Of a stretch of DNA of 64,000 nt, positions 1-64,000 are shown piece after piece. Below the pieces are notes generated by a model. The model saw only the letters and a list, made by a program, of their open reading frames with translations. It made no database searches and was not told the DNA's origin. The DNA comes from an uncultured Candidatus Saccharibacteria bacterium (GTDB lineage: Bacteria > Patescibacteriota > Minisyncoccia > UBA9983), in assembly GCA_964372755.1 (NCBI GenBank), contig CAYJQX010000001.1, positions 107,382 to 171,381 on the forward strand, given 5' to 3'. The number at the start of each line of letters is the position of its first letter. Positions within the stretch are counted from its first letter, which is position 1. A program made the translations under genes and the position numbers.

Positions 1-25
1 ACCCTCTCCAAAGAGGGTATTTTAT

Positions 26-328
26 TTAAGAGTTATTTATTTCCAGCACGAAATTTATTTTATCGCCCGCTTTTATTTTTTCTTTTTCGCGCACCTCTGA
101 TTTAAGGGGCAGAAGATAGCTTTGAGATTTTTTATCTCTAAAAATAGAAGTTTCCCATGATGTTTTACCTATGGTGGCTTTAACAGGGATCGAACCCCAC
201 CCTCTTATTTTTTCGCCAGAATTTTCTTTTATCTTTCCGGATTCTTTTTTTGGCAAAGTACAAAAATGCCAGCCGGACTTACCGGGGTAGAGCCAGACAC
301 GAGCTTTCATTTTATATTTTCTTAGCAA
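26..328 (-). CDS. DUF1905-like small protein
   Basis: 100-aa ORF with GKSGWHFCTLPK segment resembling DUF1905 proteins; assignment from memory of family pattern. Confidence 0.45.
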   Translation of the reverse strand: MLRKYKMKARVWLYPGKSGWHFCTLPKKESGKIKENSGEKIRGWGSIPVKATIGKTSWETSIFRDKKSQSYLLPLKSEVREKEKIKAGDKINFVLEINNS

Positions 329-430
329 AGAAATAAGTGATTTTTGATAATTATTATGATATCATCAAGATGATATCTTTCTCATCTTCTAATTGGCGAT
401 AACATTATATCAAAATTCAGGAAGTTTTTT

Positions 431-1726
431 ATGGAAAATATTCGCATGAAGAAAAATAAAGGCAGGCTTGTCCGCAAAGTTTATAAAGCAACAAATTCTT
501 TTTTTAGAGGGGTGCGCCGATTGTCTGAAGGGAAAAACAAAAACGATAAAAGGACGGAAAAAAATCTAAGAATCGCTTTTATTCACAATCAAAAGCGCAT
601 GTTAACCGGCGCTCATCAGGTAAATCAAACATTATCTAGCGCTATTGCAAAACACGGGATAAAAGTGCGGAATTTTTATCCTCGGGCGCAACTTTTAGAC
701 ACCCCGCTACATTTAAAAGGCATTACTAGTATTTTATTTTTTCACTCTTTACTTGAAAAAAAAGAGGAAATATTAAAACACCACATAATTCAAGGGACGA
801 CTTATACCACTCTACCTTTTCTTTCTTTCAACATACCGACAATAAGCCACTTTGGTTCTACTACGGCTGGATTTCTTAGTAAAACGCCTAAAAATTCAGT
901 CCTGCCTCCAGAAGAAAAAGAGGTTTGGCGAAGATTGCACCATCTTGGTATTGTTCCAAGTCTTACTCTGGAAACTTTCCGTCCTTTAGTGGATATTGCT
1001 GAAATAGAGAAACTGGTGGCTAACCGCGTGACTAAGTGTGTAGCCACTTCTGTAAAAGTAAAAGAAGAACTCCTTGCTGTTGGCGTTTCTTCGGAAAAAA
1101 TCAAAGTTATACATAATGCCTTGGAAGACTACTGGTTTGAACAGGAAAAACCTCACGTTGTTCAAACTCCTCACATTGTTTTTCTTGGAAGACTAGGCGG
1201 AGATGTTTTCACCCTTAAGCTCAAAGGATTGTCTAGACTAATTCGTCTTTACGAAGCTTTTCCAAATATTCCAAAAACAACAGTTTGTATGACAAATAAT
1301 AAGAAATTGAAAGAATGGTTGAAAGTTTCTTTTCCCTGTCATTATATGTATGTAAATCTAAAGAAAGATTTAATTCCTCGGGTTTTGTCCAAACTTTTCG
1401 GGAGTGTTATTTTCATACCTTCCCGATACGAAGGTTTTTCCTTGAGTCTTGTTGAGGGGATGTCTCAAGGGCTAGTGCCTATTTCTTATGATGTGGGAGT
1501 CGCGCCTGAAATCATAAAGAACGGTCATAATGGTTTTCTTGTTTCTTCTCATGAGGAAGCTTGCGATAAATTAAATTTTCTTCTTTCGGACGATAAAAGA
1601 AGGATTGCTATGGCCGAAGCCGCGCAGAAGAGCGCCTTAATTTTCCGCAGTGAGGAAATAGCGTCCAGTTTTATTGATTTATACAAGGAAACAAGAAGGG
1701 AATGGAAACAGTCTGGAAAAACATGA
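431..1726 (+). CDS. glycosyltransferase family 4 (GT-B fold)
   Basis: C-terminal FIPSRYEGFSLSLVEGMSQGLVPISYDVG...NGHNGFLV matches the conserved GT4 EX7E region. Confidence 0.8.
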   Translation: MENIRMKKNKGRLVRKVYKATNSFFRGVRRLSEGKNKNDKRTEKNLRIAFIHNQKRMLTGAHQVNQTLSSAIAKHGIKVRNFYPRAQLLDTPLHLKGITSILFFHSLLEKKEEILKHHIIQGTTYTTLPFLSFNIPTISHFGSTTAGFLSKTPKNSVLPPEEKEVWRRLHHLGIVPSLTLETFRPLVDIAEIEKLVANRVTKCVATSVKVKEELLAVGVSSEKIKVIHNALEDYWFEQEKPHVVQTPHIVFLGRLGGDVFTLKLKGLSRLIRLYEAFPNIPKTTVCMTNNKKLKEWLKVSFPCHYMYVNLKKDLIPRVLSKLFGSVIFIPSRYEGFSLSLVEGMSQGLVPISYDVGVAPEIIKNGHNGFLVSSHEEACDKLNFLLSDDKRRIAMAEAAQKSALIFRSEEIASSFIDLYKETRREWKQSGKT

Positions 1727-1868
1727 TATAATTACCGGCATGGCTAAAAGACCAAACCAAGGCATTAAAAACAAAAAATCTCGTTCCAGAAAAACGAAAA
1801 AACGTTTAGCAATCAAGAAAGAGATGCTCAAAAACCGCAAGAAGAAATAGTTCTCGAATTTCTTGCTG

Positions 1869-2840
1869 TTATTTCACGCGATTTAAATAGACGCTCCTGG
1901 AAATTTCTTGTATAAATTCTGACAAATGGACGGGATTTTCTCCTTTGGTCATGACGCACAAAAAATATGGTTTTTTCTCGTCATAGATTATCCCGCAATC
2001 ATGAAGCTCTTCTGTCACTCCTTTTTCTATGGGAGCGTCAAAACGCCTATGGCCGAATTTGTGAGCAATTATAATGTCCTTGTCTGACATGCCTCCGCGA
2101 AGACCTTGCTTGAATTCAGTCTTGGAAAGAACTTGAAGGGCGTATTGGGACATATCCCTATTTAGGTAAGTGGCACTATAGAGAATACGAAAGAATCTGG
2201 AAAAATCTTTGGCCGACATGGAGTCTCCAATCTCATCCGCTCTTGGCGGGGTGAGGCCTAGATCCGTGAAAACATTCCATACAGCGTCCAAAGGCACTAC
2301 CGTATGCAGAAGATTCTTCGCGTCATTATCGGAGAAAATAATTAACCTATCAATCAATTCCCTCACTTTGTATTTTTTCTGCGGTTCTAGGGGTTCGTGA
2401 TCCGGTTTTTCTTTTTCAATACTCCGATTAAAAAATATTTCTTTCTCCAGTAAGTTCGGCTCGTCCTCCGCTTTTTTTAAGATAGCAATCATTAAGACCA
2501 CTTTATAGAGGCTTGCCGGAGCATATTTCTCATTTTCATCAATACCGGTCCAATGACCCGAATTTACATCTCTGTAGTAAACACTAGCAGAAATAATTTT
2601 AGAGGTTCTTTTAAATAAATTCACAACTGATTGTATTTTTCCAAGGAGAGGTTCATACTCACTGAAATCTTTTTTGTCGCCCACTTCAACACCAATCAAA
2701 GGATTAATCAAAGGTCTCGACTCGTCGGCGTTTCTTATCGGGTAGGCATTACTGGTGGAGCTTAGTGAAAAATTTTTGCTCAAAATCCAACCCAAAAAAA
2801 ACGATAATGCGATTGCGATAAAAATCCAGACGTGTCTCAT
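1869..2840 (-). CDS. class A beta-lactamase-like serine hydrolase (signal-anchored)
   Basis: N-terminal TM; SLYK (SxxK-like) and SDN motifs; LLGKI...HWTGIDENEKYAPASLYK. Confidence 0.55.
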   Translation of the reverse strand: MRHVWIFIAIALSFFLGWILSKNFSLSSTSNAYPIRNADESRPLINPLIGVEVGDKKDFSEYEPLLGKIQSVVNLFKRTSKIISASVYYRDVNSGHWTGIDENEKYAPASLYKVVLMIAILKKAEDEPNLLEKEIFFNRSIEKEKPDHEPLEPQKKYKVRELIDRLIIFSDNDAKNLLHTVVPLDAVWNVFTDLGLTPPRADEIGDSMSAKDFSRFFRILYSATYLNRDMSQYALQVLSKTEFKQGLRGGMSDKDIIIAHKFGHRRFDAPIEKGVTEELHDCGIIYDEKKPYFLCVMTKGENPVHLSEFIQEISRSVYLNRVK

Positions 2841-2856
2841 TTTGTTTTACTACTAA

Positions 2857-3363
2857 TTAAAAATTTCCATTATCTTCTTTCTTTGATTGCCAAAATTTTC
2901 CCCACTCAAGAAGAAAATCCGAACTGCTCCAATCTTTTCTGAACCCTACTCCAGAAATTATTTCAATATTATTTTTTCTGCATATTTCCCACTCGGGAAT
3001 AGTTTGCGCATCTATCCTGTCGCCTCCTTTGGTAAAAATATGAGGCTTTATTTTTTCCAATGCCACGCAAACAGTCTGGTCGTTCTTTATCTCAAAAGGG
3101 ATCACGTAATCCACGCCTTTGACAAAAGAAATAATCTGACATCTGGTTTTTAAATCCATAAAAGATTTACCTTTCTTTTTTATTAAAAAATTATCCCCAT
3201 TTACTATGACAACGAGAGTTTGGCCATATTTTTTTGATTCTTGAATACAGGACATGTGTCCGGGATGAATAGGATCAAAACCGCCGGAGGTGCAAACTAT
3301 CTTGCCGAGGGTGCTTCTTAAATTCTCAAACTCTTCAAAGGAGACAATTTTGGCTGGTTCCAT
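2857..3363 (-). CDS. cytidylyltransferase-like nucleotidyltransferase (RfaE domain II-like heptose-1-P adenylyltransferase)
   Basis: TSGGFDPIHPGH (HxGH nucleotidyltransferase motif), 168 aa. Confidence 0.65.
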   Translation of the reverse strand: MEPAKIVSFEEFENLRSTLGKIVCTSGGFDPIHPGHMSCIQESKKYGQTLVVIVNGDNFLIKKKGKSFMDLKTRCQIISFVKGVDYVIPFEIKNDQTVCVALEKIKPHIFTKGGDRIDAQTIPEWEICRKNNIEIISGVGFRKDWSSSDFLLEWGKFWQSKKEDNGNF

Positions 3364-3513
3364 AGCTGGTTTTTTCTAGAACACTCTTATTCTAATATTA
3401 TTAACATTTAATCTTTCTAACCACAAGGAACTTTAGCTTGCTGGCTTTCTAGAGCAGAAGGTGTTATAATTGAGGACAGGTTTATAAGGATTACTAATTA
3501 AAAGAAAAAACAC

Positions 3514-3699
3514 ATGCAAGAAATGAAAGCTTTGTGCATGAAATGCAGAGATGGCAATAACAAGCCAACGATGCAGGTCATGAAAGATATGAAGGTGGAA
3601 GAGAAAAACAACCGCTTTTCCGCCAAGGGCAAATGCTCTACTTGCGGGGGGAATATGTTCAAATTCCTCTCCAGAGACGATGCGGAGAGGATGAAATAG
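3514..3699 (+). CDS. DUF5679-like zinc-ribbon small protein
   Basis: C.KC...NGR.A.KG.C..CGG.MFKF pattern; followed by strong terminator. Confidence 0.5.
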   Translation: MQEMKALCMKCRDGNNKPTMQVMKDMKVEEKNNRFSAKGKCSTCGGNMFKFLSRDDAERMK

Positions 3700-3714
3700 G
3701 ATGTCCCTAACATA

Positions 3715-3748
3715 AAAAGCTCTTTTGCTAACAAGCAAAAGAGCTTTT
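3715..3748. terminator. bidirectional rho-independent terminator (15-bp perfect stem AAAAGCTCTTTTGCT/loop AACA)
   Basis: perfect inverted repeat flanked by A-run and T-run. Confidence 0.7.
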
Positions 3749-3768
3749 TATGTTAGAATTATTAAGAA

Positions 3769-4398
3769 ATGAAAAGGGAGCTAAAAAATAAAAGACAAGT
3801 GGTGCTTATTCACGGGGGCACAACTTTTAGTTCCTATGAAAGCTACATCAAATATTTAACGGGTGGGGAAGTTACAGCCGAGAATTTTAAAAAAAGAAAA
3901 AGTTGGAAAGATCATTTTGAGGAAGATTTGGGAGAAAATTTTGAAGTTTTCCAGCCTAGAATGCCCAATGGCACGTATGCTCATTACGGTGAATGGAAAA
4001 TCTGGTTTGAAAAACTTTTTCTGTTTCTCCAAAACGAGCCCATTTTTATAGGCCACTCTTTGGGTGGGATTTTCCTTGCGAGATATTTTAGTGAAAACTT
4101 ATTTCCAAAAAAAATAAAAGCCGTGATTTTAATCGCCCCGCCGTTTGACGATGTAAGCAACGAGGAGGAGTTGAGCGATTTTTCTCTGCCGATGAATATA
4201 GAAAAATTTGGCGAGCAGGTAAAAGATGTTTATCTTATCCAAAGCAAGGACGATCCGGTGGTGCCGTTTGGAGAAATGGAAAAATACAAAAAGTTTTTGC
4301 CGGAGGCCAAAGAAATTGTTTTTGAGGACAGAGGGCATTTTAATTTAGAGTTTTTTCCCGAATTGATAGAGCTAATCAAGAAGATAAGCAAAGATTAA
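3769..4398 (+). CDS. alpha/beta hydrolase (YdeN/RBBP9-like serine hydrolase)
   Basis: VVLIHGG...GHSLGG nucleophile elbow, ~209 aa. Confidence 0.7.
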
Positions 4399-4402
4399 AC
4401 TC

Positions 4403-4648
4403 GTGTTTATGTATTATGTTTATCTTTTGGAGTGTGCCGATAAAACATTTTATGTGGGCAGTACAAAGGATTTAAGCAAACGCATTATCGCCCACAACAC
4501 AAAAAAATCTGGAGCTCATTACACAAAAATTCGCCGGCCGGTGGTTCTCAAGTATAAAGAGAAGGTCTCCACTTACTCGGAAGCGCGAAAGCGTGAGGCG
4601 GAAATAAAATCTCTTTCTAGAGAAGAGAAAAGAAGATTGTTTAAGTGA
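4403..4648 (+). CDS. GIY-YIG nuclease domain protein
   Basis: YYVYLLEC...FYVGST...R..HN pattern typical of stand-alone GIY-YIG. Confidence 0.8.
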
Positions 4649-5354
4649 TTTGCAATTCGGTTAAAAATTTTTTAAGCTCGTCTCCTTTAATCTGGCGGTA
4701 TGCTCCGGACTTTAGGAGTCCAAGCTCAATATTCATTATCCTTACTCGTTTAAGATCCATTACTTCGTTATGGAGCGCGGAAACCATACGCCTGATTTGG
4801 TGTTTTTTCCCTTCTGTCAGACAGACGGAAAATTTGTTTTTTCCTAAAATGGCCACTTTGCAAGGTTTTGTTTTATAACCTTCTATAAAGACACCGGTCT
4901 CCATTTTTTCCTTGAAGTTGTTTCTGATTTTTAATTTGGTCTCTACCTCGTATTCTTTTTCATGAGAGTTTTCCGGACTCAAGAGCTCTTCAGTGATCCG
5001 TCCATCGTTTGTGAGAATTATGAGTCCATGAGATTTTTTGTCCAACCGTCCCAAGGGGAAAGTGCCAGCTAGAGCCTCTATATTTTTTGTTTTACTCCCA
5101 ATGTCCCGTTCGCCATTTTTTGCCGAGTGGGATAATATTCCGACGGGTTTGCAATAAGCAAAATAAAGATAATTTTTCTTGTCGGGATTTTTTACTTCCA
5201 CCCGGTCTGTTTCTTTGACCATATCACTGGGTGTGGCCAATTTCCCGTTGAGAAAAACTTTGCCTTTGCGGATCAGCTCATCTCCCCCACGACGAGTGGA
5301 ATATTTTTTAAAAGCGAGATACCTGTTTATTCGCATCGGAAAATCCTTTTTCAT
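4641..5354 (-). CDS. pseudouridine synthase, RsuA/RluB family (S4 domain + catalytic domain)
   Basis: MRINRYLA...GKVFLNG (S4), [17 protein letters not shown] catalytic Asp motif; start may be the internal Met at 5336. Confidence 0.8.
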
Positions 5355-5776
5355 AAGCTATTGCAGTATAGCAAAAAGGGAATGCGTGAACATTTTTTAA
5401 AGATAAATGTTTCAAGGAGAAAAAATAAAACCTATCAAAAAATGATAGGTGGGCGGGGGCGGGAATTTCGGAGAAAAGAACGGGGTGGAAAATGAAATAA
5501 AAGAGAGGTAAGAAATGGAGATGTAGTAGTTTGTGGTTCACGTGCTTTAAAGGCATTGGTAAACTAAAAACTACATCTTCAAGTCATAGAGCTTCCTTTT
5601 ATTTCTAAATTCCTTCTGTTTTTTGAAACACAAGACGGGCAGACAAGGTAACAGGGATTTCTAATAAGTGGTGGATTGACTTTTCTCCTCTATTATATAC
5701 ATTGAGGGCGGTCTTGTTCTGACAGATTTTTTATATAGACATTCAAAAACTTTAAGTAGAAAGAGGGAGGCGAATA

Positions 5777-6088
5777 GTGTTGAGATACATGGTAGAAATT
5801 TGCGGATTTCCGGAAAGGCCGGATACGACGAACATTCTCCACTCGTTGGAGAACCAAATTCGCGGTATCAACGGTCTAGAAGAGACCGTTGTTCACTTTT
5901 ATCATCAACCTCTCCATGAAGGGAACTACACCAAATACAGAATAGTCCTGAAGTTCTACGGATTTCTGCATTTGGAAAAAAGGATAAATATGGTCCAAGC
6001 CCTAGTCTGGGAGAAGTTTCGTTCTCTTCCTGACTTGCCCTCTCCTTTGTCCATTTCCTCCATGATGATGGAGGGGGTATTTATCTAA
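5777..6088 (+). CDS. hypothetical protein
   Basis: 103-aa ORF followed by a terminator; no recognisable motif. Confidence 0.4.
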   Translation: MLRYMVEICGFPERPDTTNILHSLENQIRGINGLEETVVHFYHQPLHEGNYTKYRIVLKFYGFLHLEKRINMVQALVWEKFRSLPDLPSPLSISSMMMEGVFI

Positions 6089-6115
6089 AAACAGAAAGCT
6101 GTCCAGATATAACTG

Positions 6116-6155
6116 ACTGGGAGTTCGTGAAAGCGACTCCCAGTATTTTTTTTTG
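6116..6155 (+). terminator. rho-independent terminator
   Basis: ACTGGGAGT...ACTCCCAGT stem followed by T9. Confidence 0.7.
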
Positions 6156-6476
6156 GTAAAAAAATACTGGGAGATTCCTGTCTAATCAGAAAATACTTTA
6201 TTATTTTGTAAGAATCCCATAATCAAACAAAAATCTCTCATAGGGGGATTTTTAGCTGGTTTGTATACAAGATTTGACAAAAAAGATGGTCTGGTATATA
6301 ATAAGAGGGTACTTTGAATCTCAGCTAAGGTTTTTATTTCGAGGGTTTAACCCCTCTTTGGTGTTTGCAAACTTCTAGAGCCTCTCTAGGCTCGCATAAA
6401 AACCTCAAGTATAAGGCTCTTCTTAATTATAAAAAAGACATCAAGGGCTTGGAGAAAGAAAGGTTTTTAATAAAAT

Positions 6477-7715
6477 ATGTATACGAAAAAAGTAGAGAGT
6501 CGCGGTTTTGGCAAGCCATATAGAAAGCTGGCAGGAAGCCAGCCTTCTAGTTTTAGAAGAAGAGGATTAGGTAATTATAGACGCCAGCCAATAAAAAGAA
6601 CGCGAGGCGCGCAGTATATTGATCCGTCTAAATTTATAAACAAGGCGGTGATTACCGAAAGCGTGGAGCATTTTATTCCTGAACACCAATTTCAGGATTT
6701 TCGCATTGTTGAAAATTTAAAGAAAAAAATTGCTTCCAAGGGTTATATAACACCGACACCGATTCAAGACAGGGCTATCCCTCATATCTTGAAAGGGGCA
6801 GATTTGGTGGGTATTGCCAATACCGGTACAGGTAAAACAGGCGCTTTCCTTGTACCGCTTATAAATGCAGTTGTTTTGGACTCCAAGAAGCAAGTTCTTA
6901 TCATGGCTCCAACCAGAGAGCTGGCTATCCAGATTCAAGACGAGTTAAAAAGTTTTACCACGGGAATGAAGATTTTTTCGGTTTGTTGCGTCGGTGGAGC
7001 AAGTATCGGCAAACAAATTTCCGAATTGAGATACTTCAATAACTTTATTATCGGCACCCCGGGACGCCTAAAAGACTTGATAGAAAAAGGAAAAATAAAC
7101 CTTTCCCGATTCGGAATTTTGGTTTTGGATGAAGCTGACAGGATGCTGGATATGGGTTTTTTGCCTGATATGAGGCAAATTATTGCTTTGATGCCAAAAG
7201 AAAGACAGACACTATTTTTCTCGGCCACTATTTCTTTCGAAGTGGAAAAATTAATCAAAGATTTTCTTCGGGAACCTGTAAGGATTTCCGTTAAGACGGG
7301 AGATACTTCTAAAAATGTCCACCAGGATGTTGTGAGAATTCAAAAAGGAAAAGACAAGATCGATGTCTTGCACGAGCTTTTAAACCAAAAAGAGTTCAGC
7401 AAAGTATTGGTTTTTGGGCGGACTAAGCACGGAGTGGAAAAACTATCCGATATCCTTGTCAGAAGAGGCTTTAAGGCAGAGTCTATTCACGGCAACAAAA
7501 ATCAATACAAACGGCAAAAAGCTCTGGGACTTTTTAAAGACAACAGGGTGCAAGTATTGGTCGCAACTGACGTGGCAGCAAGGGGATTGGACATCAATGA
7601 CGTGAGCCATGTCATCAATTATGATTTACCGGCTACTTATGACGATTATGTGCATCGCATTGGGCGCACAGGCAGAGGCTCAAAATACGGCAAGGCGCTG
7701 ACTTTTATTGAATAA
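6477..7715 (+). CDS. DEAD-box ATP-dependent RNA helicase
   Basis: GTGKTGAF (motif I), DEAD, SAT, HRIGRTGR motifs; basic N-terminal extension. Confidence 0.9.
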   Translation: MYTKKVESRGFGKPYRKLAGSQPSSFRRRGLGNYRRQPIKRTRGAQYIDPSKFINKAVITESVEHFIPEHQFQDFRIVENLKKKIASKGYITPTPIQDRAIPHILKGADLVGIANTGTGKTGAFLVPLINAVVLDSKKQVLIMAPTRELAIQIQDELKSFTTGMKIFSVCCVGGASIGKQISELRYFNNFIIGTPGRLKDLIEKGKINLSRFGILVLDEADRMLDMGFLPDMRQIIALMPKERQTLFFSATISFEVEKLIKDFLREPVRISVKTGDTSKNVHQDVVRIQKGKDKIDVLHELLNQKEFSKVLVFGRTKHGVEKLSDILVRRGFKAESIHGNKNQYKRQKALGLFKDNRVQVLVATDVAARGLDINDVSHVINYDLPATYDDYVHRIGRTGRGSKYGKALTFIE

Positions 7716-7998
7716 ATTTTTCTTTCTTATGACCATGAAGCCAAACATTAAAATAAATTCCACCAGAACTTTCCAAAAAAACGGCAAATGGATAGAGAAG
7801 CCGTCAAAAACGGAGGTGGTTGTTTGTGCTTGCGGGGAGAAATATATTAAGACAAGGAGGGGGCAAACAAGCTGTCTTAAATGCATGAGAGACATTAATC
7901 TCAGAGGAAAATAAAATATATACAAATAAAAATCTGCTAGAGAAATTTTATCTAGGGGATTTTTGTGTATGCTAAAATGATAGTCTAGAGAAAAACTT

Positions 7999-9255
7999 AT
8001 GAATATTCTTGTTGTTGGGTCGGGAGGAAGAGAACATGCTTTGGTTTGGAAATTAAAACAATCTCCAAAAATCAAAAATATTTTTGTGGCACCCGGAAAT
8101 GCCGGCACTTCTTTGATTGCCACAAACTTGGATTTTTATAAGACGAAAGATATTTTAGAATGGGTTAAAAATAACAAAGTTGAGCTGGTGGTTGTTGGTC
8201 CTGATAATTATTTAGCAGAGGGCTTGGTTGATAAATTGCAAAAAATGGGAATTTCCGCGTTTGGTCCAACCAAAAAAGCCTCAGAGATTGAGTGGTCAAA
8301 ATCTTTTGCTAAAAATTTTATGAGAGAGGAAGGCATCCCTACCGCAAAGTTTGAAACTTTCAAGAGTTTTAAAAAAGCCAGAAAATATCTAGAGACCCAG
8401 AAATTTCCACTTGTTATTAAAGCGAACGGTTTAGCTTTCGGAAAAGGGGTTGTGATTGCTCTAAACTTGACGGAGGCAGAAAAATCTCTAAAACAGATAA
8501 TGAGAGATAAAATTTACGGAAAAGCTGGTCATGAGGTTCTTATAGAAGAATATTTGACAGGTAAAGAAATTTCTATTCACGCTTTTTGCGATGGGAAGAC
8601 AGCGATAATGTTTCCCGTTTCGGAAGATCATAAGAGGATTTTTGATGACGACTTGGGACCAAATACCGGGGGAATGGGTACTATTGCGCCAGTGCCGTGG
8701 GTTACTAAGCGACATTTAAAAGAAATAGAGGAAAAAATTATTACTCCAACTTTACAAGGGCTTAAAAGAAAAGGACGAATTTTTAAAGGAATTTTGTTTC
8801 CTGGAATTATGCTTACAAATTATGGTCCAAAAGTGATAGAATTCAACGCGCGTTTTGGCGACCCAGAAATTCAGTCTTATGTGCATCTTCTTGAAACGGA
8901 TCTGCTTGATATTCTGTTGGCTTGTGTCAAAGGCGACATTAAAAATTTGAAAATAAAATGGTCTAAATCTTTTGCTTGTTGCGTTGTTACTGCTTCAAAG
9001 GGTTATCCCATAAAATATGACAAAAACAAAGTCGTTAAAGGTTTGGAAAAAATTACAGATAAAAATATAGAAATTTTTCACTCAGGTACAAAGAAGGTAA
9101 ATAATAAAATACTGACAAACGGAGGGCGAGTCTTAGGTTTTACCGCTGTGGGCAGAGATCTTTCGCAAGCCGTATCTCGCGCATATAGAGCGGTTGATCA
9201 AGTGTCCTATGAGGGCAAGTATTTCAGAAAAGACATTGGTAAAAAGTCTTTATAA
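7999..9255 (+). CDS. purD: phosphoribosylamine--glycine ligase
   Basis: MNILVVGSGGREHALVWKL N-terminus and ATP-grasp region. Confidence 0.95.
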   Translation: MNILVVGSGGREHALVWKLKQSPKIKNIFVAPGNAGTSLIATNLDFYKTKDILEWVKNNKVELVVVGPDNYLAEGLVDKLQKMGISAFGPTKKASEIEWSKSFAKNFMREEGIPTAKFETFKSFKKARKYLETQKFPLVIKANGLAFGKGVVIALNLTEAEKSLKQIMRDKIYGKAGHEVLIEEYLTGKEISIHAFCDGKTAIMFPVSEDHKRIFDDDLGPNTGGMGTIAPVPWVTKRHLKEIEEKIITPTLQGLKRKGRIFKGILFPGIMLTNYGPKVIEFNARFGDPEIQSYVHLLETDLLDILLACVKGDIKNLKIKWSKSFACCVVTASKGYPIKYDKNKVVKGLEKITDKNIEIFHSGTKKVNNKILTNGGRVLGFTAVGRDLSQAVSRAYRAVDQVSYEGKYFRKDIGKKSL

Positions 9256-9271
9256 ATTATAAAATAAAATT

Positions 9272-9727
9272 ATGGACCATTGTATTTTTTGTGAAATAGT
9301 AAAGGGCGCGTTGCCATGTCACAAAGTTTGGGAGGATGATAAGCATTTGGCTTTTCTTTCTATTTTCCCAAACACGGAAGGCGTAACAGTGGTGGTGCCA
9401 AAAAATCACTATCCAAGCTATGCTTTTGATTTGGCCGACGAGGTTCTCGCAGAGCTTGTCTTGGCTACTAAAAAAGTGGCAAAAGTTTTGGATGCAAAAT
9501 TAGACGATGTCGGCCGAACAGCCATGGTGTTTGAAGGTTTCGGGGTAGACCACGTCCATGCCAAACTTTTTCCGATGCATGGGACAGAAAATATGAAAAA
9601 ATGGCGTCCAATAGAATCTGACAGAAATAAATATTTTGAAAAATACGAGGGTTATATTTCTTCTCATGATTACGAGCGAGCCGACGATGAGAAACTTGCT
9701 AGATTGGCGAAGAAACTGAGGGAATAA
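9272..9727 (+). CDS. HIT family hydrolase
   Basis: CIFCEI..., histidine triad VDHVHAKLFP. Confidence 0.85.
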   Translation: MDHCIFCEIVKGALPCHKVWEDDKHLAFLSIFPNTEGVTVVVPKNHYPSYAFDLADEVLAELVLATKKVAKVLDAKLDDVGRTAMVFEGFGVDHVHAKLFPMHGTENMKKWRPIESDRNKYFEKYEGYISSHDYERADDEKLARLAKKLRE

Positions 9728-9878
9728 TATTTTTTAGATGTCGAGCGATCTTGAGCCAAAAATCATGGTGTATGAATTATGAATCATGGCAGGAAAATCA
9801 TAATTCAAAATTCTTGATTCAAGTTTGTTAATACTTGCTAAAGAGATAAAAAAGCAGTATTATGTAGAAGTTAAATAA

Positions 9879-9904
9879 AGGCCATTTACGGCCTGTTTTT
9901 ATTC
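9879..9904 (+). terminator. short GC stem terminator
   Basis: AGGCC-ATTTAC-GGCCT then GTTTTTATT. Confidence 0.45.
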
Positions 9905-10066
9905 AAGGGATTAACATTTCTAAAATAATCTTCAGAACTTCCAGATTTGAGCGCAGTTTTAGGCGCGAGCGAGGCCTGTGACCAAGCCGTACTGGTGTAC
10001 CGCGTGGGAACAGAACGAGCGAAGCAACGACAAAATGTGCCAAAGATGGGAGTTCTGCCCCACCAT

Positions 10067-11857
10067 ATGGAAATAAGAAATATTGCCATCATCGCCCATG
10101 TTGATCATGGAAAGACCACGCTAACCGACGCTATTATGCGTTTAACTGGCGCGTCAAAAGAAGGCGTGTCTATGGATTCAAACGCTCTGGAAAAGGAGCG
10201 GGGCATTACCATTTATTCCAAAAATACTTCTGTTCGTTATAAAGACACTAAAATAAATATTTTAGATACTCCCGGCCACGCTGATTTTGGATCGGAAGTG
10301 GAGCGAGTATTGCGCTCCATAGATTCCGTTTTACTCGTGGTGGACGCGCAGGAAGGACCGATGCCTCAAACTCGATTTGTTTTGAAAAAATCATTAGAAC
10401 TTGGTTTGAAGCCCATTGTCGTCATTAACAAAATAGACAAACCGGCCGCCAATCCTAAAAGAACCGAGGGTCAAGTTCTGGATCTTTTTATAGAGTTAGG
10501 GGCAAATGACGAACAATTGGATTTTCCTGTTGTCTATGCCATCGGGCGGGAAGGCGTTGCCAAAAAAAAGCTTACCGATCACGCTGAAGATCTTTTCCCT
10601 CTGTTGCAGACAATTTTAGAAAAAGTGCCTTGCGCCTCTTCGGAAGAAAAAATAATGAGACCTCTCAAGGCCCAGCCTTTCAATCTTGCCTACGATGATT
10701 TCTTGGGAAGAATGGCGATTGTGCGCGTTTATGAAGGCGCGATAAAAGTCGGGCAAAATATTTTTGTAAAGAATAACAAAGGAGAAACGCGTTCGGCCAA
10801 AATCACCAAGATGTATTCTTTTGAAGGATTGGAGAGAAAAGAAACCGTTGAAGCTCTTGCGGGAGATATTGCCATGGTTGCTGGCATTAGCGATATCGGG
10901 ATAGGCGAGACTATTTTAGACAATATTCAAACTGAAGCTTTGCCGTCTATTGCCATAGATGAACCAACAATTTCTCTTTCTTTTTTGGTGAATAATTCTC
11001 CTTTTAGTGGCAGAGAAGGGAAATTTGTAACATCGCGTCAAATAAGGGATTATTTAGAACGTGAGCTAGAAGTGAATGTGGGACTGAAGGTGGATTTTAC
11101 TTCCGCGGATAATTTTCGTGTTTTCGGGAGGGGAGAACTTCATATCGGGATTTTGCTTGAAAACATGAGACGCGCCGGTTATGAGGTTCAGGTTTCTCAA
11201 CCGCAGGCTGTGGTGCGCGAAGAAAAAGGAATAAAAATGGAGCCTTTTGAAGAGGTCATCGTTGATTGTCCAGAAAAATACCAAGGAGCAGTTATAGAGA
11301 AATTAGGCGCTCGCACCTTTGTCCTTACTCTTGTTTCTCAAAGAGATGGGGCGGTCAGGCTTAATTTTGAAGGTCCAACGAGGGGACTTTTGGGATATCG
11401 CAATCAGTTTGTTATTGATACAAAGGGAGAGGGTATTATTTCTTCCCGCTTTGTCGGGTTTCGAGCTTATGCCGGGGAAATTCGCCGCCGTGTCACAGGC
11501 TCGATGATTTCTATGGCAGATGGCAAGGCGCTTGGTTACGCGTTGTGGAATTTGCAAGAGAGAGGTGTTTTATATATTGGGCCCGGCACGGAAGTGTTTG
11601 AAGGAATGGTAATCGGAAATACTATCAAAGGAGAGGAGATGACGGTCAATCCTACCAAAGGCAAACAGCTTACAAATATGCGCGCTTCCGGCTCCGATGA
11701 AGCTATTACTTTAGTCCCGCCATATGAGCTTACAATAGAAAGGGGCTTGGAAGTTATGGCGGAAGACGAGTATTTGGAAATTACTCCCAAAAGCGTTCGC
11801 CTGCGAAAACAATATCTTTCCGAAACAGAGCGGAACAAGGCCAAAAGACCAGTTTAA
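10067..11857 (+). CDS. typA: translational GTPase TypA/BipA
   Basis: [26 protein letters not shown]-motifs; start placed at MEIRN (10067), not the upstream ORF extension. Confidence 0.9.
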
Positions 11858-11917
11858 TCTTTTTTATTCCACACTTGTCTGATGTAACAATTCAGGAAAT
11901 GATATTATGATCTTAAT

Positions 11918-12337
11918 ATGAGATTTTTTGAGAGAACTTCTTTATTCGCTTTGCGTTTAGTTACTGGCTGGATGTTTTTTTATGCCGGTATTATCAAAAT
12001 ACTTGATTCAAACTGGACTTCGGCGGGTTATATCAAGGGAGCAAAAGTCTTGCCCGAAGTTTATTCTTTTTTTCTGCAACCAAACATCTTGCCTTTTGTT
12101 GATCTTGCCAACAAATGGGGCCTAACTCTTCTGGGAGTCTCTTTGATACTGGGAGTTTTTGTAAGATTCAGCGCCCCTTTAGGCATGGTTTTAATGGCGC
12201 TTTACTATATTCCGATTATGAATTTTCCCCATCCTAATCCGCATTCTTATATTGTAGACGAACACATTATTTATATCTGCGTCCTTTTTGTCCTTATGAT
12301 ATTTAGAGCCGATAGGGCTTGGGGTGTAGGCAGGTAA
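11918..12337 (+). CDS. DoxX family membrane protein
   Basis: RLVTGWMFFYAGIIKI pattern. Confidence 0.8.
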   Translation: MRFFERTSLFALRLVTGWMFFYAGIIKILDSNWTSAGYIKGAKVLPEVYSFFLQPNILPFVDLANKWGLTLLGVSLILGVFVRFSAPLGMVLMALYYIPIMNFPHPNPHSYIVDEHIIYICVLFVLMIFRADRAWGVGR

Positions 12338-12366
12338 GGGAATCGGTCGCTTGCTTGAAGATCTTC

Positions 12367-12421
12367 CTGAAACACAAAAATAAACTGCTCGAAATTTGAG
12401 CAGTTTATTTTTGTGTTTCAG
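12367..12421. terminator. 24-bp perfect palindrome, bidirectional terminator
   Basis: CTGAAACACAAAAATAAACTGCTC-GAAATT-GAGCAGTTTATTTTTGTGTTTCAG between convergent genes. Confidence 0.7.
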
Positions 12422-12433
12422 AATTAGGGAATA

Positions 12434-12583
12434 TTAATCACAACCGCAATCGCATGAGCCGTCTTCCTTGTGTGAGTGATCGCATTTCTCACAGCACATT
12501 TTTCTTTCTCCTCCACAGCAGTCTCCGGCTTCACCCATAGATTCGCTTCCGCAGTTTTCACACTTATATTTTTTGTCGTCCAT
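12434..12583 (-). CDS. small Cys-rich (metallothionein-like) protein, 49 aa
   Basis: manual translation: MDDKKYKCENCGSESMGEAGDCCGGERKMCCEKCDHSHKEDGSCDCGCD; the ORF track reports a different frame. Confidence 0.55.
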   Translation of the reverse strand: MDDKKYKCENCGSESMGEAGDCCGGERKMCCEKCDHSHKEDGSCDCGCD

Positions 12584-12657
12584 ATTAAGTTTTTATTTAA
12601 AACTAACAATATTCGACCAAATGAAAGCCGTTTTTATTATAACAGATTCGTTTGAGA

Positions 12658-12807
12658 TTACTTACAACCGCAATCGCATGAGCCGTCCTTATTGTGGGCG
12701 TGCTTGCATTTTTCACAGGCCTCTACCCTTTCTTCTTTGCAACAATTACCAGCTTTTTCCCTTGTCTCACTCCCACATTCTCGGCATTTGAATGTTTTTT
12801 CGTCCAT
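12658..12807 (-). CDS. small Cys-rich protein, paralog of 12434-12583, 49 aa
   Basis: manual translation: MDEKTFKCRECGSETREKAGNCCKEERVEACEKCKHAHNKDGSCDCGCK; shares KDGSCDCGC C-terminus. Confidence 0.55.
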   Translation of the reverse strand: MDEKTFKCRECGSETREKAGNCCKEERVEACEKCKHAHNKDGSCDCGCK

Positions 12808-12831
12808 TTTTTATTATATATCTTTTTAAGA

Positions 12832-13827
12832 TTAAACGATTAGGCCGATTTTGTTCTTCACCTCCGTTAAAATAACGGAGGATTTTTCCTCTGCTTTTTT
12901 TGAACCATTTTTCAAAACTGCCAAAATTTCTTCTGTATTTTTTATAAGCTCATCGAATTTATTTTGGATAGGAGAAAGATGGGCGATCACAATTTCCGCT
13001 ACAGCAGTTTTAAAATCGTTGTAAGTTTTCCCAGCAAATTCTTTTTCCAGTTCGGCGATTGTTTTGTCGCCCATAATGCTCGCCATTGAAAGAAGGTTTG
13101 AAATGCCGGGCTTTTTTTCCATATCAAATTTTATCTCGCTTCCCGAATCGGTGGTGGCGGATTTTATTTTTTTGCGTATAGTGTCGGCGTCGCCTGTCAG
13201 GGTAATATAGTTCATAGTGCTTGATGCGGACTTGGACATTTTTTTGGTCGGATCGTCTAACCCCATCACTCGCGCGCCTTGTTTGGTTAGCATTAGTTTC
13301 GGCACGACGAAAGTTTCGCCAAAGCGATTGTTGAATCTTTCGGCGATGGAGCGGGTGAGTTCTACATGTTGGGACTGATCTTCGCCAACTGGCACGTCAG
13401 TGGTGCCATAGAGAAGGATATCCGCGGCCATAAGGGTCGGGTAATTTAAAAGACCGGCCATCACGTTTGCTTGTTTTTGGGCTTTGTCCTTAAACTGGGT
13501 CATGCGTTCAAGTTCACCCAAAGGAGTCATGGTGTTCAATATCCAGCCGAGCTCGGCATGAGCGCTCACATGGCTTTGGACGAATACCAAAGATTTTTCG
13601 GGGTCTATTCCGCAGGCGAGATAGGTGGCCACGGCGCGCAAGGTGTTTTCTCGGAGCTCTTTTGGATCCTGCGGGACGGTGATGGCGTGCTCGTCCACCA
13701 CGCAAAAAATCGTTTCTGCTTCACTTGTGTTCTGGAGCTCCACCCATTGTTTTATGGCGCCTAAATAATTGCCGATATGGATCACTCCCGAAGGTTGGAT
13801 ACCGCTGAAGATCACTTTTTTAGACAT
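12832..13827 (-). CDS. trpS: tryptophan--tRNA ligase
   Basis: class I HIGN-like N-terminus (VIHIGNYLG), KMSKS. Confidence 0.95.
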   Translation of the reverse strand: MSKKVIFSGIQPSGVIHIGNYLGAIKQWVELQNTSEAETIFCVVDEHAITVPQDPKELRENTLRAVATYLACGIDPEKSLVFVQSHVSAHAELGWILNTMTPLGELERMTQFKDKAQKQANVMAGLLNYPTLMAADILLYGTTDVPVGEDQSQHVELTRSIAERFNNRFGETFVVPKLMLTKQGARVMGLDDPTKKMSKSASSTMNYITLTGDADTIRKKIKSATTDSGSEIKFDMEKKPGISNLLSMASIMGDKTIAELEKEFAGKTYNDFKTAVAEIVIAHLSPIQNKFDELIKNTEEILAVLKNGSKKAEEKSSVILTEVKNKIGLIV

Positions 13828-13936
13828 AAGCGTAATACGAATCTACGAATGCGCACGAATTTAGAAAAGTTATAATTTGATATTACATTAACATTAGTGT
13901 CATTAGCGAACATTTGCGTATTTGCGTCGAGTTTAA

Positions 13937-15784
13937 TTATACCTCAATTATCACCGGCAAAACCATCGGCTTGCGTTTGGTTTTCTGGAAAAGGAATTTC
14001 GTCACTTTTTCCCGAAGAGATTCTCGGACATAAGCCATATTGATGGGATTCATCTTGCTCGTCATTTCTTCTATGGATTTTCTGATGATATATCTTGTTT
14101 GCTTTAGGAGCTCTTGGGATTCTCGGAGATAAATAAATCCGCGCGAGATAATATCCGGCGAATTTAGAACCTTGCCTGTTTTTGTCTCCACTGTGGCTAC
14201 AACCACAAAAATTCCGTCTTCGGCTAAGGCTTGTCTGTCTCGCAAAACCACTTCTTTAACATCGCCTACGCCGGAGCCGTCCACTACCACCAAGCTTGAA
14301 GGAGCCATTTCTTTGATTGGACTGATAGTTTTTCCGTCTGTTTCTATAATAACGCCGTTCCTGTCAGGCACGGCGACACTTGTCTCAGGCATGCCCGTTT
14401 CTTTGGCTAATTCGCCATTCATGGCAAGGCGGTAATAGTTGCCGTGAACAGGAATAAAAAATTTGGATCGCATGACGCGATGAAGAATGCGGAGCTCTTC
14501 GCGATAGGCGTGGCCGGAGGAATGAATGGCTTCTATGCCGTAATGAATAACTTTGGCTCCTTGGCGCGTAAGATCATCTTTCAGTTTATCAATACTTTTC
14601 TCGTTTCCCGGAATTGCCGAGGCAGAAAGATAGACAGTGTCGCCTTTGTGAATCTTGATATGCTTGTGGCGTTTATCGGCAGTGCGCATCAAAACGGCGT
14701 TTTCTTCTCCTTGGGCGCCCGTTACGATGGCTAAAATTTTCTCTGGAGGAAAGGTCTCAAATTCTTCAATAGGCACAAAAGTGCCTTTTTTGAATTTAGC
14801 AATACCCAGCTCTGTCGCTATTTCCAAGTTAACTTTGATGCTTCGCCCGTCTATGGCCACTTTACGCCCCAGTTTTTCCGCAATACGCACCACTTCAATA
14901 ATCCTTTCTAAAAGAGAAGCAAATGTGGCAATGATAATCCTTCCCTTTGTTTCTCGGAATAATCTTTCCAGATTTTTGTGCACCTCGGCTTCAGTGAAGG
15001 AAAAACCGGGTCGTTCCACATTGGTGGATTCAAGCATTAAGACAAGATTGTTTTCTTTGCCTAATTTTTCAAATAGAACCAACTCCGATTCCGAAGGATT
15101 GCCCTTGCCGTCGTGATTGATCTTGAAGTCTCCCGGATAAATAACATTTCCAAGATCTGTTTCCAAAATAATACCAACGGCGTCTGGAATAGTGTGCGTG
15201 ATGTCAAAAAATCGCGCGCGCAGATTTTTCCCCAAAGGAATAACGTCTTTTGAAGTGATTTCTACGATATTTACTCTCGGGAGATGGGGAAATTCCTCGT
15301 TGCGTTTTAGAATCATGGCTTTGGAAAGGCGGGTGGCGTAAATTGGAGGATTGCCGATCCTATCGATGATGTAGGGAATTCCACCCACGTGATCAAGATG
15401 GCCGTGGCTGATAATTATTCCCCTGATTTTATCTTTTCTCATTTCCAGATATTTAGTATTGGGGATGATATAGCTGATGCCGGGATGCTCTTCGCCGGGG
15501 AATTGTAATCCGGCATCAATAATGACGATGTCTCCCTTATATTCAATAGCGGTCATATTTCTGCCTACTTCCTCAACGCCACCTAGAGGGATAATGCGGA
15601 GATTGTCGCTTTGGGTTATGGGGCCATAGGATTCTTCCTGAGACCCATTTGAAAATGGCCGAACAGGTTTATTGTTTCTGTCCCTGAAATTATTTCTCAT
15701 GGAGGGCCTCCTCTGAGATTGTCTTCTTCTGCTATCTCTTTTCTTCGGCGAACTCGAATCGGTTCTTATTTCTTTTGCTTCCAT
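13937..15784 (-). CDS. rnj: ribonuclease J
   Basis: metallo-beta-lactamase HGHLDHVGG, beta-CASP, RNase J C-terminal domain; Arg/Ser-rich N-terminal tail. Confidence 0.9.
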   Translation of the reverse strand: MEAKEIRTDSSSPKKRDSRRRQSQRRPSMRNNFRDRNNKPVRPFSNGSQEESYGPITQSDNLRIIPLGGVEEVGRNMTAIEYKGDIVIIDAGLQFPGEEHPGISYIIPNTKYLEMRKDKIRGIIISHGHLDHVGGIPYIIDRIGNPPIYATRLSKAMILKRNEEFPHLPRVNIVEITSKDVIPLGKNLRARFFDITHTIPDAVGIILETDLGNVIYPGDFKINHDGKGNPSESELVLFEKLGKENNLVLMLESTNVERPGFSFTEAEVHKNLERLFRETKGRIIIATFASLLERIIEVVRIAEKLGRKVAIDGRSIKVNLEIATELGIAKFKKGTFVPIEEFETFPPEKILAIVTGAQGEENAVLMRTADKRHKHIKIHKGDTVYLSASAIPGNEKSIDKLKDDLTRQGAKVIHYGIEAIHSSGHAYREELRILHRVMRSKFFIPVHGNYYRLAMNGELAKETGMPETSVAVPDRNGVIIETDGKTISPIKEMAPSSLVVVDGSGVGDVKEVVLRDRQALAEDGIFVVVATVETKTGKVLNSPDIISRGFIYLRESQELLKQTRYIIRKSIEEMTSKMNPINMAYVRESLREKVTKFLFQKTKRKPMVLPVIIEV

Positions 15785-15972
15785 ATTCTTTAATTTATCT
15801 TGAGACGGCCACTGCTCATCTTTCTTAAAAGATTTTTAAAAGACCGCATTGGTTCAAGTTTTGTAATATTCTTATTTGTTATTCTAATAATTAATAAACT
15901 TTTGTTTCTCCTTCAACGAGCTTTGGCAAAAGCCAATAAAATATTTTCAAAGGTTTTTTGTTTTTGTTATTT

Positions 15973-17862
15973 TTAATCGGCGAAAGTTTTCCAAACGCGC
16001 TCCGTATTTTTATACCAATTATGAACTTGAGAAAATCTTTCTGAAGGAGTGGTGATGTTTAAAATTGGAGCGCCGGTCTTAAGGTCGCTGGGCTGAATAT
16101 AGATAAATTTAGGCGTGTATAGAAAAATAGCCGGTGTATCTTTTGCGACTTCTTGCGAAAAACTTTGATAAAGTTTCTTTCTTTCCTCTCTGTCTCCCGT
16201 AATTCGAGCAGTTTCAAGAATTTTGTCCACCGCGGAGTTGGCATAGGAGGCAATATTCAAGCCGGGATCATTTTTTTGGGAGGAGTGCCAAAAGGCAAAA
16301 GGATCGGGATCACGGCCGGTAACTAAGCCAAAAAGCAAAGCGTTGTATTTTCTTGTTCTGATGACGTTTTGGTTCAAGTCTCCGGTTTCAAAAATTTTGA
16401 GATTTACTTCCGCGCCAAATTCACTCCATTTTTGTTTTATTATTTCCGCTGTATTTTTTAACTCAGGCACATCGGATGTTTCTATGGAAAAAGAAAGTTT
16501 GGTTGTTTCTTTGCCTTTTTTCTTCTCCCATATTTTTTCTTCATCATTATAAGACCAGCCGGCTGTCACAAGAATGCTCGAGGCTTTAGCAAAATTTTCT
16601 GTGCCACTAGGTTGTTCTATTTGCCCAGCAGGCGCCTCTTCTCCGAAAGTGCCGACAGGAATGGGAGAGTTTAACGGTGTCGCATATCCTTTGAGCACCT
16701 CATTGATAATGAGGTTTTTGTCCAAGAGAATCTCCAGTGCCTTTCTCACTGCCTTATCGGCAAAAACAGGATTTTCGTTCTGATTGAAAAAGACACCAAA
16801 CACTCTGGGGAGGTTTATATCCATTATGATTTTGTTTTCTAGAGGAATTTTTTCCAAAGTTTCAGGAGTAATTCCGCTCATACTATCTATCTCTCCGGCT
16901 TTGTAAGCTGAAACCAAGGCTTCTTTGGAAGGATAAAACTTAAGGTTTATTTTTGTGATATACGGAGAACCTTTTACAAAATATGGGTTTTGCACGAGGG
17001 AGTAAGAGCTTACAATGCCGGAGGAATTTCGCTTGATATCTTTTATTTTATAAGGGCCGGAGCCTTTTGCGGAAATATTAAAATCGCTAAAAGTCATTTG
17101 TTCGGCGGAAGCGTCTTGCCACAGATGTTTTGGCAAAATACCTAAAGTGGTATTTTCAAGAAAAGGAGCATATGGTTTTTTTAAGGTGAAGCGAACGGTT
17201 CTTTCATCTATCTTTTCTATTCCCACTCCTTCCCAACTTGCTCGACGGGGACTTTTTAAAGCGGGATGAGTAGTTTGATTAACAGTGAATATTATATCAT
17301 CGGAGGTGATTTTTTCCTTATCGCTCCAGAGGAGATTTTCTTTCAGGGTAAAATCGTAAGATAAGCCGTCTTCGGAGATGGTATAAGATTCGGCAAGATC
17401 TGGTTCTAGGCCACCTTGCCCATCTGGTCTCATAAGACCGGAATAAACAAGAGCGGTGACATCTCTGTCCGCGTCAGAAATTGCAAGAATAGGGTTGACA
17501 AAACGGGGCGTGCCCACAATACCTTCCGTGATGGTGCCCCCATGTGAAGGAACAGTGACCATAAAAATATTATTTAATTTGTTGAGGAAAAGTAATCCAG
17601 CGATAATCCCCAAGGCGGATATGCCAAGGATAATATTTTTTTCCTTTAAAGAAAGCATCCTGAAAACGTAAAGAACTTCTCTGAATTTCACGAGCTTGGA
17701 AAAACGCAACCAAATTTCTTTGAGAAAGAAAAAAGGCGACCTTTTTGTGTATAAAGATTGAGAACGAGTATCTATTTCTTTTATGAAAGGAGAATGAGGA
17801 TCTATATCCACGGTATGTTTTTTGATAGATTTAATTTTTTGGGAGAAAACAATGTTATTCAA
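15973..17862 (-). CDS. ABC transporter substrate-binding protein, family 5 (peptide/nickel type), membrane-anchored
   Basis: SBP_bac_5-like length and composition; true start may be the internal Met near 17658. Confidence 0.65.
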   Translation of the reverse strand: MNNIVFSQKIKSIKKHTVDIDPHSPFIKEIDTRSQSLYTKRSPFFFLKEIWLRFSKLVKFREVLYVFRMLSLKEKNIILGISALGIIAGLLFLNKLNNIFMVTVPSHGGTITEGIVGTPRFVNPILAISDADRDVTALVYSGLMRPDGQGGLEPDLAESYTISEDGLSYDFTLKENLLWSDKEKITSDDIIFTVNQTTHPALKSPRRASWEGVGIEKIDERTVRFTLKKPYAPFLENTTLGILPKHLWQDASAEQMTFSDFNISAKGSGPYKIKDIKRNSSGIVSSYSLVQNPYFVKGSPYITKINLKFYPSKEALVSAYKAGEIDSMSGITPETLEKIPLENKIIMDINLPRVFGVFFNQNENPVFADKAVRKALEILLDKNLIINEVLKGYATPLNSPIPVGTFGEEAPAGQIEQPSGTENFAKASSILVTAGWSYNDEEKIWEKKKGKETTKLSFSIETSDVPELKNTAEIIKQKWSEFGAEVNLKIFETGDLNQNVIRTRKYNALLFGLVTGRDPDPFAFWHSSQKNDPGLNIASYANSAVDKILETARITGDREERKKLYQSFSQEVAKDTPAIFLYTPKFIYIQPSDLKTGAPILNITTPSERFSQVHNWYKNTERVWKTFAD

Positions 17863-17941
17863 ACGGTCTTTCTTGGGCGTGTTTTCGCAATAACCCAGAG
17901 CTTTAATTTATCCAGAGAAACGAGGAATAAAGATATCTTGT

Positions 17942-18169
17942 TTATCTTATCACGAGAGCTAGAATAGCGGAAATAGCGAAAAGGATAGCGATAACAATAG
18001 TACCGATATACAGGCTTTTTTCCAAACCCCGCTTGGTGTGAAAGGAGCCTCCGCCAGTCCCCATGATTCCCGCGGAAAGACCGCCTCCTTTTTGCTGGAG
18101 GAGAATGGCGGAAACAAGAATCACACTCAAGATTATCTGCAAAGCAGAAATGATTACAGAAAATTCCAT
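17942..18169 (-). CDS. secG: preprotein translocase subunit SecG
   Basis: two TM helices plus LLQQKGGGLSAGIMGTGGG glycine-rich loop. Confidence 0.8.
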   Translation of the reverse strand: MEFSVIISALQIILSVILVSAILLQQKGGGLSAGIMGTGGGSFHTKRGLEKSLYIGTIVIAILFAISAILALVIR

Positions 18170-18214
18170 CGGGGACACTTTATCATAACGCTTGAAGAAA
18201 AGCAAAAACGGAGC

Positions 18215-18242
18215 TTGACAAGGAGTTTTTTTTCATTACAAT
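18215..18242 (+). promoter_or_regulatory. sigma70-like promoter upstream of groES (TTGACA-16-TACAAT)
   Basis: consensus -35 and near-consensus -10 with 16-nt spacer; no CIRCE inverted repeat seen. Confidence 0.5.
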
Positions 18243-18293
18243 TAGGTATCAAATACAAAATTTATTATTAGTTTTAATCTTTTAAATGTAGCC

Positions 18294-18587
18294 ATGAAAA
18301 ATATAAAACCTTTGGGCAACCACGTTTTGATTGAAGTGATAAGCCAAGATAAGAAAACCAAATCAGGCATTTATATTCCAGAGACGGTGGATAAGGAAAA
18401 ACCGGATCAGGGCACGGTTGTGGCAGTTGGCCCCGGCAAAAGAGACGAAGCGGGGAAAACTATCCCGATGCAAGTGAAAAAAGGAGATCTGGTCGTTTTT
18501 TCCAAATATTCTCCCGACGAGATAAATATAGATAATAAGAAATATTTTGTTATAAGCGAAGACAATATATTAGCCATAATTAATTAG
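18294..18587 (+). CDS. groES: co-chaperonin GroES
   Basis: IKPLGNHVLIE...KSGIYIPE...GTVVAVGPG. Confidence 0.95.
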   Translation: MKNIKPLGNHVLIEVISQDKKTKSGIYIPETVDKEKPDQGTVVAVGPGKRDEAGKTIPMQVKKGDLVVFSKYSPDEINIDNKKYFVISEDNILAIIN

Positions 18588-18650
18588 CACTGAGTTCTTA
18601 ACAGAATATCTAATTTAAAATTAAATCAGATTTAAAAGTTTTTAACCTAA

Positions 18651-20348
<1,698 letters not shown>

Positions 20349-20437
20349 TATTTCTTAACCGATTAAACCCAAAAAAAATTAGAAAAACCATTCAGGTATT
20401 GAGTGGTTTTTCTTTGTTTATTTGATATATTTCTTAT

Positions 20438-20962
20438 ATGTCTATAACCCTGATTATTTTCTTAGCCTTTGTTTTGGTTATTGTTGTTTTTTGGTCTGTT
20501 GCTTCCAAAAAAAACTTGCGGAGAAAAAATGCTTTGATTGAGGAAGTTTGGACCGATGCGGATCTGCTGATGAAAAAAAGATACGACCTAATCCCAGAAG
20601 TAGCTGCTATTTTAAGCGGTTATGCTTCGCACGAAAGAGAGGCTTTAAAAAACTTATCCGAGAGCAGGCTAAAAGCCATGGTGGTTACGCGTCCCACGGA
20701 AAGAGCTTACGCGGAGAGAAATTTGTCTTCAACCATCAGAGTTTTTTTTGGAGTCGCGGACAATTACCCGCAATTTAAAACCAATGACAGGTTTTTAGAA
20801 ATCCAAAGAGACCTTATTTCAAGCGAAGAAAAACTGGACGATTATATGCGAGAATACAACGACAGAGTGAGAGCTTTTAACACCAAAATCGGTTCTTACC
20901 CCGCTAAATTTATCGCGGATATTTTAAAAATAAAAAAGAAAGAATTTTTTCAATCGGAATAA
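20438..20962 (+). CDS. LemA family protein
   Basis: N-terminal TM, RYDLIPEV..., ADNYPQFK LemA signature. Confidence 0.85.
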   Translation: MSITLIIFLAFVLVIVVFWSVASKKNLRRKNALIEEVWTDADLLMKKRYDLIPEVAAILSGYASHEREALKNLSESRLKAMVVTRPTERAYAERNLSSTIRVFFGVADNYPQFKTNDRFLEIQRDLISSEEKLDDYMREYNDRVRAFNTKIGSYPAKFIADILKIKKKEFFQSE

Positions 20963-21025
20963 GGCCTTAAATTTTCATTCGGCGTCTATTTTTAATTCTC
21001 TTAAGGGAAAGTTTTGGGGAAATTA

Positions 21026-21053
21026 TTGACAAAAATGAAGTTAGGTATATAAT
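21026..21053 (+). promoter_or_regulatory. consensus sigma70 promoter (TTGACA-16-TATAAT) with -10 ending 6 nt before ATG: leaderless transcript likely
   Basis: perfect -35/-10 hexamers; ATG at 21060. Confidence 0.5.
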
Positions 21054-21059
21054 AAGGGC

Positions 21060-21614
21060 ATGAAAAGATCTACATATATTGTTTTGGGCGTTATTGCCAT
21101 TATTGTTGTTTATTTTTGGTCTTCTTACAACGGTTTGATTTCTACAAACGAATCCGTAGATACGCAATGGGCGCAGGTGGAGACTCAATATCAGAGGCGT
21201 TTTGACCTTATTCCAAATCTGGTGGAATCCGTGAAAGGTATAATGGCCCAAGAACAAGCGGTTTTTGGCGCTTTGGCGGAAGCTAGAAGCCGTTATGCCG
21301 GCGCGACAAATAATAACGACAAAGCGAGAGCCGCAGGCGAACTTGAGGGCGCTCTCTCAAGACTTTTGGTGGTAATGGAGGCTTATCCTCAATTAAAATC
21401 CAGCGAAAATGTTTTGTCTCTGCAGAACGAACTTGCCGGCACGGAAAACAGGGTAAGCGTGGAGAGAAAGCGATATAATGACGCCGTCCGCAACTATAAT
21501 TTGAACGTAAAAAGATTTCCTAAAAACTTAATCGCCTCTCTTTTTGGTTTTGGAGAAAAAACTTATTTTGAATCGGTGGAAGGTTCTGAAAACGCTCCTA
21601 AAGTAGATTTTTAA
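21060..21614 (+). CDS. LemA family protein (paralog)
   Basis: RRFDLIPNLVE..., MEAYPQLK LemA signature. Confidence 0.85.
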   Translation: MKRSTYIVLGVIAIIVVYFWSSYNGLISTNESVDTQWAQVETQYQRRFDLIPNLVESVKGIMAQEQAVFGALAEARSRYAGATNNNDKARAAGELEGALSRLLVVMEAYPQLKSSENVLSLQNELAGTENRVSVERKRYNDAVRNYNLNVKRFPKNLIASLFGFGEKTYFESVEGSENAPKVDF

Positions 21615-21626
21615 AAAAACAAACTA

Positions 21627-22514
21627 ATGCGCCGGATTTTAATTCTCCTTGTTTTAGGAGTTTTCCTTGCTCCTTTTGTCTCTTTGGCTGAACTGGATTT
21701 CAAAAAACCCTTGGGTTTCTTTAACGACCAAGCTGGTCTTCTGTCTCCAAAGTCAGCTCCGGTCATAGAATCCCTTCTTGGCGCTTACGAAAAAGAAACA
21801 GGAAACGAGATAGGCGTTTTGATTATTCCAAGCTTGGAAGGCGAACCGATTGAAGATGTGGCGATAGATATTTTCCAAAAATGGGGGATTGGAAAGAAAG
21901 GGAAAGACAATGGAATATTGCTTCTGATCTCAAAAGAGGACAGGGAAGCAAGAATAGAGGTTGGTTATGGCCTGGAGCCGGAATTAACCGATGGCGAAGC
22001 CGGAGCGATTATTCGAAATGTTCTAACTCCCGCCTTCAAAGAGGGAAGATACGATGAAGGCGTGGGTTTGGTGATAGAGGCGATAATAAAAGGTGTTGGG
22101 GGAACTCTGTTGAGTGAAGAAGAGATCCCAAGGAGGCCAGAAAATTTTTGGACGAAACTCCTTTCCGATTATTTGTTTTTATTATTTTTTGCGGTTGTAT
22201 GGATAGTAAGTGTTTTAGGCCGATCTAAATCTTGGTGGCTTGGAGGGGTTTTGGGAGGGCTTATTGGCGCGGGAGTAGGTTTTTGGACCGGAGTTTTACT
22301 GACCGGAATTTTTTGGTTCCTCGGTCTTGGATTTCTCGGGTTGCTCTTTGATTTTTTTGTCTCCAAAGCTTACGCCAAAAGCAAAATGAATGGAGGCACT
22401 CCGCCGTGGTGGATAGGTGGAGGCGGTTTTGGCGGAGGCGGTTTCGGTGGTGGAGGGTTCGGCGGTTTTGGCGGAGGTTCTTCAGGTGGTGGGGGATCAA
22501 GTGGGAGGTGGTAA
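21627..22514 (+). CDS. TPM domain protein (DUF477/TPM phosphatase-like) with C-terminal TM region and Gly-rich tail
   Basis: GVLIIPSLEGEPIEDVA...GILLLISKEDREARIEVGYGLE; LemA-TPM gene pairing is typical. Confidence 0.8.
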   Translation: MRRILILLVLGVFLAPFVSLAELDFKKPLGFFNDQAGLLSPKSAPVIESLLGAYEKETGNEIGVLIIPSLEGEPIEDVAIDIFQKWGIGKKGKDNGILLLISKEDREARIEVGYGLEPELTDGEAGAIIRNVLTPAFKEGRYDEGVGLVIEAIIKGVGGTLLSEEEIPRRPENFWTKLLSDYLFLLFFAVVWIVSVLGRSKSWWLGGVLGGLIGAGVGFWTGVLLTGIFWFLGLGFLGLLFDFFVSKAYAKSKMNGGTPPWWIGGGGFGGGGFGGGGFGGFGGGSSGGGGSSGRW

Positions 22515-22547
22515 AAATCTTTCTTTGAAATATAATTCTAATAAAGT

Positions 22548-22913
22548 ATGAAAATCATCATAATCAAAGAAAAAGCAGACCCAAAGGAACTTTTGGAAGT
22601 TGTAAAAGATAGTTATGACACGATGGTAAAAATCGCAGTTGATATTAACAAAAGGATTGCAACAGCAGGGGGCGAGTGGCACTCCGAGGGTCAAGATATT
22701 CTAGTCAAAGAGGCCGGATCATTGGGGGTGGATGTTTGGGGCTGTAATTTATATCCTTGGAACGAGCCAGAAAAAAGAATCGAATATGTCTCTTTAATTA
22801 ACATTAAACCAGCTATAGGACATAAAAATATGGAAATTGAAAATAAAGAGATAAGGCACAAAATAAAATCCATCGTGGAGGATTTAATAATCGGCCCGAC
22901 GGAAACTATTTAA
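22548..22913 (+). CDS. hypothetical protein
   Basis: 121-aa ORF, no motif recognised. Confidence 0.4.
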   Translation: MKIIIIKEKADPKELLEVVKDSYDTMVKIAVDINKRIATAGGEWHSEGQDILVKEAGSLGVDVWGCNLYPWNEPEKRIEYVSLINIKPAIGHKNMEIENKEIRHKIKSIVEDLIIGPTETI

Positions 22914-22920
22914 AGAGTCT

Positions 22921-23226
22921 ATGGCTATATCCAGAGAAAAGTGGTTTGCTATGTCAAAAGAAATTCGTCTTCGCCATATGGCGACAGAGCTTAAACGCGC
23001 CGAGAAAGCCAGCGAAAGAAAAGAAAAGGATATGCTTGCCGGCGCCTATGAGAGAATTTTAGATATGCTGGATGCGACAGTGGAAGATAAAAACTGGGGC
23101 GATAAAAAAGATATTTTTGCTTTAAGAGACGCAATAGCGACGCTCTATTCTGGCGAAAACCACTCCGCCTTAAGCCGGTTTTTTGCCTCAAGCCTTCTTA
23201 AAGAAGCCGACACACTTTCTTCTTGA
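22921..23226 (+). CDS. hypothetical protein
   Basis: 101-aa ORF. Confidence 0.35.
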   Translation: MAISREKWFAMSKEIRLRHMATELKRAEKASERKEKDMLAGAYERILDMLDATVEDKNWGDKKDIFALRDAIATLYSGENHSALSRFFASSLLKEADTLSS

Positions 23227-23315
23227 ATCTTGCCTCCCCTCTACTAGACAAAAATCCCCTATATGGGAGAGTTCGTATAGTGGTCTAGTGCCAAAATAAG
23301 AAGTAATGTGGTAAG

Positions 23316-24002
23316 ATGTATGTCATGGTCGATGTTGGGGGTTTAAGATACCCAAAAAAGAGTCATCGAAAACAAGTAATCTTGCCTAAATTTTCAGTAC
23401 GACTGTCAGAGTTTTTTGGAATTATGATGGGTGATGGTGGTATAAATAATCTTTGGCAAGCAAATATCACACTGAATTCAATCAAAGACGCTGAATATTC
23501 CAAGCATGTTTCTGTTTTATGTAAGAAACTTTTCGGTATTACGCCGGCCATACGGAAAAGAAAGACAAGTAACACGTTGGTAGTATCAATTACTAGTACG
23601 TCTGTAGTAGATTTTTTGGTTAATAATGGTCTTGTTCGAGGCAATAAACTCAAGGCTGGGTTGAGGATTCCAAAATGGATTTTGAAAAAACCATCATACA
23701 AAAAAGCATGCGTTCGCGGACTTGTAGATACTGACGGATGTATTTTTGTTCATTCTCATAGAGTAGACGGTAAGGCTTACAGAAATGTCGGCCTTTGTTT
23801 TACAAGTTACTCACCGGAGTTAATTATGGAAGTGGCGGATATTCTTGCTGAGTTTGGAATCACAGCACATATTAATAAGCGGAGGCGAAATATTTACTTG
23901 TATCAAGAAAGAATCGTGAGGGAGTATTTAAAGATATTCGGTACTTCAAATAACCGTATAGGGTCTGTGTATAGTAATTGGAGAGATGCGAGAGCGGTTT
24001 AA
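23316..24002 (+). CDS. LAGLIDADG homing endonuclease (double-motif), free-standing
   Basis: two LAGLIDADG-like motifs: FFGIMMGDGGIN and RGLVDTDGCIF; last 7 codons overlap tRNA-Ser. Confidence 0.75.
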   Translation: MYVMVDVGGLRYPKKSHRKQVILPKFSVRLSEFFGIMMGDGGINNLWQANITLNSIKDAEYSKHVSVLCKKLFGITPAIRKRKTSNTLVVSITSTSVVDFLVNNGLVRGNKLKAGLRIPKWILKKPSYKKACVRGLVDTDGCIFVHSHRVDGKAYRNVGLCFTSYSPELIMEVADILAEFGITAHINKRRRNIYLYQERIVREYLKIFGTSNNRIGSVYSNWRDARAV

Positions 24003-24069
24003 TCGGCAGACCTGGAAAGTCTGTGTGCTAGAAATGGCACCGAGGGTTCGAATCCCTCTCTCTCCGCCA
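23980..24069 (+). tRNA. tRNA-Ser (anticodon GGA), type II with long variable arm, CCA encoded
   Basis: manual fold: acceptor GGAGAGA/TCTCTCC, 3-bp D-stem, anticodon arm CAGAC-CTGGAAA-GTCTG, variable arm GTGC...GCAC, T-arm GAGGG-TTCGAAT-CCCTC. Confidence 0.85.
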
Positions 24070-24102
24070 AAATTGAGAGTCCGAATCGGAAGCTGAAATA
24101 TT

Positions 24103-24127
24103 GTTAGACACTCGGTGTCTAACAGGT
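24103..24127. repeat. palindrome GTTAGACACTCGGTGTCTAAC, copy 1 of 2 (second at 40866)
   Basis: perfect inverted repeat in a promoter-like region upstream of the methyltransferase gene. Confidence 0.6.
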
Positions 24128-24179
24128 GTATCGAGTTAACATAAGTGTTGAGTAAAATTCTAACTTTCTTGTCGGCGAT

Positions 24180-24830
24180 TTGAAGGAGGCAAGGTATCTC
24201 TATAAATTTCTTATGAACTCACAAACTCTTTATTCAAAAATCTCATGTTTATATGATCTTGGACTTTGGCTAAATGGTTACAAAAGGGCTACTGGTTTTA
24301 TCGTTAGGAATTTGCCGTTTGAGGCCAACGACAAAATCAAGGTTTTGGATGCTGGTTGCGGTTCTGGTTTATATTCAATAGCGATTTTAAAGAATTTTCC
24401 GAATGCACGAATAATCGCTTTCGATCTCAACCAAGCAATGACGGAAAAAATGAAAGCGAACATTGCGCGATTAGGCTATGAGAATCGCGCGGACATTTTT
24501 GTTGGCAATGTTCTTGAAAACATCAGCAGCGAGCGAGATTTTGATTTGGTTATTACTGGTGGTGTGCTTGAGTATGTAGCTATAGAAAAGGCGGTACAAA
24601 ATCTCGCTCGCTATGTAGGAAATAGCGGTTATTTTCTAAATTCTCCTGTTCAAGATAATTGGTTAGGAAGGCTCCTGGCAAAATTTTTCGGTTTTACACC
24701 GCATTCATCACAAGAAAATATTTCGGCATTTGAGCGAAATGGGTTAAAGTTATATGAATCGGTAAAAATACCATGGCGTTTTTTCCCGATTAATTTAGTA
24801 AAGGAAGCTTATATTTTCAAAAAACTATAA
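24180..24830 (+). CDS. class I SAM-dependent methyltransferase
   Basis: VLDAGCGSGLYS (motif I) ... IIAFDLN (motif II). Confidence 0.8.
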   Translation: MKEARYLYKFLMNSQTLYSKISCLYDLGLWLNGYKRATGFIVRNLPFEANDKIKVLDAGCGSGLYSIAILKNFPNARIIAFDLNQAMTEKMKANIARLGYENRADIFVGNVLENISSERDFDLVITGGVLEYVAIEKAVQNLARYVGNSGYFLNSPVQDNWLGRLLAKFFGFTPHSSQENISAFERNGLKLYESVKIPWRFFPINLVKEAYIFKKL

Positions 24831-24861
24831 TAACTCAAAAATTTAAAAGCAGTTTTGTTTT

Positions 24862-26406
24862 CTACTTTTTTTCGTAGATTGGAAGAGTAAACCAAAAACG
24901 GCTTCCTTGGCCAAGACCTTCGGATTCCACTCGTATTTTCCCGCCCTGGCGTTTGATAAGGTTGCGAGACATAAACAGGGCAAGACCAGTGCCCTCTGTT
25001 TCTGTCTTGAGGGCGTCTTGTCCGCGGAAAAATTTTTCAAAGATTTTTTCTGTGTCTTCTTTGGAAATACCGATACCGGTATCTTTGATAGACCAGATTA
25101 CATCATTTTTGTCGCTTGAAATATCAATGTTTATCTTGCCGTAATTGGGAGTGTAGATAATAGCGTTTTCTGTGAGGGATTGAATAACAAATTGAGTGCT
25201 CTTTTCGTACCCTTCCGCCAAAGGCAGATTTTCCGAGGCGCTGAAACTAATTTCTAAATTTTTGTCGCGCGCCAAAATATGGACATTTTTTAGAACCCGT
25301 TCGGTGATAAATTTTAAATCAATGGAGTTGAACTCGTATTTTTCAGATTGGTTTTGGAGATTTGTGACATCGAGGAGTTTGTTGACAAGATTTATCAGAA
25401 GGTCATTTGATTCTTTGAGATTGGCAACTAAGAGATCTGTTTCCTCTTTGGTTTTGGCGTTCTTTAGCTCGTCCGCGATATAGCGGATATGCGTAAGGGG
25501 AGTTCTTAGTTTATGCGCGGCGATAGTGATAAATTCTTGTTTGGCTCGATCGGCCGCTCTTGAATTTTCCAAGAAAAGATAAATAAGGTAAACGGCTATA
25601 ATTCCGGCAAAAACAGGGGCGATCCACGCGTCCAAACCAAATTTTTCTTGTAACAGGCCATTTACGGCGCCGATTCCTCCGATACCCCAAGCGATTACTC
25701 CGACCAAGACAGCCGAGACAAAAGCCTTTTTTATGAAAATGAAGATATCAAAAAGACCGTGTTTTATTACGGCATAAGCCATTATAAACGGATAGACGAC
25801 TACCAGGTAGTTTGTCCAAGGATAAATATTTAACCCGAAAGCGACAGAGAAATCGTGCACGCCACCTAAGTAACCAATGGTAGAAGCCAGGATAAAGTAT
25901 TTTATCTGATTCTGGCGCTCCTTGGGCATTTTCTTGGAGTCTTTATACAATTTGGTGTGGCTGTAACCGGTAACAATAAACCACCAAGCGGCCAAGATGT
26001 AGAAGGTGATGCCGGGACGAGCGTAATAGAAGGAATCAAAAACCAATTCAACTTTGGGGATGTAATAAGGAGTGGCGGCAGAGATGGCTAAAATGGCGGT
26101 GATTACATAACAAAAAACCAGACGCTTTTTTTCTTTCCACGGCGCATAAAGGTAAGCAAAATGATAAAAGAGCACGGGCATCCAGATAATGCCAAAACCC
26201 ATGGCAACCCGCCAAAAAAGAAGAGCGCGATCGGGATTTATCGTGATGCCGATTAGCGTTCCAAAAAGTCCCCACATGGCAAGGGCGATGGAATAAAGGA
26301 GCCAGAGTCGGTTTGTCCATTGTTTTTTGTTTTGGCTGTAGACAAAGTAGCCAAGTGGCAGGCAGGTGAAGAATATGAGGAGACAGGAGAGTGCGAAAGG
26401 GTTCAT
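24862..26406 (-). CDS. sensor histidine kinase, polytopic membrane N-terminal domain
   Basis: HisKA H-box AHKLRTPLT, HATPase D/G boxes DTGIGIS...GTGLAL. Confidence 0.85.
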   Translation of the reverse strand: MNPFALSCLLIFFTCLPLGYFVYSQNKKQWTNRLWLLYSIALAMWGLFGTLIGITINPDRALLFWRVAMGFGIIWMPVLFYHFAYLYAPWKEKKRLVFCYVITAILAISAATPYYIPKVELVFDSFYYARPGITFYILAAWWFIVTGYSHTKLYKDSKKMPKERQNQIKYFILASTIGYLGGVHDFSVAFGLNIYPWTNYLVVVYPFIMAYAVIKHGLFDIFIFIKKAFVSAVLVGVIAWGIGGIGAVNGLLQEKFGLDAWIAPVFAGIIAVYLIYLFLENSRAADRAKQEFITIAAHKLRTPLTHIRYIADELKNAKTKEETDLLVANLKESNDLLINLVNKLLDVTNLQNQSEKYEFNSIDLKFITERVLKNVHILARDKNLEISFSASENLPLAEGYEKSTQFVIQSLTENAIIYTPNYGKINIDISSDKNDVIWSIKDTGIGISKEDTEKIFEKFFRGQDALKTETEGTGLALFMSRNLIKRQGGKIRVESEGLGQGSRFWFTLPIYEKK

Positions 26407-26407
26407 T

Positions 26408-26776
26408 TTAGGAGAGTATCTTTTTAACTTTCTCCACTACTTCATCCGGAGAGAAAGTGGCTTTGATCAAATATTCGGTAGCTCCCAAATCCATCGCTTC
26501 TTGCACTTCTTCTTTTGAACCAAGATTGCTGAAGACAACAACAGGGATAGATTTTGTTTTTGGGTCGGATTTAAGGCGCTTTAAAAGCTCAATCCCGTTT
26601 ACTTGAGGCAGAATAATATCAAGCAAAATAAGATCCGGAGTATTTTTCTCTAAAACTTGCTCAGCTTCTCTGGCATCTTTGGCTGAAGATACTTCCAAGC
26701 CGTTTTTTTTGAGCTTATCGGAGATGGTTTTTGAAATAAAAAGGTCGTCCTCAATAATTAAAATAGTTTTGGGCAT
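26408..26776 (-). CDS. response regulator, stand-alone receiver domain
   Basis: ILIIEDD...LILLDIILP..., conserved Asp/Lys positions; start chosen at MPKTILII (the ORF extends to 26869). Confidence 0.8.
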   Translation of the reverse strand: MPKTILIIEDDLFISKTISDKLKKNGLEVSSAKDAREAEQVLEKNTPDLILLDIILPQVNGIELLKRLKSDPKTKSIPVVVFSNLGSKEEVQEAMDLGATEYLIKATFSPDEVVEKVKKILS

Positions 26777-27030
26777 CTGTGGACTAATAATAGCACAAGC
26801 TTTTTTCTCTTGTCTCAAGGAAATCAAAAAAGGTGTTGATTTTTTGTCGGGAGAAAATTTTTTTGGCAAAAAATCCTTATTTTTATGTCTTATTTCGCTT
26901 CAAAAATTTACAAATCCCCATTTTTTAATTATCGCTGGGTTTTTTCTCTATCCACAGGTACACATTGTAAGTATTGGAGTAGAATAATGAGACCCATACA
27001 TTATTAGCTAATATTTTTTGCCAAAAAATT

Positions 27031-29334
27031 ATGCCAGAAGATTTAAAAGATCGCGTTGGTGCGGGAAAAATTGCAAACCAAACCATCACAAGAGTAAGAA
27101 AACGTGACGGGAGAGTTGTGAGTTTTGAAGTGGGAAGAATTGTTGGCGCTGTAAGCAAGGCAATGCAGGCGGCGGAGGAGGGTGGTGAAAATCAGGCAAA
27201 AGAAGTAGCTAATAAAGTGTATCAATCTCTTTTGAAGATGCAGACTCGGGAAAGAAATTTTGTGCCAACGGTGGAGGGGATACAGGATGCGGTGGAAAAA
27301 GAGCTTATTTTAGGGGGTTTTGTAAAGACTTCCAAAGCCTATATTCTCTATCGGGAAGAACACAGCCGACTTCGTGAAGTTAAAGAAAAGGAAGAAAGAC
27401 AAATTCCAGAGAAAATTCGCAAGCTTTCTTCTGAAAGTAAAAAATATTTCAGAAACCAGCTGTCTGAGTTTGTTTACTATACAACCTATTCCAAATGGAT
27501 ACCGGAGGAAGGACGTCGAGAAACATGGCTTGAAACAGTTTCCAGATATGTGGATTTTATGCAGGAAAACCTTGGCGATAAGCTTACTAAGGCTGAATAC
27601 GACGAAGTGAAAGAATATATGCTTAGAATGAAAACCATGGGTTCGATGAGGCTTCTCTGGGGATCGGGCAAAGCGGCTCGAGCAACCAATGTTTGTGCAT
27701 ACAACTGTTCTTTTATAGCGCCAAAAGAATGGAGAGATTTTGGCGAAATAATGTATGTTTTGATGTGCGGAACAGGTTGCGGATACTCCGTAGAGCACCA
27801 AAACGTGGAAGCATTGCCCATGGTTCAGAGACAAAAAGGAATAAAATTGGAAACGCATGTGGTAGAAGACAGCAAAGAAGGGTGGGCGGAAGCTTTTATC
27901 TTGGGCCTTAGCACATGGTCTGAAGGCAAAGATATAGAATTTGACTACTCTAAAGTCCGTCCACAGGGCGCCCGACTTTCCACTATGGGAGGTAGAGCTT
28001 CGGGGCCGGATCCGCTGAGGTCTCTGCTTAATTTTACTCGCGATAAGATGTTCAACCGACAAGGTAGGAGGCTTACTACGGTGGATGTCCACGATATAAT
28101 TTGCAAAACCGGAGAAGTGGTTGTTATGGGAGGAGTGAGGAGAAGCGCCCTTATTTCTTTGTCTGATTTGGATGATGAAGGAATGAGAAATGCCAAAAAT
28201 GGCCAGTTCTACCTGACACATCCAGAGAGGAGTATGGCCAATAATTCAGCCGTTTATGACGAAAAACCCACTGTTTCTCAATTTCTGGAAGAATGGGTGA
28301 ATTTGGTGCGATCAGGTTCTGGAGAGCGCGGTATTTTCAACCGTGGCAGTCTTAAACAACAGCTTCCGGCAAGACGCTGGCCGTTGTTTAAAGACGGCGC
28401 TTGGCAATCCGGAACTAATCCATGCGGAGAAATAGTTCTAAAATCAAAACAATTTTGCAACCTTACCGAAGTAGTGGCGAGAGAAGACGATACAGAAGAA
28501 ACATTAATGGAGAAAGTGAGAGTGGCTACTGTGCTGGGAACATATCAAGCTTCTTTGGTGAATTTTCCTTTTCTTTCTTCCGAATGGAAGAAAAATTGTG
28601 AGGAAGAGGCTTTGCTCGGCGTGTCTATTACCGGCCAATGGGATTGCCCGGCTTTAAGGAACCCGGGGACATTTAGGAAACTTAAAGAGGTGGCTATTGA
28701 AACGAATCGTGTTTATGCTTCTCGTTTTGGCATTAACCCATCCACTTGTATCACTTGCGTTAAGCCGTCCGGCAATGGTTCTCAGCTTTTCGATTCTTCT
28801 TCCGGAATGCATCCAAGACACGCTAAATATTATATTCGCCGAGTGCGCATAGAAAGCCATAGCCCTATTTTTATGATGTTGAAAGACATGGGTGTGCCTT
28901 ATCATCCGGAGGTGGGACAGAATCCAGAAACGGCCACTACTTTTGTGCTTGAATTCCCGATCAAAGCTCCTGAAGGTTCTATTTTTAAGGACGATTTAAC
29001 TGCTGAAGAACAGCTTGAATATTGGAAGATGGTAAAGGTTCATTACACAGAACATAACCCCTCGGTGACAGTTTCGGTTGGAGAAAACGAATGGCTTGAG
29101 GTAGGGAATTGGATATATGAAAACTGGGATATTATAGGAGGACTTTCCTTTTTGCCTCGCTCGGAACATGTTTACAGGCTTGCTCCATATGAGGCTATCG
29201 ACGAGGCAAGATACAATGAGCTTGTAAGTAAATTTCCGGCCATAGATTTTTCTCGAATTGTTTTGTACGAATACGATGACGAGACAAAGGGGTCCAAGGA
29301 ATTGGCGTGTGTGGCTGGGGTTTGCGAGATATAA
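27031..29334 (+). CDS. nrdJ: adenosylcobalamin-dependent ribonucleoside-triphosphate reductase (class II RNR) with N-terminal ATP-cone
   Basis: ATP-cone VRKRDGRVVSFEVGRIVGAV; active-site NPCGEI..CNL motif; ~767 aa monomeric class II size. Confidence 0.8.
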   Translation: MPEDLKDRVGAGKIANQTITRVRKRDGRVVSFEVGRIVGAVSKAMQAAEEGGENQAKEVANKVYQSLLKMQTRERNFVPTVEGIQDAVEKELILGGFVKTSKAYILYREEHSRLREVKEKEERQIPEKIRKLSSESKKYFRNQLSEFVYYTTYSKWIPEEGRRETWLETVSRYVDFMQENLGDKLTKAEYDEVKEYMLRMKTMGSMRLLWGSGKAARATNVCAYNCSFIAPKEWRDFGEIMYVLMCGTGCGYSVEHQNVEALPMVQRQKGIKLETHVVEDSKEGWAEAFILGLSTWSEGKDIEFDYSKVRPQGARLSTMGGRASGPDPLRSLLNFTRDKMFNRQGRRLTTVDVHDIICKTGEVVVMGGVRRSALISLSDLDDEGMRNAKNGQFYLTHPERSMANNSAVYDEKPTVSQFLEEWVNLVRSGSGERGIFNRGSLKQQLPARRWPLFKDGAWQSGTNPCGEIVLKSKQFCNLTEVVAREDDTEETLMEKVRVATVLGTYQASLVNFPFLSSEWKKNCEEEALLGVSITGQWDCPALRNPGTFRKLKEVAIETNRVYASRFGINPSTCITCVKPSGNGSQLFDSSSGMHPRHAKYYIRRVRIESHSPIFMMLKDMGVPYHPEVGQNPETATTFVLEFPIKAPEGSIFKDDLTAEEQLEYWKMVKVHYTEHNPSVTVSVGENEWLEVGNWIYENWDIIGGLSFLPRSEHVYRLAPYEAIDEARYNELVSKFPAIDFSRIVLYEYDDETKGSKELACVAGVCEI

Positions 29335-29426
29335 ATATAACACTAATCTACGCTTGCCCGCCTGAAGCTTTCTTAAGCGGAGGAGGGAATAACTTCGACG
29401 AATGCCACGAATTAAAAAACAAAAGG

Positions 29427-29456
29427 AAAAATCCTTCGCGTTTGCGAAGGATTTTT
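29427..29456. terminator. bidirectional terminator (AAAAATCCTTCGC-GTTT-GCGAAGGATTTTT)
   Basis: perfect stem with A-run and T-run flanks between nrdJ (+) and rnpB (-). Confidence 0.75.
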
Positions 29457-29475
29457 CATACATTGTCGGTTTCTG

Positions 29476-29948
29476 TATTGTGGTCTATAAGCCGAATTCT
29501 GTCCCCGATTTTAACGTCGGGGCGCGATCATTTATCTTGTTCCGCTTCTCGCGAAACGGAATCCTTGCGGCACATCCGCCGATGAGGCGGATACGGCCTT
29601 GCACCGGGTAGGGTTTACCACTCTTTTCTGTTGCCAAAAAAGAGACTGCGATAGCTTTTAGATTTCTCTCAAAAACATTCGCAAACTTTTCACCTTTCAT
29701 TTCGCGTAGCGAAATGACCCTGAGCGAGACCAACTTCAGGTTGGCACAGTCGAAGGGTATCTCTCGCTCGGGATAATTTCGCTACGCGAAATTAGTATTG
29801 TCTCTGTGACACTTTCCCTCCCTCAGAGATTGCCCTCCGAGGTGACAGGTGTTACCTGTTGCCCATATCTTTTATTGATTACTCAAAAAAGATGGTGTTC
29901 GGACTTTCCTCCCCTCGACAAAGCTCGGGGCGATCACGCGACCACATT
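29476..29948 (-). ncRNA. rnpB: RNase P RNA (bacterial type A-like); boundaries approximate
   Basis: minus-strand matches to universally conserved blocks: GGGAGGAAAGTCCGAACACC (P4 5' strand, CR-I), GGTAAACCCTACCCGGTGCAAGGCC (cf. E. coli GGUAAACUCCACCCGGAGCAAGGCC), ACAGAATTCGGCTTAT (P4 3' strand, cf. ACAGAACCCGGCUUAU); P3 hairpin CCCCGAGC...TCGAGGGG. Confidence 0.8.
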
Positions 29949-29979
29949 AAAGAAACCTAAGTCAATTCTACTACATTAT

Positions 29980-30198
29980 TTATTCTTCGTCAACCTTGCG
30001 AATAGTAATTTTTCGAGGCTGGTTTTTGTCTATTTTTTTTAAGAAAAATCTGATGTCTTCAAGACGATAAACCCTGTAGTTGTTAGCTGGGTGCCTATGG
30101 GCTACCAGCTTGCCTTTTTTATCCCAATTTCGAAGAGTTAGAGCGGTTACGCCTATAAGCTCGGAAGCTTCTTTGATAGTTAGGTATTTTTTCCACAT
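29980..30198 (-). CDS. MerR/excisionase-like HTH DNA-binding protein
   Basis: LTIKEASELIGVTALTLRNWDKKGKL, 72 aa. Confidence 0.5.
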   Translation of the reverse strand: MWKKYLTIKEASELIGVTALTLRNWDKKGKLVAHRHPANNYRVYRLEDIRFFLKKIDKNQPRKITIRKVDEE

Positions 30199-30280
30199 AT
30201 TCTTGAAAAGGTTTTCTTAATGGCTTATATCATATATAATTGAAATGCATTAAAAAAGCTAATTTAATTTTTTTTAAAAA

Positions 30281-32662
30281 ATGGAAAAAGAAAGCAAAAG
30301 ATCTCGATCGGAGGTGGCTATCAGTTTAATTTTTTATGTTTTAGTCTTTGCTTTGCCCTTTTTTGTTTTGTCGCTAGGACAAAATTTTCATTCTTTCGGC
30401 AAAGCTATTTTGATCTATTCTTCGGTTTTAGTGGCTTTGCTAATTTGGCTAGTTTCAAAATTAAAGACAGGAAAATTATCGATACCTAAAAGTCCTATTC
30501 TTCTTGCTTTGCTTGGAGTAATTGTGGTCTGGACGGTTTCTTCTTTTCTTTCTTTGAATATACCGCTTTCTTTGATGGGTACAGGACACGAAATTGGTAC
30601 CACGGCCTTTTTCTTATTTCTTGGCCTAGCTCTTTTTTTTGCCTCCATTGTTTTTTCAGATGAAGTTAAAGCGTCTATTTTTTATTTTCTTATTTTTACA
30701 TCAGGCTTCTTGGTTTTACTTATTCAGATAGCGCACACGATTTTTAATCTCCCTCTGCCGTATCTTGATTCTGTTTTAATAGGCAAAACTGGTAATTTAA
30801 TCGGCGGTTGGAATGATTTCGGTATATTTTTCGGATTCCTAGGCATATCGGCGCTCTCTCTTTACGAGCTTCTTTCTCCAAAATTTTCGGGAGAAGCTTC
30901 TAGGGAAAAAACAAAACCCGTAAGAACGGCGCTTCTTATTTATACAATATTATCTTTTCTTATATTGGCGCTTGTTAATTTTAAGGTCTTAAGCTATATC
31001 TTTGGTTTTTCCGTTCTTGTTCTTCTTGTTTATCTTTTCTCTCGATCTTTTTTTGATCATCACGAAGAAAATCATAAGAAAAAAGAGTCGTCGCCCTTGT
31101 TTACATCCTTCTTTGTTCTTTTGGCTGTTTTTATGTTGATAATTGCTTCTAATTTTGCTTCATACTTTTCAGCTTATTTAGGAACAGCTTCTCTTGACGT
31201 TCGGCCTTCTCTTGAAACAAGCGCTAGTATTGCTCGGCAGGTCCTATCAGAAAACCCTGTGTTTGGCTCCGGTCCGGCCACTTTTATTTACGATTGGCTT
31301 GCTCTGAAACCACAAGCGGTTAACGCCACCCTTTTTTGGAATTCTCGTTTCGATGCTGGTATCAGCCATTTGGTTACTATTTTTACAACGGCTGGCTTGC
31401 TTGGCGGATTGGCTGTTCTTGTTTTTTACGGAGCTTTTATTTCTCAAGGACTTAAAGCTATTACCTATTCTCAAAACCATAAAATAAGAACCATGCTGAT
31501 TACCTCTTTCATTGGTTCTCTCTATCTATGGACAATGACAATTTTCTATTCTTCAGGTTTTTTTGCTTACGCGCTGGCCTTTATATCCACCGGAGTTTTC
31601 CTGGGACTGCTTGTCCATTCGGGTAAAACAAAGACAATAGAAATTTCTTTTTTAGACAATCCGAAAGTTGGATTTCTCTCGACTTTAATTACTATCATTC
31701 TTATCATTTCTTCATTGTCGGGAATATATTTAATTTTTCAGAAAACATGGGCATCTTATGCTTATGCCAAAGGAGTTGAAACGGTAAACAAGGAAGGGAA
31801 CATTGATAAAGCCAAAGAATATTTTCTACGGGCTGTGTCTTTTGATAAGCAAGATTTTTACTTGCGCGGTCTCACGGAGGTGAATATTCTTGAAATCCAA
31901 AGAGTGCTCAATCGGACGGATTTGAATCCAGAAGAAGCTCGGGCTCAATTTCAAACAGCTTTGGGCACGGCGATCCAGAATGCTCGAGAGGCCACAAGAG
32001 TCAATAATCTTGATCCGTTAAACTGGTTTCAATTGGCCAGGGTTTACGAATTGATTGTTCCGCTTAAGATAGAAAGAGCTGATGAGGCTTCCATAGAAGC
32101 TAATATGGAAGCTCAAAAAAGATCGCCTTTCGATCCCAACGTCTATCTTTCTTCCGCTCGAGTTAAGATTCAATCTGGCAAAATTGACGAAGCAAGAGAG
32201 TATATTGCTAAAGCGCTCGGATTAAAAAATGATTTTGCGCAAGCTATCTTTCTTTTGGCCCAATTGGAAAATCAAAGTGGTAATGCAGAAGCGGCTATTT
32301 TTAGATTGGAACAAGTAGCGACGCTGGCCCCCAATGACGTAGGAGTTCTTTTTCAATTAGGCCTTCTTCAATATCAAAATAAGAATTATGAAAGAGCAAG
32401 GCAGGCTTTTGAACGAGCCGTTGCTCTAAATTCAAATTATGCCAACGCGCGATATTTTCTCGGTCTTATTTATGAAAGACAAGATCGTGTGAATGACGCA
32501 ATTATTCAATTTGAAAAAATATTGGAAACAAATCCGGACAATGCCGAAGTAAGAGGTATTTTAAAAAACTTAACCGCCAATCGTTCGGCTCTAGAGAATA
32601 TTTCCCCTCCCCTGGAGAGTCCGGAAGAAAGAGATGCTCCGCCGGTGAAAGAAAGTCGTTAG
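30281..32662 (+). CDS. O-antigen ligase-like polytopic membrane protein with C-terminal TPR repeats
   Basis: ~12 TM helices then repeated TPR-like A..Y/F..A motifs (LFQLGLLQYQNKNYERARQAFERAVAL...). Confidence 0.7.
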   Translation: MEKESKRSRSEVAISLIFYVLVFALPFFVLSLGQNFHSFGKAILIYSSVLVALLIWLVSKLKTGKLSIPKSPILLALLGVIVVWTVSSFLSLNIPLSLMGTGHEIGTTAFFLFLGLALFFASIVFSDEVKASIFYFLIFTSGFLVLLIQIAHTIFNLPLPYLDSVLIGKTGNLIGGWNDFGIFFGFLGISALSLYELLSPKFSGEASREKTKPVRTALLIYTILSFLILALVNFKVLSYIFGFSVLVLLVYLFSRSFFDHHEENHKKKESSPLFTSFFVLLAVFMLIIASNFASYFSAYLGTASLDVRPSLETSASIARQVLSENPVFGSGPATFIYDWLALKPQAVNATLFWNSRFDAGISHLVTIFTTAGLLGGLAVLVFYGAFISQGLKAITYSQNHKIRTMLITSFIGSLYLWTMTIFYSSGFFAYALAFISTGVFLGLLVHSGKTKTIEISFLDNPKVGFLSTLITIILIISSLSGIYLIFQKTWASYAYAKGVETVNKEGNIDKAKEYFLRAVSFDKQDFYLRGLTEVNILEIQRVLNRTDLNPEEARAQFQTALGTAIQNAREATRVNNLDPLNWFQLARVYELIVPLKIERADEASIEANMEAQKRSPFDPNVYLSSARVKIQSGKIDEAREYIAKALGLKNDFAQAIFLLAQLENQSGNAEAAIFRLEQVATLAPNDVGVLFQLGLLQYQNKNYERARQAFERAVALNSNYANARYFLGLIYERQDRVNDAIIQFEKILETNPDNAEVRGILKNLTANRSALENISPPLESPEERDAPPVKESR

Positions 32663-32693
32663 AAAGATTTTTTTCTATCAAAAAATTAAATAG

Positions 32694-34373
32694 GTGGTAA
32701 AAAGAATTATCAAATCTTTTGGAAAAGATGAAGCAAGTATACATGGCGCGGCTCTTTTGCTTGCCATCTCTTTTCTCGTTTCAGGTTTATTAGGTCTCTT
32801 AAGAGATAGGTTGCTGGCCGGAAAATTTGGAGCAGGAGAGCTTCTGGATATTTACTATGCCTCTTTCAGACTTCCAGATTTTTTGTACGCTATTTCTATT
32901 TCCTTGGTGTCAGTAACAGTTCTTATTCCTCTTTTTTTGAAAAAAAAACGCCACTCTAGCGCAGAAGCTAAAAAACTTTTGGATGGGATATTTACTGTTT
33001 TTTCTCTGGGCCTCGTTTTTTCTTCTTTGCTTTTGTATTTTTTTATTCCAGTTTTGAATTTATATCTAGCCCCCGGTTTTGACGCGGGGAAGCAATCGAC
33101 CTTGTCTTTCCTTTCCAGGATTTTATTGCTGTCGCCATTTTTTCTAGGTCTTTCTAATCTTGTTTCCAGTGTTACTCAGGCAAACAGGCGTTTTATGGTT
33201 TATGCTCTTTCGCCACTGGTTTACAACTTAAGCATTATTTTCGGCGTCGTATCACTTTCTCCGATTTTTGGTATTCATGGTGTTGTCTATGGAGTTGTCT
33301 TTGGCTCCGTCCTTCATTTGGCGGTGCAGCTACCGAGCATCAGAAATTTGGGATTTCTCCCCAGATTATCTTTCAGTATTCGCTATAAAGACATTAAGGA
33401 AATTATATGGTTTTCTTTTCCTAGAAGTTTAGGCTTAACCGTTAACCAGTTGGTTCTTTCCGTTATGACAGCTTTGGCTTCTTTGTTTTCTATTGGTGGA
33501 ATTGCCATTTTTAACTTGGCCTATAATTTACAGTCGGTGGCTGTCGGGGTGATTGGCATGAGTTTCAGCGTGGCCGCTTTTCCGATTCTCTCCGGAGTAG
33601 ATATAGAGAAAGAAAAAAATGTTTTTGTCGGTCATTTTCGTCAGACGACAAAAACTATTATTTTTTACGCTTTACCCATAACAATGCTCTTTATTGTTTT
33701 ACGGGCTCAGATTGTGCGTGTTATTTTCGGATATCAAAATTTTGGCTGGACAGATACTCGCCTTACTTCGGCGGCCTTGGCTCTCTTTTCATTTTCTATT
33801 TTGGCGCAGATGCTTGTTCTTTTTTTTTCTCGGGTTTTTTATTCCGCGCATAAAACTTTAAAGCCCGTTTTGATAAATTTATTATCGGCTGTTTTTATTA
33901 TTGCCCTGTCTTTTTGGCTGGCTGTATTTTTTGTTGATTATGCTACTTATGCAAGTATTTTTGAGAAAATATTGAGAGTGGAAAATGTTCCCGGCACTAA
34001 AGCTCTTATCTTGCCACTGGCTTTCAGTATCGGCATGACAATTAATGCTCTGCTTTTGTATTTTGAGATAAAGAAAACTTTCAATCTCTCAAAAAAATTT
34101 TTACGGGAAACGCTTGGTCAGAGCTTCATCGCCTCTCTTTTTATGGCTTTTGTGGTTTATAGTTCTCTTAATGTTTTGGATAAATTTTTTGATATTTACA
34201 CCTCTTTAGGTATTTTTGCCCAAGGATTTTTCTCGGCTTTTGTAGGATTGGCTGTTTGGGGCACTTTGCTCCATCGATTAAAAAACGAGGAATTTTTAGA
34301 GCTTCTTTATTCTCTTAAACAAAAATTTTGGAAAACAAATGTTGTTATTCCGGAGCCACAGAAATTGCCTTAG
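32694..34373 (+). CDS. murJ: lipid II flippase MurJ (MviN)
   Basis: N-terminal LLRDRLLAGKFGAGELLDIYYASFRLPDFLY and 14-TM architecture. Confidence 0.85.
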   Translation: MVKRIIKSFGKDEASIHGAALLLAISFLVSGLLGLLRDRLLAGKFGAGELLDIYYASFRLPDFLYAISISLVSVTVLIPLFLKKKRHSSAEAKKLLDGIFTVFSLGLVFSSLLLYFFIPVLNLYLAPGFDAGKQSTLSFLSRILLLSPFFLGLSNLVSSVTQANRRFMVYALSPLVYNLSIIFGVVSLSPIFGIHGVVYGVVFGSVLHLAVQLPSIRNLGFLPRLSFSIRYKDIKEIIWFSFPRSLGLTVNQLVLSVMTALASLFSIGGIAIFNLAYNLQSVAVGVIGMSFSVAAFPILSGVDIEKEKNVFVGHFRQTTKTIIFYALPITMLFIVLRAQIVRVIFGYQNFGWTDTRLTSAALALFSFSILAQMLVLFFSRVFYSAHKTLKPVLINLLSAVFIIALSFWLAVFFVDYATYASIFEKILRVENVPGTKALILPLAFSIGMTINALLLYFEIKKTFNLSKKFLRETLGQSFIASLFMAFVVYSSLNVLDKFFDIYTSLGIFAQGFFSAFVGLAVWGTLLHRLKNEEFLELLYSLKQKFWKTNVVIPEPQKLP

Positions 34374-34463
34374 AGCTAAATTACCGACATTCTATTGCGG
34401 ATTTTAGCCCGTAATCTTTTTTCTGGAAAAGTCTTTTAAATTAAGCTAGAATGGGCTTCTGAA

Positions 34464-36266
34464 ATGAAGGAGTCTCTTATTAGAAATTTTGTTATTATAG
34501 CCCACATAGACCACGGCAAATCTACTCTTGCCGATCGGCTTCTTGAAGCTACCAACACAATTGAAAAGAGAAAAATGAAGGAGCAAGTATTAGACCAAAT
34601 GGAACTTGAGCGTGAAAAAGGCATTACTATCAAAATGCAACCCGTTCGAATGAGCTACACGCAACATTCCGCGCACTATATTTTAAATCTAATAGATACT
34701 CCCGGACACATTGATTTTTCTTATGAAGTTTCGCGAGCCTTAAAAGCGGTGGAGGGCGCTGTTTTGTTGGTGGATGCCACTCAAGGAGTACAAGCTCAAA
34801 CTATTACGAACGTAGAGTTGGCCAAAGAGGCTGGTCTGGTTATTATTCCGGTTGTAAACAAGATTGACCTGTCTTCGGCTGATGTGGAAGGCACAAAAAC
34901 GGAGATAATGAAATTGGTAAATTGCAATAAGGAAGATATTTTATCGGTATCCGCAAAGACTGGCGCGGGCGTGGGTGGTCTTCTGGAAAAAATCGTAGAA
35001 AAAGTTCCTGCACCAAAAGAAGATAATAATGGCTTGTTACAAGCTTTGGTTTTTGATTTTAGTTATTCCCAACACAGGGGTGTTACGGTTTATGCTCGTC
35101 TGGTGAATGGACAGGTAAAAGCCGGAGACGATTTAATTTTTGCTGGTTCTGGACAAAGATTTACGGCTAGCGAGGTGGGTATTTTTCATCCAGCCGAAGA
35201 AGCTAGAAAAAATTTATCATCGGGAGAAATTGGTTATATTGTCACAAGTATAAAAAAACCGAATGTGGCCACCGTGGGAGACACCATCACTGCTTTTCTT
35301 AAGCCAGCATCGCCTCTTCCGGGGTATATGCAACCTAAACCTGTTGTTTGGGCCAGCGTTTACCCTGTTTCTGCCGATGATTTCGTGGCGATGAAAAAAG
35401 CTTTGGACGTTTTGCATTTATCCGATAGTTCTTTGGCGTACGAAGAAGAAACCAGCGGAGCTTTAGGGCGAGGATTCCGTTGCGGTTTTTTGGGCATGCT
35501 TCATCTAGAAATTATTTTGGAAAGGTTAAAAAGGGAATTTTCTCTAAATCTGGTAACTGCCTCGCCAACCATTACTTATAAGATAGAACTCACCAATGGA
35601 GAAAAAATAGAAATTTATTCACCGCCTCTTTTTCCTGAAGACCATAACATAAAGAAAATATATGAGCCGTGGATAGAGGCGCGCATTATCACTCCGCCAG
35701 AGGGGATTGGCTCCATTATGGCTCTTCTTTACGATCATGAAGCGGAAGTATTGTCCACCGATCAATTCGGAGGCTCTAGAATGGTTATAGAAGTTTTGAT
35801 GCCTCTTAGAGAGTTAATGAGAGGTTTTTTTGAGGCATTAAAAAGTATAAGCGCCGGTTATGCTTCACTGAGCTATAAAATTGTTGGAGACAGAGAGGTT
35901 CCTCACGGGGCGATTACGCGCCTTGATATTTTAGTGGCGGAAGAGCCAGTGCCGGCTTTTTCCCGCATTGTTAGTAAAAGCCGAATAGAAAGAGAAGCGG
36001 AAAGTTCCGTGGAAAAATTGAAAGATCTGATTCCCCGAGCCCTTTTTGTCATAAAAGTTCAAGCAAAGGGTTTGGGAAGAATCATTGCCTCTCGGAGTAT
36101 TTCTGCTCTAAAAAAGGATGTTACGGGGCATTTGTATGGTGGAGACAGGACTAGAAAAATGAAATTATGGGAAAAACAAAAAAAGGGAAAAGCCAGAATG
36201 AAAGCCTCGGGAAAAGTGGAAATCCCCAACGACGTTTTCATTAAAATGATGCAAGATCAGAATTAA
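34464..36266 (+). CDS. lepA: elongation factor 4
   Basis: IRNFVIIAHIDHGKSTL, DTPGHIDF, LepA C-terminal domain. Confidence 0.95.
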   Translation: MKESLIRNFVIIAHIDHGKSTLADRLLEATNTIEKRKMKEQVLDQMELEREKGITIKMQPVRMSYTQHSAHYILNLIDTPGHIDFSYEVSRALKAVEGAVLLVDATQGVQAQTITNVELAKEAGLVIIPVVNKIDLSSADVEGTKTEIMKLVNCNKEDILSVSAKTGAGVGGLLEKIVEKVPAPKEDNNGLLQALVFDFSYSQHRGVTVYARLVNGQVKAGDDLIFAGSGQRFTASEVGIFHPAEEARKNLSSGEIGYIVTSIKKPNVATVGDTITAFLKPASPLPGYMQPKPVVWASVYPVSADDFVAMKKALDVLHLSDSSLAYEEETSGALGRGFRCGFLGMLHLEIILERLKREFSLNLVTASPTITYKIELTNGEKIEIYSPPLFPEDHNIKKIYEPWIEARIITPPEGIGSIMALLYDHEAEVLSTDQFGGSRMVIEVLMPLRELMRGFFEALKSISAGYASLSYKIVGDREVPHGAITRLDILVAEEPVPAFSRIVSKSRIEREAESSVEKLKDLIPRALFVIKVQAKGLGRIIASRSISALKKDVTGHLYGGDRTRKMKLWEKQKKGKARMKASGKVEIPNDVFIKMMQDQN

Positions 36267-36393
36267 TAAAAAGCTGGCGCCACAAGAAAAAGAACCATGC
36301 CGATGGTGGCAAAGATTGTGATGATAAGCCAAATGACTTGATATTTTTTTTGCCGAGAAACTTTTGCCATATATGATTATAATAACCTAAACA

Positions 36394-36786
36394 ATGCGAG
36401 AATATCAAGATAAAAAAAGAAGGAGAAAGATAATTTACTCTGGCCCGGTACTCACGGGTCTTTTGGTCGTGCTGGTTTTTTTGCTTATAAGTTTGTGGGG
36501 GATTTTTCAAAAAAGCCGAGAAGCCTTGCGTTTAAAAAACGAGAGCCTGGAAGAAAAACGTGAACTTGATTCAAGAAGCGCTAGTCTTAAAGAGGAGGTG
36601 GATCGTTTGGCATCTGACGCGGGGAAAGAAGAAGCCATCAGAAAAAGATTTAGCGTTAAAAAGCCCGGGGAAGAGGTGCTCGTGATTATTCAAAATGATA
36701 AGAAGGAAGAAGGAGATGGAGACACGGAGGCTGGTTTTTTCAACAAAATCTGGCAAGGGGTTAGAAATTTTTTCATTACGGAGTAG
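36394..36786 (+). CDS. FtsB/DivIC-like septum formation initiator (tentative)
   Basis: single N-terminal TM followed by coiled-coil-like KNESLEEKRELD... Confidence 0.4.
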   Translation: MREYQDKKRRRKIIYSGPVLTGLLVVLVFLLISLWGIFQKSREALRLKNESLEEKRELDSRSASLKEEVDRLASDAGKEEAIRKRFSVKKPGEEVLVIIQNDKKEEGDGDTEAGFFNKIWQGVRNFFITE

Positions 36787-36797
36787 TTTGTTTTTAT

Positions 36798-36868
36798 GCG
36801 GGTGTAGTTTAGTGGTATGACACGACCTTCCCAAGGTTGAAACGCGGGTTCGATTCCCGCCATCCGCA
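36798..36868 (+). tRNA. tRNA-Gly (anticodon CCC)
   Basis: manual fold: acceptor GCGGGTG/CATCCGC, anticodon loop TTCCCAA, T-arm GCGGG-TTCGATT-CCCGC. Confidence 0.85.
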
Positions 36869-37137
36869 AAAATTGACTTTAGTTATGTTGTTTGTTAGGA
36901 ATAGACATAGGTTATTTTTGGTTCGGAGAAGCCTTCGGGTAATGGTCCCCAGTTCGCCAGTTCAATTCTGGGAAGGTACAGGAATCGCGGTTCATTTTTT
37001 ATGGATCTTCGGGGCGCAGTAATAGGTGGGAGATTTTGAAGCCTTGCCTCTGGGTAAGGTGGAGTCGCCAGTGAGATACCACCCTCCGAAAGATTTTGAA
37101 TCACTAAGACCTAGAGAGACAAGTTTTTAGTGCCATA

Positions 37138-37190
37138 GGTTCCCCTCCGAACCTTTTTTGTCCGCTTGCCAATATCGGAAGCGGTTTTTT
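37138..37190 (+). terminator. two tandem rho-independent terminators (GGTTC-CCCTCC-GAACC-T6; CCGCTT...AAGCGG-T6)
   Basis: GC stems each followed by a T6 run, ending a ~270-nt non-coding region after tRNA-Gly. Confidence 0.6.
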
Positions 37191-37211
37191 GTTTGAAAAA
37201 AGGCTAAAAAA

Positions 37212-38588
37212 TTGCTATTCTTAACACACTTTATGGCTGACTATAAAAACTATTTCAAGGGTAAAAAGATAACCCTCATGGGTTTGGGGCTTTTGGGGCG
37301 TGGGGTAGGGGATGCTCAGTTTCTCTCCGAATGTGGGGCGGATTTGATAGTGACGGACTTAAAAACCGCCAAAGATTTAGCGCCGTCGTTGAAAAAACTT
37401 TCTAAATTTAAAAACATCAAGTTTGTTTTGGGCGAGCACCGAATGGAAGATTTTAAAAATCGCGACATGATTATAAAAGCTGCTGGCGTGCCCCTTGATT
37501 CTGTCTTTATCGCGGAGGCAAAAAAAAATAAAATTCCGATAGAAATGGATTCTTCTCTTTTTTTAAAAATGGCTCCACCACGTATCCTTACTATTGGAGT
37601 AACAGGTACAAGGGGAAAATCTACGGTTACCCAATTAATCTATGAGATAATTAAACTCTCAAAAAGAAGAATTCATTTAGGAGGGAATATTCGTGGTTTG
37701 GCTACTTTGCCCATGTTGAAGAAAATAAAATCCGGAGACATTGTTTTGATGGAGCTTGATTCATGGCAACTTCAAGGTTTTGGGGAGATAAAAATCAGTC
37801 CTCATATCGCTGTTTTTACCAGTTTCCTTTCCGACCATTTGAATTATTATGGAGGCGACACGAAGAGATATTTTTTAGACAAGGCTAATATCTTTCTTTA
37901 TCAAAAAAGGGAAGATTATTTGGTGACTAACACGGAAACTTTACGGAAAATAAAAAAATACAAAGCCGATATTCCAAAAAATAACGTCATATTGCGTGAC
38001 GGAAAAAATTTGTCAAAATCATTGAAGCCGAAACTGCTTGGAGAACACAACAAATCTAATCTTGTTTTAGCTATAGCCGTCGGAGAAATTTTAAGAATAC
38101 CCTATCCTCTCATAAAAAAAGTAACGGAAAATTTCTCTGGTGTGCCGGGGCGGCTTGAAAAAGTATTATCCCTAAAAGGAGTGGATTATTACAACGATAC
38201 GACAGCTACCACTCCGGATGGGGCGATTGCCGCTCTTAAATCATTAGAAAATTTGTACAAAGGGATTATTTTAATTGCTGGCGGAAAAGATAAAAATCTG
38301 GATTACAAAATATTTGTTAAAGAAGTTAAAAAAAGGGTTAAAACTTTAATTCTTTTGCAAGATGCAACAACTACCGCTACCGACAAAATAATCGCAGGTT
38401 TAGGCAAAAAATCGAGTCTTACGCTTATTAAAATCCCCAGCATAAAAGAAGCTGTCCTTGAGGCGAAAAAACTTGCCAAGAAAGGGGATGTGGTGCTTTT
38501 ATCACCCGCTTCAGCTAGTTTCGGCATGTTTAAAAATGAATTTGACCGCGGGGATCAATTTACAAAACTTGTCAAAAAACTGAAATAG
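37212..38588 (+). CDS. murD: UDP-N-acetylmuramoylalanine--D-glutamate ligase
   Basis: Mur ligase P-loop GVTGTRGKSTV, MurD-like N-terminal GLGLLGRG; start possibly at MADYK (37236). Confidence 0.8.
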   Translation: MLFLTHFMADYKNYFKGKKITLMGLGLLGRGVGDAQFLSECGADLIVTDLKTAKDLAPSLKKLSKFKNIKFVLGEHRMEDFKNRDMIIKAAGVPLDSVFIAEAKKNKIPIEMDSSLFLKMAPPRILTIGVTGTRGKSTVTQLIYEIIKLSKRRIHLGGNIRGLATLPMLKKIKSGDIVLMELDSWQLQGFGEIKISPHIAVFTSFLSDHLNYYGGDTKRYFLDKANIFLYQKREDYLVTNTETLRKIKKYKADIPKNNVILRDGKNLSKSLKPKLLGEHNKSNLVLAIAVGEILRIPYPLIKKVTENFSGVPGRLEKVLSLKGVDYYNDTTATTPDGAIAALKSLENLYKGIILIAGGKDKNLDYKIFVKEVKKRVKTLILLQDATTTATDKIIAGLGKKSSLTLIKIPSIKEAVLEAKKLAKKGDVVLLSPASASFGMFKNEFDRGDQFTKLVKKLK

Positions 38589-38665
38589 AAACTTAAACAC
38601 AAAAACTGAAATAAAAATTTAAATAGAAATTAAATTAGAAACTAAAACTAAAACAAAAATAACCC

Positions 38666-38713
38666 CAGTGAGTAATCCTGACATATGTCAAAATTACTCA
38701 CTGGGGTAGAAAA
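38666..38713. repeat. long palindrome CCCCAGTGAGTAATCCTGACATATGTCAAAATTACTCACTGGGG (copy 1; terminator for the minus-strand gene)
   Basis: 14-bp outer stem plus inner TGACATATGTCA palindrome; T-rich run after it on the minus strand. Confidence 0.6.
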
Positions 38714-38753
38714 AAAGAAAGGATGTCAAACTAACAAAAGCTAACAAAAGTTT

Positions 38754-39365
38754 TTATTTACGAACAGAATTATTTCCAAAAAACAGTTTTTCAATTTGTT
38801 GGCCGTGAATAATTTTTTCCACCGTCAATATTTCCACATATTTTTCCACACCAAAAAGATTGGCAATAAAAAGAATCTCATCTTCAAATTTATAAGGATA
38901 TATCCAAACACTTTTTTGTAATTGACGAAAGCCTAAATCTTTAACTTTTTCTTGTAAGGCCTTGCGAGCAGATGTGTGAGTGTTTGGTATGTCAAAGATA
39001 AGGATGTGCCATTTTTTGTCCCAGTTTTTTGGTTTAGGTATTGTTAATCCTTCAAGACTAAATTTTTTCAATTGAGAGCGTCCTTTATTTGTAAGTTCCA
39101 ACTTGATCTGATTGTCTCTTTTTTTACTAACCGAAATATAGCCATTTCTGTTTAAGTAACGAAGATTGTCTTGATGTTGTCGGCCCGAATACTTCTTTCC
39201 TTGCTTGCTTTTTCCAAATATCTGAAAAATATTTGGAGCAGTGGCGGCGACAAGGACAACCCCACTCAAAGCAAGTGTTGCTAGTATGATTCTTGAGATT
39301 TTTGCTGTCTTGTTGTCTGAATCAAGAAAATTCTCGATCTGCCTAAAGTTCAATTCTTTGAGCAT
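38754..39365 (-). CDS. hypothetical membrane-anchored protein; C-terminal region with Cas2/VapD-like beta-alpha pattern (speculative)
   Basis: N-terminal TM; WHILIFDIPNTHTSARKALQEKVKDLGFRQLQKSVWIYPY; flanked by two copies of a long palindrome. Confidence 0.4.
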   Translation of the reverse strand: MLKELNFRQIENFLDSDNKTAKISRIILATLALSGVVLVAATAPNIFQIFGKSKQGKKYSGRQHQDNLRYLNRNGYISVSKKRDNQIKLELTNKGRSQLKKFSLEGLTIPKPKNWDKKWHILIFDIPNTHTSARKALQEKVKDLGFRQLQKSVWIYPYKFEDEILFIANLFGVEKYVEILTVEKIIHGQQIEKLFFGNNSVRK

Positions 39366-39427
39366 TTTTGAGGATATTTAAATTAATATTTTTCTATATC
39401 TAAATAGTAGCATAAATGAATCTTAAA

Positions 39428-39465
39428 GTGAGTAATTATGACATATGTCAGGATTACTCACTGAA
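39428..39465. repeat. long palindrome AGTGAGTAATTATGACATATGTCAGGATTACTCACT (copy 2, in the divergent promoter region)
   Basis: near-identical (reverse-complement) copy of the 38666-38713 element. Confidence 0.55.
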
Positions 39466-39528
39466 GGAGGAGGGGCTCTAAAGACGGTGCTTTTATTCGG
39501 AGATAAAAGAAGTTATGATGGTTGTACG

Positions 39529-40848
39529 ATGAAGGAAGAATTAAAAAAAGGAGAAAATGTTCTTAAAGAAGCCAAGGCCATTCATTTTATCGGTATTGGC
39601 GGCATAGGTATTTCGGCCGTGGCGAGAATGATGATACTGGAAGGTAAAAATGTCTCTGGTTCAGACGCGAGTGAATCTATAGTGACAAAAGAGCTAAAGA
39701 AACTTGGCGCAAAGATATACAAGAGTCATAATCCGAAAAATATTTCAAAAAATATTGATCTCGTTATCTACTCTAAAGCTATTCAGGAAACTAACCCGGA
39801 GTTTGAGGAAGCGAAAAAGAGGGGACTTGCCATTATCTCTTACCCAGAATCGCTAAAAATAATTTCTAAAGATAAATACACAATTGCTATTGCTGGCACC
39901 CATGGTAAGACGACCACGACAGCTATGGTGGGCAAAATTTTGGAAGACGCAAAATTCAAGCCCACAATAATCGTGGGTAGCCTCCTCAAATCCTCCGGTA
40001 GCAATCTAAAAGTTGGCAAAAGTAAATATTTTGTGGTGGAAGCGGATGAATACAAACGGGCTTTTTTGAATCTCACGCCAAAAATTTTAATAATTACAAA
40101 TATCGAAGCCGACCACCTAGATTACTACAAAGATTTGGAAGATGTGCAAAGCGCGTTTAGGGAGCTTGTAGGAAAAATGGATAAGGATACGGTGTTGATT
40201 TGCAATACGCAAATGAAAAGTCTCCAGCCGATTATAAAAATTGCAAAATGCAAAATTTTTCACTATGGCGACGTCGGAATAGATTTACCCATAAAGGTTA
40301 TGGGTAAGCATAATTTGGAAAATGCCAAAGCTGCTTGTGCTGTTGGTATGACCTTAAATATTTCGAAAGATAAGATAGTTAAGTCATTAAAAAATTTTTC
40401 TGGCACATGGCGCAGACAAGAATATCTGGGTAAAGCCTTGTCGGGAGCGTTTGTTTACGACGATTATGCTCATCATCCAACGGAGATTGAGGCTACCCTT
40501 AACGCTTTTCGCGAGAAATTTCCCAAGAATAAAATCACGGCCGTTTTTATGCCCCATCTTTTTTCAAGGACGAAGCAGTTTTTGAAAGAATTTGGCACGA
40601 GTTTTAAGGAAGCGAGTCAGGTTGTTTTAGCTGATATTTTCCCCGCTCGCGAGGTAGACGACGGTACCATCCATTCTAAAGATTTGTTGGAAGAAATAAA
40701 ACAGTATGTGGCGGAGACTTTTTATATCGGGGATATGAGGGAAATAGAGAAATTTCTCAAAAAATATGCTAAAAAGGGAGATGTGATTTTGACCATGGGC
40801 GCGGGAGATATATATAAGGTGGCGGAGAGGTTGGTGAAAAGAAAGTAA
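39529..40848 (+). CDS. murC: UDP-N-acetylmuramate--L-alanine ligase
   Basis: IHFIGIGGIGISAVARMM N-terminus, GTHGKTTTT P-loop; the ORF extends upstream to 39445 but the start is placed at MKEEL. Confidence 0.85.
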   Translation: MKEELKKGENVLKEAKAIHFIGIGGIGISAVARMMILEGKNVSGSDASESIVTKELKKLGAKIYKSHNPKNISKNIDLVIYSKAIQETNPEFEEAKKRGLAIISYPESLKIISKDKYTIAIAGTHGKTTTTAMVGKILEDAKFKPTIIVGSLLKSSGSNLKVGKSKYFVVEADEYKRAFLNLTPKILIITNIEADHLDYYKDLEDVQSAFRELVGKMDKDTVLICNTQMKSLQPIIKIAKCKIFHYGDVGIDLPIKVMGKHNLENAKAACAVGMTLNISKDKIVKSLKNFSGTWRRQEYLGKALSGAFVYDDYAHHPTEIEATLNAFREKFPKNKITAVFMPHLFSRTKQFLKEFGTSFKEASQVVLADIFPAREVDDGTIHSKDLLEEIKQYVAETFYIGDMREIEKFLKKYAKKGDVILTMGAGDIYKVAERLVKRK

Positions 40849-40865
40849 CTTTGTTAGACATTTTG

Positions 40866-40890
40866 TTAGACACTCGGTGTTTAACAATTA
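40866..40890. repeat. palindrome GTTAGACACTCGGTGTTTAAC (copy 2), preceded by a direct TTGTTAGACA repeat; overlaps the -35 region of the tRNA promoter
   Basis: same element as 24103-24127; TATAAT lies 12 nt upstream of tRNA-Arg. Confidence 0.55.
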
Positions 40891-40909
40891 ACAAAAGTTA
40901 TAATGGTTG

Positions 40910-40981
40910 ACGCCCTCATAGTTCAATGGATAGAACAGTCCCGTCCTAAGGGATAGATGTAGGTTCGATTCCTACTGCGGG
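40910..40981 (+). tRNA. tRNA-Arg (anticodon CCT)
   Basis: manual fold: D-arm GTTC/GAAC, anticodon arm GTCCC-GTCCTAA-GGGAT, T-arm GTAGG-TTCGATT-CCTAC; one acceptor mismatch. Confidence 0.8.
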
Positions 40982-40997
40982 CATGGAGATGTTGATA

Positions 40998-41068
40998 GCG
41001 GGCCTATAGTTCAACGGTAGAATGCCTCCATGGCATGGAGGAGGTTGGAGTTCGATTCTCCATAGGTC
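40998..41068 (+). tRNA. tRNA-Ala (anticodon GGC) with G3:U70
   Basis: manual fold: acceptor GGGCCTA/TAGGTCC, anticodon arm CCTCC-ATGGCAT-GGAGG, T-arm TGGAG-TTCGATT-CTCCA. Confidence 0.85.
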
Positions 41069-41103
41069 CAACCAGATAAGAACTTTTATTTGCAATAACT
41101 TTA

Positions 41104-41517
41104 ATGAATAAAAGAAAAAAAACCATAGGATTGATATTTGGAGTTATCATTTTTTATTACGTCCTCCAATATGCTTCAAGCGCCGTTCATTATAATTGCG
41201 CGATCATTAAAGATGACTGTGTTCCGCCGATTAATGGCGCGAGTGAACTTATATATAGGGCAATTGTTCAACCGCCGTGGCTGGATCAATTTGAAATTAA
41301 ACCGACGACGTATCCTTTTAAGGATGGAAAATTCAGTTTTTGGGAAGGGGAAGTAGATGGAAAAACGGTGGTTATTAGAGTGCCTGAGGATGGTAGCCCG
41401 GTACTGCAGTGGATATTTGAAGAAGGATTACCGGGAGGAGTTCAGATTCGTCATGCTCACGGCGATCATGTTATAAAATGGTTTGAAACTCACCCCGAAT
41501 ATAAATTAGGTGGATGA
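41104..41517 (+). CDS. hypothetical membrane-anchored/secreted protein
   Basis: N-terminal TM then soluble domain, 137 aa. Confidence 0.4.
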   Translation: MNKRKKTIGLIFGVIIFYYVLQYASSAVHYNCAIIKDDCVPPINGASELIYRAIVQPPWLDQFEIKPTTYPFKDGKFSFWEGEVDGKTVVIRVPEDGSPVLQWIFEEGLPGGVQIRHAHGDHVIKWFETHPEYKLGG

Positions 41518-41640
41518 GTATTTGGACTAACTTCTAAATCCGGCTAACATATTTTAAAGTAAAGCTTTTTATTTAGTTGTGTAAAGGCAATAATCGTCTA
41601 TTATGTAAGTAATAAGAAGCCAGCTAAAACTTTTATTTTT

Positions 41641-44367
41641 TTGAATAATTCAATATCAAAGATTGACAAAGTTTTTTGGTACAGGGAAACAATCCCAAGA
41701 GTTTTAGAAATTCTTAATTCATACGAAAAAGGTTTATCTAATGAAGAAGCGCAAAGACGCCTCCGGATTTATGGACAAAACAAACTTCCAGAAGTAAAAA
41801 CCGATAGTTACTTTTTGATTTTTTTGAGGCAATTCCAAAATCCCCTCATTTATATCCTCTTTTTTGCTGCCGGTATAATTTTTGCAATCGGAGAGATCAC
41901 TGACGGCTTCATTATTTTCACGGTGCTTATTTTTAATGCGATTGTAGGTAGTATTCAGGAAGGAAAAGCTCAAAATACTTTGCTGGCCTTGAAGAAATTT
42001 ACGGAAACTTCAGCGACTGTTTTAAGGGAAGGAAAAGAAATTATAATTTCTGATACAGAAATTGTGCCCGGGGACATTATTCTTCTCCAAGAAGGAGAAA
42101 AGATTCCATCTGACGCCAGAATTATTTTTACAAACACCTTGAAAATTGACGAAGCCAGTTTGACCGGCGAATCTGGACCGGTTTCTAAGACAGAAACAAT
42201 TTTATCGTCAATAAACTCCTCATCTAAAGAGTCTATTATTCCAGTTTCTGATCAAAGAAATATGGTTTTTAAAGGAACTAACGTGTTGAGTGGCCATGGC
42301 ACTGCTTTGGTTGTGGCCACAGGCGTTAATACTGAAATTGGTAAAATAGCCAAAAAAATAAGCAAAATCGACACGGAAATACCGCTTAAAACAAATATCC
42401 GTTATCTCTCACGCATTATTATCATTACGGTGGTTGTAATTAGTCTGATATTGATTGGCTTAGGACTTTCCTCTGGTGAAAGCATAAAGGAAATGTTTAA
42501 AACAGTAGTTGCTTTGTCCGTTTCTATAATTCCCGAAGGTTTACCGATTGTGATGACATTGGTTTTGGCAACAGGCGTAAGAAGAATGTCCAAGAGAAAT
42601 GTTTTAGTGAAAAGATTACAGGCAGTAGAGGCGCTGGGGCAGACTAAGATCATTGCTGTCGATAAAACAGGCACTTTAACCAAAAATGAAATGGTTATAC
42701 AGCGTGTTTTTGTTGATGGTAAAAATTATGAAATTGGCGGAAGTGGTTATGAACCAAAGGGGGATGTTTTTTTGAATGGCGAGATAATTGACCCATTGAG
42801 CCATAATGGTTTGGTTTTAAGCGCAAAAGTGGCCGGATTTTTTACAGGAGCCAAACTTTCCTTTCTGGAATCAGAAGGAATTTGGAAGATTGCTGGTGAT
42901 CCCACGGAAGCGGCTCTTCAAGTTTTTTCCGAGAAAGTGGGATTTCAGAGAGATTTGCTGGAAAAAGAATTGCCAAAAGTTTTTGAAATCCCTTTTGACT
43001 ATAAGAAAAAATTCCATTCGGTGATTCGGCAAATGAAAGGAGAAAATTTTTTGGCTGTTACAGGCGCGCCTGAAAAAGTTTTAGATCTTTGTAAAAATAT
43101 TTGGCATGAAAAAGGGCAGGAACTATTGAATGAGGAAAAAAGAAAGGAATTAGAAATATTTTTTGATGAAATGGCCGGAAAAGGTTTTCGTCTTGTAGCT
43201 TGCGCTATAAATTCTCAAATGAAGGAAAACATAGACCTTGAAGACATTCCACCCCTTAGTTTTCTGGGACTCTTTGGGATGAAAGACGCAGTTCGTTCGG
43301 AGGTAAAAGAAGCCATACAAAAAGTACGAGAAGCAGGTATGCGTCTTGTAATGATCACGGGAGATCATCGTCTTACCGCTTATGCTGTCGCCAGAGAAGC
43401 CGGTCTTTGGCGAGAAGGAGAAAATATTTTAACTGGCGAAGAAATAGACACGATGACTGGTGAGGAACTGAAAGAAAAAATTGCTAAAACAACAGTGTTT
43501 GCCAGAGTTACCCCTGATCATAAATTAAAAATTATTCAAGCTTATCGTAATAGAGGCGAGATAGTGGCAATGACAGGGGACGGGGTAAATGATGCTCCGT
43601 CTCTTGTTGCGGCTGATCTTGGCGTGGCAATGGGTAAGATTGGCACCGAAGTAACAAAAGAGGCTTCTGATATTGTGCTTTTGGATGATAATTTTGCCAG
43701 TATTATTTCCGCGGCGGAAGAGGGGAGGGGTATATACAAAACAATAAAAAAAGTGATGCTCTATCTTTTTTCTACGAGTATGGGCGAAGTTCTTGTGATT
43801 GCCGGCTCTATTCTCTTGGATTTTCCACTCCCGCTTATTGCGGCACAGATCATATGGCTTAATTTTGTAACGGATGGCTTTCTTGATGTTGCTCTAGCGA
43901 TGGAACCAAAAGAAGAAGGATTGATGAGAGGAAAATTTGAAAAACCAAAAAAATGGATAATAGACAACTTAATGGTCAAAAGAATGTTCTTGATGTCTTT
44001 ACCGATGGCTATAGGCACTCTTTTTCTTTTTTCGAAATATTTTGAGAGCGACCTCACGAAGGCTTGGACAATTTCGCTTACAACCTTGGCTGTTTTTCAA
44101 TGGTTCAATGCTTGGAATTGTCGATCGGAGAGGGAGTCTATTTTCAGGATGAATCCCTTTTCTAATAAGTTTCTTTTAGGAGCGACATTTGTGGTAATAT
44201 CTTTGCAGATAATGGCTTTGCACCTTCCCTTTTTGCAAAGAATTTTGCATACTAAGCCACTCCTGTTGTCTGAATGGGTCGCCATTGCTTTAATAGCCAC
44301 ATCAGTTATTCTAATAGAAGAGATAAGAAAAATTTTCTCAAGAAGGAATGTCTTCAAAACTTTTTAA
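41641..44367 (+). CDS. P-type ATPase, P2-type cation (Ca2+/Mg2+-like) transporter
   Basis: DKTGTLT phosphorylation motif, TGDGVNDAPSL, 10-TM architecture, PEGLP. Confidence 0.85.
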   Translation: MNNSISKIDKVFWYRETIPRVLEILNSYEKGLSNEEAQRRLRIYGQNKLPEVKTDSYFLIFLRQFQNPLIYILFFAAGIIFAIGEITDGFIIFTVLIFNAIVGSIQEGKAQNTLLALKKFTETSATVLREGKEIIISDTEIVPGDIILLQEGEKIPSDARIIFTNTLKIDEASLTGESGPVSKTETILSSINSSSKESIIPVSDQRNMVFKGTNVLSGHGTALVVATGVNTEIGKIAKKISKIDTEIPLKTNIRYLSRIIIITVVVISLILIGLGLSSGESIKEMFKTVVALSVSIIPEGLPIVMTLVLATGVRRMSKRNVLVKRLQAVEALGQTKIIAVDKTGTLTKNEMVIQRVFVDGKNYEIGGSGYEPKGDVFLNGEIIDPLSHNGLVLSAKVAGFFTGAKLSFLESEGIWKIAGDPTEAALQVFSEKVGFQRDLLEKELPKVFEIPFDYKKKFHSVIRQMKGENFLAVTGAPEKVLDLCKNIWHEKGQELLNEEKRKELEIFFDEMAGKGFRLVACAINSQMKENIDLEDIPPLSFLGLFGMKDAVRSEVKEAIQKVREAGMRLVMITGDHRLTAYAVAREAGLWREGENILTGEEIDTMTGEELKEKIAKTTVFARVTPDHKLKIIQAYRNRGEIVAMTGDGVNDAPSLVAADLGVAMGKIGTEVTKEASDIVLLDDNFASIISAAEEGRGIYKTIKKVMLYLFSTSMGEVLVIAGSILLDFPLPLIAAQIIWLNFVTDGFLDVALAMEPKEEGLMRGKFEKPKKWIIDNLMVKRMFLMSLPMAIGTLFLFSKYFESDLTKAWTISLTTLAVFQWFNAWNCRSERESIFRMNPFSNKFLLGATFVVISLQIMALHLPFLQRILHTKPLLLSEWVAIALIATSVILIEEIRKIFSRRNVFKTF

Positions 44368-44560
44368 AGATCTCAAGCATTATGTCTCTAGCCGACCTAA
44401 AACCAGAAAAACAGTCGGAATTTTTCTGGTTGTCGTAGGTTTTTTGGCTCTCGTGACACCTCTTACTCCCGGCTCGTGGCTTATTTTTGTAGGCTTTGAG
44501 TTGCTGGGTATTCGATTCTTGTTTTTGGAAAAAATTAGAAAATGGAGAACAAAAAATTAG
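44348..44560 (+). CDS. small membrane protein (tentative)
   Basis: 70-aa ORF with two hydrophobic segments; overlaps ends of neighbours. Confidence 0.3.
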   Translation: MSSKLFKDLKHYVSSRPKTRKTVGIFLVVVGFLALVTPLTPGSWLIFVGFELLGIRFLFLEKIRKWRTKN

Positions 44561-45591
44561 AAATATATTTTCTCGCTTTTCTTATCTTGGGTGTGGCAAC
44601 ACTTTTCTTTTTTGTTTTTACGCCATTTCTTTATTCCCTTGTAATGGCTGTTGTTTTCTTTAATGTTTTTAGCCCCTTGCATCAAAAAATCCTGTCTTTT
44701 TTTAGAAACCAAGAAGGAACTTCCGCTTTTTTATCCACGATGCTTGTTTTTCTTATTGTGATAACGCCACTTTTTTTCATTTTCTTCCAGATTTTCAAGG
44801 AGGCAAGCGAACTTTATTTTTTCTTAATACAAAAAGGTGGAGCAGAGCGTTTTTCTGAAAATCTCGGCCAACACACTTTAAATTTTTTAAAAACTTTGCC
44901 TTATTCCGAAAAAATATTTCTAGACATTAATTCTTTCCTGAAAGAGGGATTGGCCTCACTTCTTTCAGGTTTAGGATCAATTTTCGCGGATGTGGCAAAA
45001 AAAACTTTAAGTCTAATCATCTCTCTTTTCGTTTTTCTCGTTACCCTTTATTATCTTTTTAAAGACGGTTCAAAACTTAAAAAATTTATTCTTCGCCTAA
45101 GCCCTCTTCACGATATTCACGACAATACTATATTCGACAAATTATCTTTAGCGATTAACTCGGTAATAAAAGGAAGCCTCGTGGTGGCTCTTGCTCAAGG
45201 TTTTCTAACCGCTCTTGGTTTTTTTATTTTCGGTGTTCCAAACTTTGTTCTCTGGGGAAGCGTCGCTTCTGTGGCGGCTTTAATTCCCGGAGTGGGTACC
45301 TCTTTGGTGATTCTTCCGGCTGTGGTCTTCTTATATTTCAAAGGCGGTTTGTTTCTTTCTCTGGGTTTGTTTCTTTGGGGGATTTTAGCTGTGGGCTTGA
45401 TTGATAATTTCTTGGGGCCAAAACTTGTGGGGAGAGGAACTCGCCTCCATCCCCTGCTGGTTCTTTTTTCGGTATTAGGTGGAGTAGCTTTTTTCGGACC
45501 TTTAGGATTTTTGCTAGGACCCCTTGTGACAAGCCTCCTTTTTGCTTTACTTGATGTTTATTTTTCTTTAAGGAATGATATTAAAACTTAA
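44542..45591 (+). CDS. AI-2E family transporter (UPF0118/PerM)
   Basis: 8-TM protein with GPKLVGRGTRLHPLLVLFSVLGG...GPLGFLLGP. Confidence 0.8.
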   Translation: MENKKLEIYFLAFLILGVATLFFFVFTPFLYSLVMAVVFFNVFSPLHQKILSFFRNQEGTSAFLSTMLVFLIVITPLFFIFFQIFKEASELYFFLIQKGGAERFSENLGQHTLNFLKTLPYSEKIFLDINSFLKEGLASLLSGLGSIFADVAKKTLSLIISLFVFLVTLYYLFKDGSKLKKFILRLSPLHDIHDNTIFDKLSLAINSVIKGSLVVALAQGFLTALGFFIFGVPNFVLWGSVASVAALIPGVGTSLVILPAVVFLYFKGGLFLSLGLFLWGILAVGLIDNFLGPKLVGRGTRLHPLLVLFSVLGGVAFFGPLGFLLGPLVTSLLFALLDVYFSLRNDIKT

Positions 45592-45710
45592 ATAATCAGG
45601 GTTCTTGAAAAAGAAAAATGTGGGTGTTAGGATAGCGAAGTCTGGTTTTTATAAATTTTGTTGATATAAAAAGTTACTAACTGTTTGCTTTTTCCGTTCT
45701 ACATATAGAA

Positions 45711-46454
45711 ATGCCAGAGAGAGATAAAAATTTTTCCAATAAAGATAATCTGCCAAAACACATTGCCATCATTCCAGATGGCAACAGACGTTGGGCAAAG
45801 ACTTTGGGCAAAGGCTCCTCTTTTGGACACGAAAAAGGAGTAGAAATTTTGGAGAAAATTACCAATGAGGCCTTTAGTTTAGGCATTACCCATCTTACTG
45901 CCTGGGGTTGTTCTGTTTCGAACATTTCGGGCAGACCCAAGGCAGAAGTTGTTTTCCTCTATAGACTTTTCAAAAGAATGTTTGGCGAGCTCTTAAAAGA
46001 AAAAAAGATAGACGAAAATGAGACAAGGGTGGAAATTTTAGGAAGATGGCGGGAAAAATTCCCCAAACCTCTTGTCAGCGTAATGGAGAAAGTCATAAAA
46101 AAAACTGCCCGATACTCCAAAAAAAGACTAACTTATTTGATGGCCTATGATGGAAGGGATGAAATGGCGGAAGCAATAAAGAAAATCTCACGGCAATATT
46201 TGAAAGCTTTTAAATCTTCACCGAATATCTCTTATGACTCAATTAAACAAAATCTCTGGACTCACGATTTGCCTCCAGTTGATTTAGTTATCAGGACAGG
46301 AGGTGAGCCCCATTGGTCGGCTGGTTTTATGATGTGGGATACGGCCGAATCGCAATTTTATTTTACGGAAAAATACTGGCCGGAATTTGAAGTGGCGGAA
46401 TTTCATAAGGCGCTTCACTCTTATGCACAGAGAGAAAGACGGATGGGTAAATAA
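45711..46454 (+). CDS. uppS: isoprenyl transferase (undecaprenyl diphosphate synthase)
   Basis: HIAIIPDGNRRWAK, cis-IPPS fold motifs. Confidence 0.9.
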   Translation: MPERDKNFSNKDNLPKHIAIIPDGNRRWAKTLGKGSSFGHEKGVEILEKITNEAFSLGITHLTAWGCSVSNISGRPKAEVVFLYRLFKRMFGELLKEKKIDENETRVEILGRWREKFPKPLVSVMEKVIKKTARYSKKRLTYLMAYDGRDEMAEAIKKISRQYLKAFKSSPNISYDSIKQNLWTHDLPPVDLVIRTGGEPHWSAGFMMWDTAESQFYFTEKYWPEFEVAEFHKALHSYAQRERRMGK

Positions 46455-46793
46455 TTGTTAGGATTAAAAATCATGGATGAAGAACTAAAGGCGTTGATGA
46501 AAAGAGATGTGGAAATCTCCGAAGAGTCTCTCAAAATCTTGCGGTCTATGCGCCGAGCCCAAAGGATTGGCACTATTTTTACGGCGATAAAATGGGTATT
46601 TATCATTGCTGTAACCGTGGGTTCTTATTACATTGTCCAACCATTTCTTGAAAAAGGGCTGGAGGCGATAGTTGATCCGGCCGGACTCCTAAATTCTCAA
46701 GGGCAAGGAATTTTAAACCCGAGCAGTCTGAATGCTGATACATTGGAGAAATTGAAGGAGGTTCTTTTGAAGAATGGAAATCTAGGACGTTGA
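46455..46793 (+). CDS. hypothetical membrane protein
   Basis: 112 aa, one TM. Confidence 0.4.
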   Translation: MLGLKIMDEELKALMKRDVEISEESLKILRSMRRAQRIGTIFTAIKWVFIIAVTVGSYYIVQPFLEKGLEAIVDPAGLLNSQGQGILNPSSLNADTLEKLKEVLLKNGNLGR

Positions 46794-46820
46794 CCGAAGA
46801 TACTTTTTTGGGCTATGATT

Positions 46821-46845
46821 AAGGCCGGGTAGGGCCTTTTTGTTT
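46821..46845 (+). terminator. rho-independent terminator (AAGGCC-GGGTAG-GGCCTT-T5GTTTT)
   Basis: GC stem plus T-run. Confidence 0.6.
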
Positions 46846-46864
46846 TGTGGGGAAGTAATTTTTA

Positions 46865-46925
46865 GCCATGGTAGCTCAGTGGTACCCGCCCGAACGACTG
46901 AAGTCGTTCAGTCGGGCGGGGAGCG
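46865..46925 (+). pseudogene. tRNA-Phe 5' fragment (positions 1-26) carrying a 36-nt GC-rich hairpin in the D-loop
   Basis: GCCATGGTAGCTCAGTGGTA identical to the 5' end of the intact tRNA-Phe at 47180, then CCCGCCCG-AACGACTGAAGTCGTTCAGT-CGGGCGGG, then GAGCG; no anticodon arm follows. Confidence 0.6.
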
Positions 46926-47179
46926 TGCCCTTACACTCTTGCATATATATACGGTGTACGTCTTGAGTGATAATATCGGCAAACTGTACAAGGGGATGGA
47001 CCCATGGGCCTTGCGCGGCGGCTCCGTGAACACCGCCACTGGGCGCACAAGAACAACGGCTCAGATGACAGGTTTGAGGGTCATTCACAAGGAGATTTCC
47101 TCCTCTGTTCGAGAGGCCTCGCGCAAGAGAAAAGTACCTTGAGACAGCAGCGGGGCTAAAAGTTTTTGGAAAAAATTTT

Positions 47180-47254
47180 GCCATGGTAGCTCAGTGGTAG
47201 AGCGCATCCCTGAAGAGGATGGCGTCGGGTGTTCGATTCACCCCCGTGGCACCA
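47180..47254 (+). tRNA. tRNA-Phe (anticodon GAA), CCA encoded
   Basis: manual fold: GCCATGG-TA-GCTC-AGTGGTA-GAGC-G-CATCC-CTGAAGA-GGATG-GCGTC-GGGTG-TTCGATT-CACCC-CCGTGGC-A-CCA. Confidence 0.9.
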
Positions 47255-47256
47255 AG

Positions 47257-47335
47257 CCTGAAGAGGATGGCGTCGGGTGTTCCCCGCCCGCATGACTCGC
47301 GTCAGCGTGTCGGGCGGGGATTCACCCCCGTGGCA
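47257..47335 (+). repeat. partial direct duplicate of tRNA-Phe (positions ~30-73) with a 38-nt GC-rich hairpin inserted in the T-loop
   Basis: CCTGAAGAGGATGGCGTCGGGTGTT-[CCCCGCCCG...CGGGCGGGG]-ATTCACCCCCGTGGCA immediately after the intact tRNA. Confidence 0.65.
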
Positions 47336-47354
47336 TTTTGTTTATTATTAATAT

Positions 47355-47390
47355 CAAAAAAGACCAATTTTTAGGTTGGTCTTTTTTGGT
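47355..47390. terminator. bidirectional terminator (AAAGACCAA-loop-TTGGTCTTT)
   Basis: 9-bp stem flanked by A- and T-runs between the tRNA-Phe cluster (+) and hsp20 (-). Confidence 0.65.
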
Positions 47391-47846
47391 TTATTCATTT
47401 TTTATTTTTAGTCTTTGCACTCTTTCTTTGTCCAGTTTTTGCACTCGCACGGTAAGCATGCCGTTTTTCATGGTTGCCTCGGCTTCATCGGGGTCTACTT
47501 CTTGAGGCAGAAGAAGGGTTCGTCCAAAATTTCCCCAATAGAGTTCCCTTTCAAAAAAATCGCCGTCGTCCACCCTTCGAGTGTCCATCCTTTTGCCTTT
47601 TATAGTTACCATATCTTGAGTGATTGAGACATCCAAATCTTCCATTCTGGCGCCTGCCACCATGGCTTGCACAACTATCTCTGTTGCTGTTTGATATGCG
47701 TCCACCGAAAGCTGGCCTTCTTCCAAATCTTCTTCGGCCTCTTTAAGGAGAGATCGCTCTCCTTTTTTCATAGGGGTTAATTCTTCTTCTGGTTCTTCTC
47801 TGTAGCTTCCTGTCAAACGCTCAAAAAAAGATCTTTTTTCTTTCAT
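47391..47846 (-). CDS. Hsp20/alpha-crystallin family small heat-shock protein
   Basis: alpha-crystallin domain ...GKRMDTRR...GMLTVRVQK; start placed at MKEKRSFF. Confidence 0.85.
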   Translation of the reverse strand: MKEKRSFFERLTGSYREEPEEELTPMKKGERSLLKEAEEDLEEGQLSVDAYQTATEIVVQAMVAGARMEDLDVSITQDMVTIKGKRMDTRRVDDGDFFERELYWGNFGRTLLLPQEVDPDEAEATMKNGMLTVRVQKLDKERVQRLKIKNE

Positions 47847-48535
47847 GTTTTTATTCTTTTTATTTTTTCGTATAAAAAGATGATAACAACAATAAAGACC
47901 CAAAGGGGGATCAAAATTTTTAAGATATCATCTGGTTCGCTATTAAGTATAAGGAAATTAAAACAGAAGTGCAAAGCTGTGGATAGAACAAGACCGCCCA
48001 AAACATTGCGAATCATTTTTTCTTTATGGAAAAAAGCATAAGCAATGCTGGCTCCTAAGATGCTTGAGGCAACCACATGGAGAAGGGTGGCACCGAGAAA
48101 GCGAAGATTTCCTGTAACAATAGTAGCTATCGTGCCAGAAGTGCCAAAAGCTTTTAAAAGAAACAAGATATTTTCAGCGGAAGCAAAACCGAGTGCCGCA
48201 GTGGTCATATAAACAAGAGCGTCTATGGGTTCGTCAAAAGCTTTTTTATTCAAGCCGGATTTTCGCGCCGCTAAATATTTAAAAATCTCTTCAATTAAAG
48301 ACCAGGACAGGAGCAAAGCTATAATATTCCCCGTGATAAGTTTTACAGAATACTCAAAAGGGATAGCCAAAATGGCGGCAATTATTCCATAGACAAAAGC
48401 AAGGAAAATAAGCTTTTTAGGTTCCGGACGAGCGTCTTCACGGAGCCAAAACCATAGCCAAAAAAGAGGAGGGAGAAAACCGAAAATCAAAGAAAGCCAA
48501 AGACCACTGCTGGTGATACTTTCTAAATAGGCCAT
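47843..48535 (-). CDS. PrsW-family intramembrane metalloprotease (tentative)
   Basis: polytopic; EE..K, FASAEN and H...S motifs characteristic of PrsW. Confidence 0.6.
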   Translation of the reverse strand: MAYLESITSSGLWLSLIFGFLPPLFWLWFWLREDARPEPKKLIFLAFVYGIIAAILAIPFEYSVKLITGNIIALLLSWSLIEEIFKYLAARKSGLNKKAFDEPIDALVYMTTAALGFASAENILFLLKAFGTSGTIATIVTGNLRFLGATLLHVVASSILGASIAYAFFHKEKMIRNVLGGLVLSTALHFCFNFLILNSEPDDILKILIPLWVFIVVIIFLYEKIKRIKT

Positions 48536-50661
48536 TTTTCTATGATAAGGGGATTATTTTTTTCTATTGGTAACATACTCCATATTTCTTCAGTGATGAA
48601 GGGCATAAAAGGATGAAGCATTATCGTTAGATTTTTTAAAATATGAACATTTAACCATTTGCGGGATTTTTTTTCTTCATCACTTCCATCTTTAAAAACC
48701 GATTTTGATTCTTCTATTATTTTATCAGCAAAAGTGTGCCAGAAGTAGTGGTAGAGCTTCTCTGCTCCAAGATAAAAACGAAAATTTTCCATATCAAGAG
48801 TGACATCTTTTACTAGATTCTCAAATTTTTCCAGACTCTCTTTGTCTTTCTCTGTGATGTTTGATTCGTCATACTGGTTAATTTTCTCTTGCGTGTTTTC
48901 CAAAACAAATCGTGAGGCGTTCCAAACTTTATTGGCAAAATGTTTATAAGCTTTTATTTTATCTTCTGACAAAGCAAGAGATGTTCCTGGAGTGTTGCCC
49001 ACGATAAGACCCATGCGCAAAGCATCGGTGCCAAATTTTTCAATAAGGTCGAGAGGGTTTATGACATTGCCCTTGCTTTTGCTCATTTTCTGCCCTTTGC
49101 CATCTAAGACGAGGCCGTGGAGATAAACAGCGCGAAAGGGGACTTTTTCTGTGCGATAAAGACCCAGCATGATCATTCGCGAAACCCAAAAGAAAATAAT
49201 GTCGCCGGAGGTTTCCATTACATTTGTCGGGTAGAAATCTTTGTAGTCTTTGCTATTTGGAAAACCGAGTGTGGCAAAAGGCCATTGGCCGGAGGAAAAC
49301 CATGTGTCAAAGGTATCCGGATCGGCGTGCATTTCGCTACCGCACTCATCACATTTGTTTATTTTGTTTTCAATATCAACTACGGCGTGGTTGCATTTGT
49401 TGCAAAGTTTGGCGGGAATAGGAATACCCCAGACGATTTGGCGGGAAATGTTCCAGTCACGAATATTTTTTAGCCATTCTAAGGAAATTTTTTTGTAATA
49501 ATCTGGAATATATTGAATTTCTTCTTTTTCTATTGCCTCGATTGCTTTTTTGGCCAGTGGCGCCATTTTTATAAACCATTGGGGCATTACTCGGGGCTCT
49601 AGGATGCGGGAGCATTTGTAGCAAACAGAAACATTATGCAAGTAATCCGCGTCTATCTTTTCTATGAGATTTTTTTCCTGCATATCGGAGACTACCTTTT
49701 TTCTGGCTTCTTCTATCGACAATCCAGCATATGGTCCGCAATTTTCGTTCAATTTTCCATTTTTGTCTATTACCTCTTTCACTGCCAAATTATGTCGCAG
49801 ACCCATTTCAAAATCGTTTGGGTCGTGAGCGGGCGTTACTTTCACCACGCCGGTGCCAAATGCCATATCTACCGCTTCGTCGGCGATTACTTTTAACTTT
49901 GCTTTGCCGATAAGAGTGTCAATTTCTATTTCCTTGCCGATATAATCTTTGTAACGGGGATCGTTTGGATTAACAGCCACAGCTGTGTCGCCAAATTTTG
50001 TCTCGGGTCGAACTGTAGCCAAAACAAACGGACCATATTTCATATAATAAAGAGGATCTTTGCGTTCAATATGTTCTACCTCCAAATCGGAAAAAGCGGT
50101 TTGATGTTTGGTGCACCAATTAACAATGCGATTGCCTCTATAGACCAAGCCATCGGCGGATAATTTTTGGAAAGTGTCGTAAACTACTTTTTTAATATCG
50201 TCATCCAGCGTGAATTTTTCGCGAGACCAATCGCAAGAAGCACCGAGTTTGCGAATTTCTGATTCCATATGCACCTTGTTTTCCTTGGTGAAGGCCATAA
50301 TTTCTTTGTAGAGTTCTTTGGCGTCCACGCCAAAACGCGATCGGCCTTCTTTTTCCAACTTTTTTTCGTAAACCACTTGTGTCTCAAAACCGGCGTGGTC
50401 TGCGCCTGGAAGCCATAGTGTTTTATGGCCACGCATTCTTTTGTACCGCGTCATAATGTCTTCAACGGCAATTACCAGAGCATGGCCAGCGTGAAGATGG
50501 CCATTGGCATTTGGCGGAGGCATAATTATGGAGAAAGTTTCGCCTTGTTTCGCTTTGAGATTATCGGGGTTAAAGTAACCACTCTCCTCCCACATTTTGT
50601 AAATGACTCCCTCGGTTTCTTTCGGGCTGTATGGTTTTTTAAGTTTTTCCGGAATTTCCAT
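48523..50661 (-). CDS. valS: valine--tRNA ligase (short form lacking C-terminal coiled coil)
   Basis: class I HIGH (PPPNANGHLHAGHAL) and KMSKS; ValRS-like N-terminal alignment (TLWLPGADHAG); 712 aa. Confidence 0.7.
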   Translation of the reverse strand: MEIPEKLKKPYSPKETEGVIYKMWEESGYFNPDNLKAKQGETFSIIMPPPNANGHLHAGHALVIAVEDIMTRYKRMRGHKTLWLPGADHAGFETQVVYEKKLEKEGRSRFGVDAKELYKEIMAFTKENKVHMESEIRKLGASCDWSREKFTLDDDIKKVVYDTFQKLSADGLVYRGNRIVNWCTKHQTAFSDLEVEHIERKDPLYYMKYGPFVLATVRPETKFGDTAVAVNPNDPRYKDYIGKEIEIDTLIGKAKLKVIADEAVDMAFGTGVVKVTPAHDPNDFEMGLRHNLAVKEVIDKNGKLNENCGPYAGLSIEEARKKVVSDMQEKNLIEKIDADYLHNVSVCYKCSRILEPRVMPQWFIKMAPLAKKAIEAIEKEEIQYIPDYYKKISLEWLKNIRDWNISRQIVWGIPIPAKLCNKCNHAVVDIENKINKCDECGSEMHADPDTFDTWFSSGQWPFATLGFPNSKDYKDFYPTNVMETSGDIIFFWVSRMIMLGLYRTEKVPFRAVYLHGLVLDGKGQKMSKSKGNVINPLDLIEKFGTDALRMGLIVGNTPGTSLALSEDKIKAYKHFANKVWNASRFVLENTQEKINQYDESNITEKDKESLEKFENLVKDVTLDMENFRFYLGAEKLYHYFWHTFADKIIEESKSVFKDGSDEEKKSRKWLNVHILKNLTIMLHPFMPFITEEIWSMLPIEKNNPLIIEKWPI

Positions 50662-50717
50662 GGAGTAAATGTTACCAGATTATAAGCCATTAGACCATTT
50701 CAGCCTCATTTTATTTT

Positions 50718-51950
50718 TTATTTACTCTCTAGTCTTAGGTTGCCAACAGCCCGCAAAGAATTCATATTTTTTACATGTTCATTTCTGAAGGCTCGAAAAT
50801 AGCCTGCCGAGCCGATCATGGCGCCATTGTCGGTGGTGTAGGACAGATGTGGAATGTGGAGCGTTGTGTGTGGCGAAGATTTTAAAACAGATTCCGCAAG
50901 AGAAGTTTGTAAAAGTTTATTATTTGCCACGCCTCCTGCCAAAATTAACGATTTTGCGTTATATTCTTTTACCGCCCGAATTGTTTTTGCGACCAAAGTT
51001 TCCACTATCGCGTTTTGAAACTCATGAGCCAATTCAGGTACAAGGTCGGAAATATTTTCACTCTCTCTAACTTTTCGAATATCGCGAATCAAATAAAGCA
51101 AAGCGGTTTTTAGCCCGGAAAAAGAAAAATCATAATCTTTGCTGTGGATCATTGGACGAGGCAGAGTTAAGTCCGAAGCACTAAATTCGAAATCCGAAAC
51201 AATTTCTGAATTTTTTAAATTTTTTCGAATTTCGCTTGCCTGTCGAAGCCTTGGCGAAGGTGGGCGTTTCGAATTTCGCGCTTTTTCAGCTTCCATGGAA
51301 ATAAGCGGTCCTCCGGGGTAGCCAAGCCCCAGCATTCGCGCCGCTTTGTCAAAAGCTTCGCCAGAGGCGTCGTCCCTTGTTTCTCCGATTATTTTGTAAT
51401 CCAACCATTTTTTAATCAACACAATTTCAGTGTGTCCACCGGAAACAAGTAAGGCGATAGCGGGGAATTGCACTTTGTTTTTTGTTGTTTGAGATTTGGT
51501 ACTTCCAGTGTTTTGCCCCAACAAAACACTGGCGATATGTCCTTCCATATGATTAACAGCCACAAGAGGCTTGTCCCATTTTTTTGCCAAATCTTTGGCG
51601 AATTCAATTCCTGTCCAAAGCGCTGGCTCCAACCCCGGCCCCACTGTTACTGCGATTATATCAATATTTAAATCACTAAATTCTAAATGATTGACGTCCG
51701 ACGTCAATCCATTAAGCCTTAGAGTTTTTTTTGCGGTTTTGAGAGCTTCGTCAAGGACGAGTGGGAGGTTTTTGAGATGTTCGCGTTTGGCGAGAGTTGG
51801 GAAGATCCCGCCATATTCAGCGTGAAGATCGGCTTGTGAAGAAACGATATTGGCAAGCACGCGAAAGTTCGGTGATTCAAAACCTCCTTCGGCATCTATT
51901 ATTGCGACAGATGTTTCGTCGCAAGATGTTTCGATGGCTAATATTCGCAT
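50718..51950 (-). CDS. tsaD: tRNA N6-adenosine threonylcarbamoyltransferase TsaD (Kae1/YgjD family) with internal insertions
   Basis: MRILAIETSCDETSVAIID N-terminus; the ORF extends to 51989; contains a ~45-aa low-complexity insertion encoded by a repeat-bearing segment. Confidence 0.85.
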   Translation of the reverse strand: MRILAIETSCDETSVAIIDAEGGFESPNFRVLANIVSSQADLHAEYGGIFPTLAKREHLKNLPLVLDEALKTAKKTLRLNGLTSDVNHLEFSDLNIDIIAVTVGPGLEPALWTGIEFAKDLAKKWDKPLVAVNHMEGHIASVLLGQNTGSTKSQTTKNKVQFPAIALLVSGGHTEIVLIKKWLDYKIIGETRDDASGEAFDKAARMLGLGYPGGPLISMEAEKARNSKRPPSPRLRQASEIRKNLKNSEIVSDFEFSASDLTLPRPMIHSKDYDFSFSGLKTALLYLIRDIRKVRESENISDLVPELAHEFQNAIVETLVAKTIRAVKEYNAKSLILAGGVANNKLLQTSLAESVLKSSPHTTLHIPHLSYTTDNGAMIGSAGYFRAFRNEHVKNMNSLRAVGNLRLESK

Positions 51951-52024
51951 ATTAATAATAAGGATTATTTTTATAAAAAATTGCCACACAACTCGGTTCT
52001 ACATAAGATTGTGTGGCAATTATA

Positions 52025-52465
52025 TCAATTATTCGCTACGTCATTTCTTAAACGGTATTTCCCTTCGTAATATGGGTGTAATCCACACACCCATTTTTTT
52101 AGGTCGGAAAATTTTTTTTCAGCCTCTTCCCCAAAAAATCCATCAGGCTTTAAAAGCAGTTCACCAAAAAAGTGACAAAATGCCTCTGCATAAAATTCCG
52201 GGCAATTTCTAAAAAATAATTTTATTTCCATAATCTCATTCAAAATTCTTCTTGAGTATTTAATTGCCAATTCCTCAGCTTCTGCGTTTCTGTTCACTCC
52301 AAGAAATTTCCATTTTTCAAGAACCAATTCCGTGAAAACTGCCAAAGAATGTGTCATTAATTCGGCACGCACCCCACTTGTTATTTCTATGAAAAATGGT
52401 TTTTCTATAGTCTTGGTGGTGTTGACGTCAATGATCATCGTAAACAGTTCATGTAGATGAGACAT
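52025..52465 (-). CDS. hypothetical protein
   Basis: 146-aa ORF. Confidence 0.35.
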   Translation of the reverse strand: MSHLHELFTMIIDVNTTKTIEKPFFIEITSGVRAELMTHSLAVFTELVLEKWKFLGVNRNAEAEELAIKYSRRILNEIMEIKLFFRNCPEFYAEAFCHFFGELLLKPDGFFGEEAEKKFSDLKKWVCGLHPYYEGKYRLRNDVANN

Positions 52466-52700
52466 TATCTACCCCTTCCCTTGGCTTTATTGTTGTCTTG
52501 TTTCTGTCTGGGTATCCTCATATAAATAAACATAAAGAAGTAAAAAAAGCAAATTTTTTTAGATCGCATATAAAAAGTTTTTTATTCCCAAATAAAATTT
52601 ACTTTTTACATTTTCGGCAAAATTTGATATATTTTAGCCGTTGTTTTATAAATGAAAGTGACTTATCATACGAAGCTTTGAGCGTGGAAATGATAAATGG

Positions 52701-52772
52701 GGCCCCATCGTCTAATGGTTAGGACAGCGGGTTTTCAATCCGTTAACCGGAGTTCGACTCTCCGTGGGGTCA
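52701..52772 (+). tRNA. tRNA-Glu (anticodon TTC)
   Basis: manual fold: acceptor GGCCCCA/TGGGGTC, anticodon arm GCGGG-TTTTCAA-TCCGT, T-arm CGGAG-TTCGACT-CTCCG. Confidence 0.75.
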
Positions 52773-53067
52773 AAAAGCGTTAAAAAAATATAAACTGCTT
52801 TATATTTTTAGCTTTTTGATAGCGGACCCCGCCACGGCGGGGGAGCTGGGGTCGCGGGTACTTACATTTTTTGCGAATTTTGTGAAGCAAAAAATTTAGT
52901 AACCCGTGACCAAAAGATTAAACCATAGTTGCGAGGGGCGGGCTGCGAAAATTTTGAGTGACGACGAAAAATTATTTGTAGCCAAGAAGCGTTAATGTTC
53001 GTCAAAATTTGCTAATTTTGACATGATTTTGCCCTATCTCTATTTTTTATGATATAATCTTTATATT

Positions 53068-53781
53068 ATGGAAGAAAAAAATAAATCATTGGCAGTGCCT
53101 ATAGCCATTATTGTAGCGGGGCTTTTGATAGCAGGAACAATTCTTTATACAAATATTAAGTCGGACAAAAAAGGGGTTGAGGTAGGTGATCAGGGAAAAT
53201 TTGCTCCCGTTGATATTAAAATTCGTCCCGTGGATGAAACGGATCATCTAATAGGCGATCCGAACGCTCTAGTCAAAGTGATTGAGTATTCGGATTTTGA
53301 ATGTCCTTTTTGCAAAGTTTTCCATGGCACTATGCAAGCTATCATGCAGAGCGAACTTGGACGAAGCGGGAAAGTGGCTTGGGTTTTTAGAAATTTCCCC
53401 ATTGTTCGCCTTCATTCCAAAGCGATGGAAGAGGCGGAAGCGGCGGAGTGCGCGGGGAAAATTGGAGGCAATCTTAAATTTTGGGAGTATGCCAATAAGA
53501 TTTTTGAGATAACTCCGTCAAATAATCAACTGGACTTGGCTGAACTGCCAAAGATCGCCGAACAAATAGGGTTGGACAAGACGCAATTTCAAGCCTGTAT
53601 GAATTCCGATGAGACATTGGAGAGAATTAAGAAAGATTTGGCGGATGCGGTGGAAGGAGGGGGCGCGGGCACTCCTTGGACGGTGGTTACCACGCAAAAC
53701 GGCAAAACTTATGTCATAAACGGAGCCGAACCATATCAAACCTCTTTAAAAATTATCCAGACGGCGGTAGATTCCCAATAG
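53068..53781 (+). CDS. DsbA-family thiol:disulfide oxidoreductase, membrane-anchored
   Basis: N-terminal TM; CPFC active site in a thioredoxin fold. Confidence 0.8.
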   Translation: MEEKNKSLAVPIAIIVAGLLIAGTILYTNIKSDKKGVEVGDQGKFAPVDIKIRPVDETDHLIGDPNALVKVIEYSDFECPFCKVFHGTMQAIMQSELGRSGKVAWVFRNFPIVRLHSKAMEEAEAAECAGKIGGNLKFWEYANKIFEITPSNNQLDLAELPKIAEQIGLDKTQFQACMNSDETLERIKKDLADAVEGGGAGTPWTVVTTQNGKTYVINGAEPYQTSLKIIQTAVDSQ

Positions 53782-53808
53782 TTATTATTTAATCTAAAAA
53801 ACAAAAAC

Positions 53809-54042
53809 ATGAAAAACGTAAAAATTTACTCGACTCCAACTTGTACTTTTTGCAGGGCGGCCAAAGATTTTTTTAAAGCTAATAATGTTGAGTATACAGA
53901 AATAGACGTAGCTCAAGATGAAGAGGCGAGAAAAAATATGTTTGAAATCTCGAAGCAAATGGGGGTGCCGGTGATAGACATCGAGGGGGAAATTATTGTG
54001 GGTTTTAACAAGCCGAAACTTGTTCAAATTCTAGGCCTTTAA
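53809..54042 (+). CDS. glutaredoxin-like protein (NrdH/Grx family)
   Basis: KIYSTPTCTFC CxxC, 77 aa. Confidence 0.8.
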   Translation: MKNVKIYSTPTCTFCRAAKDFFKANNVEYTEIDVAQDEEARKNMFEISKQMGVPVIDIEGEIIVGFNKPKLVQILGL

Positions 54043-54060
54043 TTTTTTTATTTTAATTCA

Positions 54061-55041
54061 ATGTACGATTTTATCATCATCGGCGGAGGACCAGCTGGTG
54101 CTGGCGCGGCCGTTTATGCGGCTAGGAAAAAACTGAAAACTTTGCTAATTACCGAGAGTTTCGGTGGCCAATCTATAGTTTCTGACAATATAGAAAACTG
54201 GATAGGCACGGTAAAAATCTCCGGATATGATTTGGCGCAAGCCTTTGAAAACCACGTGAGGGCTTATCCTCATGACGTGGAAATAAAAATGCCTGAAAAA
54301 GCAGTAGGCATAAAAGAGGCAGAGGGAGGTTTTGAGGTGGAAACAGAAACAGGGGGAAAATACATCGGCAAAATGCTAATGATTGCTTCCGGCGGAAGAA
54401 GACGCAGGCTCGGTGTTCCTGGAGAGGATAAATATGATGGCAAAGGTGTCGCATTTTGCGCCACTTGCGACGCGCCGCTTTTTAAGGGCAAAGAAGTCAT
54501 TGTGGTGGGTTCTGGAAATTCCGCCTTGGAATCGGTAGTCGATCTTTTTCCTTATGCCTCAAAAATCACTCTTCTTATGAGAGGAGAAGAAATGAAAGGA
54601 GATCCGGCTACTCAAGAACACATTACTGAACGAGGAGATATGGTGACAATTTTGAAAAACACGGAAGTGACAGAAGTTTTCGGAGAAGATTTTGTGACCG
54701 GAGTCAAAATTAAAAATAACAAGACGGGAGAAACTGGAGAGATAAAAGCAGGGGGTCTTTTTGTAGAAATCGGTTCTGTGCCGAATTCAGAAATTGTAAA
54801 AGATCTAGTGGAATTAAATAATTTCGGTGAAATCGTCATTGACCACAAGCTTGGCACAACGTCTAAGTCTGGTATTTTTGCCGCCGGAGATGTGACAGAT
54901 GAAGTTTATAAACAAAATAATATCTCAGTAGGAAACGCGGTGATAGCGACGCTCTCAGCATACAATTATTTCTTGAAGACAAGAAAACTCGACCCTAATA
55001 CACGAATTAACTCGAATGATACTAATAGTGTTAAGTCCTAA
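54061..55041 (+). CDS. trxB: thioredoxin-disulfide reductase
   Basis: FAD GGGPAG, redox CATCD, NADPH GSGNSA motifs. Confidence 0.9.
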   Translation: MYDFIIIGGGPAGAGAAVYAARKKLKTLLITESFGGQSIVSDNIENWIGTVKISGYDLAQAFENHVRAYPHDVEIKMPEKAVGIKEAEGGFEVETETGGKYIGKMLMIASGGRRRRLGVPGEDKYDGKGVAFCATCDAPLFKGKEVIVVGSGNSALESVVDLFPYASKITLLMRGEEMKGDPATQEHITERGDMVTILKNTEVTEVFGEDFVTGVKIKNNKTGETGEIKAGGLFVEIGSVPNSEIVKDLVELNNFGEIVIDHKLGTTSKSGIFAAGDVTDEVYKQNNISVGNAVIATLSAYNYFLKTRKLDPNTRINSNDTNSVKS

Positions 55042-55129
55042 CTTCTTTTATTAGCGACATTCGCGCGTATTATTTGCGTATTGGCGTCGGGTAAAAATCA
55101 CCAAATTAATAATTAATAAAATTTTTGTT

Positions 55130-55801
55130 ATGAAATACACCCTTCCAAGTTTGCCATACGCTTATAACGCCCTCGAGCCTTATATAGACGAGGCGACGAT
55201 GACCATTCATCACACGAAGCATCACCAAGCTTATATTGATAAATTAAATGGCGCGCTCACGAAGCATCCCGAAATTGCCGAAACGCCGATTGAAGAATTA
55301 CTCAAAAATTTAGGCAGTGTGCCGGAGGATATTCGTGGGCAAATAAAAAATCATGGCGGGGGATATTTGAATCACTCGTTGTTTTGGGAAATCTTGGCGC
55401 CAGAGGGTGACGCGCAAAAAATGCCGAGTGGGGAATTGGCGGAAGCGATAAACAAATCTTTCGGCAGCTTTGACGCGTTTAAAGAGCAATTTACAAATGC
55501 TTCGTTAAATCATTTTGGCAGTGGCTGGGCATGGCTTGCCCTGAGCGAAGTCGATTTATCCCGAGCGGAGTCGAGGGGAGGGTTGAAAGTCTATAGTCTC
55601 CCTAACCAAGACAGTCCGTTGAGCCTCGCCCCGCGAAGCCTTGGCGAAGTGGGGAAAAATGACAGGCCTCTTATAGGCTTGGACGTTTGGGAGCACGCTT
55701 ATTATTTGAAATATCAAAACAAACGCGCCGATTACATCACGGCGTTTTGGAGTGTCTTGGATTGGAAGAAGGTAGGAGAACTGTATGCCGTTAATAAATG
55801 A
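55130..55801 (+). CDS. sodA: Fe/Mn superoxide dismutase with internal insertions
   Basis: HHTKHHQAY, DVWEHAYYLKYQN; ~25 extra residues between WAWL and PLIGLDVWEH encoded by repeat-like DNA. Confidence 0.9.
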   Translation: MKYTLPSLPYAYNALEPYIDEATMTIHHTKHHQAYIDKLNGALTKHPEIAETPIEELLKNLGSVPEDIRGQIKNHGGGYLNHSLFWEILAPEGDAQKMPSGELAEAINKSFGSFDAFKEQFTNASLNHFGSGWAWLALSEVDLSRAESRGGLKVYSLPNQDSPLSLAPRSLGEVGKNDRPLIGLDVWEHAYYLKYQNKRADYITAFWSVLDWKKVGELYAVNK

Positions 55802-55952
55802 AAGCCCTTCGACTTTGCTCAGGGCAACTCTTCTCCTTGGCGACCAAGTCGAAGAGTTGAACAAAACTACAAAAAGGCGTTAGGATAGCTGTAACCTAGG
55901 TATTATTTGCTTGTGGGGCCCGCCCCGCGCTTTGCCATGCCGTAGCTATCCG

Positions 55953-57590
55953 TTAGCGAAGGCTGGAAGCCTTGGCGAAGTGGGGAAAGGTGGCCGAGAG
56001 GTTGAAGGCGCGGCTCTCGAAAAGCCGTATACCGGAAACGGTATCGAGGGTTCGAATCCCTCCCTTTCCGCCAGATTGGCAACTTTGAACCTTAGTCACG
56101 GCAAGGGTTTTTGAGCCCTTGCCACCGGCTTTTGGGGGTTCGAAATTGCTAGAGTTTAAGTCCATAAGAACATCAAAGACTGGCGTCCATATCGGCGTCA
56201 GTTTTTGATTTTGTACAGTAAAGCCTTCGAAGCATAGCTTCACCAATGTACGCTTTTGATTCATACCACTGGTCTGGAATACCTTATCTGCGTGATCCGT
56301 GAAGTCGAGTATCTCATTAAACTTTTGCACGAATTTGTCAGACTTACCCTCAAGGATCGATAGACGTTCCTGATACATCTCCTTCTCCTTTAAGAGCTCG
56401 TCCTGAATCTTTATAAACACATCTGCGTCTATGATGCGTTTTGAGCGATCCACGACAATATTGCGGATCTGTTGCTGGACTCTTACCAGCTCCTGCTTGA
56501 GAGTCTTTCGTTCCTTTTCCTCCTGATTTATTCGCTCTTTGGCGAAGTGCTGGAAATAAGCGTCCAAGACCTTCTTGAACCGATCCGGTAACTGCACCCT
56601 TGAGAGATGCATTGCGACCTGTTCCTCAACTGACTCCCAACGGATGTATTTGCGTTCGGTACACTTGCGATCGTTCCAATGGGTGCATGCGTAGTAGAGA
56701 TGACCTTTTTGCGTCTGTCCGCAGAGCGTAGAACCACAGACCGCACATCGCATGAATCCGGCCATTGGATACGAATGCTTGCGAGAACGATCGGCTGAGT
56801 GATTGTGTTGTTGGATGATTTCCTGAACGTCGTCAAAAAGCTTCTTGGTGATAAGTGTTGGAAAGCTTGCCTGACACGTTGCAGATCGAGTTTTGATGAG
56901 GCCGTAATAGATCGGATTCATCAGAATGTGCTCGATCGATGTTCGCTTCACCAAATTGCCGTATTTGCTCTTAAAGCCACGCTTAGCGAGTTCCTTTGCC
57001 AGCGAAAGATAGCTGTACTTACCGGTCGCATAGAGCTCAAAAGCCATTTTAACGAATGGTGCGCGCACGGGATCAACGATGAGAGACTTTGTCTTCTTAT
57101 CGTTTAAATAGCCGGTAGGTGCGTATCCGGGGAACCTGCCACGCTCTACGGCCTCTTTAAGACCCTTCCTGACCTCCCAGCTGATGTTCTGGGACGTCCA
57201 CTGGGCAATTGAGGACATAATGTTCTCGACAAGTTCTCCGGAGAAAGACTCGTCGAATTGCTCGACCACCGAGATCAACCGGACGTCGTGCTTTTTGAGC
57301 ATCATCTTTATTGCGGCGTAATCCGCAACGTTGCGACACATGCGGTCCAACTTGTGCATCAAAATGACATCAATCTTGCCGTCAGTTTTTGCCCGGTGAA
57401 GCATTTTCTGAAGCTGTGGACGTTCGACTGTTCGAGCCGATTCACCCTTTTCCTCGTAGACACCATCCGGTGCGAGAGTCCAGTTATGATCCATGCCGTA
57501 CTTTTGGCACGCTTTGACCTGCGCTGGGATACTCAGTTCTCGTTCGGCCTGACGAGAGGTAGAGACACGTCCGTAGATTAAATAATTCAT
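55953..57590 (-). CDS. large serine recombinase (resolvase N-domain + recombinase domain + zinc ribbon)
   Basis: YGRVSTSRQ catalytic Ser region, recombinase domain, CxxC...C...C zinc ribbon; the ORF has no stop until 55953, so the C-terminal ~40 codons are antisense to tRNA-Ser. Confidence 0.85.
   Translation of the reverse strand: MNYLIYGRVSTSRQAERELSIPAQVKACQKYGMDHNWTLAPDGVYEEKGESARTVERPQLQKMLHRAKTDGKIDVILMHKLDRMCRNVADYAAIKMMLKKHDVRLISVVEQFDESFSGELVENIMSSIAQWTSQNISWEVRKGLKEAVERGRFPGYAPTGYLNDKKTKSLIVDPVRAPFVKMAFELYATGKYSYLSLAKELAKRGFKSKYGNLVKRTSIEHILMNPIYYGLIKTRSATCQASFPTLITKKLFDDVQEIIQQHNHSADRSRKHSYPMAGFMRCAVCGSTLCGQTQKGHLYYACTHWNDRKCTERKYIRWESVEEQVAMHLSRVQLPDRFKKVLDAYFQHFAKERINQEEKERKTLKQELVRVQQQIRNIVVDRSKRIIDADVFIKIQDELLKEKEMYQERLSILEGKSDKFVQKFNEILDFTDHADKVFQTSGMNQKRTLVKLCFEGFTVQNQKLTPIWTPVFDVLMDLNSSNFEPPKAGGKGSKTLAVTKVQSCQSGGKGGIRTLDTVSGIRLFESRAFNLSATFPHFAKASSLR
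55984..56073 (+). tRNA. tRNA-Ser (anticodon CGA), type II, CCA encoded
   Basis: manual fold: GGAAAGG-TG-GCC-GAGAGGTTGAA-GGC-G-CGGCT-CTCGAAA-AGCCG-long arm-GAGGG-TTCGAAT-CCCTC-CCTTTCC-G-CCA. Confidence 0.85.
56100..56123. terminator. hairpin GGCAAGGG-TTTTTGAG-CCCTTGCC downstream of tRNA-Ser
   Basis: 8-bp GC-rich stem; weak T-run. Confidence 0.4.
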
Positions 57591-57641
57591 AAATTGTTTG
57601 TTAGATAGCTTGAGGGCTCTCCGTTTGGAGAGCCCTGGCGA

Positions 57642-58367
57642 TTAATATTTTTTTACGTGGTATACCAGCCGACCTATCATCTTGCTCTCCTTGAGAGGGT
57701 AGGTCTTTTTGAAGCCTTCTCTCTCTGGCCGGAGCTCGAGGTGATCACCTCGTTCGTGGTAATAACTCATCACCAGACCGTCCGGAGTCCTTATGATCGC
57801 TATGTCGCCGTTTTTTGGAGGAACGTCGGCATCGAGAATGATGAAGTCGTCGGTGACAATGCCGGCATCTGGAAGTGTGAGATCGGATACACGAAGTCCG
57901 AATACACGATGACCGGGTACAACATTATCCTTTGGAAGCAAAACAAAATCGCTCGTTCGGCTCAAATGCCCGTCGAGATCATCAATTGGGATCGCCACAA
58001 GCACCGGCAACTTGAAATGACCGCCGTCGGTCGAAAAACTCCTCTTCAGTTCTTCCAGCCCCTGCTCGAGCTTACTTGTGGCCTCCTGAACACGCTTCTC
58101 TCCGACCTCTTTAATATCAAATTTATAATTGCTGTCCTTGCTTACCTGATGAATCTTTCCCTCTGCCCAGTGCTTTCTGACTTCCTCCTCCTGAAGCTCA
58201 TATGCCTTAGCAAGGGTCGCCAGCTGTTTCTGGGAAGGGATGCGTGTGCCGTTTTCCAGCTGGCTGATATAGCTCGATGAAAAGCCAAGCCGTTCGGCAA
58301 GCTCTTTAATACTCCATTTTTTGAATTCTCTTTGCTGTCTTAGATATGAACCAAATGACATATTCAT
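57642..58367 (-). CDS. XRE-family HTH + S24 (LexA/cI-like) peptidase domain repressor
   Basis: N-terminal WSIKELAERLGFSSSYISQLENG HTH; C-terminal S24-like beta domain. Confidence 0.75.
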   Translation of the reverse strand: MNMSFGSYLRQQREFKKWSIKELAERLGFSSSYISQLENGTRIPSQKQLATLAKAYELQEEEVRKHWAEGKIHQVSKDSNYKFDIKEVGEKRVQEATSKLEQGLEELKRSFSTDGGHFKLPVLVAIPIDDLDGHLSRTSDFVLLPKDNVVPGHRVFGLRVSDLTLPDAGIVTDDFIILDADVPPKNGDIAIIRTPDGLVMSYYHERGDHLELRPEREGFKKTYPLKESKMIGRLVYHVKKY

Positions 58368-58517
58368 AGATTTTGCTTAATCGGTTAACTGCGACCTTGT
58401 TGCCTAAATGATAGCAAATTAGTAAAGATTAAGCAACTTTGCTTATCCACAAGCCAGAATATTGACCAGTTAAGCAATTTTGCTTAATATGACTATAGAG
58501 GTCTAAAAGTTAACGAT

Positions 58518-58724
58518 ATGAACAAATCACCAGTGAATATAAAACTCCGTGACCTTCGAATCAAGAAGGGGCTAACGCAATACCAGCTAGCCCGAATTCT
58601 TGGTTTTAAGCACAACACAGCGATCAGCCGGTACGAGACCGGCCGGAAGCGGCCGAATCTCGACACAGCCCAGCGGATCGCTTTGGCTCTCGGGGTCAGA
58701 GTAGAGGAAGTTTTCTTGCCTTAG
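58518..58724 (+). CDS. XRE-family HTH protein (Cro-like), divergent from the repressor
   Basis: LTQYQLARILGFKHNTAISRYETG HTH, 68 aa. Confidence 0.75.
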   Translation: MNKSPVNIKLRDLRIKKGLTQYQLARILGFKHNTAISRYETGRKRPNLDTAQRIALALGVRVEEVFLP

Positions 58725-58777
58725 GCAAGGTGGGGTCAATAAAAGTGTGAGGTCACTTCTATGAACCAAACCACCGC

Positions 58778-59056
58778 ATGTCCAAACCAGATAAAGATGA
58801 GGAAGCTCTTGTTGAGCTCACTCGCAACGCACTCGCCGACGTACTCGGACGAGAGCCGTCCCGACAAGAAGTTTGGAAAGTCCACGCTGGCTTTAAGCGT
58901 ATGGCGTTCATGCTTTTGGATCACATGAATCACATCAAAAAACATGAGAACGAAAATCCTGATCAAGAGACTTATCCGGAGGATATGGACACGGATGACT
59001 CGGAAGCCGCCGACAAGGAAGGAACTTCTTTGGAGACGGGAGAGCCTCTTACGTAA
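58778..59056 (+). CDS. hypothetical acidic protein
   Basis: 92-aa ORF in the island. Confidence 0.35.
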   Translation: MSKPDKDEEALVELTRNALADVLGREPSRQEVWKVHAGFKRMAFMLLDHMNHIKKHENENPDQETYPEDMDTDDSEAADKEGTSLETGEPLT

Positions 59057-59180
59057 CTTCAACATCCGGGAACTTGAAAATCCAATTACACGAAGAGATT
59101 TCTGCCGAGCGATGGATAACATCGATCGAGCTCTTCCCAAGGCCAGAGAGTGGTAAAGACCGAGCCTTACTCTCCCCTCA

Positions 59181-59786
59181 ATGACGCCAGACGTGATGGG
59201 AGGAATAAGGCCCGGTCTTGGTCGACTCCGCGCCTTAGTTTTTTCATGTATGCCGGATAAACAAATCGCAATCAGAGATCTTCGCAAAGGAGACTGGTAC
59301 TGGATCAGCAAAGTTCTCCTCGACGAGTACGGAAGCACGATCAAACCGATTGGCATCGCCGTTTATAACTGCCTGGCGGAGCATGCTAACCAGGAGGGTT
59401 TTTGCTTTCCTTCGCACAAACACATCGCCGACAAAATCGGCGCGAGTATTTCGAGTGTGCAAAGAGGCATACGGCAACTGATAAAGCTCGGCATCATCCG
59501 GAAAAGCCGGCGACGCTATCACAATGTGTACTACCTGTTGAAACTAGACCGGTCATACAGACCGAACTCAAACAAGACCGGTCAGTCAGACTTGCACATC
59601 GGTCAGAGAGACCGGTCAGATCAGTCAGTGGGAACTACTAACAAGAATAAAGAAAAAGAATTAATTAATAAGAATTCCGAACGTGATCAAAAAACTGGGG
59701 ATAACTTGCACGAATTGAAATCTGCGCTCGTTGAAAAGATGTCTATGAGTAGCTCAAAGAGGAGGACGGCGATGGATGACAGCTGA
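59181..59786 (+). CDS. HTH-domain protein, putative replication initiator / phage regulatory protein
   Basis: HIADKIGASISSVQRGIRQLIKLGII winged-helix-like; iteron-like repeats inside the 3' coding region. Confidence 0.45.
   Translation: MTPDVMGGIRPGLGRLRALVFSCMPDKQIAIRDLRKGDWYWISKVLLDEYGSTIKPIGIAVYNCLAEHANQEGFCFPSHKHIADKIGASISSVQRGIRQLIKLGIIRKSRRRYHNVYYLLKLDRSYRPNSNKTGQSDLHIGQRDRSDQSVGTTNKNKEKELINKNSERDQKTGDNLHELKSALVEKMSMSSSKRRTAMDDS
59546..59618. repeat. three direct copies of AGACCGGTCA (palindromic core GACCGGTC) at 59546, 59575 and 59609: iteron-like
   Basis: read directly; ~29-34 nt spacing. Confidence 0.45.
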
Positions 59787-59909
59787 TCATCGTTGGCCGT
59801 CCGGGAAATGGTCGAACCCCGGTCTGAAATATTATTAACTAATCCATGATCGAGGATTTCTGAAAGCCAATATCAGCAATACCAGCCCAAGAAACCTCCA
59901 ACGCTACCT

Positions 59910-60194
59910 ATGGATCAAGATCAATTAAATATAGGCAATTGCCCTCATTGCACTAAGATCATCTTCAAGAACGGAGCATTCAACTCGAACGCTTCGTTTA
60001 CGATGCGTTGCCCGAGCTGTCAGAAACTCCTTGAAATAGAGATAAGGACAAAGATTGAGATCATCATAAAACCAGCTGAAAGATATCTATCAGAGAAAAA
60101 ACCAAAGTTTGGGAAATTGCCTGTGCTATTTCTGATTCCCACACCTTCTTGCTCTTATGCAATTTGTATCTGTGTAATCAATTGTCTTTGCTGA
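59910..60194 (+). CDS. zinc-ribbon hypothetical protein
   Basis: CPHC...CPSC pairs. Confidence 0.35.
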   Translation: MDQDQLNIGNCPHCTKIIFKNGAFNSNASFTMRCPSCQKLLEIEIRTKIEIIIKPAERYLSEKKPKFGKLPVLFLIPTPSCSYAICICVINCLC

Positions 60195-60267
60195 AGTTCC
60201 ATACTCGTTATACAAAAAGGAGCTACATTAGCCCCTTTTTGCCCTTTGTTTGCCCCTGTGGCGAGCT

Positions 60268-61875
60268 TTATTCGACCTTGAAGCCAAACATCATGCTGGC
60301 CTCCAAATGCTCCGCAATGTGACAGTGTGCCATCCACTCGCCGGGATTGGTCATTTCGACGAGAATCTCAACATTGTCGCCATTTTGAATAAGCGTAGTA
60401 TCTTTCCAGACGAGGTTATCATTCGGTTTGCCATTCGTACTCAACACCAAGAATCGCTGACCGTGGAAGTGGATCGGGTGTTGCATTGGATGCATGGAAT
60501 TCGGGTCGTTGGTGATTTTGATTTTCACCTTGTCACCAACTTTAAATTTCCAGTCGATGTCCATATTTTTATTACCGGTGTCTTCGTCTTCTATAACCCA
60601 CTTCATCATCTCCGGATTGGACATTGCATTCATCATGGTATTACTGTCTTCCCACTCAATCGGATTGTCGCTTGCCATCATCGATCCATTCGACATGCTC
60701 TGGCCGTTGCCCATCATGTGCATGTTGTGACCGCCGGTCTCTTCCTGTTGCATCATGCCCTGCATATCCATACCCATATCAATGGACAACTTCAGACGCT
60801 TGTCTACCGGTTTATTGAACGACGACCTGAAGGCATCAATCTCAGATTGTATGTCTTTGTTTGAGCGCAATACTGCAAACTCTTTCTCAAAAGAAATGGC
60901 GATTTTTTCACTCGCAATGGTAATTGTTCCGAGCGTATAGGTACGTTCAGGAGTTTTGTGCTCAAGTTTATACGACCCAGCGTTAGCAAACAACACTTCA
61001 ACAATGACTCGTTCGGAGGGACTCAAGATAACGCCATCGCTCCATGTTTCGCGTTCGTATTTGCCGCCGTCAGCACCCACAAGCTTCATCTTTGCGCCAG
61101 GAATAGAGAGATTGAATGTTCTGGTATTGGCGGAGTTCGTGATATAGAAACGAATCACTTCTCCGGCATTTGCTTGAAGTGTGTAATCCGTCTCACCGTT
61201 TACGAGCATGGTATTACCAAACCTGCCCATGAGAGTATGGTCAGCAGATGCTTTGCTGAATACTGCGATCTTGCCATTTTCCATGAGGATATCGTCTACA
61301 AAGAGAGCGACTTCGCGGTTGACCGGAGACCAGTAGTTCGGATCATTGGGAACGACAAGGTAATTGCCGTAGAGACCAAGCTCCTGTGCATAGTCTTCTC
61401 GAATGTGTGGATGATACCAATACATGCCCTCGTCGGGGAACTTGACCTTGTAGGTGAAAGATTCGCCCGGCCTAACCTCCTTCTGTGTCACATCTGGTAC
61501 GCCATCGAATTTATTCTCCAGCCGTACACCGTGCGAGTGAATCGTGGTATCGACATCAGTGTTATTAGTGAAATTCAAAGTAACTTCTGCACCTTGCTCA
61601 ACCTTGATCATGGGTCCCGGTATCATGCCGTTATATGCGAGCATTTTAACCACGCTGTTACCGATCGTTTTCTTTACGATAGACGCCGTGAGGTTGTATG
61701 TATCACCGTTCTTAAGCTCGACTATCTCGCTCTGCTTGGCTTCCACAAGGCCGGTGATATCGGTAGAAAAACTACCAGCCAATACTGTATTACCTGTGTC
61801 TGTCTGTCGTAGTAAAGCGATTCCGCCGACCACGATCACGACTGCAATGATTCCAATGATTAGTTTATTTTTCAT
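60268..61875 (-). CDS. multicopper oxidase (CueO/CopA-type) with signal peptide and Met-rich insert
   Basis: HxH copper sites (WYHPH, HPIHFHG), HCHIAEHLEASMM type-1 Cu site, Met-rich MGMDMQGMMQQ...MHMMGNG segment. Confidence 0.85.
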   Translation of the reverse strand: MKNKLIIGIIAVVIVVGGIALLRQTDTGNTVLAGSFSTDITGLVEAKQSEIVELKNGDTYNLTASIVKKTIGNSVVKMLAYNGMIPGPMIKVEQGAEVTLNFTNNTDVDTTIHSHGVRLENKFDGVPDVTQKEVRPGESFTYKVKFPDEGMYWYHPHIREDYAQELGLYGNYLVVPNDPNYWSPVNREVALFVDDILMENGKIAVFSKASADHTLMGRFGNTMLVNGETDYTLQANAGEVIRFYITNSANTRTFNLSIPGAKMKLVGADGGKYERETWSDGVILSPSERVIVEVLFANAGSYKLEHKTPERTYTLGTITIASEKIAISFEKEFAVLRSNKDIQSEIDAFRSSFNKPVDKRLKLSIDMGMDMQGMMQQEETGGHNMHMMGNGQSMSNGSMMASDNPIEWEDSNTMMNAMSNPEMMKWVIEDEDTGNKNMDIDWKFKVGDKVKIKITNDPNSMHPMQHPIHFHGQRFLVLSTNGKPNDNLVWKDTTLIQNGDNVEILVEMTNPGEWMAHCHIAEHLEASMMFGFKVE

Positions 61876-61894
61876 ATATTTATTGGTCGGTTAA

Positions 61895-64000
61895 TTATAA
61901 TTCACGCCTTCGTAGAAGGACGGCGTTAATTGCAACAATAACCGTGCTTGCCGACATAAACACGGCGGCTACTGCCGGATCAAGAATGATTCCCTTGAAT
62001 GCAAGTGCGCCGGCCGCAAGAGGCAGTGCTACCACGTTATAGCCGGTTGCCCAAAACAGGTTCTGGATCATCTTTGTATAGGTCATCTGCGACAATCGCA
62101 CAATCTTCACGATATCCCGAGGATCGTTCCGAACAAGAATGATACCGGCCGATTCAATGGCGACATTTGTACCTGCACCTATTGCAATGCCGAGATCGGC
62201 CTGTGTCAGAGCCGGAGCATCATTGATACCATCGCCGACCATAGCAACTTTGAGACCTCGCTCTTGAAGCGCTTTTACCTTTTCTGATTTCTCCGACGGG
62301 AGTACCCTAGCGAAATACTCATCTATGCCAAGCTCGGAGGCAACCCACTTGGCAACATCTTCGGAGTCGCCGGTGATCATTGCTGTTTTCACACCCCTTT
62401 CTTTGAGCGACTTAATGGCTTCTCGTGACTCTTCGCGGATGATGTCGGCAAGAGCAATGGCACCGAGGAGCTTTTTATCCTTTACCGTAAAGACAACGGT
62501 CTGTCCTTTTTTTCCAGCATCCTGAACCTGATTGGAGATTTCATTGGGGACGGTAAGTCCAAGACCCTCAAGAAGTGCCGGTCCACCAACCATAATCTCC
62601 TGCTCGCCGATCATTGCTTTCACGCCTTTACCTTTGATCGCTTCAAATTTCTTAGGATCTTTGAGTGACAATTTTTGTTCTTTTGCTTTTGCGACAACAG
62701 CACGAGCGATCGGATGTTCCGACAGGGTATCAAGTGAAGCGGCTAATTCTACAACCTCGTCTTTAGTATGTCCGCTAGTGTTCCAAACTTCCACTACTCC
62801 GAATTCTCCCTTGGTTAGTGTTCCTGTTTTATCAAATAACACTGTGTCAATAGTTCGAGCGGCTTCAAGAGCAAGACGCTGTTTTACCAAAAAGCCGTTC
62901 TGTGCCGCTTTGGTTGTAGAGATTGATGCAACAAGCGGCACTGCCAGACCAAGTGCGTGCGGACAGGCAATGACAAGTACGGCTACAAGCCGAGCCACCG
63001 CAAAACCGACGTCAGCTCCGACCATAAGCCATGCAATGAGCGTAATTATGCCTCCACCGACTGCGACTATTGTGAGATAAAGGGCGGCTCGGTCGGAAAG
63101 AATCTGCAAACGCGACTTGGAAGCTTGAGCTTCGGCGACTAAACGCATAACACCAGCAAGAAAGGTTTTCTCGCCGATTTGTGCAACCTTAATTTTCAGT
63201 GCACCATCACCATTTATAGTGCCAGCGATAACTGCGTCACCCTGCTTCTTGGAAACTGGTTTCGACTCTCCAGTAACCATCGACTCGTTTACATCGGAAT
63301 CTCCGTCAATGATCGAGCCGTCTGCAGGAATCTTCGTTCCGGGTTTTACGAGCACAACATCGTTCTCTCGAAGCTCGGAAAGCGAAATAGTTGTTGTTAC
63401 ACTATTACGGATTACTTCTGCAGTATCAGGAAGGAGCTTTGAAAGCTCCTTAAGCGCACCTTGTGCTCCGGAAACTGCACGCATCTCGAGCCAGTGCCCA
63501 AGAAGCATAATGGTGATAAGCGTTGTAAGCTCCCAAAAAAGAGCTTCAGCACCTGCAAAAACCGCATACACACTCCAGAGGTAAGCGGCAGAAATAGCGA
63601 TAGCGATCAGGGTCATCATGCCCGGCAGTCGTCCTTTGATTTCACGCCATGCACCAGCAAGGAATACCCAGCCACCATAGAAAAAGACGATCGATCCTAA
63701 GATCAAAGGGAGATAGTCCGAACCGGGAAAAGTAGGCGGTGACCACTTGAAAATAGTCTCTACGACCTTAGCGTAGAGCACAACTGGAATAGTTAAAATG
63801 AGGCTTATCCAAAACTTTCTAAAAAACATCTTGGTCGAATGACCTGCGTGTTTATCATGATCCTCGTGTCCGACTGATCCCTTTTTCTTTGTAGGCACCA
63901 GCCGCATACCGCATTCAGGGCACATACCAGGATTGTCCTGCATCACCTCTGGATGCATAGGGCAGGTGTACAGATCTTTTGTGTGTTCGTGATGAGTCAT
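61895..64000 (-). CDS. copper-transporting P1B-type ATPase, CPH-motif (CopB/P1B-3-like); start coincides with the window edge
   Basis: TM6 CPH (ACPHALGLAVP), DKTGTLT, GDGINDAPAL, HP dipeptide; His-rich N-terminus with CPMHPE...CPECG metal-binding zinc ribbon. Confidence 0.85.
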   Translation of the reverse strand: MTHHEHTKDLYTCPMHPEVMQDNPGMCPECGMRLVPTKKKGSVGHEDHDKHAGHSTKMFFRKFWISLILTIPVVLYAKVVETIFKWSPPTFPGSDYLPLILGSIVFFYGGWVFLAGAWREIKGRLPGMMTLIAIAISAAYLWSVYAVFAGAEALFWELTTLITIMLLGHWLEMRAVSGAQGALKELSKLLPDTAEVIRNSVTTTISLSELRENDVVLVKPGTKIPADGSIIDGDSDVNESMVTGESKPVSKKQGDAVIAGTINGDGALKIKVAQIGEKTFLAGVMRLVAEAQASKSRLQILSDRAALYLTIVAVGGGIITLIAWLMVGADVGFAVARLVAVLVIACPHALGLAVPLVASISTTKAAQNGFLVKQRLALEAARTIDTVLFDKTGTLTKGEFGVVEVWNTSGHTKDEVVELAASLDTLSEHPIARAVVAKAKEQKLSLKDPKKFEAIKGKGVKAMIGEQEIMVGGPALLEGLGLTVPNEISNQVQDAGKKGQTVVFTVKDKKLLGAIALADIIREESREAIKSLKERGVKTAMITGDSEDVAKWVASELGIDEYFARVLPSEKSEKVKALQERGLKVAMVGDGINDAPALTQADLGIAIGAGTNVAIESAGIILVRNDPRDIVKIVRLSQMTYTKMIQNLFWATGYNVVALPLAAGALAFKGIILDPAVAAVFMSASTVIVAINAVLLRRREL

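Follow-up and report, generated by a model that had tools for sequence, protein, structure and literature searches.

The three short motifs found in the window (the whole 64-kb stretch of DNA that was analysed) are probably copies of a 30-nt repeat that is dispersed and forms a single-strand hairpin (family 1). It probably spreads together with the gene of a very small GIY-YIG nuclease and is a candidate partner of that enzyme, as the NTS/SRM repeats are of Ssn nucleases. A probability of roughly 65% was assigned to this reading.

The 15-mer GAAGCCTTGGCGAAG was located exactly at positions 51245-51259, 55635-55649 and 55966-55980, each time on the + strand, in agreement with the preliminary description, which had read three copies in one orientation. 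When up to two mismatches were allowed, these three matches were recovered and no others, against 0.19 expected from shuffles. The copy in sodA and the copy flanking the tRNA have 23 identical bases in common (GAAGCCTTGGCGAAGTGGGGAAA), and the upstream CGCCCCGCG, already described as shared, is present at both. Two details were corrected: the tsaD copy ends in GGTGGGC and not in the TGGGG (GGGG) claimed for it, and the first base of the tRNA-flank copy is G, not C. The 15-mer is the core of the 30-nt family 1 unit and folds within its hairpin.

The first copy lies in tsaD, with the following features.

50718..51947, - strand, tsaD (Pfam TsaD, E = 1.5e-74; alignment with homologues), host of the first copy
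51223..51235, + strand, left 13-nt direct repeat TTTCGAATTTCGC, part of a pre-existing 14-nt tandem of NNTTTCG heptads
51235..51264, + strand, 30-nt hairpin unit CTTGCCTGTCGAAGCCTTGGCGAAGGTGGG, inside tsaD and antisense to the gene
51267..51279, + strand, right 13-nt direct repeat TTTCGAATTTCGC, part of the same pre-existing tandem

The unit encodes PPSPRLRQA, within RPPSPRLRQAS, and none of its six frames contains a stop codon. Its 5' arm is degenerate, with three G.T pairs. In a syntenic relative (L001), a single His codon stands where the tsaD gene of the window has 33 bases, a net gain of 30 nt. In the TsaD model, the insertion falls in segment 229-254, which has a pLDDT below 50 in an otherwise confident model.

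The direct repeat flanking this copy had been likened to a target-site duplication. The repeat is real, of 13 nt rather than 12 and with a spacing of 44 nt, but it is not a target-site duplication, because L001 holds both repeats without the element, because no such repeat borders the sodA copy and because no fixed-length duplication exists in the family (none across 116 copies). Without the unit, the sequence in the window is (CGCGAAATTCGAAA)x2; in the element-free L001 it is (GCACGAAATCCAAA)x2, a perfect and uninterrupted 14-nt tandem. The spacing corresponds to 14 + 30 nt and is not divisible by three, so that gain of the whole 44 nt would shift the frame. A miniature inverted-repeat transposon that duplicates its target is very improbable, and is refuted for tsaD by L001, even with the perfect 13-nt repeat around the tsaD copy and an exact 7-nt repeat abutting the unit at four other loci (L023, L038, L088 and L102). 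Flanking repeats were found for 11-16% of copies, with variable lengths of 7-13 nt and within longer period-7 arrays; about 85% of copies have none. MITEs, including those of Coxiella, are likewise short non-autonomous repeats able to extend open reading frames, but they are 50-500 bp long with terminal inverted repeats and fixed target-site duplications. Family 1 shows none of these, its unit being of 30 nt with 6-bp arms.

The second copy lies in sodA, which also carries a copy of another hairpin family and is followed by a further one.

55130..55801, + strand, sodA (Fe/Mn superoxide dismutase; Pfam Sod_Fe_N and Sod_Fe_C; alignment), host of the second copy
55534..55582, + strand, second hairpin family (GCYTG tag), in the other variable SodA loop: GCTTG-CCCT-GAGCGAAGTCGA-(24-nt nested unit)-AGGG
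55625..55654, + strand, 30-nt hairpin unit CTCGCCCCGCGAAGCCTTGGCGAAGTGGGG, inside sodA in sense orientation, encoding LAPRSLGEVG
55804..55825, - strand, second-family copy (GCCCTGAGCAAAGTCGAAGGGC on this strand), directly past the sodA stop codon, kept in relatives L002 and L003

None of the 14 SodA homologues in the alignment has the LAPRSLGEVG insertion, not even those at 74-78% identity. At the DNA level, L002 and L003 read TTA TCA|AAA AAT where the sodA gene of the window carries 30 extra bases (the syntenic relatives used for comparison are at ~75% identity). No direct repeat flanks this copy. The SodA model has a pLDDT below 50 at residues 170-172 and is otherwise confident. The interval between WAWL and PLIGLDVWEH had been described as one motif-bearing insertion; an insertion with the motif is present there, but the interval holds two separate insertions and only the second (LAPRSLGEVG) bears the motif. 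The consensus of the second family (family 2), with GCCTG as its 5' tag, was found at no fewer than 120 metagenome loci; the GCYTG tag is common to both families.

The tsaD and sodA copies are each a clean insertion of 30 nt (10 codons) that extends a low-confidence surface loop in the product of an essential gene, and the syntenic relatives lack both. This bears out the view of a small repeat that expands coding sequences and leaves the frame intact. With nearest-neighbour DNA parameters, both copies fold weakly (about -4 kcal/mol) and no more stably than shuffled sequences. Chance resemblance in ordinary lineage-specific loops draws on the variability of both loops in other homologues and on nothing further. 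It was given practically no credit and was ruled out by the three matches against 0.19 expected, by the absence of the DNA in the syntenic relatives and by the genome counts given below.

The third copy lies beside a tRNA gene.

55919..55985, + strand, composite copy upstream of tRNA-Ser(CGA), its last GG being the tRNA start
55919-55928, + strand, outer 5' arm CCCGCCCCGC of the composite copy
55929-55965, + strand, nested 37-nt GTAG-type hairpin
55966-55985, + strand, outer core and 3' arm GAAGCCTTGGCGAAGTGGGG
55984..56073, + strand, tRNA-Ser(CGA) (ARAGORN; Rfam tRNA), abutted by the third copy

The motif does abut the tRNA, as had been noted: its final GG is the opening GG of the gene. The corresponding site of L003 holds an un-nested 33-nt variant, CTTGCCCCGCGAAGCTCTTTGAGCGAAGTGGGG, in which the core and basal stem are kept. 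This copy is probably an older intergenic one in which a second unit became nested. For the family as a whole, proximity to a tRNA is incidental: of ~125 copies, only 2 have a tRNA within 100 nt, where ~1 was expected.

The sodA and tRNA-flank copies, with 23 + 9 identical bases and 331 nt apart, might suggest that the element is non-autonomous and spreads by local templated repair or gene conversion seeded by microhomology, the sodA copy deriving for example from the tRNA-flank copy. The variable 7-13-nt flanking repeats fit this, and so does the other sodA site, which in an element-free relative reads GCCCTGAACGCCGTTGAAGGA, identical at 16/21 positions to the family 2 consensus of the window. 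Such an origin was nevertheless judged improbable: it does not explain the same 20-mer in many phyla or nesting at a single fixed junction, and the sodA target in relatives (TTATCA|AAAAAT) is unlike the element.

The 5' tag of the family 1 unit is (G)CYTG. A G/C stem of 6-7 bp follows, and a symmetric internal loop (GAA x GAA) lies between it and an apical stem of 3 bp closed over TT. Covariation is present in both stems. Positions 9 and 28 are paired in 87% of copies and positions 10 and 27 in 82%, through CG, AT or GT. At the apical pair 6-9, CG is replaced by TA six times and by AT three times, compared with 4 one-sided changes. The exact 20-mer, by which the copies behind much of the family statistics were ascertained, was found in at least 120 species-level genomes of about ten phyla, where ~4 were expected, with heavy representation in Patescibacteria and the PVC group. 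Loci with a hit contain about one extra copy per 20 kb, compared with about one per 300 kb in unrelated metagenome loci. No Rfam family matched, and the sequence was found in no published paper.

Of 127 copies, 49 (~40%) lie at least 60 codons deep inside open frames, 32 antisense and 17 sense to their hosts, in all frames. Hosts confirmed by Pfam are DNA ligase (two sites), a MiaB-like protein, UvrD, UvrA (six tandem units), an IleRS-like synthetase, transketolase and glutamate dehydrogenase. The ligases of L005 and L072 are exactly 10 aa longer than that of L082, which has its own copy at another site (net +7 aa). Family 1 probably multiplies within some genomes and lands both in intergenic DNA and in genes. 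Because the commonest unit is 30 nt long and stop-free in every frame, a copy landing in a tolerant surface loop would add ten residues and survive, as has probably happened in tsaD and sodA of this Patescibacteria-like genome. Rickettsia palindromic elements are a precedent: this selfish palindromic DNA has inserted into RNA genes and, in frame, into protein-coding genes, where surface loops tolerate it. They differ from family 1 in their length (~100-150 bp), their restriction to Rickettsia and their unrelated sequence.

Nested copies were joined at one and the same junction in 8/8 cases. This fixed junction, together with the tendency of copies to sit in the loops of larger palindromes and in heptad repeat arrays, suggests that family 1 inserts into unpaired, structure-prone DNA. 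No presence/absence polymorphism that would attest recent mobility was found between near-identical genomes.

A hairpin acting in RNA (a processing or stability signal, or a protein-binding site) and selected in place, rather than selfish DNA, would account for stems rich in G.U-compatible pairs, for the RNA fold of the + strand of the tsaD copy (-20.4 kcal/mol, z = -2.1), for the 31/32 identity of the element between L005 and L072 amid flanks at 64-75%, and for the core and basal stem kept by L003 at the tRNA-Ser site. The excess of G.T pairs is partly an artefact, however, as the search pattern excluded C at those positions. Orientation relative to the host goes both ways, Rfam gave no match, and the covarying apical pair closes a loop of 2 nt, which suits DNA but not RNA. 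An RNA-level role is quite improbable.

The closest known system to the DNA hairpin is that of the Ssn nucleases, which bind their own hairpin solely when it is single-stranded DNA and make their cut a few nucleotides upstream of the orienting 5' tag (Chenal et al. 2025, Nat Commun, PMC11893778). There also, hairpins of ~30 nt with a conserved orienting 5' sequence occur in hundreds of copies, and a tiny single-domain GIY-YIG gene (80-100 aa) has the repeat in its flanks, sometimes in both, in an IS-like arrangement; the system is broad across phyla, with motif/enzyme pairs specific to subfamilies (PMC11893778). The tag differs (CGTC against GCYTG), as do the intragenic share (2% for NTS against ~40%) and the hosts (symbiotic Proteobacteria against Patescibacteria and the PVC group) (PMC11893778). 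Neither family 1 nor family 2 matched the published SRM search sequence, and family 1 has the GAA x GAA internal loop.

Intragenic REPs with GTAG or CGTC tags are the other in-frame precedent (Di Nocera et al. 2013, PMC3733652). These genome-dispersed, tagged stem-loops of 20-40 nt have G.T pairs in their stems, and some lie wholly within open reading frames, often of DNA repair or replication genes (uvrA, uvrD, ligase) and tRNA-related genes, where they add 7-30 residues (PMC3733652). Tag and sequence differ from those of family 1, and no family 1 peptide corresponds to those given for O. terrae, G. uraniireducens and R. baltica, although SRIRQEFGG of R. baltica GTAG-21 is loosely similar (PMC3733652). 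REP families are mostly confined to a genus, whereas the family 1 core is identical across phyla, and no RAYT was found with it. The hairpin could be a REP-type element mobilised on single-stranded DNA by a Y1 (HUH) tyrosine transposase (RAYT or IS200/IS605 TnpA), with the GIY-YIG genes as bystanders. The imperfect 30-nt palindrome, oriented by its 5' tag, the absence of a target-site duplication, a BIME-like head-to-head cluster in Geomonas (L021), G[A/T]AG variants (GTAG among them) and the documented intragenic REPs all fit. This is unlikely: the tag is GCYTG where a terminal GTAG or CGTC would be expected, most copies stand alone or in direct tandem rather than as inverted doublets, a crude motif scan of the window and 1.7 Mb of loci gave zero Y1 transposase signatures, and the sole recurrent neighbour found was a GIY-YIG cluster.

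The candidate trans-acting partner belongs to a class that has one member in the window.

4409..4648, + strand, small single-domain GIY-YIG nuclease gene (79 aa), of a homologous class that adjoins hairpins elsewhere

No hairpin lies alongside this gene, and the 64-kb window contains no nuclease gene of the family 1 type. At three loci (L010, L087 and L089), a GIY-YIG gene is located 9-56 nt from a family 1 hairpin; at two others (L240 and L136), family 2 hairpins lie on both flanks. A protein-first look-up with P0329, 74% identical to the L010 protein, gave CTTGTCCTCC-GAAGCCTTGGCGAAG-GAGGA upstream of the gene, between a tRNA and the gene, on two contigs. From these neighbourhoods we infer that the family 1 hairpin is the putative DNA partner of a small single-domain GIY-YIG nuclease in tRNA-adjacent mini-elements; by analogy, the nuclease would act on it as Ssn acts on NTS. 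Eight other GIY-YIG loci, fetched regardless of hairpin, had different palindromes and no family 1 hairpin, so that the pairing, if real, is subfamily-specific. Alternatively, GIY-YIG genes and hairpins could simply pile up in the same tRNA-adjacent junk regions. The nucleases have UPF0213 proteins as nearest solved relatives, a point of difference from Ssn. The same holds for the protein encoded in the window (1ywl and 1zg2), which shares 42% identity with the hairpin-flanked L240 protein and matched profile A3 with an hhalign probability of 97.8%.

The core GAAGCCTTGGCGAAG was found in exact form three times in the window, each time on the + strand (at 51245, 55635 and 55966), by reading of the sequence and by a pattern search. 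No fourth copy was found in the window at up to two mismatches, where 0.19 would be expected by chance. The copies are located as follows:

50718-51947, - strand: TsaD gene (Pfam)
51235-51264: hairpin unit in tsaD, CTTGCCTGTCGAAGCCTTGGCGAAGGTGGG
55130-55801, + strand: Fe/Mn SOD gene, sodA (Pfam)
55625-55654: hairpin unit in sodA, CTCGCCCCGCGAAGCCTTGGCGAAGTGGGG
55984-56073: tRNA-Ser(CGA) (ARAGORN), whose first two G are the last two G of the motif

The sodA copy and the tRNA-flank copy have 23 identical bases and CGCCCCGCG in common. The preliminary description had proposed a small element that lengthens coding regions and keeps the frame, and comparison with relatives bore this out and delimited the insertions. 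In the SodA alignment, LAPRSLGEVG is found between SPLS and KNDRPL in this genome only and is absent from all 14 homologues, two of them 74-78% identical. In TsaD, RPPSPRLRQAS is replaced by a single His in the closest relative (69-74% identical). Codon comparison with the syntenic contigs of relatives (L001-L003), which lack the insertions, gave a net gain of 30 nt for both the tsaD and the sodA event. The AlphaFold models of the two proteins have a high overall confidence (pLDDT 88 and 85), which collapses exactly at the insertions (SodA residues 170-172, TsaD residues 229-254).

The tsaD copy is surrounded by a direct repeat, which had been likened to a target-site duplication (TSD). The repeat itself is real and measures 13 nt, its two copies being 44 nt apart. 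After removal of the 30-nt unit, the tsaD site of the window reads (CGCGAAATTCGAAA)x2, and the corresponding place in the element-free L001 reads (GCACGAAATCCAAA)x2. These 14-nt units are identical within each genome and different between the two. Since L001 has the repeat pair, the pair exists independently of the element. That 14 + 30 nt would shift the frame also counts against a TSD at tsaD. No flanking repeat was detected at the sodA copy and no fixed-length duplication over 116 copies elsewhere; variable repeats of 7-13 nt flank 11-16% of the copies vs 3.5% of the control positions. The reading as a miniature inverted-repeat element (MITE) with a TSD is thus ruled out by the element-free L001 and by the flank statistics. 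The analogy with MITEs fails as well: there is no fixed-length TSD and there are no terminal inverted repeats from a parent IS, the sole inverted repeat being the 6-7-bp stem of the hairpin, and nothing outside the 31 nt is conserved. Tandem repeats of period 7 flank 6 of 106 copies vs 0.3% of the controls. This is a real signal, the tsaD site is of that type, and the hairpin unit always lies in phase, at a unit boundary of the array. The period-7 repeats include GAGTTTT, GAGATTT, GGGCTTG, NNTTTCG and others, and were seen at 51170-51290 of the window and in six fetched loci (L004, L023, L030, L038, L088 and L102).

Alignment of the copies gave a unit of 30-31 nt, (G)CYTG-CCCNNC-GAAGCCTTGGCGAAG-NNGGG. 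At stem positions 9-28 the bases can pair in 87% of the copies and at 10-27 in 82%, by way of CG, AT and GT; the 5' (G)CYTG tag is without a 3' partner. In variants that the search pattern left free, the apical pair changes from CG to TA (six cases) or AT (three cases), against four one-sided changes. Because the stem and apical pairs covary and the 5' CYTG is unpaired, the predicted structure has a basal stem that leads through a 3x3 internal loop (GAA/GAA) to an apical stem of 3 bp, capped by a TT loop. The DNA fold of the consensus was computed at -8.1 kcal/mol (z = -2.1); the two genic copies of the window are degenerate and fold weakly. From what is generally known of hairpin loops, covariation of a pair that closes a loop of two bases would fit single-stranded DNA better than RNA. 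The excess of G.T pairs, which might be taken as evidence for RNA, is produced in part by the K K positions of the scan pattern. The GAA/GAA loop was also considered as a K-turn or an archaeal bulge-helix-bulge, and both readings were rejected from the sequence: the two sides of the loop face each other without stagger, and the covarying pairs 9-28 and 10-27 are of Watson-Crick type. Rfam covariance models gave no match at the three window sites up to E = 10, and at gathering score only tRNAs and RNase P were returned; as no Rfam family matches, identity with a known RNA family was dismissed.

In a scan of one genome per species, GAAGCCTTGGCGAAGKKGGG was found in at least 120 loci vs an estimated ~4 expected. 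Among the matches listed were Patescibacteria of many classes, as well as Verrucomicrobiota, Planctomycetota, Bacteroidota, Pseudomonadota, Acidobacteriota, Myxococcota, Nitrospirota, Actinomycetota and Dependentiae, with three cultured isolates. About 40% of the copies (49/127) lie deep within long open frames, in all frames and in both orientations (32 antisense, 17 sense). The hosts in low-GC genomes are housekeeping enzymes according to Pfam: a MiaB-like enzyme, UvrD, an IleRS-like synthetase, transketolase, glutamate dehydrogenase, UvrA (with six tandem 30-nt units) and ATP-dependent DNA ligase. The ligase was entered at two different sites, one with a gain of exactly 10 aa and the other (L082) with a net gain of 7 aa. 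Where the ligase insertion occupies the same site in two genomes, the element is 31/32 identical vs 64-75% for the flanks. Stop codons are absent from all six frames in 85% of the units vs 28% of shuffles; as 20 of the 30 nt are fixed by the search pattern, this is a property of the unit and not a test, and it was discarded as evidence of selection. In the glutamate dehydrogenase gene of L069 (3627-5228), a separate in-frame tandem repeat (GFTLKEVHPE x3) accompanies the hairpin.

A second hairpin unit is nested in eight copies, the tRNA-flank copy of the window among them. Six of the nested units measure 30 nt and the other two 33 and 37 nt, and all eight are inserted exactly at the junction of the 5' stem arm with GAAG. 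Extra copies occur at ~1/20 kb in loci that already have one vs ~1/300 kb in metagenome loci chosen otherwise. Geomonas paludis (L021) has six units in a head-to-head intergenic cluster. GC skew was used to look for a bias in replication strand. All three window copies are on the strand of positive GC skew; over 110 loci the negative-skew strand is favoured (67 vs 43, p = 0.03), a figure confounded with the 2 : 1 antisense bias relative to host genes. An association of the hairpin itself with tRNAs was rejected (only 2 of ~125 copies near a tRNA), as was a phage or plasmid vector (four viral matches, hence rare in viral contigs, and no convincing plasmid match).

A search of the literature for the DNA of family 1 (the repeat with GAAGCCTTGGCGAAG as its core) or for its encoded peptide strings returned nothing relevant, and the unit was compared with known repeat classes. 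Like REPs, it is an imperfect palindrome of 20-40 nt. It carries no terminal GTAG/CGTC tag; the tag is GCYTG and G[A/T]AG lies within the hairpin, and the copies are not predominantly extragenic. REPINs are mainly inverted doublets; here the units are mostly single, tandem-direct (L073, L025, L036) or nested, and the L021 cluster is the only head-to-head one. No RAYT/Y1 transposase was seen beside the hairpin by neighbour clustering and a crude Y1 motif scan in 8-kb pieces per genome. In-frame gene insertions tolerated in loops, a trait of the Rickettsia palindromic elements (RPEs), are also what the tsaD and sodA copies represent; those elements are ~100-150 bp long, whereas the unit here is 30 nt and is carried by Patescibacteria and by members of many other phyla. 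Di Nocera et al. (PMC3733652) described tagged REPs inside genes, notably repair genes, and equated some with RPEs, but the peptides tabulated there are unlike those encoded here.

The nearest resemblance is to the Ssn/NTS system. SsnA is a 94-aa GIY-YIG protein (cd10448) that binds the ~30-nt hairpin repeat NTS (tag CGTC) solely as ssDNA and cleaves a few bases upstream of the hairpin; conserved upstream bases set the orientation of NTS, the ssn gene typically has its repeats on its flanks, and many enzyme/motif pairs exist (Chenal et al., 2025; PMC11893778). The hairpins described here have a like architecture and a like kind of gene neighbour. They fall within the 20-50 nt of Ssn/SRM repeats with a conserved orienting 5' flank, and both stems covary. 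They differ from NTS in having another tag and an internal loop, in being intragenic ten to twenty times more often and in being abundant in other phyla. The SRM pattern HGTCWY..YYVSBRH..WNVSBRG..RNCYNB gave no match in the family-1 and family-2 consensus, the three window copies or the whole window; the NTS control gave one.

Partner genes were searched among genes bracketed by inverted hairpins and then by the GIY-YIG signature. Small single-domain GIY-YIG genes directly adjoin hairpins, with the repeat in their flanks as in Ssn/SRM systems. Family-1 hairpins lie 11 nt upstream of the start codon in L010 (Aquisalinus), at 9 nt (a variant) and 110 nt in L087 and at 56 nt in L089; L240 and L136 have copies of a second repeat, family 2, on both sides of the gene. 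A profile of these nucleases (A3) was then used as a protein-first search to avoid ascertainment by the hairpin. It has at least 7,340 homologues, many of the named matches being from Patescibacteria-group MAGs. At eight GIY-YIG loci fetched blind to the hairpin, no family-1 hairpin was found and other palindromes were present, so that the hairpin/nuclease pairing, if real, would be subfamily-specific. The fetched protein closest to that of Aquisalinus (P0329, 74% identical) shows CTTGTCCTCC-GAAGCCTTGGCGAAG-GAGGA in two contigs (L263, L264), in the interval from a tRNA to the start codon of its gene, and the exact 15-nt core upstream of this gene is not expected by chance. The gene neighbourhood thus points to a small GIY-YIG nuclease as candidate partner of the hairpin. 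The nucleases match Pfam PF01541 only, and their nearest PDB entries are UPF0213 and SLX1. The window also encodes a GIY-YIG protein of 79 aa (4409-4648), which is 42% identical to that of L240 and matches A3 with an hhalign probability of 97.8%; UPF0213 proteins are its nearest structures, and no hairpin was found beside its gene. The eight genes fetched blind to the hairpin are of the KSGSG type (L250-L262, each gene starting at 1501), and the 3' end of a tRNA lies 150-250 nt upstream of every one. Palindromes of the form CCACGTAAAA..CGCTCGCAG..TTTTACGTGG precede each gene, as does a repeated tRNA end, GTGGCACCGCCA, which suggests tRNA-targeting mini-elements.

The family-2 consensus CCCTGAGCGAAGTCGAAGGG was found in at least 120 metagenome loci. 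It is a GC-rich hairpin with the same 5' tag as family 1, GCCTG, and has two copies at sodA:

55534-55582, + strand: SEVDLSRAESRG, in the other variable SodA loop, with a 24-nt unit nested inside
55804-55825, - strand: directly after the sodA stop codon

At the SodA-loop site, the element-free L002 is 16/21 identical to the family-2 consensus.

On the best-supported account, the repeat is an ssDNA hairpin that bears a tag and is of the Ssn/REP kind. Family 1 is then a new motif family whose distribution is unusually wide and whose ability to persist inside genes is strong. A broader reading is tentative and, taken as one joint claim, has the odds against it. In this reading, families 1 and 2 would be the founders of a superfamily of ssDNA hairpins that is pan-bacterial and marked by the GCYTG tag, and each family would be paired with a GIY-YIG nuclease of its own (80-100 aa) in tRNA-adjacent mini-elements. 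Unlike the Neisseria NTS, they would be actively mobile modules, nesting in each other at one fixed junction, and coding sequence would be colonised by a form that they have evolved, 30 nt (10 codons) long and free of stop codons. In Patescibacteria and beyond, loop insertions in proteins and RNAs that are essential (TsaD, SodA, UvrA, DNA ligase, RNase P RNA) would then have a general source in these hairpins, which would also form a reservoir of new site-specific ssDNA nuclease/target pairs. If the pairing with the nuclease is true, Ssn/hairpin systems would extend to another motif class, another small GIY-YIG branch and the Candidate Phyla Radiation, and such hairpins could reside in essential genes as ten-codon modules. 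The proteins would be new candidates for ssDNA nucleases that are sequence-specific and whose 30-nt target is defined. The origin of many GC-rich low-complexity peptides in metagenome proteins (SLGEGG, PKPWRR, LRQGFGGQA, SPRLR, FAKAS) would also be accounted for. The insertions can be flagged as a source of annotation noise, and the copies may serve as markers for strain typing.

Directly past tRNA-Ser, GC content rises from 0.40 to 0.47 (55953-64000). A large serine recombinase ORF (55953-57590, - strand) is open antisense through the tRNA and the hairpin and ends in ...PHFAKASSLR. The region looks like an island integrated at tRNA-Ser, with the recombinase C-terminus set by the junction. In L003 (1180-1345), a 17-nt duplicate of the tRNA-Ser 5' end lies by the hairpin, followed by an AT-rich insert of ~100 nt and the full tRNA; L089 has a similar 27-nt duplication, of the GIY-YIG gene start, around a hairpin-bearing insert of ~100 nt.

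Other GC-rich hairpins were seen in the window. The RNase P RNA gene (29472-29949, - strand; Rfam 139.6 bits) measures 478 nt vs 367 nt for the model. Its helix P12 has an extra palindromic hairpin of ~95 nt, especially at 29699-29792, which contains CCCGAGCGAGA...TCTCGCTCAGGG and CCCTTCGAC, similar to family 2. Two 44-nt GC-rich hairpins, 73% alike (46879-46922 and 47277-47320; region 46879-47334), flank tRNA-Phe (47180-47254), with further GC-rich sequence at 46992-47046. One more hairpin, likewise GC-rich, comes after tRNA-Glu, at 52816-52863.

Follow-up and report, generated by a model that had tools for sequence, protein, structure and literature searches.

What kind of element adjoins tRNA-Ser(CGA) in the 64,000-nucleotide stretch of DNA analysed here (the window), how would it have entered the chromosome, and what does it bring to its host? 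The initial annotation had described a mobile element integrated at this tRNA. The composition break, the profile searches and, most strongly, the different chromosomal context of the element elsewhere all supported that description, and the analysis refines it: the element is very probably a prophage, more than an island. A temperate tailed phage would sit in this Paceibacterota (CPR) chromosome, with positions 56074–64000 as its 7.9 kb nearest the integrase end.

The element and its host

The tRNA-Ser(CGA) gene was located by ARAGORN at 55984–56073 on the plus strand and is intact after integration, and the junction consensus was present in 45 of 46 loci. The G+C content rose from 0.401 (1–55983) to 0.472 (56074–64000), bearing out the higher G+C content that had been noted for the element. 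Every domain named in the initial annotation was recovered by profile search, and the element was found in a different chromosomal context. The named matches of the window host's GroEL (68–78% identity) were all Paceibacterota, Patescibacteria or Parcubacteria, in agreement with the CPR-like host that had been proposed. The chromosome is assigned to Paceibacterota and the host to the tiny groundwater bacteria of the CPR/Patescibacteria. Because the element runs past the end of the window, the window holds only its lysogeny and cargo end; its full length would be approximately 38–44 kb.

A large serine integrase that reads into the tRNA gene

A large serine recombinase (integrase) of 545 amino acids is encoded on the minus strand at 55953–57590, as identified by Pfam, a family alignment and the tails of relatives. 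Matches to Resolvase (PF00239, 3.8e-30), Recombinase (PF07508, 5.8e-15) and Zn_ribbon_recom (PF13408, 5.2e-08) gave the architecture of large serine recombinases, in which a Resolvase catalytic domain with the nucleophilic serine is followed by the Recombinase and zinc-ribbon domains. Residues R8, S10 and Q14 of the YGRVSTSRQ motif and the cysteines C282, C285, C302 and C310 were invariant in an alignment of 29 sequences. The closest phage integrase in GenBank was only 28% identical, and the best NCBIfam matches (CcrB, XisF and CcrA) all fell far under their cut-offs. The protein is predicted to be an active recombinase that catalyses attP × attB recombination. Excision by enzymes of this class depends on a recombination directionality factor, and none was identified.

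The integrase reading frame is antisense to tRNA-Ser(CGA) along the whole length of the tRNA, as first reported. Host DNA, read antisense to the tRNA, supplies the last 40 residues (506–545), and the family-conserved portion stops at ...SGG (residue 508). In a GTDB scan of reference genomes, every locus whose integrase gene was intact at its 3′ end (42 of 42) had an antisense tRNA at the end of that ORF; 38 of the targeted tRNAs were Ser (all four anticodons) and 4 were Asp. The C-terminal tails of 33 clade proteins contained ...SGGxGxIRT..., which is the T-arm read antisense. The tRNA association is a trait of the entire tight Patescibacteria integrase clade and, because the ORF entered an antisense tRNA in all 42 loci, attP and the end of the integrase gene (its 3′ side) overlap.

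Attachment sites and crossover

The attachment sites were defined with the aid of a related prophage on IMG/VR contig UViG_3300025154_002045, in which CCGCCAG was the sole sequence (7 nt) common to attL and attR. In the window this common core lies at 56068–56074 and consists of the last two acceptor-stem bases, the discriminator G, CCA and one further base; the common core of Int-S systems is typically 5–8 bp (PMC8092301). Just upstream of it, the tRNAs of the two hosts in which this element was found differ at 4 positions. The crossover, with its exact dinucleotide, is predicted to fall inside CCGCCAG, within the last bases of the tRNA, so that the far end of the element should repeat only about 7 nt and not a long stretch of the tRNA 3′ end.

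The P′ arm, GATTGGCAACTTTGAACC (56074–56091), is itself part of the integrase gene, where it encodes ...VQSCQS, and had a single match in the window; its consensus across the integrase clade is GATkkyCAAsTTwGAACC. The far junction of the related prophage reads GGTTCTAACTTCGGGACATCGCCA-CCGCCAG-host, and its P arm GGTTCTAACTTCGGGACATC is inverted relative to P′ GATGTCCAAGTTAGAACC, while in the window copy attL alone is visible. The GGTTC motif begins 24 nt ahead of the core in the P arms examined and 19 nt ahead of it in the tRNAs, so that it stands 5 bp farther out in the P arms. In serine integrases such an offset of the outer half-site is linked to zinc-ribbon binding, as it may be here.

In the proposed integration reaction, attP of the phage would be recombined with attB by the large serine recombinase, the left half of attB (the B half-site) being formed by the T arm and the 3′ acceptor end of the tRNA-Ser. 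Because the phage side would bring identical bases, the tRNA would be left intact, and because attP overlaps the last integrase codons, the ORF would run across the junction and gain a site-dependent tail of approximately 10–60 residues. This tail is probably without function. Two candidate un-integrated integrase tails (45 and 8 amino acids) were unrelated, and a regulatory role for the tail is for that reason unsupported. No excised form (P arm and core, then P′ and the integrase) with this exact P′ type was found among 80 metagenome loci.

Comparison with other integration systems

Published surveys treat tRNA targeting by large serine integrases as unreported or unproven (PMC4383910, PMC7192596), in line with the initial annotation, which had called a serine recombinase at a tRNA-proximal site unusual. 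The systems of phiC31, Bxb1, A118, TP901-1 and SPbeta (SprA) resemble the present one in their Resolvase, Recombinase and zinc-ribbon domains, in an integrase gene beside attP, in a short core with imperfect dyad arms, and in a P half-site motif placed 5 bp farther out than that of B. However, the targets of known serine-integrase phages are repeats or protein-coding genes, which are usually disrupted by the insertion (PMC8092301, PMC10083194), whereas the present clade inserts at the 3′ end of a tRNA-Ser or tRNA-Asp gene, keeps the gene intact and has an attP that overlaps the integrase stop region.

Among tRNA-targeting serine enzymes, phage phiRSM offers the nearest precedent with its small serine recombinase. 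In the filamentous Ralstonia phages phiRSM1 and phiRSM3 (ORF14), the att core TGGCGGAGAGGGT (PMC3816273) corresponds to the 3′ end of tRNA-Ser(UCG), reversed in orientation; the window element uses this very part of a tRNA of the same species. Unlike the present system, the phiRSM enzyme is of resolvase/invertase size and is without Recombinase or zinc-ribbon domains; its core is 13 nt long, and it belongs to an inovirus with a proteobacterial host. An attP within a gene whose C-terminus is altered by integration, as here, is found in mycobacteriophages with integration-dependent immunity (PMC8092301) and in SSV1-type integrases; these differ in having a tyrosine integrase and a functional change (removal of a degradation tag or splitting of the gene).

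Non-inactivating insertion at a gene end and resistance cargo are shared with SCC of staphylococci (CcrAB/CcrC at the rlmH 3′ end), which is non-phage, has a protein-coding target and shows sequence similarity to the window integrase at family level only. A further likeness to SCC, the tandem stacking of recombinase-less units with the same att sites, was seen in metagenome loci. In these, the att half-sites of the element flanked recombinase-less gene cassettes stacked at tRNA-Ser genes; eight units were closed, 56 of 62 first ORFs were co-oriented with the tRNA, and about 17 loci had at least 3 kb of flank without a closing site. For these metagenome loci only, the recombinase-less, site-bounded and stacked units, mostly co-oriented, may be comparable to SCC-like or integron-like arrays, with putative mobility in trans.

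Lysogeny switch and replication gene

A cI-like repressor with an N-terminal XRE HTH and an S24-like C-terminal domain is encoded on the minus strand at 57642–58367 (Pfam, LexA alignments and family alignment). It is divergent from a Cro-like HTH_3 protein of 68 amino acids (58518–58724, plus strand; Pfam 8.8e-17), which was conserved in four other loci (L018, L019, L068 and L069). The control region between them (58366–58488) contains operator-like sites, namely two 18-bp palindromes TTAAGCAAnnTTGCTTAA (at approximately 58429–58446 and 58470–58487) and a half-site at 58370–58383; these were detected by repeat search, and the same repeat occurs in locus L001. This is the layout of a lambda-type switch. 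The cI/Cro switch of the initial annotation was therefore upheld as to its divergent XRE/S24 and Cro-like genes, but the S24 domain is without the catalytic Ser/Lys pair and is no self-cleaving protease: in six repressor family members, Ser119 of LexA aligned with T, A or Q, and Lys156 with S, T, A or N. Lysogeny would be held by the cI-like repressor acting on the palindromic operators and facing the Cro-like gene. Self-cleavage of the LexA or lambda cI kind is not open to this repressor, so that induction must take another route.

Downstream, an ORF of 92 amino acids (58778–59056, plus strand) had no Pfam match and was kept in the relatives examined (87 amino acids in L068); a counterpart of the same size and position was called in L001, L002, L018, L019 and L069. 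It may be an excision or early gene.

The following gene (59181–59786, plus strand) encodes an HTH_36/DnaD_N-like protein, a putative replication initiator recognised by Pfam and by exact repeats. As first described for this Rep-like HTH protein, its gene holds three iteron-like repeats, exact copies of AGACCGGTCA at 59546, 59575 and 59609, with no other exact copy in the 64 kb. The three GACCGGTC palindromes (59546–59618) recur at the same place in many relatives. The GACCGGTC cluster is a putative origin within the initiator gene, and replication would start at these iterons inside the HTH_36 gene as it does in lambda O.

Mobility and probable phage nature of the element

The same element was found in a second host. 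Window positions 56050–64000 were 99.94% identical to locus L001 (contig SRR12901032_152); there were five mismatches and, as four of these fell in the tRNA T-arm, true identity begins at TCCGCCA. The L001 copy adjoins tRNA-Ser(GGA) in a host with a G+C content of 0.551 and a thioredoxin reductase (TrxR) 37–43% identical to that of the window host, and three samples yielded this junction in independent assemblies. The presence of a near-identical 7.9 kb in very different hosts indicates a recently mobile element. The one hint at the affiliation of this second host was a gene of the L001 flank, 63% identical to a gene of a Yonathbacteria genome.

The related prophage also lies at tRNA-Ser(CGA); its integrase is 81% identical, and its backbone DNA 78–88% identical, to that of the window element. 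Both of its ends are visible, bounding approximately 37.8 kb between att sites, and its head and tail genes encode TerL, an SU10-like portal, SU10_MCP, an SU10 adaptor, a beta-helix tail fibre and BppU_N. The capsid (PF17236, 2.4e-40), the adaptor (PF24175, 1e-12) and, weakly, the portal (PF23899, 6e-05, 22 bits, under the 30-bit cut-off) belong to families in common with SU10-like podoviruses. Unlike these, the relative is temperate and has a CPR host, and its capsid is at most 30% identical to that of any GenBank phage. Relatives of its TerL sit on many Patescibacteria contigs of 37–40 kb. Given a relative with phage genes and both ends, the window element is very probably that end of a prophage which carries the lysogeny genes. 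The copper element was followed for approximately 18 kb, past the cargo slot through a TrlF ATPase, RadC (82% aa identity) and Fic (85%) as far as a D12 methylase (97%); in the relative the same gene order leads to ParB and TerL, and in this copy, too, structural genes and a far end are expected past the methylase.

The copy in the window is unlikely to be a defective or cryptic remnant that kept the lysogeny module and cargo, lost its morphogenesis genes and forms no particles. Such a remnant would fit with the roughly 18 kb covered holding no structural genes and with the failure to find an excised form bearing this P′ arm among the metagenome loci. Against this, all of its ORFs are intact, its synteny with the complete relative extends to the methylase that precedes ParB and TerL, and 99.94% identity over 7.9 kb in two very divergent hosts points to very recent horizontal movement. 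Improbable to a greater degree is a non-viral integrative element (an integrated plasmid or integrative mobilizable element) whose likeness to phages is confined to the integration, immunity and replication module. Integration modules do pass between element types, the visible 18 kb include plasmid-like functions such as Fic, RadC and the HTH_36 replication protein with its iterons, and the relative carries a ParB_N-like protein and a zeta toxin. Yet no relaxase or conjugation gene was seen in those 18 kb, and the relative, whose backbone matches on either side of the slot, is a phage in which a complete set of head and tail genes lies within the same 37.8 kb between att sites; the TerL relatives on 37–40 kb contigs likewise speak against such an element. 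Although metagenome contigs may be chimeric at repeats, an assembly artefact joining two organisms at a conserved tRNA, or ordinary chromosome of the lineage, is hardly credible when the sequence common to host and element at the join is only about 7 nt long (well short of the k-mers that assemblers use), the join sits at the very position seen in 45 other loci and coincides with the G+C break, and the element occurs elsewhere in other chromosomal contexts.

A copper module in a variable cargo slot

The temperate phage thus favoured carries its copper genes in a variable cargo slot, a single position that was occupied by four different gene sets across the loci examined. An ORF of 94 amino acids with two CxxC pairs (59910–60194, plus strand; from the ORF list) spans the point, at approximately 60120, where backbone similarity to relatives stops (BLAST ends). 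The integrase-side edge of the slot is marked by a conserved 58-nt stretch (60213–60269), which is 91% identical to positions 7179–7235 of locus L009, where the cargo is different.

The first cargo gene (60268–61875, minus strand) encodes a multicopper oxidase, as identified by Pfam, NCBIfam and motifs. The protein has three domains, a membrane anchor at its N-terminus and an insert rich in Met (16 of 77 residues). The domains are PF07732, PF00394 and PF07731, and the copper motifs are HSH at 113, HPH at 155, HPIHFH at 466 and HCH at 517. Assignment as a CueO or CopA equivalog was rejected, since both NCBIfam scores were under their cut-offs (CueO, the best, 167 bits vs 525; CopA, 137 vs 479), and the protein was filed as a multicopper oxidase and not as CueO. 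The oxidase was also found in GTDB genome L024, and no copy was found in IMG/VR.

The adjacent gene (61895–64000, minus strand) encodes a copper P1B-type ATPase with a His-rich N-terminus. The motifs CPH (346), DKTGT (390), GYNVVALP (653) and MSASTVIVAIN (682) were present together with TGE and GDGIND, and a start giving 701 amino acids keeps the HMBD (residues 11–36) whole. The TIGR01511 score was 587.6 bits against a cut-off of 397. This family-level profile score, the P-type core, the CPH of the transmembrane helix and the signatures GYNx4P and MSxSTx5N, which are those of P1B-3 in the Arguello classification, place the protein with the P1B-3 (CopB-type) ATPases. Motifs and profiles thus agree with the Met-rich oxidase and CPH-type P1B ATPase recognised initially; the reading of CPH as a Cu2+ motif would follow a historical classification.

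The copper gene cluster runs on beyond the window, and its upstream genes were seen in locus L004. The full cargo is a co-directional cluster of 9 kb between the replication gene and the TrlF-type defence ATPase. In addition to the ATPase and oxidase, it encodes a DsbA-like protein, four ORFs without family matches (144, 180, 192 and 176 amino acids), a DUF7282-cupredoxin, a YHS protein, two small ORFs and, upstream of the ATPase and oxidase genes, a CsoR-type repressor (Trns_repr_metal). The motifs, the four copper sites, the Met-rich insert and the CsoR gene are shared with systems of a CopB-type ATPase, a CueO/CopA-type oxidase and CsoR. Unlike CueO/CopA-type oxidases, the window oxidase has a membrane anchor and no recognisable Tat signal and scores under the equivalog cut-offs; unlike such systems elsewhere, this one is carried by a phage of a CPR bacterium as cargo. 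For viruses of nitrifiers, multicopper oxidases have been described (PMC11849493), and no published report of a whole copper-export module in a Patescibacteria phage was found.

In the model suggested by these genes, rising Cu(I) would make CsoR release the operon, the ATPase would export copper from the cytoplasm, and the oxidase would turn Cu(I) into the less toxic Cu(II) outside the cell. The lysogen would thereby gain copper tolerance from the cargo of its prophage.

Gene content and composition to the right of tRNA-Ser(CGA)

The gene content of the window switched directly to the right of tRNA-Ser(CGA) (55984-56073, + strand; ARAGORN), and the G+C content rose from 0.401 (1-55983) to 0.472 (56074-64000). 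The tRNA prediction and the gene order confirmed the proposal of the initial annotation that mobile-element genes begin at this tRNA, and the higher G+C it had suspected was borne out. The serine recombinase said to run antisense through the tRNA was a 545-aa ORF (55953-57590, - strand) with Resolvase, Recombinase and Zn_ribbon_recom domains. Beyond it lay an XRE-HTH protein with an S24-like C-terminal domain (57642-58367, - strand) and, divergent from this repressor in the cI/Cro-like layout originally described, a 68-aa HTH_3 protein (58518-58724, + strand). A conserved 92-aa ORF separated the HTH_3 gene from a gene for an HTH_36/DnaD_N-like protein (59181-59786, + strand), and the window closed with a three-domain multicopper oxidase (60268-61875, - strand) and a P1B ATPase (61895-64000, - strand). 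The three iteron-like repeats reported in the Rep-like HTH_36 gene were exact copies of AGACCGGTCA at 59546, 59575 and 59609, the sole exact copies in the 64 kb; their palindromic core GACCGGTC was found at the same position in the HTH_36 gene of many relatives. The repressor-Cro intergenic region contained two TTAAGCAAnnTTGCTTAA palindromes and one half-site.

The C-terminal domain of the repressor was aligned to LexA structures with HMMER. In six family members the S24 catalytic pair was absent from this domain (approximately residues 155-205), the position of LexA Ser119 being occupied by T, A or Q and that of Lys156 by S, T, A or N. The missing catalytic residues argue against induction by LexA-style self-cleavage; RecA-stimulated cleavage of this kind, and the prophage induction that would follow from it, is not supported at the sequence level, and the role of the domain is probably dimerization.

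The host part of the window carried ordinary housekeeping genes, for BipA, RNase J, GroEL, class II RNR, LepA, MurJ and a class I aminoacyl-tRNA synthetase. Relatives of the GroEL reached 84-89% identity, and its named matches, at 68-78%, were Paceibacterota, Patescibacteria or Parcubacteria. Just upstream of the tRNA, a redox-stress cluster (53068-55801) comprised DsbA-like, glutaredoxin-like, thioredoxin reductase and Fe/Mn SOD genes, with G+C up to 0.46 in its last kb; it was placed outside the element because identity with the second copy of the element, described below, begins only at the tRNA end.

The element is probably a temperate phage related to an IMG/VR prophage

A prophage on a 55.9-kb IMG/VR contig, UViG_3300025154_002045, encoded an integrase 81% identical to that of the window, which likewise read into tRNA-Ser(CGA). 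Its genes followed the order integrase, repressor, 92-aa ORF, HTH_36 gene and a cargo slot; a 929-aa PHP + AAA ATPase of the TrlF family (NCBIfam); methylases, RadC-like, Fic, zeta toxin, D12 methylase and ParB_N-like genes; and large terminase, SU10-like portal, SU10_MCP (2.4e-40), beta-helix tail fibre, BppU_N and SU10 adaptor. The copper-bearing element was 78-88% identical to it in DNA on both sides of the cargo slot (18 kb followed) and matched it through RadC (82% aa identity), Fic (85%) and the D12 methylase (97%); we infer that the copper-bearing copy also has morphogenesis genes. The region is thus most likely that end of a temperate CPR phage which bears the lysogeny and cargo genes, inserted by a large serine integrase specific for tRNA-Ser. 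A close phage was not found in GenBank (best integrase identity 28%, best capsid approximately 30%), and relatives of the terminase were abundant on Patescibacteria contigs of 37-40 kb.

The backbone was dense in defence- or addiction-type genes (L004, a record of the upstream copper-cluster genes, 563-4943; L010, part of the IMG/VR prophage, 2718-9819), namely the TrlF-family ATPase, Fic, RadC-like JAB, zeta toxin, and D12 and N6_N4 methylases. The 929-aa ATPase passed the TrlF-family cut-off and is related to the anti-phage protein Ppl.

The far junction of the IMG/VR prophage, approximately 37.8 kb from the tRNA, read GGTTCTAACTTCGGGACATCGCCA-CCGCCAG-GACAATTTC. CCGCCAG was the only sequence common to the far and tRNA-side junctions, and the arm to the left of the far core was an inverted repeat of the post-tRNA arm GATGTCCAAGTTAGAACC.

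An integrase clade associated with tRNA genes

In protein searches the integrase fell into a compact clade, made up of 41 clusters with identities of 67-99%; the next relatives were at most 38% identical. Clade members were 492-569 aa long, a variation that arises because the sequences diverge past a common ...SGG; after SGG, nearly all of the 33 full-length sequences read xGxIRT..., the antisense translation of the tRNA T-arm. A scan of GTDB with one genome per species returned 46 integrase loci, all in Patescibacteria-type MAGs by record title where informative. Several of the genomes with the integrase at tRNA-Ser (L022, L023, L025, L031, L033, L045, L047, L060 and others) were TPA assemblies titled 'uncultured Gammaproteobacteria' or 'Candidatus Saccharibacteria', titles that may be placeholders or mislabels.

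An antisense tRNA overlapped or abutted the integrase 3′ end in all 42 GTDB loci having that end: Ser(CGA) in 12, Ser(GCT) in 12, Ser(GGA) in 8, Ser(TGA) in 6 and Asp(GTC) in 4. The junction ...YCCGCCA|GATkkyCAAsTTwGAACC was present in 45 of the 46 loci, which places the crossover within the last bases of the tRNA. The phage supplies identical bases (acceptor CC, discriminator G and CCA) for those lost, and the tRNA gene survives integration. GGTTC began 19 nt before the core in the tRNAs versus 24 nt before it in the phage P arms; a 5-bp offset between attB and attP half-sites has been described for serine integrases. The integrase ORF always runs across the junction because the P′ arm lies inside its reading frame, and the tail of the protein consequently depends on the site. 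The 512/513-aa forms examined resulted from a TGA in tRNAs with the TTCAAATCC T-loop variant. A regulatory tail swap, comparable to integration-dependent immunity, was considered and dropped as unsupported, since the tails were not conserved among integrated copies and those of two candidate un-integrated forms (45 aa versus 8 aa) were unrelated.

In one of two loci without a tRNA at the junction (L068, 11380-11700), a P-arm-like sequence was followed by CCCGCCAG, a P′ arm and the integrase. L057, a copy integrated at tRNA-Asp, had an identical P′ arm. The L068 locus may represent either excised DNA or a junction within a tandem array. The other (L069, 3150-3396) was an integrase locus that had neither tRNA nor P arm and whose left flank was unrelated.

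The window itself contained a second serine tRNA gene, tRNA-Ser(GGA) (23980-24069), which shared the ending ...CTCTCCGCCA with tRNA-Ser(CGA), was followed by AAATTGAGAG... and carried no insertion. It is apparently a vacant potential attB of this genome; in the second host, the tRNA of this isoacceptor type is the occupied one. The possibility that GATTGGCAACTTTGAACC is native host DNA past tRNA-Ser was rejected, as it was missing from this unoccupied tRNA-Ser(GGA) and from the reconstructed attB of the relative.

Near-identical copies in distant hosts

The oxidase sequence was also encoded on an 83-kb Logan contig, SRR12901032_152, which was 99.94% identical to window 56050-64000 (BLAST). Four of the five mismatches fell within the first 24 bases, corresponding to the tRNA T-arm and acceptor strand, indicating that the truly shared DNA begins at TCCGCCA. 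In this second host the element adjoined tRNA-Ser(GGA), not tRNA-Ser(CGA), with different flanking genes (HhH-GPD, FtsZ, FtsA and others); the host G+C was 0.551, and its thioredoxin reductase, the only comparable host protein, was 37-43% identical. The junction was assembled in three samples. A 24-nt copy of the tRNA 3′ end was sought in this contig and was absent, in keeping with the 7-nt core of a serine integrase, and inverted- and direct-repeat searches over the contig did not reveal the far end of the element.

A third copy (L019), with an integrase 99% identical, a lysogeny module of 89.6% DNA identity and other cargo, was located at tRNA-Ser(GCT) in a third host. The initial annotation had named conserved chromosomal context as an argument against a mobile element; the opposite was found, the genes lying at tRNA-Ser(GGA) and tRNA-Ser(GCT) in other hosts with other flanks. 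Its observation was confirmed in all details and its interpretation holds; the element passed between distant hosts very recently. Exact-sequence matches on record were found for the repressor, the oxidase and the ATPase as called at 676 aa, and none for the 701-aa ATPase, the 545-aa integrase or the SOD; neither the oxidase nor the exact junction 23-mer was found in IMG/VR.

The copper module occupies a cargo slot

The two copper genes were as first described. The ATPase carried the expected CPH at residue 346, with DKTGT at 390, GDGIND at 589, GYNVVALP at 653 and MSASTVIVAIN at 682, a His-rich N-terminus, an HMBD at residues 11-36, and a score above the TIGR01511 copper-ATPase cut-off. The oxidase had three domains, all four copper-site motifs and the Met-rich insert, and scored under the CueO and CopA equivalog cut-offs. 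The host encoded a 908-aa type II P-type cation ATPase (Cation_ATPase_N/C; 41641-44367) unrelated to the phage-borne pump.

The cargo slot, defined as the interval between the TrlF ATPase and HTH_36 genes, held four distinct gene sets in four elements. In the copper element it was a co-directional 9.2-kb cluster that began with a 144-aa ORF and a gene for a DsbA-like protein. Three uncharacterized ORFs came next, then genes for a DUF7282-cupredoxin, a repressor of the CsoR family and a YHS protein, two further small ORFs, and the ATPase and oxidase genes. The IMG/VR phage (L009, 4711-6979) carried a PD-(D/E)XK nuclease and a tyrosine recombinase (Phage_integrase, 6e-22), the latter a second, unrelated recombinase inside a serine-integrase phage. 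A further element (L018) carried a histidine kinase, an ABC transporter and PAP2 proteins, and the third-host copy (L019, 1203-7326) a 402-aa DsbA-like protein, SurA_N, a 640-aa P-type ATPase, PAP2 and an M23 peptidase. This envelope- and metal-related cargo of the third-host copy suggests that the slot repeatedly recruits envelope or ion-homeostasis genes. The slot edge was a conserved 58-nt stretch (window 60213-60269). The oxidase also adjoined the lysogeny module in a GTDB Parcubacteria genome (L024); together with the four gene sets in one slot, this indicates that the copper module behaves as a phage 'moron' and is exchangeable cargo.

Recombinase-less units bounded by attachment half-sites

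An exact 23-mer consisting of the core and the first 16 nt of the P′ arm of the window phage was matched exactly at least 120 times among JGI metagenome contigs. A complete tRNA preceded 54 of 84 junctions (Ser 51, Asp 3). Only 9 of 80 loci (L070-L149) had an integrase-like gene; in the others the P′ arm extended as ...GAACC-NAAG-NAAAATAAGG and was followed by ordinary genes. At 56 of 62 junctions the first ORF pointed in the direction of the tRNA, and the tRNA strand accounted for 91% of ORF residues. Eight loci contained closed units of 0.7-5.4 kb with the structure tRNA|core|P′ ... genes ... P arm|core|(next P′ or other DNA), for example L120 650-2729 (reverse orientation), L080 6737-10187, L137 1699-8325 and L095 138-2446. 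The enclosed genes were guaA, a type II or type III restriction-modification system, AAA ATPases, or a peptidase and phosphatase. The guaA unit occurred in 8 loci, with guaA 84-86% identical among them and unrelated left neighbours. A closing site was absent at approximately 17 loci having at least 3 kb of flank.

These arrangements tentatively suggest that P arm, CCGCCAG and P′ arm half-sites bound small recombinase-less units stacked head-to-tail at tRNA-Ser 3′ ends in many Patescibacteria, and that the phage integrase may move them in trans, a reading we regard as possible and rather doubtful. In being recombinase-less and apparently using the att sites of the phage, the units resemble SCC elements or integron cassettes. 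Alternatively, they may be repeat elements that act as extra attachment sites.

Relation to known integrases and implications

According to the Islander paper, tyrosine integrases are the only ones known to target tRNA genes (PMC4383910). The TIGER survey placed 14 of 297 computational serine-integrase elements at t(m)RNA genes, noting that such cases had not been reported before and that experiments would have to prove them (PMC7192596). In the largest catalogue of large serine recombinases, tRNA goes unmentioned (PMC10083194), and Int-S phages of Mycobacterium abscessus all insert within ORFs, with cores of 5-8 bp (PMC8092301). The nearest precedent is phiRSM1/3, where the last 13 nt of tRNA-Ser(UCG), TGGCGGAGAGGGT, serve a small serine recombinase as its site, in reverse orientation (PMC3816273); the target is the same part of the same tRNA as here. 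The recombinase family and tRNA integration are thus each known, and their combination is not described in the searched literature. The same seems to be true of its invariance across the clade, of an attP placed within a gene, of the CPR host and of the copper cargo.

As to integration-site choice, the whole clade targets tRNAs without exception across dozens of genomes, and the defined sites make the claim directly testable. Serine integrases work without host factors. Together with a target that is near-universal among these bacteria, this makes the integrase a candidate tool for DNA insertion in CPR bacteria, for which we know of no genetic systems. If mobilization in trans were true, CPR bacteria would own a tRNA-anchored, serine-recombinase cassette system with phages as its engine, an analogue of integrons or SCC arrays. 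The presence of one phage, 99.94% identical, in hosts 15 G+C points apart with thioredoxin reductases approximately 40% identical argues for gene flow across deep CPR lineages, of which little is known to our knowledge. A full copper-export and oxidation module carried as phage cargo would represent a route to metal tolerance for bacteria with minimal genomes.
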